Positions 1 through 64,000 of a stretch of DNA of 64,000 nt are shown here, piece by piece. Below the pieces are notes generated by a model, which was not told the origin of the DNA, made no database searches, and saw nothing but the letters and a program-made list of their open reading frames with translations. The stretch comes from Diadema setosum. Lineage: Eukaryota. The stretch is taken from contig NC_092698.1 in the NCBI RefSeq assembly GCF_964275005.1, positions 37,744,597 through 37,808,596 of the forward strand, given 5' to 3'. Position numbers and translations under genes: made by a program. Numbering within the stretch: position 1 is the stretch's first letter; each line of letters begins with the position of its first letter.

Positions 1-1445
1 AATAAGTCATTATGAAAGAAATTGGTTTCATTTTTGCATAATGGATTGATTTTTTCTTGATGGAGAGAACAAATAAAAATTTCACTATCAGGAATTCTAA
101 ACCTAACATAGTAGAATAACTGGATGTTCAAATTAATTTTCCAATCTTAACAAAGAAAGCCATCAACAGTTAAAGCCTCTCCTTCAACAGAAATATATAT
201 ATTATTATAAATATATAGATATATTTTTAGCACTCACGGTACACAAGTTTTGCTAATTTCTATTTGATGGGGGTAGTTGCAAAAGTAATGGTTCATTTCC
301 GTCAACTGTACTCAGGATTTTGTGCTAAAAGTAACTGTACAACACTGATGGCATTGTAGATAAAAAAAAAAAAAAGTTTTGGTTTTTGATATGACATTTG
401 CTCTTGAAAAAGACTATTTATTCCACAAACAAAAGACCATTCATTTTGCCATGAAAACTTAGTTTTCAATTTAGCTGTGGTTTTTGGCACCTAACAAATG
501 GCAAAATATGTTCAAAATTTGAGACTGTGCCAAAGTTAGTGATATTGGACAGAAAGAAGATCAATACACTTAGAACTATCTATCACAAGGAAACAATCAA
601 CACACATAAAAACCCAATTACACAGTACTAGAACAAACACAATATAACGCTCAGGCATGACTAAGCTCATCTTGGTTGATATAGTTTGCTTATGTTGCAT
701 TTTGTCACAAAAATTAAACAATCCTTGTCTGCATTATTCGACAAGCTAAATGGCTGATTCCATACTGCATATCTTATCAAAATATGGCAGGCAACATTTG
801 GTAGAGATGTTGACATTTTGGGCAAAAATTTTGGCTAGAGCAATTCTGTCTGGCTTTGTGTGTCTCTACCATACTCGAGCAATAAAATGTACATGGCATA
901 TGGTTCCTGCTGTTGGTCCTTTAACGGTTATATAGCTGGATCATTCGAACTTGACCACACAGCAGACACGGGGATTAATTGAATTACACACAGATCAATT
1001 ACACGTCGGGACGTAAATAAACAACCTCAAAGTACAGCTGCAGGTCATGAATGGCCTCAAAGCACCCTGGGTGAGTTTAATGGTTTGTGATAGTAGGAGG
1101 GAAAGGAGCAAAGCTTATTGATATTCTAATGGCTTGACATATTCTGAGCATTTCAAACATAGATAATACAACCGGAAATACCTATTAAAGCTGGAACATC
1201 TTAATGTAGATGTGGCAGAGAAAACAGAGATAGCAATATTTGTTGTCAGAAAAAAATACAAATTTACTGAACATGTTCTAGATTTGGCAAATTAGTTCGA
1301 TGGTATAAATATAAAGGTATTTCTTTCATCATGAATGCAAAAGATTCTGAATTATGAGCTACTCCCCTTTAAAGAAAGGACACAGAAAGATACAAATGCA
1401 AGTGATATTGGGCAGTGAGAAGTAATAGATGAGAGAGGTACTGGG

Positions 1446-2224
1446 CTAGGAGCTCACCATGAGACCAGGACTACCAGCTGAGCCATCCTGCAATGTGAGA
1501 CCAAAGAATGCTGCACCAGCTGAACGACAGTGAGGCTCGGTATCAGGCAAGACCTGGTCCTTCCAGGCGATGTCCTCCATAGTGGTCATCCCCTCTGTGT
1601 CCATCCTGACCCTGGGCGTGGAGAGCTGTGACAGGGCTTGGATGTGCACTGCACTGATGTCAAACAGGAGACTTTGCTGACTGGTCTGGTCCAGGAAAGA
1701 GGCTCCTGCACCACTGAGATTACACTGTGTGTCAGCATTCACTGTCATCTTGGCAGGAGTGTTCTCTTCCATCTGAGTTTCTGCATCTTTGCAAAGAGCA
1801 TCGTCCAGGTCAGCTTGTGGGACTAGTGCTAAGTTCTTGTAGTCACTCCTAAGGACAGTGGAACGAGGCAGATCAGTGATGATGGCTTCATCTTCAGGTG
1901 CCACAATCCGGACAGGACGCTTTGGAATGGCCTTCCCGTCTGTGTCGGTCTTTGCCTGGTCGGGAGCAGCACTTCTCAGAGCTGACTTCAGAGGAGGGGA
2001 GGAGCTGAGGGGAGTATCTTCAGGCAGATGCTGCTGAATGGCTGTTTCCAAGGGAACAACACCATCCACCTCATCAGAGCCATCTGTATCTCTACTGGTA
2101 GGCTTCTCTGGTGTCTTTGGAGCCATTCGCTTCACCCTGGATGGCATGTCTTCGAATCCGGTCGTTCGGTTCCTGTGTCGCCTTCGTGCAGGTTTCTGGG
2201 GGGTGATCTTGGCTCGACTGGCAC
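1446..2224 (-). CDS. Probable terminal coding exon of the same minus-strand gene (about 259 codons including the stop; Ser/Thr/Pro/Asp-rich).
   Basis: A minus-strand acceptor cttccag (plus ctggaa at 2225-2230) precedes GTGCC. The phase-1 G from the upstream donor plus GT gives GGT (Gly), which falls exactly in the frame of the 288-aa ORF that ends with a stop at 1446-1448. The combined CDS is 4053 nt, or 1350 aa. The intron is about 7.1 kb, and exon pairing was not verified. Confidence 0.42.
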
Positions 2225-5200
2225 CTGGAAGCACAAAATGAAATGAGATGGTATAGAGGAATGAATGAAAAACACTGAAAACAAACATCAACTTCATAGA
2301 CATGGGCATCACGATATGTATTCAATATATTTTCCAAGGCAGCTCCTAGGGCAAGTTCAGAACACCTTCATTCCTGTGTGGCAAACAAATTTAAGCATCA
2401 GTGTGACAAAATTTACAAGGCTAAATTGCTAAAATTGCTTGCATTATTACACCACTTGCCCAAAACATCAGATATATACTTGTATTACTATTGTATGGTT
2501 CCTATTGACCAAGATACGGTATTTCACTCACCAACTACAGCATTTCACTTTTAGTTGGACCACAATTTCCTGAGCCTCGGGTCATGGGTATGATTTCCAT
2601 CGGAGAAGTGACAAATGCAATGAAATCATTACATCGCTCAGATTTGACCCCAGATAGCAAAGCTTAAAATTTGAAGGCATTCCATACTCAAGGCCCTCTA
2701 AGAGATTGTCATACATCCAACCACTCAGATAGCCAGATTTAAAGCAATCACTTCTTTCATGAAACTTCAGTTTTCATGCCATGTCATCTCTTAGTGCAAT
2801 GATGTAATCTCTTGGGTCCTAATAGTAATATGCTGTAAAAGAAAAAAAAAAGACACTTGTAAGTGTAGGGTATTCATTGGAACCCACAGACATCTATCTC
2901 AGTCTTGCCACAGATCAAATTCAGAAATTGTCAAACTTTTCTGACCGCTGAAATGCAATAAAAACATTCCAGCATATTTTTATGAGTTTTTTGAGAATCA
3001 TGTTATGAACTATTGAGAAAGCTATACTTTATATGAGCAAATATCAGCATGTTAATAATCTGTTGACTAAATGATTCATTCTAACATTACTGTTTAAAAG
3101 AAAATATAGAGTGTGGTAGATGCAGTCACTCACAGATTTTATACAATTTTGAAGCATTTTTGTATTCATTACCAACCCTAATTTTTGCATAGCTTCATAT
3201 TTACACAATATCAAAGACTGGTAGTATTGTAAGGACCACGCAACTCGGCCCCTTCAAACTGGAAACAATGTTAAACCATCCATGGTTAAACAGTGATTTC
3301 AAATGGAAAATCAAGCCTTAATGTCTGCATGTCTTTTATTAAAGCCATTGGAACTATTTGCTCGACACCTTTCTGGCAACCACTTAAAATCTAAAATAGG
3401 TTTGATAAATTACCCCTGATGTGACTACAGCCTCGATGATTCACATTAGTATTATTCCTTCTATGAATAACAAATTTCCTAAATGATTGCAAGGACATAA
3501 TGGGAAAAGGTTGCCTTTCAACTACATTGTGCCTATCATTGTGACTGAATAGCACAAATTGCCAATTTTTCCCCATCATTTTTGGTGGGGGAGCCGGAGG
3601 GATAGGCGGCATAAACAGCAATTTATGTGAATGTCTATTATTGCCATATTCATATAGTTCTGCTGACTAAACTTTAAGATGATGAAGCAGGGCTACAGCT
3701 GTCTATTGTGCCAGCGAGAAGGGGGGGGGGGGGGGGGGTGGAGGAGGAGAAGAGAGAGAGAGAGATAGAGGAAGAGGGAGAGAAACAAGAAATCCTGAAT
3801 AAGTTCAGTGCCAGGGGCTGAGGTAAACATGAATGAGAGAGATTATGGGTTAACACCCCTCAGCGTCTGTAGGAAATGATTCACCACCTCAACATGACTC
3901 ATGGGCAGCGACTGTTATTAATTGATATCTGACACCAACCCACAAGTTGTTAACATTAACACTGATACACCGCTAATCCAACACCTAACTTACCCAAGCA
4001 GCTACTTGTATCTCTGTTATTCATTGCACAACATGCTACGAGACCTTCATTGCCCAAGAAATGCTGTTGTACACAAAGCCTGCAAAATGGAATTTTCCTG
4101 TTGTAGTGAAATAGATACACTGTACTGAACTATTCAAAGTATCTGTTCTACAGTAAAAAGTAAATACAAGGTTTTATTTAACCCTGCAAGGATATAAGGG
4201 GTGAAGTAAAATTCAAACAAGAAAGAAAAGAATGTAATCATTAAAACTATGTAGGGCCTACGCTGAGATGAAATCAAACATATCACAGTGGCCCTTAGTA
4301 CAATGTGTAGACCTTTTCTTTTAAGTTTGGGTGCTGATTTTAATGTTTATTTTAGCCGTAAAAGGGGGGGGGGGGGGCTTCTGTATGCCTGATAACAATG
4401 GTTGATTTATGCACTGACTTAGCCATGCACCTGACTCATTGCATAGCCAATTCAATCTTTCTTTCTTTTTTTCTTATTATTCTGGCAGTCCCCCAGTTAT
4501 GGTCAACAAAAGTTACAGAGTTTAAAACTTGACTACAGTGTAGGTCTATACTAGGTATAAACTTTGCAAAAATCACAAATTTCTGTTCTACGTCATGTAC
4601 TTTTATATGGCATAGTTAGCACCAACCCCAACACCTTCACACTCACACGGTTTCCTTTAGTTCGTCCTATTCACCTACCCTGCCCATGAGGTCCCCCACC
4701 AACTCCTCTCAGACAAAAAAGTTATTTATTTTCACTGGGGCTACACCCAAACAAAAGACTTTCTGCCTATGATGCATTAACTGTGCCAAAATCTTTGATA
4801 CGTTATGGTGGTCATGCTGAGAGATAAAAATTCCAGCCATTGTACCAGCCGTGAGAATCTAGGTCCCTGGGTCACAGACTACAGCATGCCTGTGACCCTA
4901 TGCAGAAACATGGAAACACACAACAGCCTTAACCTATAAATGTCGTTAGGCGAAATAGGGCATCTGAACAATCAGGATATATGCCTGATGAAAAAGTTTG
5001 AGCAAACAAGGGAACAAAGCTTGAAGTCATGCAAATCTCACATTTGACGATGGAACCAACAGCCAGACGAATCACATTATGCCAAGCAGGGAATGGGGAG
5101 GAATGTTTCCCACGATTGTTATATCTTCTCATATGTTTTAACCACACCTCTGTGGCTTGTTTGCTGAGCGTGCCTTGCTCCTAACCCCACACATCACCAT

Positions 5201-5314
5201 CCAGGATCACGAATCCCTCCACGTCCCGCTCCTGAACTCTTTATTTCATACTCTCTTCTTCACTCAGCATGCATGTATTTGACCCAAGGGGGCAAACCTT
5301 TCTTTCTTCACCTG

Positions 5315-5318
<4 letters not shown>

Positions 5319-5349
<31 letters not shown>
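5319..5349. repeat. (G)31 homopolymer. This is one of more than 15 long G/C homopolymer tracts in the window; others are at 3721, 4366, 9187, 16775, 22806, 33003, 35688, 35928, 36245, 36825, 37180, 37310, 37543, 37676, 61446, 62025 and 62199.
   Basis: Read directly from the sequence. Confidence 0.95.
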
Positions 5350-5350
<1 letters not shown>

Positions 5351-8300
5351 GCATTTCAAGAGTGTTTTATATCCATGCAAACATTATCAGCTCACGTCCA
5401 TACTCTCCAGAGGCTAAGCTCAGCCCCTTTTTGCCATCGGCATGGCAACCTGCACCTGTGCAAATCCAGAGACTGTGCCTCTGTTCTGTCATCCAACATG
5501 ACTGCCTTGGTTGGAATGTCTCAAGACTGTATAACGAGTAACTGTTAATAGGATTTTAAGGGGAAGATCATCTCATACAGATGTTTCATTAATTTATCAG
5601 TTTATGCGACTCATTCAAGGAGGGTGTATTAACTGGACTAGAATCTAATTCTCTGTTATAAATGCATTTCTATTGCAGTTGTGTATAACAAACTTTTTAT
5701 GTTTTGTCAAGAAACCTTGGCAATAAAAAGGGTCATCACTTTGAGCTGATTTAAGGATGTCATTCTAATTCACTAACATTCTTTAATGGTTAGACACATC
5801 TAAAAAACCTTTCTCATCATTGCCTGAATATTTCTCTGACCTTTTTTCCACATTCACCTTTTATACATGATGACATCAAAATAATTCTTTTCGCAGGAAC
5901 TTCCTACTGAACAGAGCCTTGCTAAAGGCTAAGCCATCCCGTCTCCAAATACAATTACATTGTATATACTGTTCTCCGCTCACAGCCTGCATGGAAGTCA
6001 TTCTACTGTAGATGAGATACAAGGGCTGCACCCACCTGTTCTTAATTGATATTTTTGTATCAATCGAAGTGGACACCCAATCTCACCTATTCTTATAATA
6101 TTTCTACTGTATGTAAATGACAATAAGTGATAGAACAACATGGGCCCACCTCTGATATATTGCCTATTCATGAATAATGAAGCTGTCCCGACCCTTTGTA
6201 CAATGGCCTTGAGAATCATGAACCCTTCCTAGGAATGTTGACATTGCATAATGATCCTGAACTGAGTGCCCCAATTTGCAGTTGACCTCATATTATTAAG
6301 TCATCCCCTCTTATATCAACACTATTCAATACAGCTAGAGCTCTGCAAAGTACGAAGGACCACATTGCATAAAACTATGCTAACTTGACAATTGATAGTT
6401 CTGGTAACCCTGCAATCAATGGCAACCATCACTGAGATCTCAGCTGTGATTAGTTATGGAATAGTGTTGCTATCATCGATCTTTGCAGTTATCAATGATA
6501 TTCCGAGTTATCACTAATTGCAAAGTTGCCACAGTTTTAGGCAAGAGGCCCCCGATCTGTTCACTCACAGATATCAAACTTGAATCAAGTACCATGTCTG
6601 AAGCCTGAAATTTCCTGCCTCCCTTTTGAAACCCTGAAAATTTGATTTCATTCATAAGCTGGCATATTGTAGAGGTAGGTACAATTTGTATTTCAGACCT
6701 TTCCTCAGAATGATAAAACTGGAAACTTCTCTATGAGAGAGTTGTAAAAATTTACAATTCCAGTCAATTTTTTAGGACCCTGATAAAATTCAGACCATTA
6801 TTCTCCGTAAAAACGAGAAGCGTATTCTAAAGTGACACGGGGTTAGTTTTTTATTTCTTGTTTAAAAAAACCGAGGTGTATTACTGTAATACTTCAGACA
6901 TGATGTTGGGAGACATTATTCTTCAACCATGCAAAATTTTGTGATGTTTCCAAAACAGACATACGACCTTTAAAACAATGTGGGAAGGTTCACTTCACAT
7001 GCACAAGGATCATTGTAATTGTTTGGAGAGTAGTTCAGTTTGAGCTAAAAAGAGCATTCCTTTAGAGACTCAGTTAAGAGCCGCACCCACAAAGAGCCGC
7101 TGCCGGCATATCACTCATCCTACTCGTCTGGATACTCCTTCACTCCTGGTTCATCTCATCACAGAATGTGAGAAGAACTTGGTGAAGCACTCTGAGAACT
7201 ACTTCAAATCAAGAAAGAAGGAGATCTTGTAAATTTAAGTACATGTACACCACCCGACTCATTCAGAACATAAATCTTCAATTTCATGGGCACTGGAGTC
7301 TAGCATTATGTTAATGCTGAGTGAGATTTTTTTTTTCCAGAAGTGAATTTGATAGTCTGAAAGGTAATATTCATTTCAGGGAATTCAATTAAAGGCTAAT
7401 AATTGATTTGATTTGCTTGGAGACCTACAAATGTGCGCATCAAAGTTTTCTTTAATAAATGTTGCATAAATCAAGTTTAAAAATCACGTAAAGTAGCACT
7501 TGTATTTGTGGGGAGCATAATATAATCAGCTACACACTTTTGTACAAGAAGGAAAGTGAACCTTGTTATATCGGGCACTAATCCATTGATAGGCCAGAAT
7601 AAAGCTTCCACATGACTATAAATGATGGAAACAAATTATGGGGGTTCAACCACAAAATGCAGAACCTGTCATATTAGTCAGCATCTGGACATCAAAATGA
7701 GTGGTCAATTATAGGACACAGGTGCTCAGACCCGTGTAGGGGAAGTCAGTTTCAAAGACACCTTCATGCACCGCTATGAACACGCTGTCAAACACGTGAA
7801 TCGTGGAACTGTATGGTATAAGTGTAACCACTACCAGGGTGACAAGAGGCACACACACCAATCAAGCTGCACTTGTCTTTGAAGCATGCATCATCATGAG
7901 GGTTACGGGAGAATTAGGTGTGATTAATGATGACATGTGTTAAATAAAACTTCAGATTTGATAAAGATGTTGGGGTTACAAGTCCTGTGGGACATTATGC
8001 CTTTTGGAGACATCAAATACCATACAAACATCATAACTAGGCACATGATATCTTTACCAGACATACATACACTGTACAGTATGATGTATGACAAAGAAGC
8101 CATGAGGGAGCAATTTTGGAAGTGGGGCACCTCCCCCATTCCCAGGTCTGGCCTTCTCCCTCACCCACACTTCCCCCATCTCTTCTGGGCACCAAAGGGT
8201 GACCCACATGCCCCCAGCAGGAAATCACTGCAAGCAGCTGTTGTGTCAAGTTCCATATCAAACACAGAACTTTAAAACGAATTGCCCTACATATGCAGTA

Positions 8301-9370
8301 TGAATAGTTAGTACCTATATTTTCTTTTTCTTCTCATGATAGTCACCTCAGAATGGGCATTACACGAATACTAGTAGACTTGAGCAAGTGTTATTATAAA
8401 AAAGAACCATGTAGGAAGCCTTAAGGAATAACATAGCTGCAAAGTTTCTTTTCGTAATGGAATGTACGTGTATGACTACAAATACTACAGTGCAATGTTA
8501 AATCAATGACTCAGTAACATGCCACATGCAATCACATTCAGCACAGATGAAACTTGATTTTGAAAACCAGTTTTCCATCAGCTTCACATTCACACATCAC
8601 AACACCTTATCCTGTACACTAATTTATTCATGAATATGAAAATTAAATTTTTTTCTGTATGAAACAAAAAGAATTAAAATAGCAAAATAAACTAATGAAT
8701 GAAAATTTCCTTTCTTGTGCTATAAAGTAGCACAGAGTTTAGAAAAGATAGTGTTAAAGGTGGTAGAAAGGTGTTACAAACCAGTATGCCTTTTATGTCA
8801 GATGCAAGTAAAACTCATCTAGCAATCATATTTCACACAGGAATGAGCACCTACTTGATAGGGAGTACTGGTACAGTTGTATTTAGGCCTAAGGCTACTA
8901 TTTGGGCAAGATGACAAACATAGTTAACTTTTGCATAGCTGTGAGAAGCCCTGAGCCTTCAGACACTACTGCTGACTAAAACCACTGTATTTGACGCTAT
9001 TAAATTTTGAAAGTACGTGCATGATCAGGTATTGCCTTGGTATTCACTTTTTCCATTTTGCATGAAGAGAATCATGGATTTCATGCTAGCTACAATCGCA
9101 AACATGTGCTTTCAGTGAATTTCAGTTTACATATATTTCAATAGAAAAAAAAACAAAGCAGGGGTGGATCCAGGAATTCCGTAAAGGGGTGGGGGGGGGG
9201 GGGAGGGGGGCAAAAACATATTTCTGGTGCTACCTCTAGGTTTCATTTTATCTTTTTCTTTTTATTTCTTTTGTTTGAACAAAGAATAAAAAGGGGGCAC
9301 ACACCCAGTGTGTCCCCCTCTGGATCTGCCACTGCAAAGTAGATCAAGTATCCCATAACATGCAACTCAC

Positions 9371-12300
9371 CAAGGTTTTCATAAAGAGGTTCATCACCGG
9401 CACCCCTGGGAATCTTTCTCCTGCTTGTAGGAGACAGAGAGTAGGACTTCTGCAGGAGGACAGGCGTCTCACCAGAGTCCACATCTTCTGGGTCAGGGCT
9501 GACAGGAGGTTTGGGTGCCCTGCGCTTGGATGCACTGTTTGCAGCATTCCTGACAAGCATGGTCTCCTCTTCAGCACCAACACTTCTTTTGGGGGGCGTG
9601 GCAGCAAGGGCAGGAGTGTTGATGACAGAAGTGGTAGGAGTTGCCATTGGAGGAGTTGCAGCACTGGTGGGTGTGGGGGTACTGTTAGTAGGAGCAACCC
9701 GTTTGATTGCAACCGTAGGCTCACCCTTGTACGCATTGATGACTTCCAGGCGTTCTAGAGAGTTGCGCTGGACGGGTTCACCTGGTGTCGGGGAAGATGC
9801 CGTTGCAGGAAAAGAGTTTTTAAGCCATTTTTCAACCTCTTCAGAGTTAAACTCTCTCTCTGGGCTTCCAGGTTCATCTCGTTTCTTTTTCCTCCTCCAA
9901 GGCAATTTTGACTTCTTAACTTTTGATATTATTGCCGGTGCATCTTGTGTTGCAGTAGAATCTGGAAGATTAATGGGATTGGGATGGGGTCTGTTCAAGG
10001 GAGGTGGTGGTGATGCCACACGTCTCACAGGCTGATGCATATTTGGGGCAACATCTTTCTGCTTTCCACGAGACTGTTCGGCTCGTCCAGTGGGGGAAAA
10101 CTCTCTTAGTCGAGCGCGTAAATTGCTCTCCTTTTTGGCTGGAGTCACTTTTCTGGGCTCATGCTGAGTTCTCACTGGAGTTGCATCTCCACGTCTTTCT
10201 GGAGACACGTCTGTTCTTCTGGTTGGTGACATTTCTCTCCTCCATTGATCAGATCTTCCTGAGCTACTTGCAACAGGAGCCTCAAATTTACCTTTGTGAT
10301 CACTAGCAGCGTGGGGATGGGATGATCTGTCCGTATCATCAGACAGGTCTGAGGAGCTTCTGTCTACTGATTGTTTGCTATCTTTCTTGCTGAGAGGGGG
10401 TGGGGGCGGGGAACGATGGGGCAGGCTATCCAACCTGTCATCCCTCTCCCTGCTGGTCACCTGGTCTACCAACTCCATCGATGGGGGGCGAGGAGCCACC
10501 CGTTTTTGTCTTGTCCTCACAAATTCAATATTAGCTTGGTCCTCTTTATCAGTGCTACTAGATGCTGGTTCCTCCATCACAGGGTGGGTTCTGGATCTGG
10601 ACCTGGATGGCCGCCTCGTTTCCTGCAGACTCTCATTGCTGAGAGACACTTTCTTGGATTCCAAAAGGTTTGGTGCACTGGTTCCTTTCACTTCATCTTC
10701 ACTTACAGGGTGTGACACCGCACCATCAGATTCAGTGGAATTCTCCTTGGGCTGGAGGTAATCAATATTCACTGGACTACTAGGAGTTACATGACTAACA
10801 ACTTCACCTTTATGACTACTTCTTGCTGCACCACCATCATATCCTTTTGGCAGAATAAAGATGGGAACTTTGTACTGTCCAGAATTTCTTTTCTTTTTTC
10901 TGTACTCAGGAGGTTGTTCATCGTGGAGAATGATGGGATAAGGGGGCGAATTTCTTTTGCTTCTGTCGCCTTCTGGTTTTGGCCCGTCACTTGAATCGCT
11001 AGATTCCATGGAGTCGTTAATGCCCGAATCTGTCTGGAATTGGGAGGTGGTGTAGATGCCATCCACCAGGGCAACATTTCTCCTCGTGAAGCGAGCAGAC
11101 GGATCCTTGGATTGGACCATAGTGTCTTCCTGCTGAGCTAAACCAACTCCTTCATCCAGCTCCTGAGACAGCCTATTGCTGCTGTTGCTACTTGATGGCA
11201 TGTCATGACCTTTGACCTCTAAAATACTCTCTCCCTCAGGCACTCCAGATTGATTGTCACCAAGATCAACAACTCTGTAGGGACTAGTCGTGATGTCTTG
11301 GCTTTGGTGACTTGTTCCACTATCCTGCCTCATGCTACTACCACTAGAACTCTCACCATTGTAACGATGTGACACTTCCCCTGTCATAGAAATGATTGTG
11401 ACACAATCTGCCACATGTCCGTATCGGGGCACTAAATCCTCTTGCCCAATGTCAACACTGTGCTTCTCTGTGGACTGCCCAGAGGGTTTGCCAAAATAAA
11501 CATCGGAGCTCAGCTCGCTATTTCTCACCATCACATTTTCAGTCTGAATATCATCACTCATTTCACTCACATCTTTACTAACGTTCACTGAAATTTCCTC
11601 TTTCTCCGAAGGAATGAACACGACAGGATCAGACGTTTGGCGGCGATGTTTCGTGAGCGGCTGAATTGAGGGTCTCACTTTGCCAATATTTTTCGGGAGA
11701 GTCTCATGACCTGTTAATGTTGTTTGAGAGTTTAAAACAATATGTCCCACTGCAGACGAGAGTTTTGTCTTCACTTCAACCAGACGCTGTTGGTCTTCAG
11801 TGATTCCATCACTCCCGATCACATTAGGCAGGTCAGGCAAGTCGGTCAGAGTAACCTCTGGTTCCACCATGGAGTGGTTGTTATTGTTACTGCTATGAAC
11901 CTCTCCTGCTGATGTATTCAGTGTCTGGATGTGTCTGAGATTCTTGGCGACTTTCACAAACTCAGGAAGATCTGGATCTCGACTGTTCCTTTCCTGATTC
12001 TTTGGTGGGCTAGCTGGTTTTTGAACAGGGCGAAGAGCTCGCCTCAAGTGCTTGTTGACATTGCTGCTGAGCCCACTATCTGCTTCACTCTCTGAGGAAG
12101 AGTTTAGTAAGATGTTCCCGTTGGGCTCCTGCACTGGCAAGTTGACATTCACGCTTCCACTCTCAGAGGATGAGTCACCCACGTTCATCCCTCCTCTCAT
12201 TGATTCACTATTCACTGATGCCACATTATCCACAGAAGCTGGCGTCGGTGCATCCACAGGAATGTTGAGAGCAATGACGTTGGAATCGGGCGGTTTACCG

Positions 12301-12644
12301 CTCGCGTCTCGCCTCGAGCTCTGAGGTCCCACTGGCTTGACTCTCTCCTTCACCTTCTTCCTGTTATTCCTGTCTGTGGGCTTCTCGCCCCTCCCTTTCG
12401 TCCCATCTTTCTGAAGGTTATTCTGGTTGCGCAGGATGACTTTGGGAATGTCATACTTGTAGTGAATTGGTTTGCTCTCCGTCCCTTGAGACTCGTTGAT
12501 GTTGTTATCAAGAGCTGCAATCTTCTCACCTTCCACGGCATGTGCTGCTTTGGGCTTGAAGCAGTGGACACAAAGATGGCCTTTAAAGCGGTGCTGCTCA
12601 AAGGCTTCACAGGCAGCATTATTGGCTTTCTGTTCCTCAATCAT
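9371..12644 (-). CDS. Large 5' coding exon (3274 nt) of a minus-strand gene. Encodes about 1091 aa of a low-complexity Ser/Pro/Asp/Lys-rich protein with an N-terminal Cys/His-rich motif (CEAFEQHRFKGHLCVHCFKPKAAH).
   Basis: The 1133-aa minus ORF starts with ATG at 12644 (cat on plus at 12642-12644) in a Kozak-like gacgacATGa context. A minus-strand GTGAGT donor follows the codons E-P-L-Y-E-N-L; its plus-strand reverse complement actcac sits at 9365-9370. The exon ends in phase 1. The plus-strand ORFs overlapping this region are antisense artefacts. Confidence 0.6.
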
Positions 12645-13967
12645 GTCGTCTCTTGTGTGGGGAGCTTCTGACTGTTAAGGATGTCACCACAGTTATTGCT
12701 TTTCCACGAGTGCCAGGTTTATCTTATCTCCTGAAGAATCTGCAGATGACAAAAACGATAAAGAGAAGATAATCATTGATAAAAATCTAACAGAGTTAAT
12801 CTCAAGACTGTAATGTCAGGACCTGCGACTTCTTTGTTTCTCTACACTGCCATACTTCAAAATGAAATTAACTCGCTATGAATCTTGTATCAGATCAAAG
12901 ATAAACATCTCGTCAACTTCTACGTGCAAGTCTTTTGATCAAGTTGATATAGTATCTGGCAGGAAGTGAAAATATCAGTCAAAGACCCAACTATTTTTGA
13001 GATGAGAATTTTGCTCTGGGTTGAGTCATCGGTGTGACTGGAGTAATATGAACTTCTACATGAAGTCTATGGTATTTATCCATCTTCACTTGCATGAAGC
13101 TCCAGGGTATTGAGAAGAATACGGTGTTAAATTGCAGGAAATCGTTCATGAAATTTAATGTGCTGAAATACAGGTCTTTTGAGTCACGATGAAACTACCA
13201 AAAACAAACAAAAAATCCTTGGAAGGGCAATGGCCTGAAGCATTGTGATTCATTAAAAAGAAAACACACACACAGTGGTTGATTATGTGATTTGACTATT
13301 CCTTTAATACAGACTACGCAAAAGACTGAACATACGGTACTAATTGTACAAAATGCTATGATGGGCAGTGACAAAGAATTTTTTCCCAATAATACAACTT
13401 CTTCATTAATAGGAACTGCAGAAATCTTTTAATATGCACATCTATGGACATGGCAGTATAAAGAATTCTTCGCATGTTTGCATTTACACAAAAATGAAGA
13501 AATCATAATCTGCATTATAATCTAACACTTAAAAGCAAAAAGGACACCAACAACAGAGTCATCACATTTTATTCTGTCAACAGCAAAAAAAAAAAAAAAA
13601 AAAAAATTAAAACAGACATAAAAATGTATCATCCTGAGTTTATGAAAACTAGATGCAGCAATGACTAATGTTAGTGTTCTTTGGAAATGTTTAACCAGAA
13701 ATGAAGTTACAGCGCACTCTGATTAATCACATAATGGAGATATCAATGCACAGATAAACATTATTTAGAAGTGATTAAAACAGAGTAGATACTGTAGTTA
13801 ACCTGTGAAAAGAAGAAGAAAAAGTTACCCATGAGAGCTAGCCTCCAGAAAAGCATTGCATACAAATTTTCATTTACTCTGCATCTTGTAGATGAAATAA
13901 ATACAGACAGTACTATTCCTTCAGCAAAACATATGATCTGGGCCTCATTTCATAAAAAGTTGATAAG

Positions 13968-14071
13968 ATAGCAACTCTTGCTGGAATGACAATTGTCATA
14001 GTAATGACAAGAATCCAGCTTCCTGATTGGCTGTTGCTATGGGAAGTTGCTATTCCAGCAAGAGTTGCCAT
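13968..14071. repeat. Short hairpin-forming inverted repeat. The arms are atagcaactcttgctggaat and attccagcaagagttgccat, separated by a 64-bp loop that contains the palindrome atgacaattgtcat.
   Basis: The arms are reverse complements. The mirrored ORFs 13913..14236(-) and 13986..14222(+) are artefacts of the repeat. Confidence 0.4.
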
Positions 14072-14864
14072 CCTAACATCTTTTATGAAATGGGGCCCTG
14101 GTTGTACATCATGTACATTCATCCATGACAAAATGAAAAGTAAATGGCTCCAATGTGACTGCAGTGAGTGGAGGGGGTACTCCATGAGCAAAGAAAATCT
14201 CTGTATCACAACTTTCTCATGAAAATACTGATACATGATGCAAGTTAATGGAAGACGTAAATGTCACACGGTTGTAGAGTGTACATGTGCATCTACACAC
14301 ATGCAAACATATAAGTCTGCATACAGATCATACATGTACATATAGACATACATGTGTATTTTGACTGAAAGTTAGATACATTCCATTGAAATTGTTGCTG
14401 ATGATAACAATATGTACATGAAATAAATAAAAACAACGATAATCATTATGTCTTCACATTGTATGCCTACACACATAAAAAAAAATATAACAATGACAAC
14501 AAACACATTATGAATGCCTATAGGTGCATACAGTATGACAAACATGGTGATACTGTAGTTAAAACTGCCTTGGTTTCAGCTGCAAAAGCTACATTGTAAC
14601 TTGAAAAGACAATGCTCTCAATTCTTTGAGAAGGGCACTTCTACAATGTGCATGTGGACAATCTACACAGTGCAATCCATGCTAAAAATAAAATTTGTTA
14701 TTTTGTGGTGAGCTATCAACATGCAGACATGTGCTCTACAGGACATACAAAACAAGATAAAACAAAAATCACCAGTACATGTATGACGGCTTATTAAATC
14801 CAACTTGATTCCCAACAGTCTGCTGCTTCTGTCTTCTCACTTCTACCAAGTTCTATCCTTTAAA

Positions 14865-15411
14865 GGACAAGTTCACCTTCATAAACATAAGGATTGAGAG
14901 AATGCAGCAATATTAGTAGAACACATCAGTGCAAGTTTCAGGAAAATTGGACGATCGATGCAAAAGTTATGAATTTTTTAAATTTTTGTGTTGGAACCGC
15001 TGGATGAGGAGACTACTAAGGCTCATGATGTCATATGAGTACAACAGTGTAGAGAAAATTCAACATATTTTCACATTTTTTGTATAATAAAAGAGCACTT
15101 GACTTGCCTCTTTCTAAAGACAATGGGAATGGTATTACCCATAACATATGTCAGTAACGAGTCAAGGGAATGTGTACTTTTTTCAAAAGATGAAATTTTG
15201 TGAAATTCTCTTTATATTTTCCTTATATTGTTGTACGCATGTGACATCATACACTCCAGTAGTCTTCTCATCCAGCGGTGACTGCACAAAAACTTTAAAA
15301 ATTCATAACTTTAGAACGGATTGTCCGATTTTCCTCAAACTTTCAATGATGAGTTCTACTAATATTGCTACATTCTCTCAATCCTGATGTTAATGAAGGT
15401 GAACTTGTCCT
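14865..15411. mobile_element. Foldback (hairpin) MITE of 547 bp with about 65-bp near-identical terminal inverted repeats (AGGACAAGTTCACCTTCAT...) and internal arms that are also inverted. It is flanked by TTAA on both sides.
   Basis: The left end is TTAA (14861-14864) followed by aggacaagttcacc. The right end is ggtgaacttgtcct followed by TTAA (15412-15415). The arms 14865-14930 and 15347-15411 are reverse complements with 3-4 mismatches, and the interior is also palindromic around 15060-15230. Confidence 0.7.
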
Positions 15412-18400
15412 TTAACTGCAATTGTATCTCACCATGGGGCATGAGAACAGTTCCAAGTATACAACATGAACATCACCGACAAGATCCAGACTGACATGAC
15501 TAAAAACAATGCAGGTCACTCCAGTGGGTATATTCCCAGTCAGAGACAAACTTTTGAACTCCACCCCATGGGGTGAACAGAAGTCACTGGTATTGTAATC
15601 GGCACAAAGAGAGAGGGGCTTCACAGTTTATCGCCCACACTGTTTATTGACTCAGACTTTCATGGACGATGACAATCTCTGCACAAAACAGAAAAACAAT
15701 AACAGAAAACAGAAATAAGACGACGGACACCATTCAAATTCCTCCTTGCTTGAAATCTCACCAAGGATTACCGGTAAGCACCCCTGAATCTTACATCATG
15801 ACGGCTATCACGTGTCATTTATTTGGTTTGTTTGTTTGTTCTCGCTCATCACAGAGTAAAAAAAGAAATCCCTGGAAATGGATTCCTTCACAGACAAGAC
15901 ATAGACAATATCGGCATGCCCATCCCTACCTCATATAAGATCTTAAACTCCATGCTCTTTCCTCACACAAACAATTTCTGATATCACTGCACAGTTGCAG
16001 TAAAACCAGAAACATTCACAGCATCAGATTTTCGTGAATTGGAGCCAACCGCCTTTTTGTGGCATGAAACTTTCGTGAATTGCTACTGGCATTCAATGCA
16101 TTGTGTAGACAAGAACTTCTGCCTGCATTTTAAATTTTTACTTTCACAAATTCTTGGCTCCTCACAAAATTTGCAAAAGTTTCATGCATGCAAAAACTTC
16201 TGGTTTTACAGTATCTAGCAACAAGTGTGTTTCCGAGTTTACCTTGCAACCGGTGTCTAACTCCTTGTGGAAGATAGCTCAAATTTCATAACAAAGATTT
16301 TATGTCTCACATCAGCTTCAGAGAGGCATAGGAATCACAAAGCATCAATAGCACAGTGACAGAAACACCACTTCAGTACTGTCTCATCAAACCAGTAGGC
16401 ATTCCAGTGTCTTCGTCCAGTTCATCCTTTACCAAGCTCTCTAACTTAACATCAGCTGAGCAAATGAATCAGTGCCTCCTGCTTCCAATCAGCCAGAGCT
16501 CATGCTCACAACTCTGGCATTCCCCTCCCCTCATCTCATTATACAAAGTAGAGTTCCAGGTTCGTATGTGGGGTTAGCTGCCCACGACTGAAATCAGCCC
16601 ACAGCATGAGTAGTTTGCCATACATGGCGCAAGAGCAGGGCGCTGGATTGGAGAGTGACGCCCATTTCAGCCGTGAGTTTCAATGAACCTGTGACATCGA
16701 CTGCCCTCGCCAACAACTTGACTTGACAGTGAGCAAGAGAACAGGCAGTCACTTTCCCCAAACTTTCACTGGGCCATGGGGGGGGGGGGGGGGGGGCAGG
16801 AGGGGGCCAAGCAGCTGTCTGCTGCTCTGGTGGGTGAGATCTGATTGATGATAAACTCCTCATAGCAGGCCAAGGGTGAGGTACTGACTTACAGAAGAAA
16901 GGGTCCTTGATTACCTGTCTATTCAAAGTTGAAGCTGTTTTCCTACATAGTCCCAAAGATTTGTGCATCTTGTGTACATATGTACATTAGGAAAATGCTT
17001 ACTCTAAAAGACTCTAAACTTTTAATGAAAGATGGATGAGCCAAAATAATTCACTATTCATGTTTCTTTTTTCCTTCGAAAATATTACAGCAGTAATTCT
17101 ACCAAAAGATGGAGTTTACTTTCCACCTCCCTGCACTTACATAAAATGATAATTGCATATGTTGATCATGAAACACCATTGTGCACTAAGCCAGCATTCT
17201 AAAATTATAGTGATTGATCAGGCTCATTAATTACGCCATAGGCCTAAAAGAAAACTACCTCACTGCAATCTTTGTATTATTTTCTGTCTCCTTCTGTTTC
17301 CCCCTCTTTGCTTTTCTCTACTATTCTTGAGGTCAAGGGGAGGGTTTTCTGTTGAATTCCTCCAAAATCTTACTAAATTAAGGCAAACTGTTCCAAGTTT
17401 TCAAAAAAAGTCTGAAATTAGACTATTTCTAAATAGAGGGGCCAAAATTTCAGCCAGTCAACTTGGACAAGAAAAATTGTTTACCGGTAAACCAGCCAAG
17501 GGAGGTGATGTATTAGTCACAGACTGACAATGGAGACCTCACTGTGACCTTTTACCTGAGGTGACCCCAGACCTAAATCACTTTTCTACCCAGGTTTGTT
17601 TATTGGGGGCACCAGTGTCAGCAGCAATCATGGTATCAGCTTTCACCTGGCTACCCTCCCCCATATCCCATCCAGCCCCACCCCACCAGAAATAATAACA
17701 AACCAATCACTTCACTTATAGCTCTCCATCCATTTATTGCCTCTCCCTGAAAGATGGCCCAACCCATGGAGGCACAATGTACATTTTCTTTGGTCTCCTC
17801 ACCCAACCCTCTGCCTGTCTGGTTGTGAGCAGGAGGTCTCTCTCTTCCACCTCCCTGTTGTGAGCAAATATTCATGTACAATGTACACTAACTAGTACAG
17901 TCAAAACAAATTATCCAGGAAGGTGGCATGGTTTGAAATCAAAATGCAATGTCTAACAATGTTTCCAGTTAAAAAAAAAAAAAAAAAGCTACCACGCTAT
18001 CCAAGTTTCTGATATTGAGGTGTATGAAGTTCACAGTTAGGGTTGGACACGAATGCTACATGTATATGTAAATGTATCAAAAAGAGTGAACATCTGTGTC
18101 CTGAGTAAACAGGTTTACTGTACTCAATATTCCCCATTATAGGCAGTAGTGGAAGAACACACCATTCATTGACTGAATTATTACCACGAAGTAGAATATG
18201 ATTTCTCATACAAAATGTGACAGCATGATTTAAAAAACTTTTGTATGTTAGAGTGCTTTTCATTTTTTCTGTCATATATAATACATTTGAGCATCATTAG
18301 ACAGATCAGTCAGTATGTAGGCCTACAATGTTGTACATTGTAAAATTTAGTTGGACAATTCTCTTAACAAGTTGAAGACGAGTCCTGAGTATACTCGGGC

Positions 18401-21400
18401 AAGTGTCTATGGGAAGTGTGTGTTGTAACAAAATCAGCCCTTCTTCAATGGGTTAAATTAAATTGAACCATCACATTGTCAAAAAGAATCTGTGACACTA
18501 CATGTGAGAATCCACCCAATCCTATGCACTGAGAATATAGATAGATCAGCAATAGACTACGGCAGATGATAACTGGCGGGAAAAGCAAACAATGATGTAT
18601 TGTGCGACTACAGCTTGTTGTTCCTCCGTGAGTGGGTCACAATTAGAAATGACAACATTTCCACTCAACCAAATCCGGTACACCCTAATTTGAACCGCTT
18701 GAGAGTAATGTGAACTGTTGCGTTTCAATGAACCAAATTTGGTGGCACCGTGCTCTGAACTTTAAACTCCCTTCCCACATTATATCGTGAATCATCGGAG
18801 CAAAACTGTGTGCGTGTATTTTTTTAACCATTTATAATATTGTGGATGCCCAGTGGAAGATGACTGCAAAACTCCACCCTTATTACTAAAACATTTTTTA
18901 CATGCATCTGGAATTTCAGTCTGTTCATTATCTTTGAGAAAAAATCTGTAATGTTTAATATGGTGCAGGTTGGACAAGTAGTTCTGCCATCTGAATTACA
19001 GCAACATTCACACAGCTACACTGTATGATGAAGCACAAAAAAAAAAGGTCAACTCCCATCGTGAAAAGACATGGGCATGTTGTGGCATGTTGCCTTTTAT
19101 CATTGGCACTTTTTTGATATCTCAGCCATTTGAAAACCAATTTTCATCAAATAAACGTTGAATCCTTCTTAGAATTACATGCTCTTTCATATTTCATAAG
19201 AGGCTTTTCATTAATACTCACTTAGAAATGTTCAAAACATGAATCCCCACCTCAACCAGTACTGTACAGTCCCATTAACATGGCCTCTCCAATTAAGCAG
19301 TTATCTTTAACATATATTGTACATCACAGAGAGGGAGAAGGAAAATGGTGGAAGAGGAAATAAAAGTTTTTAATAATTGGCATTATGCATATCACTGCCC
19401 ACCACATACACCAAACAATGGCCTATAGACATTGCATTGTCTGCAGGTGGAATGTACTGTAAATGAAACATGGGTGTAACCTCTTTATGCAATAATGGGC
19501 CATGTCTACCACACAGCTGACCTGCTGAGTCTTTGTGTGACATTGATGAACAGTACAAATATCGATATTCAATCTGCATGAATCTCCCCATGGAGTTTTT
19601 GAGTCGTTTAATGACACCATAAATCTACATGTAGTGTACAGTGTACATGTACTTTGAGATTACGGCAAGTTACTGTACTGTACATGTACATGTAGGCCTA
19701 CATATCAAACCAAGACTGCATTCACCTTTAAAATTTTCTTGTTATCCAAGAATGCCAAATTTGATAAACCTGCCGACAAAAGGCATTGCACAATCAATAA
19801 AACATTTCCTAAGAGGTCAACGTACTTACGCGTGTACATCTGACAGCTGTAGTTTGAACTTGCAAGTAGTAAAGAGTATCAAAGCCTGTTGTAACAGATG
19901 AAGATTTGATAGCCAGCAACACACTTAGCTTTGTATTTAAATGACATCACTCCACAGCTAAAAGTGCTCAAACTGCCACTGACCACCATACCTGGCCACA
20001 ACTAGTAAAGCATTCACACTCTGAGGGTCACACAGTACAATTTTATCATTACATCATACACTTGTACTTTTCCACTTAAGTCCTGCCCCCATCTTAAAAT
20101 CAACTTGGGAAAACCTGATTCTCCGCAGGTCCGATAATTCCCCTTCAGTCCCACAATAGCAATCTGACTTTGTACCAAAATCTACAGTAAACAATGCATG
20201 GAATTCTCTTGAGAAAGCAAAGCTGGCGAAATCCCTGATTCGAAGTAATCACTTAATAAAGGACTTTTGACAAGGAAACATGGACCTTAAATCTACTATT
20301 TTGTCACCAATGAACAAAGAAAAGAAGTGTATATACGTACTGCTAACCCCGCCCCCGTCCACCAAGGTTCTTTCCCTTTTGGCTCCCATCAAGTACCGGT
20401 AGTCGACTTTGATCTTTGGAGTATTAACCGTTATCAATTGGATCATTAACATTCAGCCTTCCTTTGCAAAGATTCCTCTCATCGCAAATTTTCCCATGAA
20501 AGATAAATGTGCACATATTTGAAATTTGATTTTTTTTTTTCCCAAAAATATTCAGCTCATGAAAAATTAACCTGGGAAGGGGAAAATGCCTTCTTGTGTT
20601 CCTTGGTACATTAAACACCAAATCGTCAATTTGCACAAAAGCAACTACTGCTGTTCATATTGGTTGTTGTTGCTGGGCAAAATCTGAATGCAAACACACA
20701 TGGTTTGTTATAGACAGAAGTCTGTTCATGTCTTGGAAAAGTTTGGTGGTACTACTGTAGCAATCATTCGAGAGAGATAGAGAGAGAGAGACCGCATCTA
20801 TTCTCAGGCTTTCAGGACAAATATTTGATCTCCTGCTAGGCTCTATTATAGACAGATTGCATCAGTTTGAGTCATGGTGATCAGCATTTGTTTCATGGAA
20901 ACCAAGCTTTGCATGACATGTCTAGCTATAACCTGGGATTATCTTGAACACAACCTTTGGACTGGGGCATGTGGTTTGAAATGGTGAAGGGTTTACATTA
21001 AAAACAAAGCAAAATTGTGGTGTACATGTACAATTGTAGGACCCTACATCCCGGTCAAACACTTAACTCCCCAACCCGGTCAGAGTTCACCTGTACATAG
21101 CTGCATTAATTTATAATTTAGCTAATTGATCAAAATAACCATACAATGTGCATTTGGACAGTGTACAAAAAGGTACACTGTAGCACAACTTAACATCACA
21201 ATTAGTGTACTGTACATGCAGGTACTGTATAATGTATGCCACCAGGCCTTGTTTACCATCCCCCTTTGTGTGTGTGTGTGTGTGTTCTCATTAAGATCAC
21301 AATGCAACAATTAGTCTTCAGTAAGCTCATTTTTTTTTTTTTTTTTTTTTTTTTTGTATAAAACAGGTACTTACAGAGCTGTACTGCAATCCAAGTCAAC

Positions 21401-22822
21401 TGATCCTACAGTTACATACATAATAAAATGCATGTTTGGAAACTGAATGCAGATGTTATTTAAAGACATGGCTGATAGTACAGACAGTGTCTCCAATTTC
21501 AAAAACCAACTACAATATATGCACCTTAGTAAACACAGGCTGATATGCTACCAGTTTGACATCCCATCTTGTCTGTGTACAAATTTAAATATCTTTCATA
21601 AAACTTATCCTTATCAAAGCTGCAATAACGAGTCTTACAAGATCCCATGTCCTGTTATAAGCAAATACATATGATCCAAAGACTAGGAAGATATTATTGT
21701 TAATCTGATGATTTTTTTTTTTTTCAATCTTGATTAACAAAGGTATGCAGCAAGCATAACAAACTTTTCAAATACATGAAATCTTGCATATCTGTTATAC
21801 AGATATCATATCTCAAGCTTTCAACGTCTATCTATTTTTATAAAACATTTTGGATTCGAGAGTAGCTCCCATTTTTGTATTTGCCTGGTAATTATCTGAA
21901 GAATGGGAGGGAGTGTGGAGGGGAATGTATAAATGTATTCATGTTTATTTTGATGACTCATGAATTACTACATTGCTCTGGTCCTTTTTTTTTTTCTCCT
22001 CCATGACGAATGCAAATAGTGCTGTGGAATAACACAAACAAACACGCCTACAACAAAATGTGAGAAATATTGCGCAATCTTGTAAAGGTGAGTAGCATAA
22101 TCTGTAGCATTACTCTGCATTTAAACTTCATAAACATCAGTGGTTTACTCTTTAGATGTACACTATTGTAACTGTACAGTCTAGAATGAACAATAAAAGA
22201 TGCCGAAAAACTATGATATGACTTTAAAGCATGTTCCCAGTATTACTTTTGTTTTTATTGGGAGAGGGGTCTACATGTACTTACTGTAAGTTCCTTGGTT
22301 GCATTGTTCTAATCCTTGTTTTTTATTAAAAACTAATCACAGATATCTTCACATCAAAACAAGTAATTACAATGAAATACATTTGTACCCTGCCTTGTTT
22401 TGTTGTGTGTTTGTATTAGCAGTTGAATTGATATATCAATAACACTGTATAACATTCTGTGTCAAATAAAACAGAATGGATTACTCTGCTTGACTCAAAT
22501 ATCTTACTTTGAACTTTGAACATGGCTGATACCAGCAAAAACAGACAGTCAGAGACAACAATCTAAATTTTTATGATTACATTAACAGCAAACTATCACA
22601 AACATGATGTCGACAAAAAAAAAAAAACAAAAAAAAACAAACACACACATAAAAACAGGAGACCACAATTCTTGGGCAAACACAATCTCAAAAGGTCTGT
22701 TTGCAATGTGAGATAACCGATCAACTAGAAATATGTCAGGCCTACATGTCTGGCAAATTGCATGTTCTGACACATATCATTCTTATCAATACATTTTCCC
22801 TATAGAGCAACTTAGGGGGGGG

Positions 22823-23075
22823 GGGGGGGTTGCTGTGGCATATTAAGACTCCTGACTCCCAATCCAAGGACCCGAGTTTCGAATCCTGTCCAGTGCTTAC
22901 AGTCTTCGAAGTGGACAAGATGCTTTTTCCTACCATGTCCCCCTCGACCCAGGTGTATGAAATGGGTACCTGGCAACGTTAGGGTATACTAATGGCAGGG
23001 CTTTCTGGTAGAGCAGTGGCAACACTAGAGAGGCTACCCTGGGTAAATAAGACCTTATTATTATCATTATCAAAT
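22823..23075 (+). mobile_element. tRNA-derived SINE, family 1. It has a tRNA-like head (gtggcatattaagac...gacccgagtttcgaatcc), a body, and a (TTA)n-like tail.
   Basis: The head shows A-box and B-box-like motifs. The body and tail (ccctgggtaaataagaccttattattatc) match the reverse complement of 62950-63300. Confidence 0.55.
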
Positions 23076-24587
23076 GTACATGTTTACAATGTACAATAAC
23101 CACAATGAAAATACATGCAAAAAAACAACAACAACAACAACAACAAACAAACAAAACATGCATTTCCCTGTTAAAGGGTAAGCAGATTTTCAAGCATTAC
23201 ACAATGACAAGAGCTATCCTTTGGGACTACAGATAGAAACAAATCAGCAAGGGTTTATATCAAAGCACCTTACCTCTACACAGAATGAAAATAATGTGTC
23301 ATCTGAGAAGTCAGTGTTATTTAATATCTATTGTACAAAGTCTGTATGTTTTGAAGGAAGACACACAGAAACAACATTATGCTTTACTTGGAATACAAGA
23401 ATTGTTTTAACCACAGTAAAAAACAAACAAACAAACAAACAAACCAACATTTGTTATGCCAAACAGTATTTGATTTGGTACAAACTAATAATTGAAGGCA
23501 GTCATTTCATGAGTACGAACATTACGGGAAACGTGTTTACAGCAGGGTCTATAATTTTATCCAGTGTATTCAAAGTAGTTATGACTCCTGCACACAATGA
23601 GCGTACCTTGAGTATGATAGTCTGTAAGACTGATAAAATTGGCACATTGTATGCAAGATAACGACAACGGAACAAACATTGAATAAAATTCCTACTGATT
23701 AGAAAGCTGTGAAATGCAATCCTCAAACACTGCTTAATCCATGTACCAGGAAGCTGCGTGTAACTCAATTCAGCTCCGAAAGTTACAAACAACTTAAGAA
23801 TCCTGAGGGGTGAAAAACAACTCTGCACTTTCTATTGTGTTTTATGAAAGCAGCCCACGCCTCTCTGAGGCCCAAGCTGAAGTCCAGGCATTCTACATGT
23901 ATGGGTCAAGATCCCACGGTCACAAAGCTCCATTCATCTTCTGGACTCTTCCTCCATTCTGGTTTTATTTTTGCATAAGTCTTTACTTTATAATGGCCCA
24001 ACTTTCATTTGTTTTGTTGTTGTTTTTTCATACAATATAATAATAACTTTGGTTGTTCATTTTTCATTGACATGAATGCAAAATTCCTTTTTTTGAGGTA
24101 AACTTTGCATGAAAAAGTCACACACAAAAGAAAAGCAAGCAATAAAAAAAACAAAAACAGATGGTATCACTAGGACGACCTTGATTTCTATCATCATCAA
24201 AACAAATCTTTTCAAGACATGACATCCACCAAAATATTCACCAGTATTGCACAATTTAACAGTTTTGTCATGGAGTGCTAAAATAAATATTCATATCACA
24301 CTTTGGCAATGCCAAATAGCAGTGTCTGTTTGCAACACAGAGGGCCTATAGTGTACCCTACCCTGCAGCTCCCCTCCCCAGCAAGTTTAATTGCTGTCAA
24401 CATCCTGTAATCATTGTTATCAGTAGCAAGTTACTTATCTCTTTTTATTAATGGATTCTCAGCACTAGCGACAGGTCTTTTCATAAAGATAATTCCGCAG
24501 TTACATTCTGTACGTGTAGTAGTACAGTAGTTTGCTGTCTGTGGAAGAAGTGGTCTCCAGACTCCCCCCCCCCAAAAAAAAAAAAAA

Positions 24588-24620
<33 letters not shown>

Positions 24621-25714
24621 AAACAAACCAAAAAACAAAACAAAACTGCACATTCAGTTTTCAATTTCACCATCATATTCCCCCTTAAAGGCATCAATGT
24701 ACATATAAACATAGACTCAACACAAATTATGAAAGCAGATTTAAATCATTATTTTTGTAGCATTTTCATGAGTACATTGAACATGCAAAAGATGATCAAG
24801 AGTAAAAATACAATTTTGTTCAGTCATTAGTACTATTCAGGAGGGTCATGAAGACGATTTGTCTGAGCCTTGACAGATACATTGTACTCATTGACAAGGT
24901 ATGCCAAAAGCTGGAGTGATCAATCATTAAATATTAATTCTTTGATTTTGATAACACTCCAAACTGCAGAGAGACTACATGTATGCATGTAGAGGTTAAA
25001 ACACTACACTCTAGGCCTTTCGAGTCCTACCTCTAGGCTGACTTTGACAAAGCGGCAGAATTCTGTGTTTGAACAGGGAGGTGAGACAACAGCACAATAC
25101 AGGGTGAGCCCTGCACCAACCACTACAGCCTCTTCATTGGGTTCTGGTCAGACATTGTGTATGTTTGTTTGCTGTCTGCTGCACACACCCCTCACAAAGA
25201 GCTGTCAATCATTGCAGAGGAGTGGAGGCTGGAGTGGAGGCTATCAGTTTCAGATCACTACACACACCAATGTTCCTGCTGTGCTCAAGTGCCTTGTAAT
25301 TGTTTATATTTCATCAACAAAGCTGTCACATTTTCATATGAAACAATGGAGTGATATCTTGACACTTTATTACTATGGTGTTTTATGGAACAAGTAATCA
25401 AGCTTTCATGAAATTGACTGGCAAATTACCTACAGTAACAGAAAATTAGAAAAGCAATGATTTCAACTCACAAGGTATCCCTACAGAACAAAGTTTAAAA
25501 CTACCAATTACCATCAAATTTGCACTAGACCACCGTACCTCTGCAATTTTAACTATCTTGTCAATAAGGGCATTGTCAAAATTTCAGACAAAGTGGTTCC
25601 TATGCATGTGTGTTGACTTCCCAAAGACCACACTTTACTACAGAAAACCAGGGATGCCAAGTTCAAAAAAATTTTATGAGTGAGATTTTCATGACTCGGC
25701 ATCTCGGCATGTGA

Positions 25715-25830
25715 ATGTGTGCGCGAGCGAGGGTGTGGGAGGGGTTTTTCCCCCTTGTGGCCTCCCACGGTAGGGAGCTTTTTCAATTTTTAGCTCTTAA
25801 TGGTGCGATCAGGTGCATACTTAAGAGACT
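25715..25830 (+). repeat. Solo partial copy of the roughly 270-bp unit found in the 59.5-61.7 kb tandem array (gagcgagggtgtgggaggggtttttcccccttgtggcctcccacgg...).
   Basis: Similar by eye to the array unit; includes the gggagggg..cccctccc palindromic core. Confidence 0.4.
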
Positions 25831-27431
25831 ATTTTTTACTTATTTTGAAAGACAAAAGGGAAATATACCTTCATTTGCAACTATCACTTTAATCTTTTGA
25901 GCTATGCTCATTATTATAGGCCCAAGTTGCAGACTTCGCCGGATGCGGGAGAAAAATGGGTGCCATGCGTGAGATCGTGAGATGGCCCCTAAATGCTTGA
26001 GTCTCACGCAGAATGCGTGAGACTTGGTAGCTCTGGAAAACTGTGTGATACTCTGAGATGGTTTCTTCTCTTTCTTTGTACCACGGTATATGTACATGTA
26101 TGTATCCAGGTTTTACCTGGTGATCCTGTCTGCAGATTGAGTTGTCAGCAACCTTTTGCCCCAACATGACCAGTATCATTCCAAGTTATTGAGGACAGAT
26201 TGAGGACAGCTACACTTTAATAGGCCTATTCGTTTTGCCTTTTGACCATCAGATGGTAGGGCAACTGTCTGAGCAAAGTCAAGCTCACAAATCAATAGAG
26301 ATAATGTCAACACCGCACTAATTCTGGCAAACAAACTAGTGAATTCTCTCTCATACAGTCTGCAGTGAACACATGCTCCTCTTGGAAACCACACACAGTG
26401 TACATTAATAGACACAGTCACAACACAGTGTTGCCTACTTGGTAGCAATATCATATACATCACATACACCTGTACACTATGTATTGTGCAGGGTTTTTAT
26501 TTTTGCAAATTTAGCAAGTACATTGTAGGGGGAGCTGTAAAAAAAAAAAATGAACAACAACATGCATATTTTCACTTTTACAAAATTTCATGTCCTGAAT
26601 CCCAATTGAAAATGGCATGGAATTAACTATAAACCCTTCAGTGCAATGTTGATCTTTTTATTGACTTCCATTTTGTACATTTCCTGGTGCTGCCAGGGTG
26701 TAGGTCTACAAATTTCAGTGCGACACACTTGGGAAAGCATAAAGCTCTGAACATTGCACTGACAAGAATCAGGATGTTCATGTAGGCCTACACTTGAGAC
26801 AGATTGATTCAGGTCAAAATAACTGATGCCAGGGAGGTGAGTGGTTTCCCCTCACCTCCCTGCTGATGCTAAGGACAACAGTGACACATTAGATTCTCTT
26901 TGTTCTGAAGGAAGTAGCTCTACAAACAGGACCTCGACAGAAGAGTTTAAAGGTGAAAGTACGGAAAGATATTGACTTTATGTAAGGAGCTTACCAAGAA
27001 GAGGCAGAATGAACTCCCAGATATTAATACCTACTGAGATGATCTGACATCACTACTGGAGATTTTCTGTGAAACCATGATGGGATGGCCTGCATGCTGT
27101 GTACACCATACTGACAACTGATGAAAAACACAGCATCAGATTGAATCCCAGCTACCACCAAAATATTTGGCTTTCACCCCCAGTTCTCTCCATCCCCTTT
27201 CTTCTGAACTGGAATATGAAAAGGCCACTGAGCTCTAAATCTGCTCAAGAAGGGAAGAGTGTTGAGGATTGAGGGGGAGGGAAGGGGAGGGGAGAGAAAG
27301 GGGATGACTCAGGGTACTGGCATTTCCACAACAGTAGCTGTTGTCTGCTTACTTGTTAGGGGAGCCTACCTGCCATGAAGCCATCTAACGATTCACATAA
27401 AAAAAAAAAAACAACATTTACAACAACACAA

Positions 27432-27454
27432 ATACACACACACACCTGCACACG

Positions 27455-27536
<82 letters not shown>
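27432..27536. repeat. (CA)n microsatellite of about 50 repeats.
   Basis: Read directly. ORFs 27375..27569 and 27418..27621 are artefacts of the repeat. Confidence 0.95.
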
Positions 27537-27540
<4 letters not shown>

Positions 27541-28599
27541 AAATCTATAAACCACATTGGTCAGGATGATCCTAAGCAGTGGTTTGGTGTCCCTGGGGTT
27601 CACTATTTCTGGCACTACCACTCAGAATCTAGTTGGGGATATTGCAGTTGATTTTGTTTGAAAAGATGTTCTCCCCCATCCCCATCCCCTCCCCTCCCCC
27701 AACCCCCATGAGGTGTCTGGGAGAGGTCAGTGTCAAAGTAATCTCTCACAAACATCTCTGCTCCGAAGGCTGCTGCATGCGGCTTAACTTGTTTTTGTCA
27801 CCAAAGTTGGCTGGACCATCCATCCTTACATCCTGTGGTCTCACTCTAGGTTTACTGAGTATTCAACACGACAAGTTTCCGTTCCCTTTGTCAAAAGTTC
27901 TCAGTATTTCTCTCCGTCTTTCCGGCAAATCAAAAGAAATGGTTGACAGCTTCTTGAGTTCTGCATAAATACAGCTTTCCGTTCAAGCAGATAGTAATGG
28001 TTAAAATTATTGGAAATAAACTGCTCGTTTACAGCATTAAAACACACACACACACACACACATGACTCTATTTTCAGTAGAAAAAAGACTTCATGGCCTC
28101 ATGGCCTCAAAATTTCAGAGCTGAAGGCATAATATGCATGTGTGGACACACAAGATTCAAGTCATTGGTTTTATGCTGTTGAATCAACACGTGCAAGAAA
28201 GTTGTAAACTACAGTATGTACAATTGTAAGTGTTTTGAACTTGAAAGTAAGAATTGTATATAAACATAAATTTGATCATAACATCAAATGAATAGAAAGC
28301 TTTATGACCTGAACTTAACCTGTTGAGGATGGGCTGATTTTGCTACAACACACATTTCCCATAGACATCTGCTTGAGCATACTCGAGACTCATCTTCAAC
28401 GGGTTAATAACAAGAAAATGACACAAAATAGGAGACAGTGTATGCATTCCATAATAAAATCCTGTCACTACAAACAAAATTTGAGATATCTACTCTTATA
28501 TTCAAAAGATTTGAAGCACAGTGGTGGTTCACAAATAGGCCTACAGCTTCCTTTTGTTTTTATTTGCTCTGTGATGTTGAATGAAAGCTACTGAGGAAA

Positions 28600-28633
<34 letters not shown>

Positions 28634-31042
28634 GGTCTATCGGATTTAACAAGTTACTAGCAGAGCACTAGTAACTGTCAACAAAACACTTTGAAGATGT
28701 GTTCACCTGTATAGGCCTTTAAACTGTACAAGTTTTAGGATAAAAATAACAATTTCATTGGGGATTACAGAAAGCACGCTATTCACTCGTAGAATCGCCT
28801 TCTCTACTACGGTACTTGTTACTCACGGTTTCTTAAAGAGATCTTGGGACAATAAACTAGCCCCTCCTTCAGTCAAGCCCTAATCCAGCTCCCAAACATT
28901 TTTTTTTTTTTTTTTTTGCAAGACATGGGTTACAAAGGAGATTGATCAGCTAGCTTCAAAAGGACCACTGAGTCAAGAAAGTGTGGGAGGGAAATTAAAT
29001 GAAGCAGTCTGTAAAGCAGATAATGGTGACAAACAGACCCTCAAAAACAATGAACGGCTGCAGAATCCTGGAAAGGAAAGTTTCTGTAAGTTGAATCGTA
29101 GGAGTAAAAGTGAAAGAGAGGGAGAGAGTGGTAGAATTCCTGAGAGCCACTGAAGTAAAGTGTAAGACTTGTTTGACGTCACATGGGGAGAGGACAAAAC
29201 TAAAAGGAAAGTACAGTTACCATGTGTATCATGACGCATTCTCCTTCATATGCACTACAAAATTGCAGTCAAATTCATTAGCAACTTGCACTGTGTTGAC
29301 ATTGGCTAGAGTTTGAAAAAGACAGAACAGTTGCATGTTCTCCATTTCTAAAGTTTATAAAAAACACACAGTTTTTAATTTGCAGTCAACAAGCATAATT
29401 TTCTTCTAAACAACATCTTAAAGATCTACATTTTACAAGGTTTTAAGGAAATACACTGATGAAAATACAGAATGTATTGCCTGATTCAGGGAAACAGGAA
29501 TTGTAATACATATTGGGGAGAGGAAATAGTGCTACACGTGTAAGTGCTTTTGTTATGTCCTTTTTTTTTACAGAAGAAAGCAGTAACACTTCGGTGCGTC
29601 GATATGGACAAGGAGAGCAAGCAGTGGAAGAATGCGATTTGTTTTCTTTGGAAACTATTAACTGCTGCTGCATTTTATATCCCCCAACGACATGCTTCCA
29701 TTAACTGCTCTCACACCCAGTACTTGCTGAATGACACATTTGGAGAAACATATTCACAGTAGTTGACACACCTACATTGTCAGACTCTACACCTCCCTGA
29801 TGCTCCATCGCCATGCCTGATTGTGTTATCACATGATGTCGCACTTCTCGCCAATCAGGCTTCGTTCAGACAAGTCATAGGAAGGCTTTGTTCACACAGG
29901 TCTCAGTCATCACGTCATAAGGAACTGTCTAGCCAATAAATGGCACATCCTGCTTATAGTATGCTGGAATACTCCTGAGACCTGGCATATGAACCATCTA
30001 TAGCTATACCCTTTTAAGAATGACGCCAAAGTATCTACTCATGATGGAAACTGATTGGTACTTCCAAAAGCATGGAATATCTGGAAGCAGCCAACCTCCT
30101 GGAATCGGGACACTGCTATGAGAACAGGAATAAAAGTGTGACGTCACTGATAAATCCTATGATTGTAATCTCCCAATGACGTCAAATTGTTTTGCCCTTA
30201 ATTGGTTGCTTTTGTGATATCTAGTCGTGATTAACCTCATTCATCAGCATTTGAGTTCTGGTTATCACACTGTAATTACAGTGACCATCCTTTTCAAAAC
30301 AAGTTTGAATAGATTAACATTGTAAACAAAAATGTACTGTATCAAATCTGATCATTATCTGCAAGTTTTGGTGAGCAAATTTGAACAATTCATTGGACTA
30401 TTCTGATCAAGCTTAACTGCACATAAACAAGAAATAATCTGATAGTTTTAACAAAAAAAAAAATAGACACACAACTTATATTATTTATAATGCTACACTG
30501 AGCATACAATTGTTTTTCTCTCTCTCATTAAGGGTTGACATGACAGCTCCATTAAGCCATTCTACATTTCGTATACTTTGCACAAGAATAAATCTAAAAC
30601 AAAGATGATGTTTATGTTGGTCAGATATTTGGTATCACACTAGTTTTACAATGTAAAATATCACCACAGGGATATGCATTGTAAGTGTAGCTTCATGGAC
30701 AAGCTGCTATCACGATTACAATGTATATCTTCAGGGTTCAAGGTTCAAGGCTATTATTGACAGCAAGATTATCATGAGGTATTGTATATCTCACATTCAA
30801 GACCTTTTATACACCTTTCATTGCTAGACAGCTACCTTAAAACTAAAGCACAAAATCAACAACTGATACCCACCGCCACAGTGCACTGTATTCTAACCCC
30901 ACAAGTTTGGTTTTTTTGTCCATTTTTCTTCCCTGGCATACAAATATTCACTAACTCTCAGTCACTTGGCAGTATTATGTTCTTGTATGTTGTCATGTGA
31001 TTCTCTCTGGTTGGGCATCTAAAAGCTTGAGAGTTATATCTA

Positions 31043-31473
31043 CAGTTCGACCTCGATTATCCGGCCTCCTTTTATCCGGAAATCTCTATTATCTGGATGC
31101 GTTCACACAGTGAAGGACTTCTTTTTTAATCCAAAAATTGAGAAAAAACAGTGACTTTCATGGATCTATTTCACTAATTTCATGAGATGTGCATGATAGG
31201 TTTCTCAATATCTAATGAGGTAAAACATTTATGATTTTCACATAAAGATATACTTTATTTTTGTGAAGAAGGGACTACAATTTTGCGCAGGCTAGCATAG
31301 ATTACACCACCGTTATGGGGTACGCTACCTGCCTAGCTGCCAGTGCACTGGGACGGCAGCTTGGAGGGCAGCTATATACATTGTACATTAACATTGTGTC
31401 TCCCATATCCGGCCAATTCGCTTATCTGGATGAGCGCCGGTCCCGACATGGCCGGATAATCAAGGTCAAACTG
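31043..31473. mobile_element. Tc1/mariner-type MITE of 431 bp with 24-bp TIRs (CAGTTCGACCTCGATTATCCGGCC at one end, CAGTTTGACCTTGATTATCCGGCC at the other) and a TA target-site duplication.
   Basis: The left junction is TA (31041-42) followed by cagttcgacc. The right junction is ggtcaaactg followed by TA (31474-75). The TIRs match at 22 of 24 positions. There are internal ttatccgg/atctggatg sub-repeats and no ORF. Confidence 0.65.
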
Positions 31474-31589
31474 TACTAGATACTTTAATCAACATCTTGT
31501 ACTACATGTACATCAGTGCCGATACACGTGTATATAAGAGTTTTGCACACCACAGAACATGGGACGTGCCATGCACACTAAAAAACAAA

Positions 31590-32670
31590 ACACAACAATA
31601 CAAAACAATTAAAAAAAAACAGTTTTGAGGGGACATTAAAGATAATAAAAAGTTTTGGCACCTCAAAAGTGTCCTTGAATTTCCTTGTCTTAGTTTGTGT
31701 TTCAGGTTAAAGTACCTTTCATATAACTAACACTGTGAGACTTACTCGCCCCAAAGTGCTCTCATGTCTTAGTAATCATGCAATTAACTGCGACCAGCAG
31801 CCCCATACACATAGCGTAATCGGGCTTCGCATTGTAGCATTCAGGATCATGACAGATTTAGTATTGCAGGGTAAATGTCAACTTAAAATCCCATAAATTC
31901 TTCAATTTGAAGACTTACCAATTAAGTTGAAGTATTGAAAACAGGCTTTGGGCAACGTTTGGTTCTGCCTATAGTCCTTTTCTGTTCGAATTGATGACTG
32001 AATGTGACTCGGTCGACAGGACCTCAGGAGAGCTACATACAGTACACTGAATACTGATACAGCCAGTGCATGCGAACACATCGCATGCACACAAATTTCA
32101 AATCCATGAACGGATAAGATGTTTGTGTGCGCATGCGCTGGCCATGGTATCCAGTGTATGTAGCTCTCCCAAGGTCTTCTCGACCGAGTCACATTCAGTC
32201 ATCAATTCGAACAGAAAGGGACTATTGGCAGAACCAAACGTTGTTCGAAGCCTGTTTTCAATACTTCAACTTAATTGGTAAGTCTTCAAATCGAAGAAAT
32301 TTTTGGATTTTAAGTTGACATTTACCCGCGATACTAATTCTGTCACGATCCTGAATGCTACAATGCGAAACCCCATTACGCTATGCGTATGGGGCTGCTG
32401 GTCGCAGTTAGCTATGCGTACAATGGGCTGCACGCTGCTGGTCGCAGTCAGTGGTTTCCTACAATATTTATCGACGCTGTACAGCGTCGGCTCTGTTACG
32501 AAACCATTATTGCATGATTACTAAGACATGAGAGCACTTTGGGGCGAGTAATTCTCACAGACAACGTACTTTAACCTGAAACACAAACCGAGACAAGGAA
32601 ATTCAGGGAAGCTTTTGAGGTACCAAAACTTTTTATTATCTTTAACTCCCCCATGTTTAAACAGTGTGGC
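31590..32670. repeat. Large foldback structure of about 1.1 kb. Two arms of roughly 450-500 bp are near-perfect reverse complements around a centre near 32100.
   Basis: Arm 1 (about 31600-32080) and arm 2 (about 32130-32660) align as reverse complements over most of their length. Arm 2 carries an extra local duplication (aactgcgaccagcagc...gcatagc). The mirror-image ORFs 31902..32192(-) and 32066..32318(+) are artefacts. Confidence 0.6.
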
Positions 32671-34793
32671 AAAAAAAATAGTTACTTTTTTTTTCTTAAC
32701 CCGTTCACTACGGGAACCTGGTCAGCTTTGTATTAGTCTATGATGATTTCAGAATTCAGTATGGAATGGGGTTAATTTGGTTTTGTCAATGCACAGCAGA
32801 ATTCAGTGTAACTGGGTCAAACAATTTACCATGCCTCTCCTACAAGAGCTAGAAAAACACAATCTGGATCTTGCTGTTGTGCGACAGATGGTTTAATAAT
32901 GGCGCTACTCATCATCTGGGGAATCCATTATCAAGAGGCAAGCTCCTAACTTGCTTCACATGTTGCACAAAAATGTACCTCACTTATTCATGCCACGTGA
33001 ACATATGGGGGGGGGGGGACTTGGCATGTTGCAGAATATTTGAGCACACTGAAGAATTATCAAATGATAGTGCATACAGTCACTACTCATGTATTTCATT
33101 AATTCAAACCCCAAAATATCATCAGTTTCATCATCAATTTTGTTAAATGGTGTATCTTAGTGTATTTAGAGAGAATACTGGTCAGGATATATTTTTTTCT
33201 TTAATCCCACTTAAGAATACTGAGTCAGAGAGAACCTTCTGAAAGTCGTAGTCAGCAGGGCAGTACTCTGCATACAGTGTGCCATCGCTGACTTTGATGA
33301 AGAAGGCTTAGAAGGATAAATGGTTGATATAAACTTTGCTGATCAGTCACTTTGTAACCACTAGTTTCATTAAAAAAAAAATGCTATAATAGTACCGGTA
33401 ATGACAACTTTTGGATAACTATTGTTGTTTTAACACAATGAGAATCAGTGTACTTACAAGTTGTATAATAGACTGAGAAGGTAAGAATGACCCAACACAG
33501 TAATAGCCACATAGTATTGTCACTCAGTATCAACTTACATGTAGTTAGCATTTGCATTTTGTTTTTCCAAAGGAGTAACGTGTTACAATGTTTTTTTGTT
33601 TTTTTTTAACTTGTGAGTTGAGGAGAGAACTTCTGGTTCTGTCATGAGGGAAAGATAAAAAAAAAAAAATCTATCATAGAATAGGTTAAAGCCAGGTGGT
33701 AGGCAGACATCAGACATCATGGAAATGCATGTATAACCAAAAAGAAGTGATAAATTGTCAAAATAAATATAGGCCTAAACCAAAGATAAACAGCAAATTA
33801 ATTCAAACTCCTGAATCATGTTAATACAGTGATCCATATAGTAAAATTAGTGCGAGTGTCACTCAGTCAGAGCAAAAGAGAGCTATGTACCAGGCATGAA
33901 TATCAAAGAGCATTGTACAACAACAAAGCCAGGCAACGGCAGCAAACGGACGCAGTGCAGTGCAGCGTCAAATGAACAAACATCCACGGGCAAAGCCTGG
34001 CGGCAACAATGCCGGGATACCGCAGAGACGCAACTTTGGAAAAAACTTGTATGTTCTTCGAATTATCTACTCACCTTCATTTCGGAAAGAGCTGTGGATT
34101 TATTCAGAACATCGCACTATTTCTGCACGTCCCAAAGTACAGTCCACGCCAGGAAAGGCGTCTTTTTTTGCCCGAAATAAAGTGGCAGACCTCGCACAAT
34201 AGCATTATCACCACGTCAATTCAATAACAACACCGCATTTCATACCAATTGTTAAAATTGAACCAATCAATAAACACGGAGCGTGGTCTCGTTTCACGGG
34301 CGATACTATGTATATGACTGTGAGCAATTCCGTCGTAGAGGGCAGTAAAGTGCAGAGCAGTAAACGCGTCATTATGCATGTTGTGATTGTACCATGATGA
34401 TTGCACATAGAAAGAAAATTCCCCCTTTAATTTTGGTCGGGTTGTATGATACCCGTTTTCAGCCTATGAGAGTTTCGGCGTAACATATCATATGCATGAT
34501 AGGTCGTACGCCTAAAATGTCTGAGATACGGCTGCTTTTGAAATATAGCTTTATCTGCAACGACATTATCTATAAATCTTATGAAATTTCTGTCTTTTTA
34601 TTAGAAACCTAAGAGTTAGGAAATACTTGTGCTACACTCTAACCAAGCACTCTTTCTTTCTTTTTTGTTATTTCTCTTCACTGTGTCTTTACTCTTTCTC
34701 TTTCTATAACTATGTCAAAGCATGTGAGTATCCAATCCCTACCGGTATTCATTTTCTGAGTTTATTCTTTTCTTTTCCTCCTCCTCCTCCTCC

Positions 34794-34826
<33 letters not shown>

Positions 34827-34865
34827 AAAGAGCAGCTCAATTTCTCTTTAATTTTTTCTTTGCTT

Positions 34866-34913
<48 letters not shown>

Positions 34914-35884
34914 CAAGAATTGTTTAAGCTCTAACAACATAACTACGTATAAGGTCTACAGGACAATAAAGGCCATCATTTATTGATACGTGAGATATAG
35001 ATATAGGCCTATGATAGATGTCAGGTTTTCTGTTTGTTGATTTATTTGTCCAACGGCAGCAGCAGAATTAAATGAATTTACAAAGAAAATGCGTCGAGCA
35101 ATGATTCATTATCAATGAAATAGCAATAGCAGTTAATTATTTTCTCCCAGCGAAAGTAAATGCAAAACCTTGGTTAAGAATTAAAAAAAAAAATGTACAA
35201 TTACGGATTATCATACACAGCGATCCGTTACGACAAGAAATGTTTCACATTTTGAGTTTGCTATTACCGCATCTCAAGGCTATATCATATTTATTATCGC
35301 AGGGAAGATGGGAACTCTAAAAATTATACTCCAGTATTATGTGATTACGAAATCTAACTATACAATGACCATGACTTGTATACATGATAAAACAGACTTG
35401 TATAGTGCTTGGTGTGCAATGGCAATCATGAAAATATCACCAAGAGGTGGCGCTGTATTACTATTCTACATGAGCATGATGAGAAGCATGCTACGATACC
35501 AGCTTACTTTTCTTTATCGCATTGCCAACTTTACAGGTACTGGATTGTCATGAACATCTGTAGGTCTCAAGTACACAGTCAATGTAACTGAAATAGAAAT
35601 CGCATTATGAAATACAATTACAATATATTTTGTTTTCTCTAGATAGCAAATCGAAGCAAAATTTGTCTCTTGCAGGGGCCGCGGAACCGGGGGGGGGGGG
35701 GGGGTGGCTGGGGGCTGCAGCCCCCCCCCCCCCCACACACACACACAGACACACACTTTTGTCTCGTGAAAAAAAAAAAAAGAAAGAAAGAAAAAAAAAA
35801 AGGGGGAAAAATCGGGGAAAAAATTTTAACACCCATGAATTTGAATTTCCAAAGATTTCGCCCTTACATAAAGTTCCCGTTCAA

Positions 35885-35894
35885 GCACCGGCGT

Positions 35895-35928
<34 letters not shown>

Positions 35929-37296
35929 TAAAAGGGGGGGGGGGGGGGCGATGGGGGCGGTCGCCCCGGGCCCTTAAGATTCTGAATAATTCTGAGTGCA
36001 CAAGACTTATCACTTACATTCCGAAAAATCAATAGTTTCCTTATGTACAAGGGGAATATCCCCTTTTAATCAACCCTTTCCTCTCTAAGTTCCCACGATC
36101 ATTTTTTTTTATAATTTCCCAAATATTCCATGAAATACATGTGTATGCGTATACGAGATATCTGAATTTCAGCTTTAAATAGGCTAAAGCTCCCTCGTAC
36201 GGGAATGGTGGGGATAGCACTCTCCCACGCTTTCTCCCTGTTCCCCCCCCCCCCCACCGCCCTGTGCATACAAGGTAGTAGACTATACATACACTTTGAG
36301 TTTTGAAAATAAAACTATATGCCACAAAATGTGTGCACCAAAACGTTTAACTGCAATCAGAAAATACAGAATCTCCTTCATGTAGGAGGGGTAATAGGGC
36401 TTATCCCCTCCCACATCCTCCTGCTATGTCTTCTTCCACAGACTTGCTACACTTCTCTGATTGACAAATTTCCAACAAAAGTGTGAGCCAGATCGTTGAA
36501 TTTCATGCAGTTCTAAAAATGAAAAAGCTCCCTCGAAAATGGGAGACGTATCTTGCCACCATCCCATTAACAAGGTCCACTCTATAGACTTAGTACACTT
36601 TGGGTAATGACAATTTCCGAATTTCCCACAAAAAGTGTGCTTCAGATCGCTTTATTTCAATTCTAACAACGCAAAAGCTCCTCCCCCTCTACCTCATTAG
36701 ACTTTGTACATACACACAGATGATGCACACGCGGAATAAGAACTAAATGCCGTGATATTGCCATACGATTGCTGTTAACACTTTCCTGAAAAAACCTAAT
36801 TTCATTTCCATTATTCTTTTTTTTGGGGGGGGGGGGGGGAGGGGAGCTAGAAAAAATTCCAAGTATTGCACCCAAAGTTTGCACCAGATCGCTGATTTCA
36901 GGTCTGAAAATGTAAAATCACATTCGTGTGGGAGGAGAAATATCCCTTATGTACACCCTCGTGTGCATGCCTTTTCTGTTTGATTGCTTAACAGACAGCG
37001 TTCATGAAATTCATTGTAAGAATTAATAAAAGAAGTTTATTTAAATGGTACCACTTTATAGGCAAATTGTTCTATAATAATCCAAGTGGGCTGTTTCAAG
37101 TCGATAAAACACGCAAAAACATGCATCAAATTGCACCATTTACAACACCAAAAAGCAAAAAGTTCTCACCGTGGGAGGGGGGGGGGACACCCCCTCTCAC
37201 ACCCCCCCCCCCCTCGCTCGCTCCGCTCGCTCGGGCTCGGTCGCTTCGCTCCCTCGCATAGTAACCCCCCAAGATCATATCCTGGTTACGCCGGTG
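35885..37296 (-). mobile_element. Copy A of a non-autonomous TIR element of 1412 bp, related to the 59545-62623 insertion but carrying only one internal 270-bp unit. It is flanked by a degenerate 8-bp TSD (cgttcaag and cgtgtaag).
   Basis: The ends are caccggcgtagc at 35885 and cctggttacgccggtg at 37281-37296; these are mutual reverse complements and match the TIRs of copy B. The internal sequence from 36990 to 37260 is the reverse complement of array unit 1 at 59580-59830. The segments 36880-36960 and 35930-36000 match the reverse complement of 61740-61830 and 62290-62620. Confidence 0.55.
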
Positions 37297-37610
37297 CGTG
37301 TAAGCGGGGGCGGGGGGGGGGGGGGGGGGGCCTTGACCTTGACTTGACACCCCCCGGTCCCGCAGCCCCCCCCCCCCCCTCCTACACTGAAAAACGTTCC
37401 GCGGCCCCTGTCTTGAAAGTGTAACTGTGTGTCCAATGTATCTGAAGTGTTTCATGATTTTAATCATAGTGACTTAATTTTCGCTGTGTGTGGGATGGGG
37501 TTGTTCGTGGTTGTTTGGATCTAGGGTCATTGTTATCTCCCCCCCCCCCCTTCCTTGGCGATAAAAATCTGGGGGCGGGGAAGTTATCTTTTCTTCTTTT
37601 TTCCACGTTT

Positions 37611-37688
37611 AAGTGTGTGTGTGTGTGTGTGTGTGTGTGCAGGTGTGCGTGTATGTGTGTGTATGTGCGCGTGCGTGGGGGGGGGGGT
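37611..37688. repeat. (GT)n microsatellite merging into a (G)12 tract.
   Basis: Read directly. Confidence 0.9.
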
Positions 37689-38389
37689 AGCAAACCGCTA
37701 GAAAATTCTAACTTCAAAATATTAACTAAAAGTATAGAAAACAAAAAAGGGGACCACAATCTGTTTTAGAGAGCTATGCGGCAAAATATTAACAACTGAA
37801 AATCAAATAAAACGTTAGATAAATATTTCTCCCAGTAACCCTTATAAGATATGTATAATTGGGATTATGACATTCAGATGATTGGGAATACTGTTTTTGC
37901 CAGTTGACATGTAAAGTTGCAAAAATGGAAAAGAAAGAAAAAAGGAACAATGTTTAATAGTAAACAAAGTATAAATATATGAAGTGACAACAATGACTTT
38001 AAACATCTTTCCACATGCCTCAGAGAAAGAATACGCTGGCAGGGAGACTAATTAGCCTAATCAATCCCAGATTGAGAGATAAGAGTTATTTAGAGCGGTT
38101 GAAGTTAGCAATTAGTAGATGTGACCTTCGCTACCACTTGGACTGGATAAAAGCAAACTTTTCAAACCGTCAAGTTCAATTTTATTTTATTTCTTATCTA
38201 TCTCAACATAACCTATAACAATCTCTCTACCGTCCGCTGTTTCGTTGTCTCCCTGTATTAATTCATTATTGTACTGTAGGATGCACACTCTTTATGACAT
38301 AAATCAAATTGTGGATCAGTTTAGAATCGCTGGAGATAGAACGTCATCTCTTTCCGCTCCGAAAGCACAAATTCCAATTTTTTTTTTTT

Positions 38390-38453
38390 CGCCAACCAAT
38401 TATTGGTTGTATTTACTGACATAAATACTTAACGAAGCAAGCAATTCAAGAGT
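38390..38453 (+). promoter_or_regulatory. Putative core promoter of esterase gene 1. A palindromic double CCAAT element (ccaaccaattattggttg) sits about 50 bp upstream, and a TATA-like cataaatact about 25 bp upstream of the ATG.
   Basis: Motifs read from the sequence only; the transcription start site is unknown. Confidence 0.3.
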
Positions 38454-38858
38454 ATGCCTGCACTAAGAACTGTGATTCTCAGTGTATGCATCGCGCTGAG
38501 CCTAGTTACCAGCACGGATGCAGCCACTGCCGAGAAGATCGGTTCGCCAACTATCACTCTGCCATCTGGAGCAAATCTAACGGGCATCACGAGGCTGTAC
38601 AATGAATCAGACTTCCTCAATCTTACCAAGCCCATCGATTCCTATCTCGGCATCCCTTTCGCCGTGCCTCCAGTGGGCGATCTCCGCTTTGAAGACCCGC
38701 AGCCGTACACGATCATGGAGGACTACGACGCAACAGAACATCGGGCTATATGTCCCCAGATGAGCCCCGTCCGTCACGTACCGGTGGTGGGTCCCAAGGT
38801 GGGACGAGACGTATCAGAGGATTGCCTTTACCTGACCATTTACTCTCCGTCACCAAAG
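38454..38858 (+). CDS. Carboxylesterase type-B/cholinesterase-like gene 1, exon 1 (135 codons). It carries a signal peptide (MPALRTVILSVCIALSLVTSTDA) and the EDCLYLTIY motif.
   Basis: The ATG is at 38454. The donor is aag|gttaga at 38859, in phase 0. The homologous exon of gene 2 is also 405 nt. Confidence 0.85.
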
Positions 38859-39013
38859 GTTAGAAATAGTATTGTGCATCTATCTATGAATCTATGAATC
38901 TTCTTTCTTCAAAGTTACAGTAATTCCATGTGTTCTCTGCACAGGAACACTGCAATGTCGATTTAATCGGATCATAATCATGTAGGCAATTCAAAACATA
39001 AGCGTCATCTTCG

Positions 39014-39014
<1 letters not shown>

Positions 39015-39074
<60 letters not shown>
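39015..39074. repeat. (CA)30 microsatellite in intron 1 of gene 1.
   Basis: Read directly. Confidence 0.95.
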
Positions 39075-39077
<3 letters not shown>

Positions 39078-40097
39078 CTGCAAACTCTGTGTGCGTTGTT
39101 ATCATTGTTGAACATTTTTATAAGTTTCATGATAAAGTAATACCCAAGGAACTTTTTACCCGTTTCTGCACGCTTTCAAATCCCAAATGAAACTCATCTT
39201 TTGATTTGACAAGTTTTGTGACAATGTCTGATGATTCAAACTTTATCACATGCACTATATAAATCGAAGATTAGCTGAGGATTTTTGTACTTCTTGTGTT
39301 TGCAAGAATAGCCTGAAGTAAATCATTTTAAAGCATTTCAGAAACATCACCTTCTTAAGCTATCTTTTGATCGTAACGCCGCGGTGGTACACGGCGTGTT
39401 GCCTGCTGTACAAGTTATTCTATTGATTAATGAATTCTCTTATGTCTCACCAGATGCTTTAATAAAGATAAAAGAACAACAAAAATATAAAAAACAACAA
39501 AAACCCCAACAACAAAAAGCAAAACCCCAAACCAGCAACTCATAGCACAAAAAATACCCATAGACTGATAAACTCGCACATCGAGTTAATCTTCAATCAT
39601 TTTAATCTTTAATCATTTTAATCATAAACTATTTGTATAAACTCTTAAGTAATCTAATGGCTAATCATGTCGAAACATGCATACATGTAATGAAATAGAT
39701 GTATGAAATATTGAACGCAATTCAACGCATTTTTTCTTACTGTCGATTGGAGGATTATTCGTTTCTCCTCAGTTCTGTCATGACCACTCAATAAATCAAT
39801 TCCTCTATCTTTAACATACGTTTTTCTTCCCTTATAAACCTCAACCAATAATTACATTGACTGCGATAAACTGAGCAAAATTAAGTGTGCAGACTCTTAA
39901 AGGTTTACTTAATTCCAAAAAAGCGAAGAATTCTAAGATTTCACATGTGATCAACCACAAGCACTGCCCGAAAAAAAAAAAAGAAAGAGCACGAGTTTGA
40001 CAGCTGTGCGAGATGCGTATGAGTAAGCGTGAGATGTATGTTGGTTGAGTTTAGACTAACAATTTACTTGACGCATCTGTCGTCATCCCATTGATAG

Positions 40098-40260
40098 CCC
40101 ACCACACCCGTACCTGTCATGGTGTGGATCCACGGAGGGGGGTACGCCGTCGGTGCGGGATCGGGGATCATTTACCAACCCATCCCACTCGTCGCCATGT
40201 CCGACATCATCGTCGTCAACCTCAACTACCGACTCGGCGTCTTTGGCTTTCTGACCACAG
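40098..40260 (+). CDS. Gene 1 exon 2 (163 nt), encoding PVMVWIHGGGYAVGAG...NYRLGVFGFLTT(G). This is the oxyanion-hole region.
   Basis: The acceptor is ttgatag|CCC. The exon ends in phase 1 at a probable GC donor (CAG|gcaagc), at the exact position where the paralogue has CAG|gtactt. Confidence 0.75.
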
Positions 40261-40395
40261 GCAAGCACACATTATGCACTACATGGCAAGGGAGTGGAAT
40301 GAAAATGTGTCGATTATTTAGAAATATGATTTCTTGGTGTTGATTCTATTTAAAAAAAAAAAAAATCTCGTACAAAATTAATGTATACAATGATT

Positions 40396-40752
40396 TGGCT
40401 CAGTCGGGAGCTCGTCACGACTCCCAATCTAAATGACCCGGGTTCGATTCCCAAGTCTAATTGGAAAATGTTATAGTTGTGTGTAATCATACCGTACTCT
40501 CTATAGTGAGAGGCAAAACACTCTGTCCCTCGGATAGGACGATAGAATGGAGGTCCCGTAAGTGAAAGAGCCACAACTAATGCAGGTAAAAGATCCCGCT
40601 TCATTCATCCATCGAAAAGAGCAGGGTGCATCACCCGGTGAAGTGGTCCGTCTCACGAACTTGACCCTATGGAAGACAACCTACAGTGCAGCTGAATATG
40701 GACTATCCAGCCATCTTCTCAGATGAAAATGAAACAAACAAACAAACATTTG
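40396..40752 (+). mobile_element. tRNA-derived SINE, family 2, in intron 2 of gene 1. The head is tggctcagtcgg...gggttcgattccc, with a perfect B box, and the tail is (CAAA)n.
   Basis: It has an A-box-like TGGCTCAGTCGG and a B box GGTTCGATTCC, and ends in gaaacaaacaaacaaac. Its 3' end recurs as a reverse-complement copy at 58215-58306. Confidence 0.6.
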
Positions 40753-40852
40753 CCACTGACATGTCAGACGAATACGTAGAACTCTGATAACGATACGACA
40801 TTTGGACACAGTGTTTCTTGTATAGCGTCATATTTGCTTCTTTATCATACAG

Positions 40853-40930
40853 GAGATGACGTTGTGACTGGCAACCAGGGAATGATGGATCAAGTTTTGG
40901 GTCTGAAGTGGGTTCGTGACAATATCGCAG
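40853..40930 (+). CDS. Gene 1 exon 3 (78 nt), encoding GDDVVTGNQGMMDQVLGLKWVRDNIA.
   Basis: The acceptor is catacag|GA and the donor is gcag|gtgagc at 40931. It is phase 1 to phase 1. The paralogue exon is also 78 nt. Confidence 0.85.
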
Positions 40931-41642
40931 GTGAGCGTTTTCAGTGTTGTTCTTGCTCAATATTGGCTCTTTGAAGGAAGTTTAAATCTGTGTTGCTTTA
41001 TAAGGACGAGAAGGTAAAGATTTAAGTGTCTTGTGTTCGACCTACGGCAAGAAGGCCACTTCTTCTAACTCGTCGATGCGCCAGAAAACCTTCGGTCCTG
41101 AATCGGCGTCTTTCGGCTATTAAACCTTCTCGACCTTAACAAGACGCTAAGGTGAAATTCAATACCGAGTACTGTATTCTTCTCATTCCACGTTTAAGAT
41201 TCCGTAATCGGTATTCCTTCAATCTAGGTGGAATAGACCTGAGAGCAACAAATAACTATACATGTATGTTTACAGACCGATAAAGGTATGTCAAGGCACG
41301 CAGAAAGAGGCATGACTTTTTAGGTGTCTCCCTATTCATTCATGTTCATAAAATTTCTCCTCTTTAGCGAGATTTCTCCAACAAATCGTCAATTGAATTC
41401 AAATTAAATTCACTCTCCATTTTTTGTTTCAAATTTTCATTATATTTCTTTATCTTATTTCGTCAACAGCTTTTTTTTTAATGTTTTAAAATAAGAGAAA
41501 AGATAAAGGACCAAAACATTCCAGACGAATTCTTCACGACAAATTACGAACAAAGTTCCATAGAAGGATCATTCAGTCATAAAAGAGAGAGAGAGAGAGA
41601 AAAAAGCCTTCTATCTGGGAGGAAAATTGTGTAACACTGTAA

Positions 41643-41813
<171 letters not shown>

Positions 41814-42248
41814 TGAAAACCACTTGGAATGTAGCCGTTTGGATGCCAGTGACATGGGGTTACAAGCTGTGCAGGGAAGAGAACCTCCCGCGTGAATATT
41901 TGTCATGGTTGGCTTTGAATTCCTCCAGCCTTCCAACAATATCTAAGGAACTCTAGCTGAAACTAAGTACTTCTGAATAGGGACACCATGGTATAGCAAC
42001 AAGCACGTAGTGTAATTTGTATTGTTTTTACATACACCATTCTGATTCGGCAAAGAAATGAGTAAATGAATCAATTATTCACTTCAACTTAGTCACACCA
42101 TCACTGATTATATGTGTGACAATGTAGTTGATACATCTTCTCTTTTCTCTTTTCTCTCAATTGAATGAATGTCAAATAACTTTCTGATAACTTTCGAATC
42201 CATGACATTTTATTTTTCTCCCGACCTGGACCCCCTTCTCCATGGTAG

Positions 42249-42413
42249 AGCGGCAACGCCATTTGTCCATGGGCGTGGTCAACCAATGAGGGCGCCACCG
42301 CAGCACATCGAGAGCTGGCGGTACAGGTGGGGTGCGACCAAACAGACAGTTCGGCAATGGTGGAGTGTCTACGTGGCGTGGATATGGACACTTTGATAAG
42401 AGAGCAGATCTTG
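42249..42413 (+). CDS. Gene 1 exon 5 (165 nt), encoding SGNAICPWAWSTNEGATAAHRELAVQVGCDQTD...REQIL.
   Basis: The acceptor is ccatggtag|AGC and the donor is ttg|gtaaga. It is phase 0 to phase 0. The paralogue exon is also 165 nt. Confidence 0.8.
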
Positions 42414-42835
42414 GTAAGAAATCGCTATGGGAACTAATATACAAATTTATTATGAATTCTAATTTCGCTGTTCCTTCTGTTTTCTGTATACACACTCAGA
42501 TACCTACAAATTACAATACTGTATATAATTAACTACACCACTTCCCTGACTACGCTACGAATGCTCATAGGCATTAGTAAAACGTCAATTACAAACATTC
42601 CTCAAAGGGGCCTCGTCAATGCCACTGCACACACAAATACACACAAATACTCACTAGCAAAACTCTAATACCAACATTGTATGTCTGTACTATACACACT
42701 GCATCTTTCATTCGCTATGTTTATTTTCATAAGTGCTGATGAGATGTGCTTCGGATCGTTTCACTCTCTTTCACCCCCTGCTCCATTTTCTAACTCTTTC
42801 TCTCTCACCCTTTCCCTGTTTTTAATTGTGATCAG

Positions 42836-43449
42836 ATGGGAAACGGTGCCTTGTCAGCCCCGGTGGTAGACGGAGACTTCCTACCCTACAACCCGGTGGA
42901 CATGGCGCGACGAGGTCAGTTCCAGGTGGTTCCAACCCTCATAGGAACGAATGAAGACGAGATGTCCAGTGCTGCTATGGCCGTCTTTCCTGGGTCAATA
43001 CTCGATGACCAACCTCCAGTCATGAACATCTCGCTTTTCCGAAGTCTGATTCCCGGTATGGTGTACTACACTCATGCGCCTATTGAGATCGCAGCCGTGG
43101 AGCAGCACTACGTCGACTGGACGGTGGCAGATGACCTCTCAGCTGACCAACTGGACAGCTACATACGACTTGGTACGGATCAGACATTCTCATGTCCTAC
43201 CGAATTCTTTGCGCGGGCTTTAGAAGCGTATGGCACCGAAATTTACCGCTATGAGATGACGCATGACCCGAACTGGTCCGTCTACGCAGGAATTCCGAAG
43301 TGGTTGGGGGCCACCCACGCCGAGGATCTGCAATACGTCTTCGCTTGGGCGCTAAACCCTTGGCTGGAATTCCTCGTCAACCAGACAAACGATGAAAAGT
43401 TCATGTCGATCGAGTTTATGCGATATTGGTCGAACTTCGTAAAATCCGG
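42836..43449 (+). CDS. Gene 1 exon 6 (614 nt). It carries GTNEDEMS (catalytic Glu) and GATHAEDLQYVF (catalytic His).
   Basis: The acceptor is tgatcag|ATG and the donor is tccgg|gtaagc, in phase 2. It matches ORF 42836..43453. Confidence 0.88.
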
Positions 43450-43574
43450 GTAAGCAATGAATACAGTTCAAAATAAAAACAAACAAACAAGCAAAACAAA
43501 CAAACAAGCAAATCAAACAAAACACGACAATCACCACAACCGTGGTGGAAGTTTTCATTACTCGAGTTAGCAGA

Positions 43575-43735
43575 ATCGGATCGTTATCTCCAAGGTTTAA
43601 TCCGAAAATGAAATGAAGTTCGTTATTCCTAAAATAAAAAAAGGTTCGTTATTTCTAAGGTTTGTTATTCCAAAAGGTCGTTAATCCGAAGATGAAAAAA
43701 GTACTTAATTCCGAAGGTTCGTTAGAATGCATCTT
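43575..43735. repeat. Minisatellite of about 6 units with motif (A)AGGTTCGTTATTCCGAA, period about 25-30 bp, in intron 6 of gene 1. A related array lies at 49700-49850 in intron 1 of gene 2.
   Basis: Motif recurrence read by eye at both sites. Confidence 0.6.
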
Positions 43736-44845
43736 TTTTCTTACTTAACCTTCTTACATTAATGTATACATGCGTACGCCACAGTAAATTGTTCATAAAA
43801 ATGAATACATTAATGAGTAATTGTTCAATCTGTGTCTGTTACTTTTAAATATCTCAAATGACAGAAGTCACTAAAGTCAAAGGTAAATTTAAGTGTTAAA
43901 GGTATAAATCTACCATTTGCAGATGAAGCAAAAACCCAGCTTTAGTGCTTCAAAATAGTTCTGAAATTTGAGTTAGGGATAGAAACAACCAAAGTAAAAA
44001 TTTGAATCAGTATAATTAATGACGTGTTAAAGGTAGGGAATCCCATTTGCATGCCTTAAATGAAGAGTTGTATAAATACAGTAGTATGTTGAAGAGAGTA
44101 TCATTTTAGAAACTCCCATAAAGTATTGAAAGTGGAAGGTAACATTTAGTACATTTTTATTGACCGTTAGATTTTGAATTGAATATTTTTCGGGGCTCAC
44201 CGTAAATTCCAGTACATTACTAGGCTACCTTTGCAGACCCATGCACTGCATGTGTGTCCATCATGTATATTTTGTGAAGAAAGTTCATCAAAACTTACAA
44301 ACATTTCTATATACATTCTTGCCACACACTCTATATGTTATTACATCAGATCTTATACTTTTAGGTTTGTGTTTATAGATAAAAAAATACAGAAGACTGC
44401 AACAAAAAGGCTTAAGTGTGGCTGACACACAGAACTACTGAGTAGTTGAGTTTTGTGCATTATTCAAATTGTAGATAACTGTTGACTTTCAAATTTCTCA
44501 GCAGTGGCCTAAACAAGTCCCCTGAGGTTCATATTTAATGTTTTGCTGCATTTTGGGAGGTCTGTAAAAGGTATCCCCTACCTTTAAGTGTTGTTAAATA
44601 TACAAAATGTGAACAACAGTTATTATTGAAATGTTTCTAGATCAAACCGTCTACAGTTATGGCTTATTGAGAAAAATATATTGATGTCTCCTTATATTTT
44701 AGGCTTTATTGCAAAATTTTCACATGGTAGAATGTTTTGTGATACAACTGACCTACACATATGTATCGAATGTGATATTTCGAACAATTTTAAATCACTG
44801 CCCCCAAAGGTAATCTGTACCTTTAATGCCTTATAATGCAATCAG

Positions 44846-45015
44846 GAACCCCAACGAACCGGCAGAAAACCAAGCCTACCCGGACTGGCCACAGTACACT
44901 TTGCCTGGTCAGGATTACAAGAAACTTTCACTCGACATGGACAACGATCGGGCAATGCGGGCGTCATCATGTGCTTTCTGGCTCAGGTATATGCCGGGGC
45001 TACACACCGAAGCAG
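44846..45015 (+). CDS. Gene 1 exon 7 (170 nt), encoding NPNEPAENQAYPDWPQYTLPGQDYKKLSLDMDNDRAMRASSCAFWLRYMPGLHTEAG.
   Basis: The acceptor is caatcag|G and the donor is gcag|gtatag. It is phase 2 to phase 1. Confidence 0.85.
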
Positions 45016-45353
45016 GTATAGGATACGTCTTTCGTCAACACCCCTTCACTGTCTCAGAATGATGCCAATAGCACCCTAGACTGTGTCCAAGATACTTGAT
45101 CATTATGACACTTGTGATATTTGGAAGTATGAGATGCCTGCAATCTTGCCATCTATCTAAGATTGCTTAAAATGTTTAATTGTTTCGTCTCATCTATGCA
45201 CTGAACTACTATAATTGAGACTAAATCTATCCACAAATTAATATCTCGTGAAATCTTCCGATACAATTGTGCGGCTGAACATTATGATTTGTTCTGAGAT
45301 GTTCAACTGCCCTTATAAACCTATTCATGTTCATATGGACATTTTTATTTCAG

Positions 45354-45487
45354 CTCCAATTGAGGACGTGTACGAGCAATGGCAGGAGGACTATGCGAAC
45401 TGGCGTGACATAGACATGCCTAGCTGGTCTACAGAGTTCGAGGAATACAAGGCTAACAACCCTACTTGTCCCACAGCAACGCCGTGA
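45354..45487 (+). CDS. Gene 1 exon 8 (terminal), encoding APIEDVYEQWQEDYANWRDIDMPSWSTEFEEYKANNPTCPTATP followed by a stop. This is a Trp-heptad plus Cys tail (T-peptide/WAT-like).
   Basis: The acceptor is ttatttcag|CT. The TGA stop is at 45485-45487. The total CDS is 1848 nt, or 615 aa. Confidence 0.8.
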
Positions 45488-46809
45488 TAATTCTCCACAA
45501 TTCTTTTTCTCATTTTGTTTCTCTCTTTTTTAATGTTGATCAAACTCTTCCATGATTTAATGACGCAGTCGAAGGTTGTGATAAACAAATTTCAATTTAA
45601 TATGAGCGCGTTTAGGAAGCTGTTTTAGGTTGACGCACATACGTATGGTATACGCTTCCACCGAACATTTAATTTTCAAAGGGCAGCATAAAAGCAAAAG
45701 TTAATCTATCGACAATAAACAGAAAGACACAGTCCTACATCATTGTTGAATCTACTTGTCAAGCTAAGTAGAATAATGGTAGAGTAAGTTATCCGTTGCC
45801 ACTATGTTCCTCCACACGAAGACAAAAAGTTTCTCTTCATTGTGCATGCTTCATCCAACCACATGGAGGAGTTGAGGTGGACTTGCAGGACCTGCTAGAG
45901 GGAATATTGTCTAATATCCTAAGATCTAAGCTTCTAATTTATCACGATTCAATTTTGTCAAAGTTGTGTACGACAGTATCTTACGCAGAGATACAGACAA
46001 ATCTGTTTACACCCACTTCGCCGAAGATGTTTGTTCGGTTGTTTGTTTGTTTTTGTTTTATACCCCACCACTCTTTTTATCCCTGAAAATATTGCTATTG
46101 AATGACATGTATAAATACCTAGTGGGGATTTTTATGCATTTATGTAAGAATTTTATATTACCAAAAATTCTTTTGGACTTTTTCACATACAATAATCAAA
46201 TTCATAATTACAATACGCGAACCGCGAGTGATTTTCACCTATAATACCTTTATCTCGTACATCTTTTTATCAACGATCTATTCTTTACAGTGGTCCTATT
46301 CTGTGGAATTCTCTCCCCTTTGAAATACGCAATGCTAACTCTTTGAATATATTTAAATCTGGTTATAAAAAAAAATTTCTTCAATAATTACAACCAAATT
46401 CATTTAAGTTAAGAGTATCAGTTTTTATCCTTTATGTTTTGAGACATCAGGTGTTTTGCTATTGTCATTGTGTGTTGATTGTTATGTCTTAGTCTTGTCT
46501 TGTTCTTATGTTTTACTTGCTTCGAACACATTGGTAACAGAAATTTAACGAATGTTTTTAGGTCAGCAGAAAATAAGGGACATTTCCTTTCTGGCTGCTG
46601 CCTACCATAGCAATTCCTTTACACTGTTTAACTGATATTTTTGTAATTGTATTCTAATGTTGTTGTATGTGTTTGTTTGTTTAGATATCTTCTTTGCTTG
46701 GTGAAATAAAGAAACTTGAAACTTGAAACTTATTCTTAGTTTGCGCGAATAAAAGTTTTTTCTGATCATGATAATCATGTGAGACATATTACATGAAAAG
46801 CAACACTGT

Positions 46810-47335
46810 AAAAACATGGGTGTTAGATTTAACACCACGGGTGTTAAATCTAACACCGATCAAACTTCAATAAAGGACCACACCCACAGGTGTTAAAAAT
46901 GCACTGTGATGGTGTTGAAACGTGTTCACCTGACACTTCGTGGTGTTAATTTGACACTGTACCAGGTGTTATTTTGACACTGTACTGGTGTTAATTAAAA
47001 AATGACACCACATGGTGTTGATTTGATACTTGTTGGTGTTAATATCAATGGTTTAACACCCGTCCAGCTGCAATAAGGGACCACACCAGCTGGTGTTACT
47101 TTGGTGTAAAATTATTTTCACATTTTTTCAAAAATCTAGTATTTTAATGTAAAATTCTTGATCGTCTTGTTTAAATTAAAAATCAACAAGAAATGCAGTT
47201 ACTAAGAACCTCTTCAAAAAACAGTTTAAAATTTGGGAATGACACCCGGGGGTGTTAATTTAACACCATAAATGAGCACCGAAAATTTAACACCAGCTCG
47301 GTGTTCACTATTTAACACCGGACTTTTTGCAGTGA
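46810..47335. repeat. Array of at least 12 copies of a palindromic motif, GGTGTTAAnTTnAACACC, with variants such as GGTGTTAATTTGACACTG. The period is about 25 bp. It lies in the intergenic space between the two esterase genes.
   Basis: Copies were seen at 46818, 46838, 46879, 46901, 46930, 46955, 46977, 47005, 47024, 47087, 47238 and 47273. Confidence 0.65.
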
Positions 47336-48585
47336 AGAAAGAAAAAATACCTGTGTATTATGTATGCAGGTATGTATTTGCTCGCATACGTGTATATGCA
47401 TCAGGCAGGCATAAAGTGTGTGAATGAATATTTGTGTCTAGGCATATGCAATTCTATTCATTGGTTTGATACATCTGATATGAAAAAAATATGAATGAAA
47501 AATAAAAACGAGAGAAAGGCTTCCATATAAATGTGTATGTGAGAATATGTAAGCGAGTATTTGAATGGTTACCGGCACACAGAGCGAATCAGTAATGGCA
47601 TTGCTCCGTAGAACAATTAAAAGGTCCTCCTGATTATCCACTTGGATGAGAAGGATGGAACAGAAACAGAAAGATGGAAACCATGGGTCTGTTATTAGTA
47701 TGAGGTCTACACTTCGCGTCTGAATTTAAACTGTAAATTCCATATTTCATTGCAATGCAATCTCCGACTGAAATGTACATCGGCAGAGTATACATTTTCA
47801 AAATAAATTACAAGTTTATACATCTTTACCGTCATTGGCAGCACATTAGAACTTGGCAATTATTATGCTTTAATTCTATTTTCTATGACCACAGATGATA
47901 CACACTTAACAGGAAAGTCAGCATCCATATATAGTTACCATAAAGGCGTACATTTCTTCTTTCCTCTAAAGGCTTTAGTGCAAGAAGCTATCCGCATGTA
48001 CAGATTCGATGCATTTTGATACAATACCCTTTGCATGCAGCCTCGGGTGAGGTTTTGTAATGAAGGTGTGCATATAAGAGTGCATGTTATGATAGCGAGT
48101 TGGTTAATAGATTTACTGACCAGTTTGACCATATTGTCTTCAGGGAAAATTCTGATGCACCGATTTTATATGCGGCAATCAGCCAAAGGTATAGCAGTGT
48201 AGCAAAATGTGACTAATAAGATTTCAATAATTGGGCGGTAGAAGGCTTAACGGTGCACCACGTATTCTTTCTTGGGTTACGCGCCCTGAAAAGGGTCGTA
48301 CCCACTCCCTATTCCTCGTTTCGGCAATCATGTTCTCGCCGTTCTCAAGGGAAAAGTCGGGACTGGTTAGGCTCTGTTCAGGGCCACATAGATACCCAAG
48401 AAAAGAATACATGGTGCACATCCAACGTTCTAACGCCACGGAAGCCTTCACATTTCAAGATTTCAATTAGCCGAAGAAGGCCTGAGTTACGACCCTAGTA
48501 GAATCTTCGTCAGGGGCAAATCATTCAGGGAAGTCGGACTCAGGCACAGACAGGATTTATTCTGCAGGTTAGCCGCAATTAAGGT

Positions 48586-48650
48586 CACACACACACACAC
48601 ACACACTCAAACTCACACACACACTCTCACACACACACACATACACACAC
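48586..48650. repeat. Imperfect (CA)n microsatellite.
   Basis: Read directly. Confidence 0.9.
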
Positions 48651-49231
48651 GTTCGAAGATTTTTGCTCTTCAAACTCAAGTCGCCTCCTTTCAGGAATTG
48701 TGAAGTTCATCTTTAGCTGTTGTTTTTTATGATGATGTTGCTGTTGTAATTGTTTTTGCTTTAGAGCAATGGTTGTTAATAACTATGGGTAATCTCAGTG
48801 CGAAGTTTTGATACAGTTTAGTGTTTACTTTATATACAAAGATGAAATAATGGCAAGAGTGTTTTCTTTGCTCACACGGTTGATTCTGATATATGATATA
48901 AACCTAAAAAATGTCTGCGCCCGTATCTCTAACAGCTGAAGAGGTTGTACATGTCATGCGAGATATGAGGTAATATCAGCTGAAGATAAGTAAAAAAAAA
49001 AAAAATGCCCTTTAAACAGAGTCAAGAGGCTGAACACGATCTTCGAACTCTAGGCGAGCAGACTTCTAACCGTATTGTCATCTACCACTATTTTATGTCG
49101 AACTATCAACACTGGTAGGTTAAGTTCAGTCAGTATTTCTGCACCAAATTTACGCATTCCGGTATTTTTTAGCAATCGTTTATTAGAGCTACTTCTTAGA
49201 ACGAAAATTTCACGAAGTACTGTTCAGGAGT

Positions 49232-49636
49232 ATGCCTTCACTAAGAATTTGGATTCTCAGCGCTTGCGCTGCCCTGAGTCTAATTACTGGCACGGAGGCA
49301 GCTTCCGCCGAACCGATTGGCGCGCCAACTGTCGCCCTCCCATCTGGAGCAACACTAACGGGCATCACGAGGCTGTACAATGAATCTGGCTTCCTCAATC
49401 TTAACAAGCCCATCGACTCCTATCTCGGCATCCCTTTCGCCTGGCCTCCAGTAGGCGATCGCCGGTTTAAAGACCCAGAGGAATACACGATCACGGAGCA
49501 CTACAACGCAACAGAACATCAGGGCATATGTCCTCAGACGAGCCCCTTGGATGGTCTCCTCAATGGCAGTTTCGAGATCGGCAGGGATGTCGACGAGGAC
49601 TGCTTATATCTCAGTGTCTACACTCCGTCACCAAAG
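49232..49636 (+). CDS. Esterase gene 2 exon 1 (135 codons). It has a signal peptide (MPSLRIWILSACAALSLITGTEA) and is about 70% identical to gene 1 exon 1.
   Basis: The ATG is at 49232 and the donor is aag|gtagga at 49637. Confidence 0.8.
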
Positions 49637-50749
49637 GTAGGAAATCTACTGCGTAGATATCGCAACAATTTATTCATAATAAAGAAGTTGTAATGTAATT
49701 GGTTTGGTTACAGATCGTTATTCTGAAGGTTCGTCATTCCGAAGGTCTGTTAATCCGAAAATAAAAGAAGGTTATAACTGTTATTCAGAAGGCCCGCTTA
49801 TCCGTAAACGAAATAAGATCGTAATCTCTAAGGTTCGTTAGATGTCGTCTTTGCATTTTCGAACCAACAGACCTTATTTGATTTTCATTGATTTGAGAAT
49901 ACAAGCGTTCCACACTGTGGATCTTTTCATTACGTTACAAAAACCACCTCCCTGCAAAACCTGAAGCAGAAATATTCCTCTGATGCGTGTCTTAATTGGT
50001 GGTGAAAAAGTCATCTCTTCTTTCATAGTCGGATTTATCATTATGCACCATGCTGTTTATTTCATGGTCGACTTTATATGTGATTTATATATACATGGTA
50101 ATATTTGATATTAAACAAGCGAATATTATCGCATGCACATTATATTATGCAGACAACACGGTATATTTTTTTTTTCATAAATTGGTCCAACCTATATCTT
50201 GAAAGAGTTTACGAAGGACTGTGTTTTAGCAAACTGATATTGATCTGAAGAGGACAACGAGATTTTTGATTTGCTCAGTTTTTTGTTAGCAAAGTGGAAA
50301 CTACCTTTTGTATTAAGTTATGTGAAAAAACAGTCAAACATAAAGAGACTGTCAATTACATGGGAGTTACGCTTGATCAACAGTTGAAGTGGTAATGTTC
50401 GCGTCAATGCTATACTTTGGTCGATTCTTTGCACTGAAAGCAAAATACTGTTCAGTTTTTACTGTGCAAACCAAATTAGTCGATTCCAAATTATATTTAA
50501 TTCGAATGATATAATGAGCATCTGTAGTTTGTATTCGGGTGAATTTCATTAACACAAAAAATCTAACGTTTTGATTACGGGAATGGGACAATATGGGGGC
50601 ATGTTAGAAAATCTTTGCTCACTATTGTAATGTTTTTTCCTTAGAGGTTCGGAGATCGTTCTACTCATATTGAAATTAATGTTTTATAATAGTTGTGCCA
50701 TTTTTCATTAATTTCTGTGACTGGACCACTCGGCAGATCTGCTGTTTCA

Positions 50750-50998
50750 TTGTGTCTTTTATGTTTTGCGTCTATTGGTATTATGTTGTATTTATATCTG
50801 GTTGAATTTGTATTACCTTATTATACCATATGAAACAACAGAGCAAGATCTGTGCATAATTCATAAACAAAATTAGAAATACGACTGGATTGACGTCAAT
50901 CCAGTCGTATTTTTAATTTTGTTTATGAATTATGCACAAATTTAACCAGATACAAATACAACATAATACCAATAGACGCAAAAATATAAAAGACACAA
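50750..50998. repeat. Long, near-perfect palindrome (hairpin) centred on TGACGTCA at 50891-50898. The arms are about 104 and 145 bp, and the left arm has a 41-bp insert. It lies in intron 1 of gene 2.
   Basis: The left arm (gtgtcttttatgttttgcgtctattggtattatg...cgactggattgac) is the reverse complement of the right arm (gtcaatccagtcg...cataataccaatagacgcaaaaatataaaagacac). Confidence 0.7.
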
Positions 50999-51440
50999 CA
51001 TTTTGCCTTCCGTCCTGGCAGATTTATATATTGGAAAAATATGATTTGTGTATACATATACACTTGTATAAATAATATTTGATTTTGAGGGGGAAATGAA
51101 GATGTCTAACAGCTAAAAGCGATTTCTTAAATACGTTGTGATCCAATCCCTATAATACCTCTACGACTGTTACTTATTGAATTATGATTTTGATTCAAAA
51201 CTGCCGAAAAATTCAGAAATAGCTCATTGTTTAGTTGATTTACTTCTGTCCTCTGATTACAATTGTACTCAATGGATAACTGAGCAAGCATAACGTTATG
51301 AATACCTAATCAAATATTTATGTACACTGTATTTTAATAAGTGTGCGTGTGTAAGAGTAGGAGTGAGGGATGGGTGTATAGACATAACATTAACACGCAA
51401 AAGTTGGGAAAATGATATGATATTTCGTTTGTCATTTCAG

Positions 51441-51603
51441 CCAACTTCTCTCTTACCAGTCATGGTGTGGATTCACGGGGGTGGTTACAATGGTGGTGCA
51501 GGGTCGGCACCTTGGTATCAGCCCATGGTACTGGTGGCGTACTCCGATATTGTTGTTGTGAACCTCAATTACCGCCTTGGTGTCTTTGGGTTCTTGACTA
51601 CAG
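51441..51603 (+). CDS. Gene 2 exon 2 (163 nt), encoding PTSLLPVMVWIHGGGYNGGAGS...LGVFGFLTT(G).
   Basis: The acceptor is gtcatttcag|CC and the donor is acag|gtactt. The length and phase are the same as in gene 1. Confidence 0.82.
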
Positions 51604-52025
51604 GTACTTTATGTTCTATGTTGACGTCACATATAACAATAAATCATTTTATTCATGGTTATAGAACACTTACCTACCGCTGAGGGCTCAAGGCCATGTT
51701 TCACTAACATGGGAACTATGGAGTCGAACAATGAACCCAAAGTTGGGACAGGTTCAGATCAGATCCATATTGTTGGGAAGGATGCATAGACATTCAAGAT
51801 GTATTCTAGTGTGTGGTGTAAGGTGTGCGCAAGACTAACTTCTGAGGACTGCTTTATCCCAAAAAAGTCCCTAGGATCAGCTGAATTAAACTTAAGATTG
51901 GTTTTTAGAGCGAAGTGAAACAACCCCTGGTCTTAAGAGGGCATTGTCATTGATATCATTACCAAACCATTACGTTGATTTCAACATCTTGATTCAAAAA
52001 GACAAACAGAGAAAAAACAGAAACG

Positions 52026-53700
52026 ATGTACAAGGACAAGCGGGAGGATAGAACCCACGTTCTCTTGTTTAGTTCACAGTCTAGTCTTATATGTGGAAAA
52101 TCTAATGAAGTTTTTGATTATGTACAAAACGAAATTAGAGAAAAAATGCAGAACATCGACCGATTACTGGTCCGCCCGGAGTTCAAAGTTTCCATATATG
52201 TCCGGTATCTGTTACCTGCCATGAGATTTATGATGAGTGTCCATACACTGAATAAATCACATCTTGATGTATTAGACTCTATGACAGACGGCTACCTAAA
52301 ACAGTGGTTAGGAATCCCAAGTCGAGGGGGAAACATTGCAACCGTACATCTCCCGCAAGGGATGGCCATCCCGCGCTTTTCCGATATTTATTAGAAAGCC
52401 AATTGTTCAGCTTATACCAGATCAAGACTAGCTGGTGACGGCGTAGTTAACCACGCCCTAGACTCCACGCTGGAACGCGAGTCGAGGTGGACAACAAAGC
52501 AGTCCACTGTAACCGTCTGTCACAGTGTCCATGAGAAAGCCGTAAGTGAGCTTAGAGTACAGACCAATAGCTCCTGGAAGAAGACAATAAACAAAATACT
52601 AGAGGATGATGTTGTAAACTACTGGAAAGAAAAGATAGAGCCACTCCTTTGCCAAGGAAAATTTACAGAACTATTACTGCTCGAGAGAGAAAACCTCACA
52701 TGGAAATCCATTATGTTTAATCTCCCTCGAAATGTTTTAAAGTTTGCAGTTAACGCGTGTATTGATTCCCTACCCTCTTATTCAAACCTATCCCGTTGGG
52801 GAAAGAGACTAAGCAATAAGTGCTCCTTCTGTCCAAATACAACAGGGACCCTATACCACATTCTGTCACACTGTCCATCGATGTTAGAAAGGTATACTTG
52901 GCGACACAATAATGTTCTTAAGGTTATCCAGACCATTATAATTAGCACAGAATTTAAGAATTTCGATGTTTATTGTGACGTAGGGGGCCACAGGAGGCAC
53001 AGTATACCCCCGCACATCCTGGTAACTAACCAACGCCCAGATCTTGTTGTCGTATGGCACAATCCCAAACAGATTATGTTAGTAGAGTTAACAGTTCCTT
53101 CTGAGAGCAACATAAAAGACGCTCACAAAAGGAAGATAGAGAGGTACAAAGACCTGGTTCGAGATCTGAATGAAACCGATTACGACACCTCATTTGAAGC
53201 GATTGAGGTCGGACAAAGGGGATTCATTGATGCTGAAAACAAAACTCGAATAAAGCAAATCCTCGCCAAGTGTAATTGTAACAAGAAACCAAAGGAGCTG
53301 TACAATGACCTCAGCAAGGCTGCACTTCTAGCTTCTTTTGTCATATTTTACAGCAGACACGAACAAACATGGTCTGATGCACCGTATATGTCGGTATAAT
53401 CAGGTTTTGTATACAGTACCAAATCCCAATTCAATATGTTATCAGGATTAACATATTGCTGATATTATGGTATTGTTGAAAATGTTATGTGATAATATAT
53501 TGTATAGACAGGTAAATTATTTGAAGCTGAATTGTATGTTTGATGTATTGAAACGTTTTCTGACTGTGTGATATTATTATTTTTGGCAACATTAGTAGTA
53601 TTTGCACACACCTATGATGTTGGAAAGTCAAATCCGTCCAACACATGGTCAAATTCAAAAGTTGTATTGATACATAAATCTGGTGATTTAAGTTTGTTTG
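52026..53700 (+). mobile_element. 5'-truncated, decayed 3' portion of a non-LTR retrotransposon ORF2 in intron 2 of gene 2. It contains an RT-thumb-like region, a CCHC zinc finger and a PD-(D/E)XK restriction-like endonuclease domain, pointing to the R2/NeSL/CRE/HERO group. A 3' UTR follows.
   Basis: ORFs 52026..52394 and 52713..53399 share one frame and are separated by stop codons. The thumb-like region reads IYVRYLLPAMRFMMSVHTLNKSHLDVLDSMTDGYLKQWLGIPSRGGN. The zinc finger reads KCSFCPNTTGTLYHILSHCPSMLERYTWRHNNV. The endonuclease region reads RPDLVVVW...IMLVELTVPSESNIKDAHKRKIERY, giving the PD...E..K pattern. A roughly 110-bp duplicate of the 52085-52205 segment lies at 54320-54430. Confidence 0.6.
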
Positions 53701-55051
53701 AAATTTTTTTTTGATCGATTTCCCTCACATTTTGTATAAGTGAGATATTTCATTAAATTTTGGCAGATGAAATTATTCTGTGATGTGAAATGTATCTCAT
53801 TGCCTTTTTTTTTTCTTTGCTACAATTTACCCAGTTGCTTAGTAGATTCAGGGCACCCTCCTGGTAGATTACATCAATTGATTGTAGAGCATGCTTCAGA
53901 GATGTGTGTCAGGCCCTTTGTGGGAACATTTTTTTTTTTTTTTTTTTAGGCGACCATCCATCCCCAGTATATTACTTTATTGTTTTAACCCTCTCCTGGA
54001 ATATATATATATTTTTTTCAATGTAAACATGGTTATGACCTCAACGGACAAAATATTATTAATACCCTTTATGCAGACGATTAAACGTCATTACCAAAGT
54101 AAACAAAAAGTATATATAGATACACATTTCATCAGAATTCAACTCTCACTCTCAGTTCATGGGTTTATCTCTATAGTATGCAAAATGTTAAAGTTTGTTG
54201 ATTAGTATAGTATATGTGTAATATTTTATATTTGTATATGTGATATGGAATTAGATATACCGAAAGAAGGCTCATTACAATGTTTAGGACCACGGATATA
54301 TATTTTTTTTTTCAATGGGAAAGTAATGGAGTCTTCGATTTTATACAAAACGAAATCAGAAAATAAAAAAGCAGAACATTGACTGATTATTGGTCCGCCC
54401 GGAGTGTGAAGTTTCTATAAACGTCCGACATATATATATATATTTTAAAGAATTGTTATAAATGTTATAATGATTGTTGGTGTTAAATATTATTGTTGAT
54501 ACTGGCACATTAATCTCATGGATGTTATTTGTATTGTGCACTGTTCAATGTGTACCTGCAATTATCTAAAGAGATAATTGACCTGGTTATGTATAAACAT
54601 TTTTTTGAATAAAGAAATGATTCAATCAAAAAATACCAGTGATGCTAATTGTAGGAACATTCATTCTTACATTTCAATCTGATCAAATAAGTTTATAGAT
54701 GATAAATTTGTGTTCGTAAGGGTCTAATGCTTCTCTCTGAGTGACAGCGCCATCATGCTCCCGTTTATCATTGCAAATGCTATGACATTATTGTCTTCAT
54801 CATTGCGAGATCTCTGGTGATATTGACGAAAGCATTTTAGATCATGGTAAAGAACACTATTTGACAGTAAGTATTGTACGTTAATCATTCAATATTTTTT
54901 AGTTTACCAGCTGTACGACTTCTCCATTTTGTTCATGTGTGTAGATGCAACTTTAGAGTACTCGTAGAATGTATTTTAATGTAGGAAATAGTAATGATCG
55001 GAAGTAATTGAGTTCTCAGCACTATTATATGGCTGGTGGTATATCCAACAG

Positions 55052-55129
55052 GTGATGACGTCATGGCGGGGAACCAAGGAATGATGGACCAAGTGATGGG
55101 ATTGAAATGGGTTCAGGAAAACATCGAAG
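55052..55129 (+). CDS. Gene 2 exon 3 (78 nt), encoding GDDVMAGNQGMMDQVMGLKWVQENIE.
   Basis: The acceptor is caacag|GT and the donor is gaag|gtgatg. Confidence 0.82.
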
Positions 55130-55272
55130 GTGATGAGAACGACTATTCTTAATTTCTTAAAGGGATCATACAGTTTCGGTTGAGACCTAATTTCGGGTTT
55201 CTAACATTTTTGGTGAAATAATGAGAAACCTCTAATGAAATATGAAAGAGCATGTAATTCTATGAGGAATTC

Positions 55273-55418
55273 AACATTTATTTGATGAAAATTGGTTTTG
55301 AAATGGCTGAGATATCAAAAAAAAAAAAAGAGTGATTCTAATAAAGTGTGGGACCCACACTTTATTACGATTGCTTTGTTTTATTTTGTTTTTGGATGTT
55401 TCAGTCATTCCAAACCCG
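55273..55418. mobile_element. Small MITE-like element with about 28-bp TIRs (GATGAAAATTGGTTTTGAAATGGCTGAGAT at one end, gtttcagtcattccaaacccgattttcatc at the other), an internal poly-A and the palindrome tgtgggacccacac. A related solo end with flank is present at 19095-19210.
   Basis: The inverted repeat and the shared flank aaataaac(t/g)ttgaat...cttaaaat were seen at both loci. Boundaries are uncertain. Confidence 0.35.
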
Positions 55419-56172
55419 ATTTTCATCAAATAAACTTTGAATTCCTCTTAAAATGGTATGCTCTGTACTATATCATAAGTGTTTCTTTTTTTTTTTTTTG
55501 GTATCTCGCAAAAAGTTTAAAGCCCAATTCTCATCTCCACCAATAATGTACTATCCCTTTAATTTCCTAGCTTATTTTCCTCCCTGTTGGCTTAAAGGAA
55601 CTATCGAAATATAAATGAATGTTGACTTATGTTGGTTCATGATACGCTCAACATCAATTATGACGACTGTGACCAAATGAATATCTAAATTCGTGTCATA
55701 TATTTCATAATGATATTATACTATATATTTCTTCACAATGATATATGGCACATATTTCGATATTCTTTCGATTAGATGTTATAATTCAATACAAATCAAC
55801 ATGGATTTGCATTGTGTGGTCTGAAATAAAACGACTCTTTATTATATTGAATTTGATTTTATATGCTTATTGCTTCTATTAGCATTCAAAAATTCATCTT
55901 CAGGTACATCACTCATAATTATCATAGTTTTCTTCCGTGGTCACCCTGGCATTTTTAATCAATATTGATCCCCTTGCCATTATTGAATTTGATATCTTCG
56001 AGAAAATTAAAATTCAACTAAAAATTGAGTGGAATGATGGCATTGGCTCGATGATTGTAAAAAAATCTGACAGTTTAAATCATTCGATGATATCTTGGCT
56101 GTTCATTTTCCGTATTCACCGATGATCTTTCATGTTCATGTCCCGAATTTACGTATAACATGTGTAATATGA

Positions 56173-56523
<351 letters not shown>

Positions 56524-56710
56524 TAAAATCAAATCCCAACCTAAAAAGCATCTGTTCCTATATCACACTGAGGACTATTACTGCAATCTATATTGTTCGG
56601 AACAATTGAATTCTTTATCTCGTATGTTTTTTGTTGTTATTTGTTATTTGCCATTTTTTTTTTTCTGTTGCCATGTGTGAACATGCGTATATATCTCTCT
56701 TTTTCATTTT

Positions 56711-57553
56711 TATACCCCCGCCAAACGAAGTTTGAAGGGGGTATATGGGAATCAGCGGACGGTCGGGCGGTCGGTCGGGCGGTCGGTCGGTCGGGCGGTC
56801 GGTCCGTTGCAAATCTTGCGTCGCGAACTACTTCCTCAGTTTTCAACCGATTCCCATAAAACTTGGCACAGATGTGTGCCTTGGGTTGTAGATGTGCAAG
56901 ACGTATTTTTTGACAGTACCCAAAAGTACGTTGCCATGGTAACGGCATATTATGGGCAAAAATGGGTACAAATCTTGCGTCGCGAACTCCTCCCACAGTT
57001 TTTGATCAATTTTTATGAAATTAGGTGCAGATGTTCATCTGAATATGTTAATGTGCAAGACACATATTTCCGCAGTGGCAAAAAGTGCGTTGCCATGGTA
57101 ACGGCATGTTATTGGCAAAATATAGGGCAAAATGCTTCATGGCAAAACTGCTTCATCAGTGTTCTTCCAATTCTCATGGAATTCATATTGAATGTTTGTC
57201 TTAGGATATAGGTCAGCATGACACATTTCTTGACAGTTACAAAAAGTATGTTGCCATGGTAACACGCTCACATATTATGAGCCAAAATGATGGAAAATTT
57301 TGCGTTGCAAACTACTTCCTCAGTTTTTGCCCAATTTCCATGAAACTTGGTACAGATGTGTGCCTTTGGTTGTAGATGTGCAAGACGCATTTTTCGACAG
57401 TGCCCGAAAGTACGTTGCCATGGTAACGGCATATTAATGGCAGAAGATCAAGGAAAGATCTTGCGGATTTAACTACTTCCTCAGTTTTTTGACCAAAGCT
57501 TATGAAATGTTGTTTTGACCAAAGCTTATGAAATGTTGTTTGGCGGGGGTATA
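56711..57553. mobile_element. Non-autonomous TIR element in intron 4 of gene 2. It has 16-bp TIRs (TATACCCCCGCCAAAC and GTTGGCGGGGGTATA), a (GGGCGGTCGGTC)n tract, and about 4.5 internal tandem units of roughly 160 bp.
   Basis: TIRs read at 56711-56726 and 57538-57553. The unit ...gttgccatggtaacggcat... recurs near 56930, 57095, 57255 and 57415. ORFs 56732..57211(+) and 56637..56996(-) are repeat artefacts. A (T)28 tract follows at 57573-57600. Confidence 0.6.
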
Positions 57554-57987
57554 ACCAGTCGCTGTAGCGACATTTCTAGTTTTTTTTTTTTTTTTTTTTT
57601 TTTGAAGGGCCATGAACACCGAAAGGTGGACCTGTGCGCTATAATAGCCACTATTATTATTATCATTTTTTTAGAGGTACGCAAGTTCAGCGAGGGTAAG
57701 AGAAACAGCTCAGATATGAAAGGTCGAGATTGAGAGTTACTCAGGGAGGTGGGAACCCCCTCCCTGCTCAGTCGCTTATACATGTTTCAAATTTACAAAT
57801 GTATGCGAATGTAGACTTCGTAGGGGTAGTCTCTTTTTACAAATATGATGTGGGTTATGAGGCAGGGTGGCGATAATTTTGAAGGAGATCTCTAAGAAAG
57901 ACTACTACCAGATTGACCAGATTTAACTGTTACCATGTATGACCTTTACCTTGATTCCCTGTTTTTATTAAACCCTCTACTCCCCAG

Positions 57988-58152
57988 AGCGGGAACGCGA
58001 TCTGTCCCTGGGCGTGGACAACAAACAGCCGGGCAACCGAAGCGCACCGTCAGTTGGCCGAACGAGTGGGCTGCAACCAAACAGACAGTGCAGCAAGGGT
58101 GAACTGTTTGCGGAACGTGGAAATGAATGACCTGATATTGGAGCAGTTTAGA
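57988..58152 (+). CDS. Gene 2 exon 5 (165 nt), encoding SGNAICPWAWTTNSRATEAHRQLAERVGCNQTD...LEQFR.
   Basis: The acceptor is ctccccag|AGC and the donor is aga|gtaaga. Confidence 0.8.
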
Positions 58153-58214
58153 GTAAGAAGGCGGCTAGCGGTATATAACTACAGATCCAATTTATTTCCT
58201 TGAGTAATGGTGAC

Positions 58215-58306
58215 TTGTGATCGCAGAGGAAAACTTTGTTTTGTCTTGTTTTATTTGTTCATTTTCCATCTGAGAAGATGGCTGGATAGCCCATATTCAG
58301 CTACGT
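58215..58306 (-). mobile_element. 5'-truncated fragment (3' end plus tail) of the family-2 SINE, in intron 5 of gene 2.
   Basis: The reverse complement matches 40688-40752 (agctgaatatggactatccagccatcttctcagatg plus a CAAA-rich tail). Confidence 0.4.
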
Positions 58307-58702
58307 TAAGCTGGCCTTTATTTAGTGAAACAGTCTAATTTTGCTACATGAAGTATCACCTAGATAATGAGAGATCAATGATATTTTGACATTTACGTTC
58401 TTAGTTACTCTTGCACTTGAGCCTTTGTTGAGAATATATCCTTCCAATAAATTGTTCTTGGTTTGGAAGCCGCTTTTTGTACATTTCTGTCACGGTAGAA
58501 CACTCCTTGCCTACCCGGATTATAGTAGGCCTAATAACAGTGCAATAACATCATTCACTGCGACTGAAGGTGGACAAAGAAATCTTCCAATTGATACATG
58601 TGCAGATACTCTGAGGCTACTGTCGGTCAATGTGACATCAAAAAAAAAAATCTCAATTTATTTGAAGTATACCACAGGAAATGTTTCTCTTTCTATCATT
58701 AG

Positions 58703-59316
58703 ATGGGTGATGGCGCTTTGTCGGCTCCCGTGGTAGATGGCGACTTTTTGCCCAACAATCCGGTTGATATGGTTAGACGCGGCCAGTTCCAAGTGGTTCC
58801 TACTTTGCATGGTACAAATGAGGATGAAATGTCCAGTGTCGCCCTCTACATCTTCCCAAGCTCCATTCGAGACGACGATCCTCCAGTTATGAACATCTCT
58901 GTCTTCAGACAATGGCTTCCTGATGTTCTACCCTTTACCGACACGCCGATTGAGATCTCCTCCGTAGAACAGCATTACATCGACTGGACCGTCGCCGACG
59001 ACGAGTCAGCCGACCAACTCGACGGATTCATTCGCCTAGCAACGGACCAGACGTTCGCCTGTTCTACAGAGTTCTTTGCGAGGGCTCTTGAAGCGGCTGG
59101 CGCCACAACGTACCGTTATGAGATGACCCATGACCCCTCCTGGTCTATCTATGGAGGGATTCCAAAGTGGCTCGGTGCAGCACATGCCGAAGATCTGCAG
59201 TATGTCTTCGCCTGGGGACTCAACCCTTACATTGACATTCTCGTGGGGCAGACTGACGAAGAACGACTCATGTCGATCGAGTTCATGCGATACTGGACCA
59301 ACTTCGTGAAATCCGG
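58703..59316 (+). CDS. Gene 2 exon 6 (614 nt). It carries GTNEDEMS and GAAHAEDLQYVF.
   Basis: The acceptor is tcattag|ATG and the donor is tccgg|gtacgc. It matches ORF 58703..59362. Confidence 0.85.
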
Positions 59317-59544
59317 GTACGCAAGAGTATTTCCTTGTTTTGTATTGTTTAAAAATATTTAATTGGCTCACTCAGCTCATTGACGGAAATACCTATAAAT
59401 AATAACAGTTGAAATATCACTTAAAGAGGAAATTACATCTAACTCGACTTCTTATACATTGTACTCTTGAATCAATCAGGAACCCCAACGAACCGGTAGA
59501 AAACCCAGCCTACCCGGATTGGCCACAGTACACCATGCCCGAAC

Positions 59545-62500
59545 CAACGGCGTAGCCAGGATTTCATCTTAGGGGGGGCGGTTAGTCAGCGAGGGAGCGA
59601 AGCGACCGAGCCCGAGCGAGCGGAGCGAGCGAGGGGGGGAGGGTGTGGGAGGGGGGTGTCCCCCCTCCCACGGTAAGAACTTTTTTGCATTTGGATGTTG
59701 AAAATGGTGCAATTTGATGCATGTTTTTGCGCGTTTTATCGACGTGAAACAGTCCCACTTGCATATGGTAGCAGTTTATTTTGATGTAGATTATTATTGA
59801 ACAATTTGCCTATAAAAGGGTATAATTTAGATACACTTCTTGTATTAATTCTTTTCACTGAATATCATGAACGCGACTGAACCCGAGCGAGCGGAGCGAG
59901 CGAGGGGGGAGAGGAGGGTGTGGGAGGGGGGTGTCCCCCCTCCCACGATAAGAACTTTTTGCATTTTGATGTTGCAAATGGTGCAATTTGATGCATGTTT
60001 TTGCGCGTTTTATCGACGTGAAACAGTCCCACTTGTTTAAGATAGCAGTATATTTTAGTGTAGATTATTATTGAACAATTTGCCTATAAAATGGTATAAT
60101 TCAAATATTCTTTTCACTGAATATCATGAACGCGACTGAACCCGAGCGAGCGGAGGGAGCGAGGGGGTAGGGGAGGGTGTGGGAGGGGGGTTTCCCCCCT
60201 CCCACGGTGAGAACTTTTTACATTTTGATTTTGCAAATGGTGCAATTTGATGCATGTATTTGCGTGTTTTAACGACGTGAAACAGTCCCACTTGTTTAAG
60301 ATTGCAGTATATTTTAGAGTAGATTATCATTGAACAATTTGCCTATAAAATGGTATAATTCCAATACACTTCTTGTATTAATTCTTTTCACTGAATATCA
60401 TGAACGCGACTGAACCCGAGCGAGCGGAGCGAGCGAGGGGGTAGGGGAGGGTGTGGGAGGGGGGTTTCCCCCCTCCCACGGTGAGAACTTTTTACATTTT
60501 GATTTTGCAAATGGTGTAATTTGATGCATGTTTTAACGACGTGAAACAGTCCCACTTGTTTAAGATTGCAGTATGTTTTATATCATGAACGCGACTGAAC
60601 CCGAGCGAGCGGAGCGAGCGAGGGGGAGGGGAGGGTGTGGGAGGGGGGTGTCCCCCCTCCCACGATAAGAACTTTTTGCATTTTGATGTTGCAAATGGTG
60701 CAATTTGATGCATGTTTTTGCGCGTTTTATTGACGTGAAACAGTCCCTCTTGTTTAAGGTAGCAGTATATTTTAGTGTAGATTATTATTGAACAATTTGC
60801 CTATAAAATGGTATAATTCAAATACACTTCTTGTATTAATTCTTTTCACTGAATATCATGAACGCGACTGAACCCGAGCGAGCGGAGCGAGCGGAGCGAG
60901 CGAGGGGGTAGGGGAGGGTGAGAGGGGAACCCACCTCCCACGGTGAGAACTTTTTACATTTTGATTTTGCAAATGGTGCAATTTGATGCATGTATATTTG
61001 CGTGTTTTAACGACGTGAAATAGTCCCACTTGTTTAAGATTGCAGTATATTTTAGTGTAGATTGTTATTGATTTGCCTATAAAATGGTATAATTCCAATA
61101 CACTTCTTGTATTAATTCTTTTCACTGAATATCATGAACGCGACTGAACCCGAGCGAGCGGAGCGAGCGAGGGGGTAGGGGAGGGTGTGGAAGGGGGGTT
61201 TCCCCCCTCCCACGGTGAGAAGTTTTTACATTTTGGTTTTGCAAATGGTGCAATTTGATGCATGTTTTTGCGTGTTTTAACGACGTGAAACAGTCCCACT
61301 TGTTTTAGATTGCAGTATATTTTAGTGTAGATTATTATTGAACAATTTGCCTATAAAATGGTATAATTCCAATACACTTCTTGTATTAATTCTTTTCACT
61401 GAATATCATGAACGCGACTGAACCCAAGCGAGCGGAGCCAACGAGGGGGGGGGGGGGGGGGAGGGGAGGGTGTGGGAGGGGGGTGTCCCCCCTCCCACGG
61501 TGAGAACTTTTTGCATTTTGATGTTGCAAATGGTGCAATTTGATGCATGTTTTTGCGTGTTTTAACGAGTTGAAACAGTCCCACTTGTTTAAGGTTGCCG
61601 TATATTTTATTGTAGATTATTATTGAACAATTTGCCTATAAAACAGTATAATTCAAACACACTAGTCTTCTTGTATTAATTCTTACACTGAATATCATGA
61701 ACGCTGTCTGTTCAGCAATCAAACAGAAAAAGCATGCACACGAGGGTGTAGATAGGGGCATATCCCCTCCCACACGAAGGTGATTTTGCGTTTTCAGACC
61801 TGAAATTCAGCGATCTGGTGCAAATTTTTGGTGCAACACTTTTTCATCGAAGTGTTAAAATCACGGAATTTAGCTCTTATTCCGAATGTGCACCATCTGT
61901 GCGTATGTATAAAGTCTAGTGAGGTAGAACTTAGGGGAAGGGGGATTCCCCCTCCCGCTCGCGGAGCTTTTGCGTTTTTAGAATTGAAATAAAGCGATCT
62001 TGGTATAGCCACAGTCTACTTCTTTGCATGGGGGGGGGGGGAACAGGAAGAAGGCGTTGGCGAGTGTTATCTCCACTCTTCCCTTCCGATGGAGCTTGTA
62101 TCTTTTTAAGGCTGAAATTGAGATATCTCGTATACGCATAATAAGCATATTTGATGGAATCAACATTTGGGTAATCAAAACAAAAAAAAAAATGATGGGG
62201 GGGGGGGACTGAGGGAGGAAAGGGTCGATTAAAAGGGGAAATTCCCCTTATACATGAGGGAACCTTCAGTTTTCGGAATATTAGTGAAAAGTCTTGTGCA
62301 CTCAGAATTATTCAGAATTTTTTTTAATCTAAAAAGTGTACTTAGCTAGGGAAAGCGGCAAAGAGGGGGAGGGTTTGGGAGGGGGTATCCCCCTCCCAAG
62401 CACGAGAGATTTTGCATATTTTGAATTGAAATTCAACGATCTGGTGCACACTTTGAGTGAAATATTCAAAAAAATATATCTTATTTGATGAAAGGTTGCA

Positions 62501-62623
62501 AAGGAGACCCGCTTCATGTGCATGCATACAGTATACACGCATTTTTTTTCCCGCCTCCCAACTCCTCGGTCCAAATCTTAGGGGGGGCGACCGCCCCCAT
62601 CGCCCCCCCCTGGCTACGCCAGT
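59545..62623 (+). mobile_element. Copy B of a non-autonomous TIR element of 3079 bp, inserted in exon 7 of gene 2. The TIRs are CAACGGCGTAGCCAGG and, in reverse complement, (C)ACTGGCGTAGCCAGG. The TSD is 7-8 bp, (g)cccgaac. An internal tandem array occupies most of the interior.
   Basis: The left junction is atgcccgaac|caacggcgtagccagg and the right junction is cctggctacgccagt(g)|cccgaacagg. Removing the element plus one TSD restores the exon exactly. No transposase ORF is present. The 61700-62620 portion carries gggaggggg..ccccctccc palindromic motifs shared with 35.9-37.3 kb. Confidence 0.72.
59576..61700 (+). repeat. Tandem array of about 8 units (period 249-289 bp, one unit truncated to 186 bp) inside the element. 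Each unit contains gagcgagcggagcgagcgaggggg...gggagggggg(t)tcccccctcccacggtgagaactttttacattttgattttgcaaatggtgcaatttgatgcatg.
   Basis: Unit starts (motif actgaatatcatgaacgcgactgaaccc) are at 59867, 60116, 60390, 60576, 60848, 61124, 61398 and 61687. ORFs 59582..61584(-) are repeat artefacts. Confidence 0.85.
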
Positions 62624-62949
62624 GCCCGAACAGGAGTATAAGAAACTGTCACTCGACATGGATAATGGCCGAGCAATGAGGGCGTCTTCATGTACTTTCT
62701 GGATAAGATTCATGCCTGGGCTTCATATTCAGGCTGGTAAGAAGCAACATGAGAATGTACCATTCTGCGCCATATCTGTGTGCAATCAGAAATATCTATG
62801 AATCTCCTTCTTGGAGAATTGTTCTGTTTTCCAACGAGAAGAAAGCAGTGGTAATAATACCAAAGGCTCTCCACAATGTACATTGTGATAATTGTGTGGT
62901 GATGTGATGCACATTGGGCCCTGCAAGTGGTATATCGTGCTTTCACGAT

Positions 62950-63300
62950 GACTTTATCAATGTTAGATGAAATAGATAATAATAATAATAATGATAATAA
63001 TATTGATAATAATAATAATAACAATGACAATAATAACAATAATATCAAATAACGACAATTATAATAAGGTTTTCTTTAACCAGGGCCTTTTCAGTGTTGC
63101 CACTGCTCTTATACCAAAGGGCCCTGACATTGTGTTACCCTAGCGTTGCCAAAGTAGCAATTTGTACACCTGAATCAAGAGGTACATGTGGTGTGGGTAA
63201 AAACATCTTGTCTAAGAGGACGTACGAACTCGGTGAGAATCAAACTCGGGTCCTCAGATTGGGATATGAGAGTCTTATCCACTATGCCACGTCGCGCCTC
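62950..63300 (-). mobile_element. tRNA-derived SINE, family 1, in intron 7 of gene 2. The head is gaggcgcgacgtggcatagtggataagactc...gacccgagtttgattctc, and it carries an (ATT)n-rich tail.
   Basis: The reverse complement of 63220-63300 shows an A box (TGGCATAGTGG) and a B-box-like motif. The body and tail align with 22823-23075. The tail, at 62950-63040 on the plus strand, is (ata/att)n. Confidence 0.6.
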
Positions 63301-63451
63301 AACATTTTCTTGACAATGTAAATATTGAATTTTCGACGTTCTGTTATAGGCAGACTACAGGCAGACGTGATGCACAATTCAAAAATCAAGTACAAGATGT
63401 CTTCTGTTTATTCATTTTCTCTAATACCTCATTATTTTGTTCCTTCATCAG

Positions 63452-63585
63452 CTCCAATTGAGGACGTGTACAAGCTATGGCAGGAGGACTATGCGAACTG
63501 GCGTGACATAGACATGCCCAGCTGGTCTACAGAGTTCGAGGAATACAAGGCTAACAACCCTACTTGTCCCACAGCTATGCCGTGA
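63452..63585 (+). CDS. Gene 2 exon 8 (terminal), encoding APIEDVYKLWQEDYANWRDIDMPSWSTEFEEYKANNPTCPTAMP followed by a stop.
   Basis: The acceptor is cttcatcag|CT. The TGA stop is at 63583-63585. The exon is 98% identical at the protein level to the gene 1 tail. Confidence 0.8.
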
Positions 63586-64000
63586 TCTCCCATCATCTTC
63601 CCCTGTACATGCCGGAAATCAAGCATATATCTTCAAGGTTTATCATAGTAATGGAACATTTGCTTTGGATGGAGATGTTCTCTGATAATCAAGAAAAAAC
63701 AAAATTAACTGCAATCGTCGTATCTATAGTTGTCATCTTGGTCACCAGACCAATGATTGTTCCCCACCTTTTCGTTATAACACGTTATTTTTTCTTTCGA
63801 GTAACAGTAATGTGTCACTTTGATTTAAAAAAGGAAAAGAATTCGTCATTCTCCGGGCTATATTCTTTCTCCTTCTTACTGTCAGATTATAAAGTTGGCC
63901 AATGAAATGTCAGCGATCACTGAAAGCTGCAGTCATCTAATGCCTTGCTGACCTGTACTAATTGGCTGTTCATTTTTTTTTTTCCTTCTGAGAGATGGCT

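Follow-up and report, generated by a model that had tools for sequence, protein, structure and literature searches.

A non-autonomous cut-and-paste transposon family with tandemly repeated interiors and a copy inserted in a carboxylesterase exon

The stretch of DNA analysed here (the window, 64,000 nucleotides) harbours two old, diverged copies of a non-coding cut-and-paste transposon, copy A and copy B, which have common inverted ends and lie between short target duplications. Copy B interrupts a coding exon, the family also occurs in another genome, and tandem arrays of different unit types are present among related elements. Very probably, the two copies are diverged members of one non-autonomous class II cut-and-paste family that generates 8-bp duplications and has undergone tandem duplication of its interior.

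The window has a base composition of ~40% GC and is eukaryotic DNA with microsatellites and introns. It contains two carboxylesterase paralogues (Pfam PF00135) in tandem, with colinear exons:

38445-45004, carboxylesterase gene 1
49223-62725, carboxylesterase gene 2

The gene structure in the window is animal-like, and the best protein matches of the carboxylesterases are ENA metagenome proteins at 55-65% identity. A Pfam scan took in 19 of the 31 long open reading frames (ORFs) and yielded carboxylesterase exons, a weak LINE-type zf-RVT match (25.2 bits against a cutoff of 27.5 bits) and one sub-threshold chance match. No transposase was present among these 19 ORFs, which agrees with the initial annotation. 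Neither copy contained an ORF with a Pfam match, 62342-62713 being the one ORF scanned among the long ones that overlap the elements; the remaining long ORFs that overlap copies A and B are low-complexity read-throughs.

Ends, extent and insertion sites of the two copies

The inverted ends common to both copies are 16 bp long, with the consensus CACCGGCGTAGCCAGG. With up to three mismatches allowed, this sequence has exactly four matches in the 64 kb, all of them at predicted element ends, while 0.08 matches are expected in shuffled sequence, which never reached four. The initial annotation had assigned the same termini to both copies, and the four matches lie at the four ends that it predicted, to within one base. 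The copies, their ends and their target duplications are as follows:

35886-37296, minus strand, copy A, 1411 bp, in the opposite orientation to copy B, with a single 275-bp-type unit and seven hairpin modules (end scan, blastn and module profile)
59545-62624, plus strand, copy B, 3080 bp, lying as an insertion within exon 7 of carboxylesterase gene 2
35886-35901, plus strand, match to CACCGGCGTAGCCAGG
35886-35897, plus strand, end of copy A homologous to the right end of B, of which only the outer 12 nt, CACCGGCGTAGC, remain
37281-37296, minus strand, match to CACCGGCGTAGCCAGG and end of copy A homologous to the left end of B, CACCGGCGTAACCAGG (end scan)
59545-59560, plus strand, match to CACCGGCGTAGCCAGG and left inverted end of copy B, CAACGGCGTAGCCAGG (end scan)
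62609-62624, minus strand, match to CACCGGCGTAGCCAGG and right inverted end of copy B, CACTGGCGTAGCCAGG (end scan)
35878-35885, left target duplication of copy A, cgttcaag
37297-37304, right target duplication of copy A, cgtgtaag
59537-59544, left target duplication of copy B, gcccgaac
62624-62631, right target duplication of copy B, gcccgaac, its first G overlapping the last base of the 16-bp end

Both annotated elements are real, and their borders needed small corrections. Because of the position found in the end-sequence scan, copy A starts at 35886 and not at 35885; the last base of copy B is 62624, or 62623 when the final G is assigned to the target duplication.

Copy A and the reverse complement of copy B are colinear from end to end at ~80% identity (74-88% in individual blastn segments, with the best E-values reaching ~1e-110), and the similarity breaks off at the element ends. 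The aligned segments, numbered along each copy, are:

A 57-97 with B 3066-3030, 88%
A 92-370 with B 2777-2486, 80%, E 3e-70
A 760-875 with B 2456-2313, 74%
A 977-1360 with B 2297-1870, 79%, E 7e-110
A 1114-1412 with B 330-1, 79%, E 1e-81

This comparison bears out the claim that the copies have non-array internal segments in common, and not the unit alone. Stretches specific to one copy are 36256-36644 in A and 62322-62573 in B. The blastn segments were used in place of a global MAFFT alignment of A with collapsed B, which lost register in its right half owing to the difference in module content.

Copy A lies 1 kb upstream of carboxylesterase gene 1. Its flanks, previously read as a degenerate 8-bp duplication, indeed match at six of eight positions (cgttcaag/cgtgtaag; chance 0.004). 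An A29-rich insertion at 35898-35933 directly follows the 12-nt remnant end. Further, the copy is nested inside a small element that is flanked by tcttg on both sides:

35673-37410, host element around copy A, ~326 bp, with perfect 15-bp inverted ends CAGGGGCCGCGGAAC at 35673-35687 and 37396-37410

Neither the window nor the inspected loci contained more copies of this host element or an empty site for copy A.

The duplication around copy B is 7-9 bp long, depending on end placement. It measures 7 bp (cccgaac) when both 16-bp ends are kept whole and 8 bp (gcccgaac) when the last G is given to the target; counting the last two bases of the right end, the nine bases tgcccgaac are identical on both sides. 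The joined flanks of copy B were searched against the window, and a paralogous empty site was found:

44839-45004, plus strand, paralogous empty site, intact exon 7 of carboxylesterase gene 1

The joined flanks align across the junction at 81% identity over 173 bp (E 3e-45), and the paralogue has a single copy of the stretch homologous to the duplication. Removal of copy B and one (g)cccgaac restores an open exon in gene 2, NPNEPVENPAYPDWPQYTMPEQEYKKLSLDMDNGRAMRASSCTFW... / NPNEPVENPAYPDWPQYTMPEQEYKKLSLDMDNGRAMRASSCTFWIRFMPGLHIQAG, which is colinear with NPNEPAENQAYPDWPQYTLPGQDYKKLSLDMDNDRAMRASSCAFW... of the paralogue. The Pfam COesterase match extends to profile position 515 of 515 with the restored exon, and to 472 without it. 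The empty site and the restored open exon therefore show that copy B, together with one (g)cccgaac copy, was inserted into exon 7 of carboxylesterase gene 2, which is coding and conserved. The array of copy B may have grown at this locus or in the donor copy before insertion.

The location of A and B beside two tandem paralogues could be read to mean that both are remnants of the tandem duplication that made the carboxylesterase genes, and not mobile at all. There is practically no chance of this, as the copies have opposite orientations and occupy non-equivalent positions (A upstream of gene 1, B within exon 7 of gene 2), the counterpart of that exon in gene 1 has no insertion, the similarity goes no further than the inverted ends, and the same element with target duplications is found at unrelated loci in another genome. 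Both the empty site and the insertions at unrelated loci thus refute a segmental-duplication origin.

Read straight into copy B, the frame of gene 2 continues for three codons and then meets a stop (TAG, 59553-59555) inside the left end, so that the product ends ...TMPEPTA*. The other homologous exon blocks of gene 2 are all still open, as they would be if the gene still worked and copy B were spliced out as a new, introner-like intron. Some frame-preserving splice pairs could serve such an intron: one joins GGC/GTAGCC in the left end (59552) to TCTTAG/G at 62581 and would leave a stop-free insert of 19 codons, and another joins a GC donor at 59550 to AACAG/GAG (62633). However, when all pairs were listed, no canonical GT-AG or GC-AG pair excised precisely the element and one copy of the duplication; the donors that could be used are weak, and about one third of random pairs are in frame anyway. 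Also, a terminal AG is lacking in the short MITE consensus, and the straight read-through frame ends in the stop described above. Introner elements are present in many genic copies in the sense orientation; here a single exonic copy is known. Splicing of copy B is very unlikely on this evidence. As an insertion, copy B interrupts gene 2 in a conserved C-terminal exon, and an intact annotation of this gene consequently needs RNA evidence.

Hairpin modules and the tandem array

The array in copy B was called by TRF in two parts, 59602-60580 (period 274, 3.7 copies) and 60580-61704 (period 285, 4.0 copies). A count by hand gives eight units, as had been estimated, and a single unit was likewise found in copy A:

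59602-61704, plus strand, tandem array of copy B, eight units of ~275 bp, each with a hairpin and a G-quadruplex motif
59602, 59873, 60132, 60406, 60580, 60865, 61140 and 61414, starts of the eight units of copy B
36998-37244, minus strand, the one unit of copy A, with 82-85% identity to the B units

By hand, the B units measure 259-291 bp, with unit 4 shortened to 174 bp, and they are mutually 88-98% identical. Divergence is greatest in units 1 and 8, at the edges; the unit of copy A is most similar to unit 1, and two pairs are near-identical, 2/5 (98.4%) and 3/4 (98.3%). This pattern is consistent with unequal exchange, of which it is the usual signature, probably acting in part on blocks of several units. 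A canonical G-quadruplex motif is present in every B unit, and 10 of the 21 plus-strand motifs of the window fall in copy B.

The palindrome GTGGGAGGGGGG-NNN-CCCCCCTCCCAC is perfect in six of the eight B units; unit 7 has it with a single mismatch, and in unit 6 it is degenerate. In the single unit of copy A it is imperfect. The earlier description of a perfect palindrome in each unit was slightly overstated, holding for those six units but not for the others. The arms of the corresponding hairpin are 12 bp long and its loop is 3 nt; its folding energy as DNA is -15.7 kcal/mol, and the z-scores are -4 to -5. In each module a G-rich run precedes the hairpin GGGAGGGG-loop-CCCCTCCC, which is followed by TTTTGCATTTTGA...GGTGCA.

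According to a profile built from the hairpin region, both copies are strings of one ~100-bp hairpin module in a single orientation. Copy A has seven modules, and copy B has eight in the array plus four to its right. The latter are diverged, lie in the orientation of the array and were detected by the profile:

61740-61835, plus strand, non-array module of copy B
61921-62017, plus strand, non-array module of copy B
62048-62137, plus strand, non-array module of copy B
62363-62461, plus strand, non-array module of copy B

A fifth, weak non-array module probably lies at ~62215-62290 in copy B, judging from its homology to a weak module of A (36064-35997), a reading of the sequence itself and the colinearity of the copies. 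The palindrome is gone from the older modules, which fold with z-scores of -0.2 to -1.7, and the young 275-bp array thus overlies an older, decayed round of the same process. The proposal that the two elements differ mainly by minisatellite expansion stands for the array (eight units against one) but misses the make-up of the interior, which consists of diverged ~100-bp modules, the newest of which was amplified. Scans of the window against Rfam families and for tRNAs gave zero matches; the modules thus correspond neither to a known RNA nor to a tRNA-derived SINE.

Both copies also have conserved GC-rich sequence near their ends, and one module stands apart from either copy:

37209-37257, minus strand, 49-bp GC-rich subterminal block GCGAGGGAGCGAAGCGACCGAGCCCGAGCGAGCGGAGCGAGCGAGGGGG in copy A
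59589-59637, plus strand, 49-bp conserved GC-rich subterminal block in copy B
62574-62610, plus strand, right subterminal G-run/C-run palindrome GGGGGGGCGACCGCCCCCATCGCCCCCCC, also present in copy A (35941-35981) and in all related MITEs
25723-25827, plus strand, orphan hairpin module, ~73-77% identical to the hairpin module of the unit

The 49-bp (GAGCGA)-rich block is identical in A, B and three related elements, although A and B are only ~80% alike; at 80% identity an identical run of 49 bp is expected ~0.016 times. The orphan module confirms the solo unit fragment of the initial annotation; it is a ~100-bp module, and a search around it found no inverted ends.

Relatives in public assemblies and superfamily assignment

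An exact-pattern scan with a unit-specific 22-mer gave zero matches in JGI metagenome contigs and GTDB genomes. A 27-mer from the GC-rich block matched only over 33-37 bp in five bacterial contigs (66-71% GC; one from Acidimicrobiia), and these matches were taken as a low-complexity coincidence because there was no further similarity. The end sequence returned only unrelated primer coincidences in the searchable literature. Relatives were found with translated stop-free frames of the elements as protein queries, a route that worked thanks to the spurious ORFs that gene callers had placed on related copies. The first protein search returned one element-derived pseudo-ORF, and a profile of eight element-derived peptides returned 70, all in ENA assemblies. 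Twelve contigs were inspected, three reached via carboxylesterase or pseudo-ORF matches and nine via profile matches.

The ENA assembly ERZ26222911 contains five MITEs of 337-380 bp, mutually 91-94% identical, plus one sister family. The MITE ends are CAGTGGCGTAGCCAGG and CAGGCGCGTAGCC(A/G)GG, and between them lie the 49-bp block, full or internally deleted (intact in L013), one hairpin module and the same right-hand palindrome. Consistent duplications in copies collected elsewhere had been set beforehand as a test of the family, and all six of the six complete short relatives have 8-bp duplications, four of them perfect and two matching at 7/8 (the chance of at least 7/8 is 4e-4 per element):

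L011, cattcaga on both sides, perfect
L013, gtatcccc on both sides, perfect
L014, accaacat on both sides, perfect
L010, tgcaagga/ttcaagga, 7/8
L015, aaactact/gaactact, 7/8
L016a, sister family, ttcatgtc on both sides, perfect, with the 12-nt terminus of the MITEs

Relatives vary in unit number, in keeping with the expandable array of the initial annotation. A long B-like element (L016b, positions 11730-13887 of contig L016) is 88% identical to copy B over the left 165 bp and 94% over the right 51 bp. The interior contains a different repeat, of 284 bp, in four to six tandem units that each open with the end-like CAGTGGTGCAGCCAGG; the element is flanked by a direct repeat of 16-17 bp, not 8 bp. 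Similarly, a Tara Oceans contig (L017) has tandem units of ~236 bp with the module type that lies to the right of the array in B (82% over 116 bp). Since the unit types of B, L016b and L017 differ, arrays arose repeatedly around one GC-rich hairpin module. In a third assembly, the hairpin occurs on a 1.18-Mb contig beside an end, CACTGGCGTAGGAAC, that resembles the ends of the host element of copy A.

The multiplied ends of L016b raise the question of whether the array in B came from tandem insertion of, or unequal exchange between, whole elements. Tandem arrays of a hAT MITE in cod (PMC12368964) offer a precedent, and in L016b whole left ends have been multiplied, every 284-bp unit opening with end sequence. 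The unit of B, however, starts inside the 49-bp block and has no end-like sequence, and only the two outer ends of the copy match the end consensus. For copy B we regard a whole-element origin as unlikely and favour duplication within the interior.

Members of the hAT superfamily have short terminal inverted repeats (~10-25 bp) that start 5'-YARNG, and for some groups a target preference has been reported, nTnnnnAn (Ac-type) or nnnTAnnn (Buster-type). In all ENA copies the module-proximal end starts CAGTG, which fits YARNG; the other end, CAGGC, and the ends of the window copies, CACCG, CAACG and CACTG, deviate from YARNG at position 3 or 5. Eight duplications (cattcaga, gtatcccc, accaacat, ttcatgtc, ttcaagga, gaactact, gcccgaac and cgttcaag) follow neither hAT target pattern, which is weak evidence at n = 8. 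The 8-bp duplication and the end sequence, with CAGTG in the better-preserved relatives, suggest that the family belongs to hAT.

Other superfamilies also make duplications of 7-9 bp (P, Merlin, Mutator-like, Novosib and Zisupton), and membership in one of them has a minor probability. An autonomous hAT relative would encode a DDE transposase with a hAT dimerisation domain. Neither the window nor ~190 kb of related contigs yielded an autonomous partner or a hAT transposase with matching ends, and none of the genes called in the inspected loci bore a hAT Pfam flag. In addition, the window ends are off YARNG at position 3, the target sites lack a hAT-type consensus, and the duplication of copy B can be counted as 7 or 9 bp. 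Against this, the duplication is exactly 8 bp in 6/6 complete short relatives and their ends start CAGTG. Inverted ends of 16 bp are typical for hAT, which among the superfamilies with 8-bp duplications is the most common by far; the assignment of MITEs to hAT by this length is standard practice (PMC7385995). The earlier label of a hAT-like MITE therefore needs to be divided. Its hAT part is favoured by the 8-bp duplications and the CAGTG ends of the relatives, and its MITE part applies to the relatives of 337-380 bp, which have the features by which MITEs are recognized (<~800 bp, non-coding, inverted ends, duplications, many similar copies). Copies A (1411 bp) and B (3080 bp), in contrast, are above the MITE size limit and are better termed long non-autonomous derivatives.

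Array growth, known systems and significance

In the mechanism we propose, a transposase encoded elsewhere would mobilize elements of the A/B family in trans. It would recognize the 16-bp inverted ends (family consensus CAGTGGCGTAGCCAGG, a motif also given as CAGTGGCGTAG), and probably the conserved GC-rich subterminal sequences as well, and would make the staggered 8-bp cut at the target that is the hAT pattern. The basic MITE of 337-380 bp comprises a left end, the 49-bp (GAGCGA)-rich block, one GC-rich hairpin module, a body of ~150 bp, the G/C palindrome and a right end, and its interior would be dispensable for transposition and free to change. Many tandem duplications of the hairpin module with adjoining sequence have left the old, decayed module series seen in A and B. 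In the lineage of B, the young array of eight ~275-bp units may then have formed by unequal exchange or replication slippage, partly in multi-unit blocks. Hairpin or G-quadruplex formation possibly favours array growth. More tentatively, the GC-rich left module, with its (GAGCGA)n block, G-quadruplex motif and 12-bp-stem hairpin, might act as a built-in array generator responsible for at least three independent arrays (275, 284 and 236 bp), an idea that we hold to be doubtful.

This kind of element is already known, and the A/B family adds a further member to it. The combination of features had been called uncommon, which the literature contradicts: tandem-repeat MITEs, some with a palindrome in each unit, are documented (PMC3879986, PMC9659126). 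Internal tandem repeats are well known to expand in miDNA4, Xmix/Xstir, SGM, pearl and DTC84, and MITE-derived satellites have been reported in ants and rye (review PMC9659126). Described hAT MITEs, such as BniHAT-1/-2 in Brassica, Mar in Drosophila and the MITE derived from gadMor-hAT-1784 in cod, are likewise non-coding, with terminal inverted repeats of 12-25 bp, 8-bp duplications and many copies (PMC7385995, PMC12368964), and the cod family forms tandem arrays too (PMC12368964). The A/B family differs in its GC-rich ends with G-run/C-run palindromes, most MITEs being AT-rich, in the size of the window copies (1.4 and 3.1 kb) and in that an autonomous hAT partner is not known here.

The closest structural likeness is to DTC84 of the clam Donax trunculus, pearl CvA/CvE/CvG of oysters, and SGM, mini-me, PERI and DINE-1 of Drosophila, which combine cassettes with a variable central array of up to ~5 units (PMC3879986). 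In DTC84 every unit contains a palindrome, proposed as a hotspot of array-length change, and all sequenced copies differ (PMC3879986). Membership of A and B in this pearl/DTC84/DINE-1 group, now regarded as non-autonomous Helentrons with rolling-circle transposition and placed with Helitron/Helentron-like elements, would account for the layout of flanking cassettes, short inverted repeats, central array, per-unit palindrome and a simple-sequence stretch beside the array (PMC3879986). We judge it extremely improbable, because in that group the inverted repeats are subterminal and the 'duplication' is no more than AA/TT, whereas here the repeats are terminal and six relatives have true 8-bp duplications of unrelated sequence; the two groups have zero sequence in common. 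A Helentron-type membership was rejected on these terminal inverted repeats and 8-bp duplications of varied sequence (cf. PMC3879986), and the cut-and-paste reading is retained.

Tandem repeats born in a cut-and-paste MITE that then expand are also represented by miDNA4 of Xenopus tropicalis and Xmix/Xstir of Xenopus laevis (review PMC9659126). The review places miDNA4 among Tc1-mariner MITEs, a superfamily other than hAT (PMC9659126), and the Xenopus arrays became genome-scale satellites, an escape for which the A/B family gives no evidence. Further, Galileo (P superfamily) and Tetris (foldback) of Drosophila belong to class II and contain internal tandem repeats that differ in number from copy to copy through unequal exchange (PMC4168063, PMC4079207). 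Their repeats lie inside very long inverted ends, whereas the A/B family has 16-bp ends and an array in one side of the interior.

For annotation, the analysis defines a repeat family by its ends, its 8-bp duplication, a short MITE form and long forms with arrays. Without this definition, elements of the A/B type would be broken up by a gene finder or repeat masker into a 'satellite' and unrelated fragments. The general picture of transposons or satellites is unchanged by this family; it provides a further clean case, with an empty-site control, of tandem array growth inside a cut-and-paste element, and adds the observation that one structure-prone module was amplified several times independently. 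If the structure-forming module, or a transposase acting on internal end-like copies, causes the arrays, the family would be a natural system that repeatedly seeds minisatellites or satellites, and one array-bearing copy would have knocked out, or been spliced out of, a carboxylesterase gene. The most useful by-products of the analysis are the disruption of the gene 2 exon and the evidence of repeated array formation around one module.

A carboxylesterase exon interrupted by copy B

Copy B, one of the two diverged non-autonomous TIR elements of the window, lies within the second of two tandem carboxylesterase paralogues, where it splits a coding exon that is conserved. The break comes about 24 residues before the Pfam COesterase domain ends. 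When the gene 2 frame is read through into copy B, three element-encoded codons are followed by a stop (…TMPEPTA*). Elsewhere in gene 2, every homologous exon block has kept its open frame.

Features in and around the carboxylesterase genes
59473-59544 and 62625-62735: gene 2 exon 7, in two parts around copy B
44839-45004: the paralogous exon 7 of gene 1
52026-53399: pair of ORFs, of 122 aa and 228 aa, inside a gene 2 intron
45350-45488 and 63448-63586: 139-bp block 3' of each carboxylesterase gene

The intronic ORFs are probably a LINE fragment, because the 228-aa ORF gives a weak zf-RVT (reverse-transcriptase zinc-binding) match, under the Pfam cutoff. The two copies of the downstream block are 96% identical, compared with 72-93% for the carboxylesterase exons, and the block is thus better conserved than every one of them. 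Neither copy contains an open frame. The block may be a UTR segment or regulatory piece that is conserved, may stem from a recent gene conversion, or may be a repeat that is still young.

Hosts, ends and flanks of related elements

Copy A is itself nested inside a small element of about 326 bp, which has perfect 15-bp inverted ends (CAGGGGCCGCGGAAC) and carries G-run/C-run palindromes. The motif tcttg stands on either side of this host, an apparent duplication of 5 bp and not 8 bp. Because its ends resemble those found in contig L008 (CATAGGCGTAGGAAC) and in L018, a contig of a third assembly (CACTGGCGTAGGAAC), the host element is, as judged from these termini, probably a sister family.

Features of the related elements
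35673-35885 and 37297-37410: host element of copy A, in two parts
L016 11712-11729 and 13888-13905: direct-repeat flanks of the B-like long element
37209-37257, 59589-59637, L008 10277-10325, L013 1601-1649 and L016 13793-13841: 49-bp (GAGCGA)-rich block

The B-like long element of L016 (a contig of ENA assembly ERZ26222911) is flanked by a direct repeat of 16-17 bp, (t)tcagacgtcgtgataa, in place of 8 bp; its right end is without the terminal G, and an end-like 16-mer opens every one of its 284-bp units. Together these features hint that a transposition or repair event went wrong. The 49-bp block shows no differences among five elements from two genomes, while the neighbouring sequence is 80-90% identical; the versions in L010 and L011, of the same assembly as L016, have internal deletions. 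Two candidate readings of the block are a subterminal region bound by the transposase and a gene-conversion hotspot.

G-rich motifs and homopolymer runs

Each array unit of copy B holds a canonical G-quadruplex motif (four G-runs), which directly precedes the hairpin on the 5' side and overlaps the G-rich arm of that hairpin. The plus strand of the window has 21 such motifs, 10 of them in copy B.

G-rich features
59633-61476: G-quadruplex motifs of the copy B units; also 62197-62224 and 62365-62385
5319-5349 (G31), 3721-3738, 16778-16796, 22815-22829 and 37312-37330: example G/C runs

In the 64 kb, homopolymers of G or C at least 10 nt long occur 23 times, a number that by impression looks unusually high. 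Twelve lie inside copies A, B or the host element, and the others are scattered through the window. These runs may reflect the character of the genome and of its MITEs, or may in part be artefacts of sequencing or assembly.

Occurrence in other DNA

Five bacterial contigs (L003-L007, 66-71% GC, one labelled Acidimicrobiia) match part of the element's GC-rich block over 33-37 bp at 92-97% identity and have nothing in common beyond that stretch; these matches were regarded as low-complexity coincidence. Both the hairpin module and the family of ends that goes with it are present in L017, from a Tara Oceans marine plankton metagenome (ERR599312, PRJEB4352), and in L018 (ERZ25072999). Their presence in the plankton metagenome and in this third assembly thus places the superfamily in several marine organisms.

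Follow-up and report, generated by a model that had tools for sequence, protein, structure and literature searches.

The last exon of an esterase gene of the sea urchin Diadema setosum encodes a 44-residue tail that, judged by family-level sequence comparison, is almost certainly a diverged but genuine homologue of the cholinesterase T (WAT) peptide. The overall explanation, which we consider probable, is that a tail of the WAT family was inherited on a catalytically competent esterase, where it would mediate oligomerisation through a helix bundle, and that its exon has been subject to gene conversion confined to the exon. In the following, the gene models are presented together with the evidence on the tail, on its exon and on the enzyme that carries it.

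Gene models of the two tandem paralogues

The window, i.e., the entire 64,000-nucleotide stretch of D. setosum DNA that was analysed, harbours two tandem genes. All coordinates refer to this window.

38454-45487, + strand: gene 1 (paralogue 1), 8 coding exons, 615 codons, assembled by hand in frame
38454-38858, 40098-40260, 40853-40930, 41665-41783, 42249-42413, 42836-43449, 44846-45015, 45354-45487, + strand: exons of gene 1
44846-45015, + strand: gene 1 exon 7, end of the catalytic domain with its last conserved Cys (CAFW...), closing with ...GLHTEA and the G of a split Ala codon; GT donor
45016-45353, + strand: gene 1 intron 7, 338 nt, phase 1, GT...AG
45354-45487, + strand: gene 1 exon 8, T-peptide-like (WAT-like) tail, 44 residues and stop
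45380-45382, 45467-45469 and 45485-45487, + strand: codons of the first Trp, the Cys and the stop (TGA) in gene 1 exon 8
49232-63585, + strand: gene 2 (paralogue 2), same 8-exon structure, in tandem with gene 1, 615 codons
49232-49636, 51441-51603, 55052-55129, 56252-56370, 57988-58152, 58703-59316, 59480-62736 (interrupted by an insertion), 63452-63585, + strand: exons of gene 2
59545-62623, no strand assigned: 3,079-bp non-autonomous repeat element in gene 2 exon 7, flanked by the 8-bp duplication GCCCGAAC
63452-63585, + strand: gene 2 exon 8, second copy of the tail (...KLWQ...TAMP and stop)

In line with the initial annotation, which had proposed a separate small last exon in both paralogues, copies of this exon are located at 45354-45487 and 63452-63585. 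Exon 8 of gene 1 is preceded by a pyrimidine tract and cag. Its phase 1 junction with exon 7 yields Ala (G/CT, the slash marking the junction), and the exon reads APIEDVYEQWQEDYANWRDIDMPSWSTEFEEYKANNPTCPTATP up to the stop codon. Every acceptor of gene 1 is AG, and the sole non-GT donor is the GC at intron 2. The protein assembled by hand is identical at every residue to RefSeq XP_072174372.1 ('acetylcholinesterase-like [Diadema setosum]'), and gene 2 corresponds to RefSeq XP_072174373.1 (P0002), the product of which shares 76% identity with the gene 1 protein. Thus, both genes, including the exon 7-exon 8 junction, were already publicly annotated.

One rival explanation holds that the terminal exon does not contribute to any functional product, the gene model being an artefact or one or both genes being pseudogenes, and that the tail was kept solely through recent gene conversion. 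Gene 2 gives some reason for this concern. Its exon 7 is interrupted by the 3,079-bp insertion, on either side of which the copies of GCCCGAAC are found at 59537-59544 and 62624-62631, and the exon measures 170 nt once the insertion is excised in silico. The RefSeq model of gene 2 keeps the frame only by splicing around the insertion, with a non-canonical junction that was inferred from the protein. In addition, the gene 2 orthologue of D. antillarum, which does not contain the insertion, shows an apparent frameshift in exon 6. Gene 1, however, has an intact frame of 615 codons with the splice sites described above, and its independent RefSeq model matches the hand-built one exactly. Moreover, dN/dS between gene 1 and gene 2 is approximately 0.15, and the gene 1 protein shares 96% identity with its orthologue in D. 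antillarum. Between the two species, intron 7 of this gene is 83% identical, and the acceptor AG is kept. We therefore regard an artefact or a pseudogene as quite improbable.

In some ACHE genes, the T exon is an alternative to other 3′ exons (H, R). BCHE has the T exon only (PMC3045457). When intron 7 and the 3.7 kb downstream of gene 1 were searched with a crude filter for phase, hydrophobicity and pyrimidine tract, no candidate for an H-type alternative exon was found. Identity between D. setosum and D. antillarum is about 91% across the region, and conservation consequently offers no contrast for spotting alternative exons.

Homology of the tail and origin of its exon

The exon 8 peptide contains the Trp residues W10, W17 and W25, and thus spacings of 7 and then 8 residues. 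The initial annotation had described a spacing of roughly 7 residues, which is wrong for the second gap, and had correctly placed a Cys six residues from the end (C39 of 44). The additional residue of this 7+8 tail is located after the second Trp and before the conserved Met, beside a Pro (DMPSW). Residues Y14, M22, F29, Y32 and C39 align with F14, M21, F28, Y31 and the near-terminal Cys of the vertebrate T peptides, the latter being the inter-chain Cys. A W-x6-W-x6/7-W pattern arises by chance in 0.4% of shuffled tails; the profile evidence given below is far stronger.

The profile check suggested together with the initial annotation gave a divided result. Gene 1 matches the COesterase domain (PF00135) with an E value of 2.9e-137. 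For the tetramerisation domain PF08674 (AChE_tetra), in contrast, a scan of the full-length gene 1 protein gave no match. The isolated tail has PF08674 as its top Pfam match, covering profile positions 1-33 of 35 at 13.9 bits (E 0.046), where the gathering score is 25 bits. The single sequence is therefore below significance, which is the outcome that had been named beforehand as speaking against homology. Likewise, when the tail was compared with the T peptide of human AChE by BLASTP, the match was not significant (E 0.21) and the two were aligned in the wrong register, which indicates that comparison of single sequences is insufficient here.

The picture is different at the level of the family. 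PF08674 matched 25 of 29 echinoderm tails at E ≤ 1, the best at 1.4e-7. When a profile of the 29 echinoderm tails was compared with three vertebrate T peptides by hhalign, a probability of 96.9% and an E value of 1.9e-10 over 41 columns were obtained. The score was 44.6, whereas 200 column shuffles gave 8.8 ± 2.1 with a maximum of 17.7; composition is therefore not the cause of the match. In the alignment of these 29 echinoderm and three vertebrate tails, W10, W17, W24/25 and Y31/32 are invariant and F28/29 is nearly so. The tail pattern recurs in nearly all homologues obtained from echinoderms (sea urchins, starfish, brittle stars and feather stars), and T-type tails are present in all five echinoderm classes. 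A PDB search with the last 59 residues returned E < 1 only for AChE and BChE chains that bear the T peptide, and with the full-length query such chains scored about 19 bits above truncated ones.

The echinoderm-only profile was also run against 1.84 billion representative proteins. This search yielded 77 matches at a library-wide E ≤ 1e-3, all of them at or near the C-terminus, and every match that carries a name (18 of 18, human BChE included) is cholinesterase-like. The 20 matches that were looked up comprise cholinesterase-like proteins from all five echinoderm classes, BChE of human and of birds, an AChE-1-like isoform from abalone and three sequences without a name; two more of the 77 are the open reading frames of the mammalian ACHE and BCHE T exons. 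The human and bird BChE and the mammalian AChE tails were found by this profile at library-wide E values of 1.5e-4 to 7.4e-4.

These results bear on the possibility that convergence or chance produced the resemblance, the tail being an unrelated Trp-rich acidic C-terminal helix. The non-significant pairwise BLASTP and the single-sequence Pfam score under threshold are what one would expect in this case, and short, compositionally biased helices can produce spurious profile matches. However, the column shuffles never exceeded 17.7 as compared to 44.6 for the real profile, the library-wide matches lay exclusively at or near C-termini and, where named, in cholinesterase-like proteins, and the tails share intron position, phase and distance from the catalytic-domain Cys, as detailed below. 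Convergence is effectively refuted by the shuffle, library-wide and intron results, and we consider it highly improbable. The family-level evidence outweighs the sub-threshold PF08674 result for the single sequence. Together with the shared intron, it supports the initial reading of the tail as homologous to the cholinesterase T/WAT peptide.

For the comparison of introns, vertebrate DNA was obtained from T-exon reading frames that read through from the intron. A word-indexed protein search with the tail profile had returned 39 short candidates, mostly vertebrate T exons as stand-alone open reading frames. The vertebrate splice acceptors were inferred from these sequences and from the published start of the T peptide/WAT domain at residue 544 (PMC2212707), which describes the domain as residues 544-583. 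The acceptor junctions read ...atttcag/CT CCA ATT GAG... in Diadema, ...ggccgcag/AC ACG CTG GAC... in mammalian ACHE and ...ttttacag/GA AGT ATT GAT... in BCHE. In Diadema gene 1 and gene 2, in the paralogue P0030 and in mammalian ACHE and BCHE, the junction is in phase 1 and 26 nt separate the start of the exon from the first Trp codon (TGG). P0030, a Diadema paralogue with 38% identity, has the same exon/intron arrangement.

The first Trp follows the last Cys of the catalytic domain by 24 residues in Diadema, in the AChE of human and Torpedo, in human BChE and in abalone. The exon 7 segment CAFWLRYMPGLHTEA aligns with hAChE C529-T543, and the 44-residue tail begins at the equivalent of hAChE D544, 15 residues past the last conserved Cys. 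That cholinesterase genes of different phyla share a conserved splice site where the catalytic domain ends has been noted before (Combes et al. 2000, cited by PMC3045457). Judged by these junctions, Diadema exon 8 and the T exons of vertebrate ACHE and BCHE go back to one common terminal exon.

With respect to spacing, the 7+8 arrangement is shared by the majority of echinoderm tails, an AChE tail of abalone and the tails P0214 and P0195, and 7+7 is found in a few echinoid paralogues (P0027, P0034, P0044 and P0046), of which P0044 is from D. setosum. As 7+8 is widespread outside vertebrates, three equally spaced Trp residues look like a vertebrate trait rather than a rule for the family.

The two copies of exon 8 are nearly identical. 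Gene 1 and gene 2 differ at 5 of 134 nt in this exon (96.3% identity) and share 41 of 44 residues, which corrects the value of 98% given initially. The remaining exons are 69-81% identical, with the exception of exon 4 (91.6%), and the intron and the 3′ flanks around exon 8 do not align. Between the paralogues dS amounts to 0.09 in exon 8 as compared to 1.14 in exons 1-7 (P = 4e-7), and to 0.18 in exon 4. Exon 8 of D. setosum gene 1 differs from that of its D. antillarum orthologue at 4 of 134 nt, about as many as between the paralogues, whereas in exon 6 the orthologues are 95.3% and the paralogues 72.5% identical.

Strong purifying selection was considered as the reason for this identity and rejected, since synonymous sites are conserved between the paralogues and the orthologues diverge at a normal rate. 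With a synonymous divergence of 0.09 versus 1.14, constraint at the protein level cannot account for the identity of exon 8. A normal rate between species combined with coalescence of the paralogues near the species split is the signature of gene conversion, which is limited to the exon because the exon alone is still homologous between the paralogues. Thus, of strong constraint and gene conversion, both of which had been offered initially, gene conversion stands and constraint does not: on these divergence patterns, the near-identity of exon 8 is the result of exon-limited gene conversion. Exon 4 may represent a second patch of conversion.

The esterase domain and the proposed role of the tail

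Among solved structures, AChE and BChE account for all of the best matches to the Diadema proteins. The catalytic triad motifs GESAGG, GTNEDEMS and GA(T/A)HAEDL are present in both paralogues, as had been noted at the outset. The alignment to hAChE shows that S203, E334, H447, the oxyanion hole G120-122, A204 and three Cys pairs (disulfides) are kept. Going by these residues, the products of gene 1 and gene 2 are probably active serine esterases.

The initial annotation had further held that they are probably cholinesterase-like enzymes rather than generic carboxylesterases, a distinction that fails at the active site. AChE has 14 gorge aromatics and BChE 8 (PMC3045457 Table 1). By pairwise alignment, 3 of the 14 are kept in Diadema, namely W117, Y133 and W236 (human numbering); the substitutions are Y72M, Y124A, F295L, Y337S, F338A, Y341A, W439I and Y449E, and W286 and F297 are deleted. 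The omega loop PQMSPVRHVPVVGPKVGRDVSED is entirely devoid of aromatic residues, and W86-N-P, which includes the choline-binding Trp (Torpedo W84/human W86), stands opposite a gap. The assignment of active-site residues rests on the pairwise alignment; the aromatic-free omega loop is independent of it. The losses in gorge and omega loop leave the name cholinesterase unsupported for these esterases, and the gene 1 and gene 2 enzymes are probably not true cholinesterases. According to these alignments, their aromatic choline-binding gorge is lost, or was never present.

The two enzymes are part of an extensive radiation of 'cholinesterase-like' proteins in echinoderms, and among the T-tailed echinoderm paralogues almost none carries the omega-loop Trp. 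As a side observation, the T-tailed radiation encompasses dozens of paralogues from all five classes.

An AlphaFold2 model based on an alignment of 35 sequences (mean pLDDT 88.3 for the entire gene 1 protein) predicts one continuous tail helix at residues 574-606 with a pLDDT of 70-76. It also shows a hydrophobic helix of low pLDDT at residues 2-16, which resembles a signal peptide and suggests that the gene 1 product could be secreted. On an ideal alpha-helix, the aromatic stripe would be displaced by 100 degrees at the additional residue of the 7+8 tail. For the Diadema tail a hydrophobic moment of 0.11 was calculated, versus 0.33 for human AChE.

From the likeness to the vertebrate enzymes we infer helix-bundle oligomerisation with a proline-rich partner. 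After folding in the secretion pathway, the tail would form an aromatic-faced helix. The tail helices of several subunits would then come together, probably with a proline-rich peptide at their centre as known from AChE and BChE of vertebrates, whereupon the near-terminal Cys could lock pairs of subunits, or a subunit and its partner, by disulfide bonds. By this assembly the tail might set the oligomeric state, the anchoring and the lifetime of the esterase.

We are aware of neither a ColQ nor a PRiMA orthologue from echinoderms, and dedicated PRAD proteins are not known outside vertebrates. For the vertebrate enzymes, assembly of the T peptide around a proline-rich peptide with inter-chain disulfides is established (PMC5943944, PMC2212707), and BChE needs no more than generic polyproline peptides to form tetramers (PMC5943944). 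Tetramerisation is hence not strictly dependent on a dedicated ColQ or PRiMA. By analogy, we would give PRAD-type tetramerisation by the Diadema tail an even chance. Besides the sub-threshold single-sequence matches and the apparent lack of a ColQ or PRiMA orthologue, the points that speak against the overall explanation are the 7+8 spacing, the Pro within the helix (DMPSW), the stripe shift of 100 degrees, the moment of 0.11 and the transposon interruption of gene 2.

The main rival to PRAD-type tetramerisation is that the tail is homologous and no longer serves as a tetramerisation domain of this type, having another T-peptide role or a different partner. The roles in question include disulfide-linked dimers, amphiphilic association with membrane or matrix, and control of ER retention and degradation. 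Several features are compatible with a tail that is used differently. The 7+8 spacing and the internal Pro would break the single aromatic face, the Cys is missing from the tails of many starfish paralogues, and the lack of a cholinergic gorge leaves no obvious need for synaptic anchoring; the apparent restriction of dedicated PRAD proteins to vertebrates likewise fits. However, the positions that contact the polyproline helix in vertebrates (three Trp, F/Y14, M21, F28 and Y31) are conserved across the echinoderm family, with F28 nearly invariant, and the predicted helix is still continuous. Moreover, the occurrence of 7+8 in the abalone AChE tail, P0214 and P0195 argues for a common form of the domain and not for decay. 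We thus judge a changed role to be unlikely, though by no means negligible.

Significance and relation to known systems

The domain, its exon, the conserved splice site, automatic PF08674 labels on some sea-urchin paralogues and the annotation of both genes were already known. Added here are the placement of a sub-threshold tail in the T-peptide family, the nucleotide-exact match of the intron between sea urchin and mammals, the presence of the T tail on gorge-less enzymes across the echinoderm radiation, the finding that 7+8 is common outside vertebrates, and the exon-limited gene conversion. Descriptions of echinoderm T peptides and of nematode T-type tails were not found in the literature that our search covered, and the echinoderm tails may have been described before.

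Sea urchins and vertebrates have the T exon in common, down to the position and phase of its intron, and related tails occur in molluscs; the origin of the tail would thus lie well before vertebrate synapses. The persistence of the tail on enzymes without a choline-binding gorge further indicates that tail and cholinergic function are separable. At the level of annotation, the PF08674 model misses the Diadema tail and many other echinoderm tails, and labels such as 'acetylcholinesterase-like' overstate the active-site support for these genes. The exon-limited conversion provides a clean, small case in which old tandem paralogues show mosaic concerted evolution. These results do not overturn the current understanding of how cholinesterases evolved.

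More tentatively, the T/WAT tail could, rather than being an accessory of cholinesterases, be an ancient bilaterian oligomerisation exon that echinoderms retained on a radiation of non-cholinergic secreted esterases, with 7+8 as the ancestral spacing from which the vertebrate 7+7 arose by deletion of one residue. We think that the odds are against this scenario, although it deserves consideration. If it were true, echinoderms would need either an unrecognised proline-rich partner or assembly of the tail independent of a PRAD.

In comparison with the T peptide of vertebrate AChE-T and BChE (PF08674), for which the structure of the WAT/PRAD complex is available as PDB 1VZJ, the Diadema tail is likewise C-terminal, directly follows the catalytic domain and is encoded by a separate last exon that begins at the same codon and in the same phase. 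Both contain three Trp, F/Y14, Met21, F28, Y31 and a Cys near the end, and the Diadema tail, too, is predicted to be helical. The Diadema tail differs in its 7+8 instead of 7+7 spacing, with one extra residue between the second Trp and Met, and in the Pro within the helix. Moreover, its Cys lies 6 rather than 4 residues from the end and is followed by a short Pro/Thr extension, and the tail is more acidic. On its own it remains below the Pfam threshold, and its host enzyme is without a choline-binding gorge.

Vertebrate carboxylesterases (CES) share the COesterase fold, the triad and an open, non-aromatic active site with the Diadema enzymes and are 31-35% identical to gene 1. In contrast, they have no T peptide and end in ER-retention signals of the HXEL type (...HAEL, ...HTEL and ...KEL were seen).

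Among invertebrates, the nematode ACE-1 carries a T-type cholinesterase tail. The abalone AChE-1-like isoform X3 (P0220) shares the 7+8 spacing and the distance from the catalytic-domain Cys with the Diadema tail. The abalone and nematode enzymes are taken to be true acetylcholinesterases, whereas the Diadema proteins are without the gorge aromatics.

The closest parallels are found within the echinoderms. The Lytechinus variegatus paralogue P0028, which carries a precomputed PF08674 label, and the Diadema paralogues P0030, P0044 and P0046 have the same fold, 8-exon structure, intron position and tail family. The echinoid paralogues P0027, P0034, P0044 and P0046 show the vertebrate-like 7+7 spacing, and several echinoid tails score above the Pfam level. 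The subfamily of gene 1 and gene 2, together with its Lytechinus and Strongylocentrotus relatives, is characterised by the DMPSW motif and a C-P-T-x-x-P ending.

A repeat element within exon 7 of gene 2

In gene 2, the downstream of the two tandem esterase paralogues, exon 7 is interrupted by a non-autonomous repeat element that is flanked by short direct duplications of its target site.

59537-59544: target-site duplication, 8 bp (GCCCGAAC), on one side of the element
59545-62623: non-autonomous repeat element, 3,079 bp, within exon 7 of gene 2
62624-62631: target-site duplication, 8 bp (GCCCGAAC), on the other side of the element

The ends of the element are inverted (…GGCGTAGCCAGG / CCTGGCTACGCC…), and its interior includes units of ~180-290 bp, each of which contains a 27-nt palindrome. 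No long ORF was found within it. Once the element is taken out, exon 7 returns to a length of 170 nt, and the orthologue of gene 2 in D. antillarum does not contain the element. The RefSeq model of gene 2 splices round the insertion with the frame kept, yielding MPEPTYKK in place of MPEQEYKK; from this protein we infer a GC...AG splice junction. In addition, a GC-rich repeat (translation RERSDRARASGASEGG…) is present inside the insertion at about 59600-59950 (+) and likewise upstream of gene 1 at about 37150-37300 (-). The window therefore contains at least two copies of the element family.

Divergence of the paralogues and their counterparts in D. antillarum

Exon 4 (41665-41783 in gene 1; 56252-56370 in gene 2), which bears the nucleophile Ser (GESAGG), shows a low dS of 0.18 and 91.6% nucleotide identity between the paralogues, and synonymous divergence is saturated in the adjoining exons. 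Judged from these sequence comparisons, exon 4 may represent a second gene-conversion patch. As a separate observation, intron 2 of gene 1 opens with GC (donor at 40261), whereas the corresponding donor of gene 2 (51604) is GT.

In D. antillarum, an orthologue of gene 2 that is far more compact lies downstream of the gene 1 orthologue (locus L004, 20496-26785). Its exon 6 carries an apparent frameshift at about L004 26271-26280, and no annotated D. antillarum product was present among the matches; the locus may reflect either a pseudogene or an assembly error. The D. antillarum protein P0155 (XP_071492970.1, 'uncharacterized protein'), which shares one 90% cluster with gene 1, is double the usual size at 1,218 aa, and two tandem esterase genes may have been fused in its model.

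Tails and omega loop in comparison with known cholinesterases

In public metagenome and run assemblies, PF08674 occurs in many 'proteins' of 47-82 aa (P0122-P0153; loci L001-L003). These are T exons of vertebrate ACHE or BCHE called as separate ORFs, with read-through from the intron before them; host DNA in the samples is the presumed source.

The echinoderm tails share the spacing W-7-W-8-W with an abalone AChE-1-like isoform (P0220) and two tails of unnamed origin (P0214, P0195), whereas vertebrate tails are spaced 7+7, which may be the derived state. In AChE and BChE, the choline-binding Trp sits in the omega loop; among the echinoderm homologues surveyed (P0003-P0054), none stands out as the provider of acetylcholinesterase activity, and almost all T-tailed 'cholinesterase-like' paralogues lack a Trp in this loop.

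Follow-up and report, generated by a model that had tools for sequence, protein, structure and literature searches.

Exon 7 of EST2, the second of two tandem cholinesterase-like carboxylesterase genes in Diadema setosum, is interrupted by an insert that is confirmed as a class II transposon with terminal inverted repeats (TIRs), a target-site duplication and a target that is single-copy at the empty site. The insertion is derived: it took place in the D. setosum lineage once D. antillarum had diverged. The reading favored here, at a probability of roughly 75%, is that this non-autonomous element has produced a likely null allele of EST2, and that the damage is hidden in the reference annotation by a homology-driven gene model.

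The two genes lie on the same strand of the 64-kb stretch analyzed (hereafter, the window) and share the same eight exon lengths (405, 163, 78, 119, 165, 614, 170 and 134 nt). Exons were assigned by combining the lengths claimed in a first-pass annotation with GT/GC-AG boundaries, which left one solution for nearly all exons of both genes; EST1 exon 4 and EST2 exon 5 had two candidates each, and the candidate lying over the paralogue match was chosen. The main gene features are as follows.

38454-45487, plus strand: gene 1 (EST1), intact tandem paralogue of 615 aa, from the exon solution and a translation without internal stop
44846-45015, plus strand: EST1 exon 7, uninterrupted, 170 nt, the paralogous empty site, from the paralogue match
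49232-63585, plus strand: gene 2 (EST2), cholinesterase-like carboxylesterase with eight exons, exon 7 interrupted, corresponding to XP_072174373.1
59480-59544, plus strand: 5' piece of EST2 exon 7, 65 nt, ending ...ATGCCCGAAC, 100% identical to D. antillarum
62632-62736, plus strand: 3' piece of EST2 exon 7, 105 nt, from the exon solution

Exons 1-6 and 8 of EST2 have the lengths of their EST1 counterparts and canonical splice sites, and the two pieces of exon 7 join to 170 nt. When 3,087 nt (the element plus one repeat) are taken out, a 615-aa open reading frame is restored that aligns with EST1 without gaps at 76% identity; the first-pass observations that gene 2 matches gene 1 in exon lengths, carries no other stops and regains a colinear 170-nt exon on removal of the insert thus hold. 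The suggestion that the encoded esterase is catalytically complete also appears sound, since alignment to acetylcholinesterase 5hq3 pairs up the Ser/Glu/His triad, the GGG of the oxyanion hole and the two cysteines at the C terminus. As in the type-B carboxylesterase/cholinesterase family (PF00135, a precomputed domain on the RefSeq protein XP_072174373.1), EST2 has the GESAG serine, the triad Glu and His, the HGGG oxyanion hole and the conserved cysteines. The solved structures closest to EST2 are acetylcholinesterases, and the designation "Acetylcholinesterase-like" is an automatic name only.

The insertion site itself can be described in detail.

59538-59544, plus strand: left copy of the target-site duplication, CCCGAAC, with identity reaching back to 59536 (TGCCCGAAC)
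62625-62631, plus strand: right copy of the target-site duplication, CCCGAAC, by sequence inspection
59545-62624, plus strand: non-autonomous TIR transposon, 3080 bp with a 7-bp duplication, from its TIRs, the duplication and the lack of any Pfam domain or Rfam match
59545-59560, plus strand: left TIR, CAACGGCGTAGCCAGG, with a related terminus in the environmental contig L004
62609-62624, minus strand: right TIR, reverse complement CACTGGCGTAGCCAGG, from terminus comparison
59553-59555, plus strand: first in-frame stop on read-through, TAG, within the left TIR, from translation

The perfect CCCGAAC repeat can also be drawn as 8 bp (GCCCGAAC) or 9 bp (TGCCCGAAC), which allows a duplication of 7, 8 or 9 bp and an element of 3080, 3079 or 3078 bp; the earlier description of (g)cccgaac repeats around a 3079-bp element matches the 8-bp reading. 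Its inverted ends, also described earlier, are 16 nt long and match at 14 of 16 positions (CAACGGCGTAGCCAGG against the reverse complement CACTGGCGTAGCCAGG). The window contains just four termini of this kind, arranged as two pairs, where 0.08 would be expected by chance. A cut-and-paste transposon entered exon 7 in the D. setosum lineage, duplicating a target of 7-9 bp and splitting a Gln codon after its first base. Transcripts running into the element would, as first proposed, encode ...YTMPEPTA and then meet the TAG after three foreign codons. The predicted truncated product would be 78 residues short at its C terminus and would lose with them the cysteine needed to close the C-terminal disulfide.

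The insert is absent at this exon 7 position from the EST1 paralogue, the D. antillarum orthologue and the L. variegatus orthologue, and these empty sites identify the insertion as derived. Exon 7 of the D. antillarum EST2 orthologue is 170 nt long and reads ...ATGCCCGAACAGGAG... / ...ACCATGCCCGAACAGGAGTAT..., with the target present once; the element-free EST2 junction sequence is ATGCCCGAACAGGAGTAT. For EST1, the D. antillarum orthologue is P0002. Between D. setosum and D. antillarum, Ka/Ks of the EST2 orthologues is 0.33 (0.11 for exons 4-7), which indicates that the gene has been constrained through most of the period separating the two species, and replacement changes are balanced between the two lineages (17 versus 14). 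The sister species without the insert and the lack of any other lesion in gene 2 fit the recent event proposed in the first-pass annotation, and we infer that the insertion is recent. It may also be polymorphic, as that annotation suggested.

The interior of the element is largely repetitive, and a second member of the same family is present elsewhere in the window.

59545-61689, plus strand: eight tandem units of about 275 bp (185-319 bp), 87-98% identical, from repeat comparison
61690-62608, plus strand: 3' region with about five degenerate G-rich-palindrome modules, from sequence inspection
35886-37296, minus strand: copy 2 of the element family, intergenic and shorter, with one internal unit, about 79% identical and with the same termini
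35673-37410, unstranded: outer insertion enclosing copy 2, with perfect 15-bp inverted ends (CAGGGGCCGCGGAAC), absent from D. antillarum

The palindrome GGGAGGGGGGTGTCCCCCCTCCCAC is found in seven of the eight tandem units, the eighth unit (60855-61130) having only a degenerate version, and a CACG(G/A)TRAGAA(C/G) motif occurs in all eight and is GT donor-like in six. The 3' region contains a polypyrimidine tract and a TAG acceptor-like site ending at 62581. Copy 2 ends in CACCGGCGTAACCAGG ... GCTACGCCGGTG and is flanked by CGTTCAAG / CGTGTAAG, which agree at 6 of 8 positions when set in an 8-bp register. A clean empty site for this copy was sought in D. antillarum to fix the duplication length, and none was found because the copy is nested in the larger insertion, which is missing as a whole from that species. 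As a side observation, the family documents the growth of a satellite-like array within a mobile element, with one unit in copy 2 and eight in the EST2 copy.

The dispersal expected of a TIR transposon is seen in the two copies in the window (EST2 exon 7 and 35886-37296) and in the related terminus of L004, an unrelated environmental contig that shared only the first 36 nt of the left terminus in a metagenome scan. A scan of the metagenomes with the conserved right subterminal 25-mer gave no match, and about 75 kb of DNA from D. antillarum and 33 kb from L. variegatus yielded no family member. In the literature, the terminus strings turned up only as chance matches to primers. The open reading frames of the element contain no transposase or other Pfam domain, and Rfam gave no match.

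A hAT-like element is the most likely, and provisional, placement of the transposon. Members of the hAT superfamily have 8-bp target-site duplications and termini of the form YARNG, that is, (C/T)A(A/G)NG. Like non-autonomous hAT elements, the EST2 element has short TIRs starting with CA and lacks coding capacity, so that it would be mobilized in trans; no hAT transposase partner was seen. The left end (CAACG) and the L004 terminus (CAGCG) fit YARNG, whereas CACTG and CACCG, at three of the four window termini, deviate by a C at the third base. The exon 7 duplication is compatible with 8 bp only when the terminal G is counted as target, and reads as 7 bp when both ends are taken to be intact. 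A further difference is the large size of the element, 3.1 kb, which is due to its internal eight-unit tandem array.

Despite the interruption, the reference annotation presents EST2 as intact, with the transposon labelled as a GC-AG intron.

59550-62636, plus strand: 3087-nt GC-AG "intron" implied by XP_072174373.1, from an exact protein match

The product of this model equals XP_072174373.1 at 615 of 615 residues, and that protein differs from the element-free EST2 protein only at Q537P and E538T (MPEPTYKK versus MPEQEYKK). XP_072174373.1 was considered as an element-free allele, that is, a within-species empty site, on the basis of a tabulated identity of 100%, and was rejected after exact comparison revealed the two mismatches. 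The donor, ACG/gcgtag (the slash marks the splice point), lies inside the left TIR, and the acceptor, caggag/TAT, lies 5 nt beyond the right repeat; removal of the 3087 nt, a length equal to the element plus the duplication, keeps the frame. The RefSeq protein looks intact because the model bridges the element with this weak intron, keeping the frame and changing QE to PT, and the "intron" probably reflects homology-driven bridging of the transposon.

The first-pass annotation had also raised the alternative of a newly created intron. This part of the claim stands insofar as GC-AG splicing at 59550-62636 is exactly what RefSeq annotates, although the splice signals are poor, which makes insertional inactivation of an otherwise intact paralogue the better reading. 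If the transposon were an intron of the introner type, spliced from GC 59550 to AG 62636, EST2 would be a functional esterase with QE replaced by PT. XP_072174373.1 is precisely that product, the frame is preserved, EST2 has no other lesion, and introns derived from transposons have been reported in S. purpuratus, another sea urchin (PMC12130899). In introners, good GT-AG sites are either brought along or co-opted, and many spliced copies exist (Gozashti et al., PMC12130899). The EST2 element is likewise a non-autonomous TIR element in a coding exon, and the annotated intron, equal to element plus duplication, is lacking in D. antillarum, L. variegatus and EST1. It differs from introners in that its GC donor is very weak and its acceptor is a GAG, in that its splicing is putative, and in that its sole other copy is intergenic. 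With an approximate literature-based matrix, by which several real EST1 and EST2 donors also score low, the RefSeq GC donor is close to zero consensus at -1.7 bits, against 0.5-7.1 bits for the 14 real donors and 7.1 bits for the only real GC donor in the two genes (CAG/GCAAGC). The acceptor has G at position -3, which is C or T in each of the 14 real ones, and CAG acceptors are available 3 and 14 nt upstream of it. Stronger GT donors exist within the element, no canonical splice pair removes the insert precisely, and, by this approximate scoring, neither element nor duplication provides functional splice sites. The model also alters Q537, a residue shared by every urchin homologue retrieved and by the acetylcholinesterase chain 5hq3 in the alignment. 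A functional new intron is therefore regarded as unlikely. The more specific proposal of an intron caught at birth, with a GC donor in its own TIR and an AG past the duplication, which would make this a metazoan introner event with the ancestral state preserved in a sister species, is regarded as quite unlikely.

Partial rescue of EST2 by other cryptic splicing, leaving a hypomorphic allele, is about as improbable as that last proposal. Near the junctions, 37 GT/GC-AG combinations keep the frame and are free of stops, among them GT 59552 with AG 62581, which would add 19 residues in frame and whose acceptor is a long pyrimidine tract followed by TAG; however, the donor at 59552 scores -7.2 bits with the approximate matrix, and all donors of real strength lie 3' of the in-frame TAG. 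These include eight GT donors within the element (59673 and 60207 among them), at 4.3-4.6 bits on the same approximate scale, and splicing from them would retain the stop. An old intron that the paralogue and other urchins have since lost, for which the annotation of the insert as an intron and nothing more can be cited, is exceedingly improbable: it is refuted by three independent empty sites, one of them in an outgroup genus, and by the perfect target duplication, and the inverted ends, the intergenic second copy and the lack of a canonical splice pair for precise removal likewise argue against it. There is just as little to suggest that repeat sequence was wrongly joined into the exon during assembly. 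The interior is repetitive and G-rich and can trouble assemblers, but such an error would not yield a precise 7-9-bp target duplication around matched inverted ends, and the RefSeq-annotated sequence includes the first bases of the element, encoding P and T.

With the early TAG and the element donors all retaining the stop, insertional inactivation is the preferred reading, and the EST2 allele is most likely null, with a predicted loss of function. As in textbook transposon-insertion null alleles, the gene is intact apart from an exonic insertion that brings in a premature stop, and nothing essential differs. Null alleles of this kind, caused by cut-and-paste elements, are found in many organisms. 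The mutation is real, though of an ordinary kind, and the event described here is a routine one, in which a mobile element disrupts one member of a multi-copy esterase family; the D. setosum genome is also very polymorphic. In D. antillarum, the EST2 orthologue carries an independent frameshift (CTAGC, exon 6), which suggests that the EST2 paralogue is dispensable and may be on its way to loss in Diadema. Gene models such as XP_072174373.1 could inflate counts of functional genes and give false positives in surveys for transposon-derived introns among annotated introns.

Two tandem eight-exon genes encoding cholinesterase-like carboxylesterase paralogues, EST1 and EST2, lie on the + strand of this eukaryotic window. 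The exon lengths proposed in the first-pass annotation were tested against GT/GC-AG boundaries, yielding one solution for nearly every exon; for two exons with two candidates each, the choice was made by paralogue match. Equal exon lengths in the two genes were thereby reproduced, with EST2 exons 1-6 and 8 identical in length to those of EST1 and bounded by canonical splice sites.

38454-45487, + strand: EST1, 615 aa, without internal stops on translation
59480-59544 and 62632-62736, + strand: the two pieces of EST2 exon 7, 170 nt when joined

Joining the pieces of exon 7, as the annotation had proposed, restores a 615-aa ORF that aligns to EST1 without gaps at 76% identity. No further stop, frameshift or broken splice site was found in the exons and boundaries of D. 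setosum EST2. In alignment to acetylcholinesterase, the catalytic Ser (GESAG), Glu and His and the HGGG motif are intact and all upstream of the insertion, so that "catalytically complete" is true of the restored gene. Straight read-through, in contrast to the restored frame, gives ...YTMPEPTA and then a stop, as originally read. The EST1 intron 2 donor at window 40261 is GC (CAG/GCAAGC, the slash marking the boundary); the corresponding EST2 intron has GT.

The insert is a terminal-inverted-repeat (TIR) transposon of the non-autonomous type. CCCGAAC occurs on both sides (59538-59544 and 62625-62631), with identity extending to GCCCGAAC and TGCCCGAAC, so the target duplication can be read as 7, 8 or 9 bp and the element as 3080, 3079 or 3078 bp. 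Its ends read CAACGGCGTAGCCAGG and, on the opposite strand, CACTGGCGTAGCCAGG; with up to 3 mismatches, this terminus motif has only 4 matches in 64 kb, forming two pairs, against 0.08 expected from shuffles. Both the inverted repeats and the direct repeat claimed earlier are thus present. The interior comprises 8 tandem units (185-319 bp, 87-98% identical), followed by about 5 degenerate modules. The motif CACG(G/A)TRAGAA(C/G) occurs in all 8 units and the palindrome GGGAGGGGGGTGTCCCCCCTCCCAC in 7, unit 60855-61130 having only a degenerate version. No Pfam domain was detected in the element's ORFs and no Rfam match for the element.

By protein search, the locus belongs to the sea urchin Diadema setosum. 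In D. antillarum, the EST1 and EST2 orthologues share a contig, with EST2 downstream. Exon 7 of this EST2 orthologue runs 170 nt without interruption (...ACCATGCCCGAACAGGAGTAT...) and contains a single copy of the target, which identifies the flanking repeat as a true target duplication. Exon 7 is likewise uninterrupted at this point in EST1 and in the Lytechinus variegatus orthologue, which places the origin of the insertion in the D. setosum lineage.

The RefSeq protein XP_072174373.1 is listed as 100% identical to restored EST2. Exact comparison reveals two differences, Q537P and E538T, encoded by element bases, which rules it out as an element-free protein. Because the first element bases encode this P and T, the annotated assembly carries the insert. 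An intron at 59550-62636 reproduces the protein at 615/615 residues, with its donor (ACG/gcgtag) inside the left inverted repeat and its acceptor (caggag/TAT) five bases beyond the right copy of the target duplication; the annotation pipeline called the transposon an intron. On an approximate literature-based donor matrix, scores of 0.5-7.1 bits were obtained for the 14 real EST1 and EST2 donors, including 7.1 for the sole real GC donor (CAG/GCAAGC), versus -1.7 for the annotated GC donor. Position -3 is C or T in all 14 real acceptors and G in the annotated one, and CAG acceptors occur 3 and 14 nt upstream of it. The glutamine that the model replaces is conserved without exception in the fetched urchin homologues, and acetylcholinesterase chain 5hq3 has it at the aligned position. 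These features suggest that the model was built from protein homology so as to keep the frame, and that it does not record real splicing. No GT-AG, GC-AG or AT-AC pair removes the insert precisely, the 10 equivalent placements reading TG-AG, GC-GT ... CA-AC. The element contains 8 GT donors of 4.3-4.6 bits on the same approximate matrix (6 being ACG/GTRAGA in tandem units); the in-frame TAG at 59553-59555 precedes all of them. An introner situation has been reported for S. purpuratus (PMC12130899); the EST2 element is alike only in being annotated as an intron. The usable splice sites that define introners were not found in it by approximate scoring.

The insertion most likely creates a null allele. 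Its predicted truncated product has 537 native residues plus PTA and lacks 78 C-terminal residues, among them the cysteine of RASSCTFW. In alignment, this residue corresponds to the acetylcholinesterase cysteine of the C-terminal disulfide, the disulfide partner being the one established for the esterase family. With more than 3 kb between the stop and the last exon junction downstream of it, mRNA decay is plausible. The earlier proposal of insertional disruption of an otherwise intact paralogue is supported by inverted repeats, target duplication, empty sites and the lesion-free remainder. Transposon-insertion alleles of this sort are well known. Two D. setosum assemblies have been published (PMC11066563, PMC13264686), and genome heterozygosity was reported as 2.1% (PMC11066563).

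Related sequences occur within and beyond the window:

35886-37296, - strand: copy 2, 1.4 kb, bounded by the second terminus pair
35673-37410: outer insertion enclosing copy 2, with perfect 15-bp inverted ends (CAGGGGCCGCGGAAC) and TCTTG on either flank
922-957 of metagenome contig Ga0209780_1116576: terminus CAGCGGCGTAGCCAGGATTTCATCTT, matching the element's left end at 33/36 positions

Copy 2 shares about 79% identity with the exon copy, has 1 internal unit versus 8, and its flanks match at 6/8 positions in the 8-bp register; the whole 35673-37410 block is absent from D. antillarum. The metagenome contig's interior is unrelated to the element despite the matching terminus, which suggests that another element uses this terminus elsewhere. 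The element may be hAT-like: its termini resemble hAT ends, the metagenome terminus begins CAGCG, and the copy 2 flanks partly match in the 8-bp register. Against this, the exon copy's duplication would be 7 bp with both ends intact. A lone core module, in which a G-rich palindrome precedes CACGGT and a T-rich tail, lies at window 25729-25818 outside any inverted-repeat pair and may be an independent repeat.

Divergence between the two Diadema species amounts to a Ks of 0.12-0.14, with Ka/Ks at 0.14 for EST1, 0.33 for EST2 and 0.11 for EST2 exons 4-7. Replacement changes in EST2 are even across lineages (17 versus 14). Selection thus acted on EST2 through most of the period after the two species diverged, and the insertion is probably young relative to that split. 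Ka/Ks in EST2 exons 1-3 (window 49232-55129) is 0.58 versus 0.11 in exons 4-7, and replacements derived in D. setosum cluster at residues 71-114. The length of EST2 is 14.4 kb in D. setosum versus about 7.7 kb in D. antillarum, indicating that its introns have taken up insertions too. A 334-aa ORF in EST2 intron 2 (window 52395-53396, + strand) is probably a retroelement fragment; it matches zf-RVT weakly (E = 2e-5, short of Pfam's cut-off). Elsewhere, an uninterrupted 1143-aa ORF without a Pfam domain occupies 9246-12674 (- strand), within a stretch of elevated G+C (46-49%).

The D. antillarum EST2 orthologue carries a lesion of its own:

26274-26278 of JBFRCO010000562.1 (GCA_040938485.1): 5-nt insertion CTAGC in exon 6, creating the palindrome GCTAGC

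It causes a frameshift and stops, the remainder of the gene being intact, and may reflect a separate null allele, the footprint of an excised transposon or an error of assembly. No gene is called at this locus, and the best protein-search matches listed include none from D. antillarum above 76% identity to EST2. The main value of these findings lies in an annotation that masks the EST2 lesion, together with the separate frameshift in D. antillarum, the sister species.
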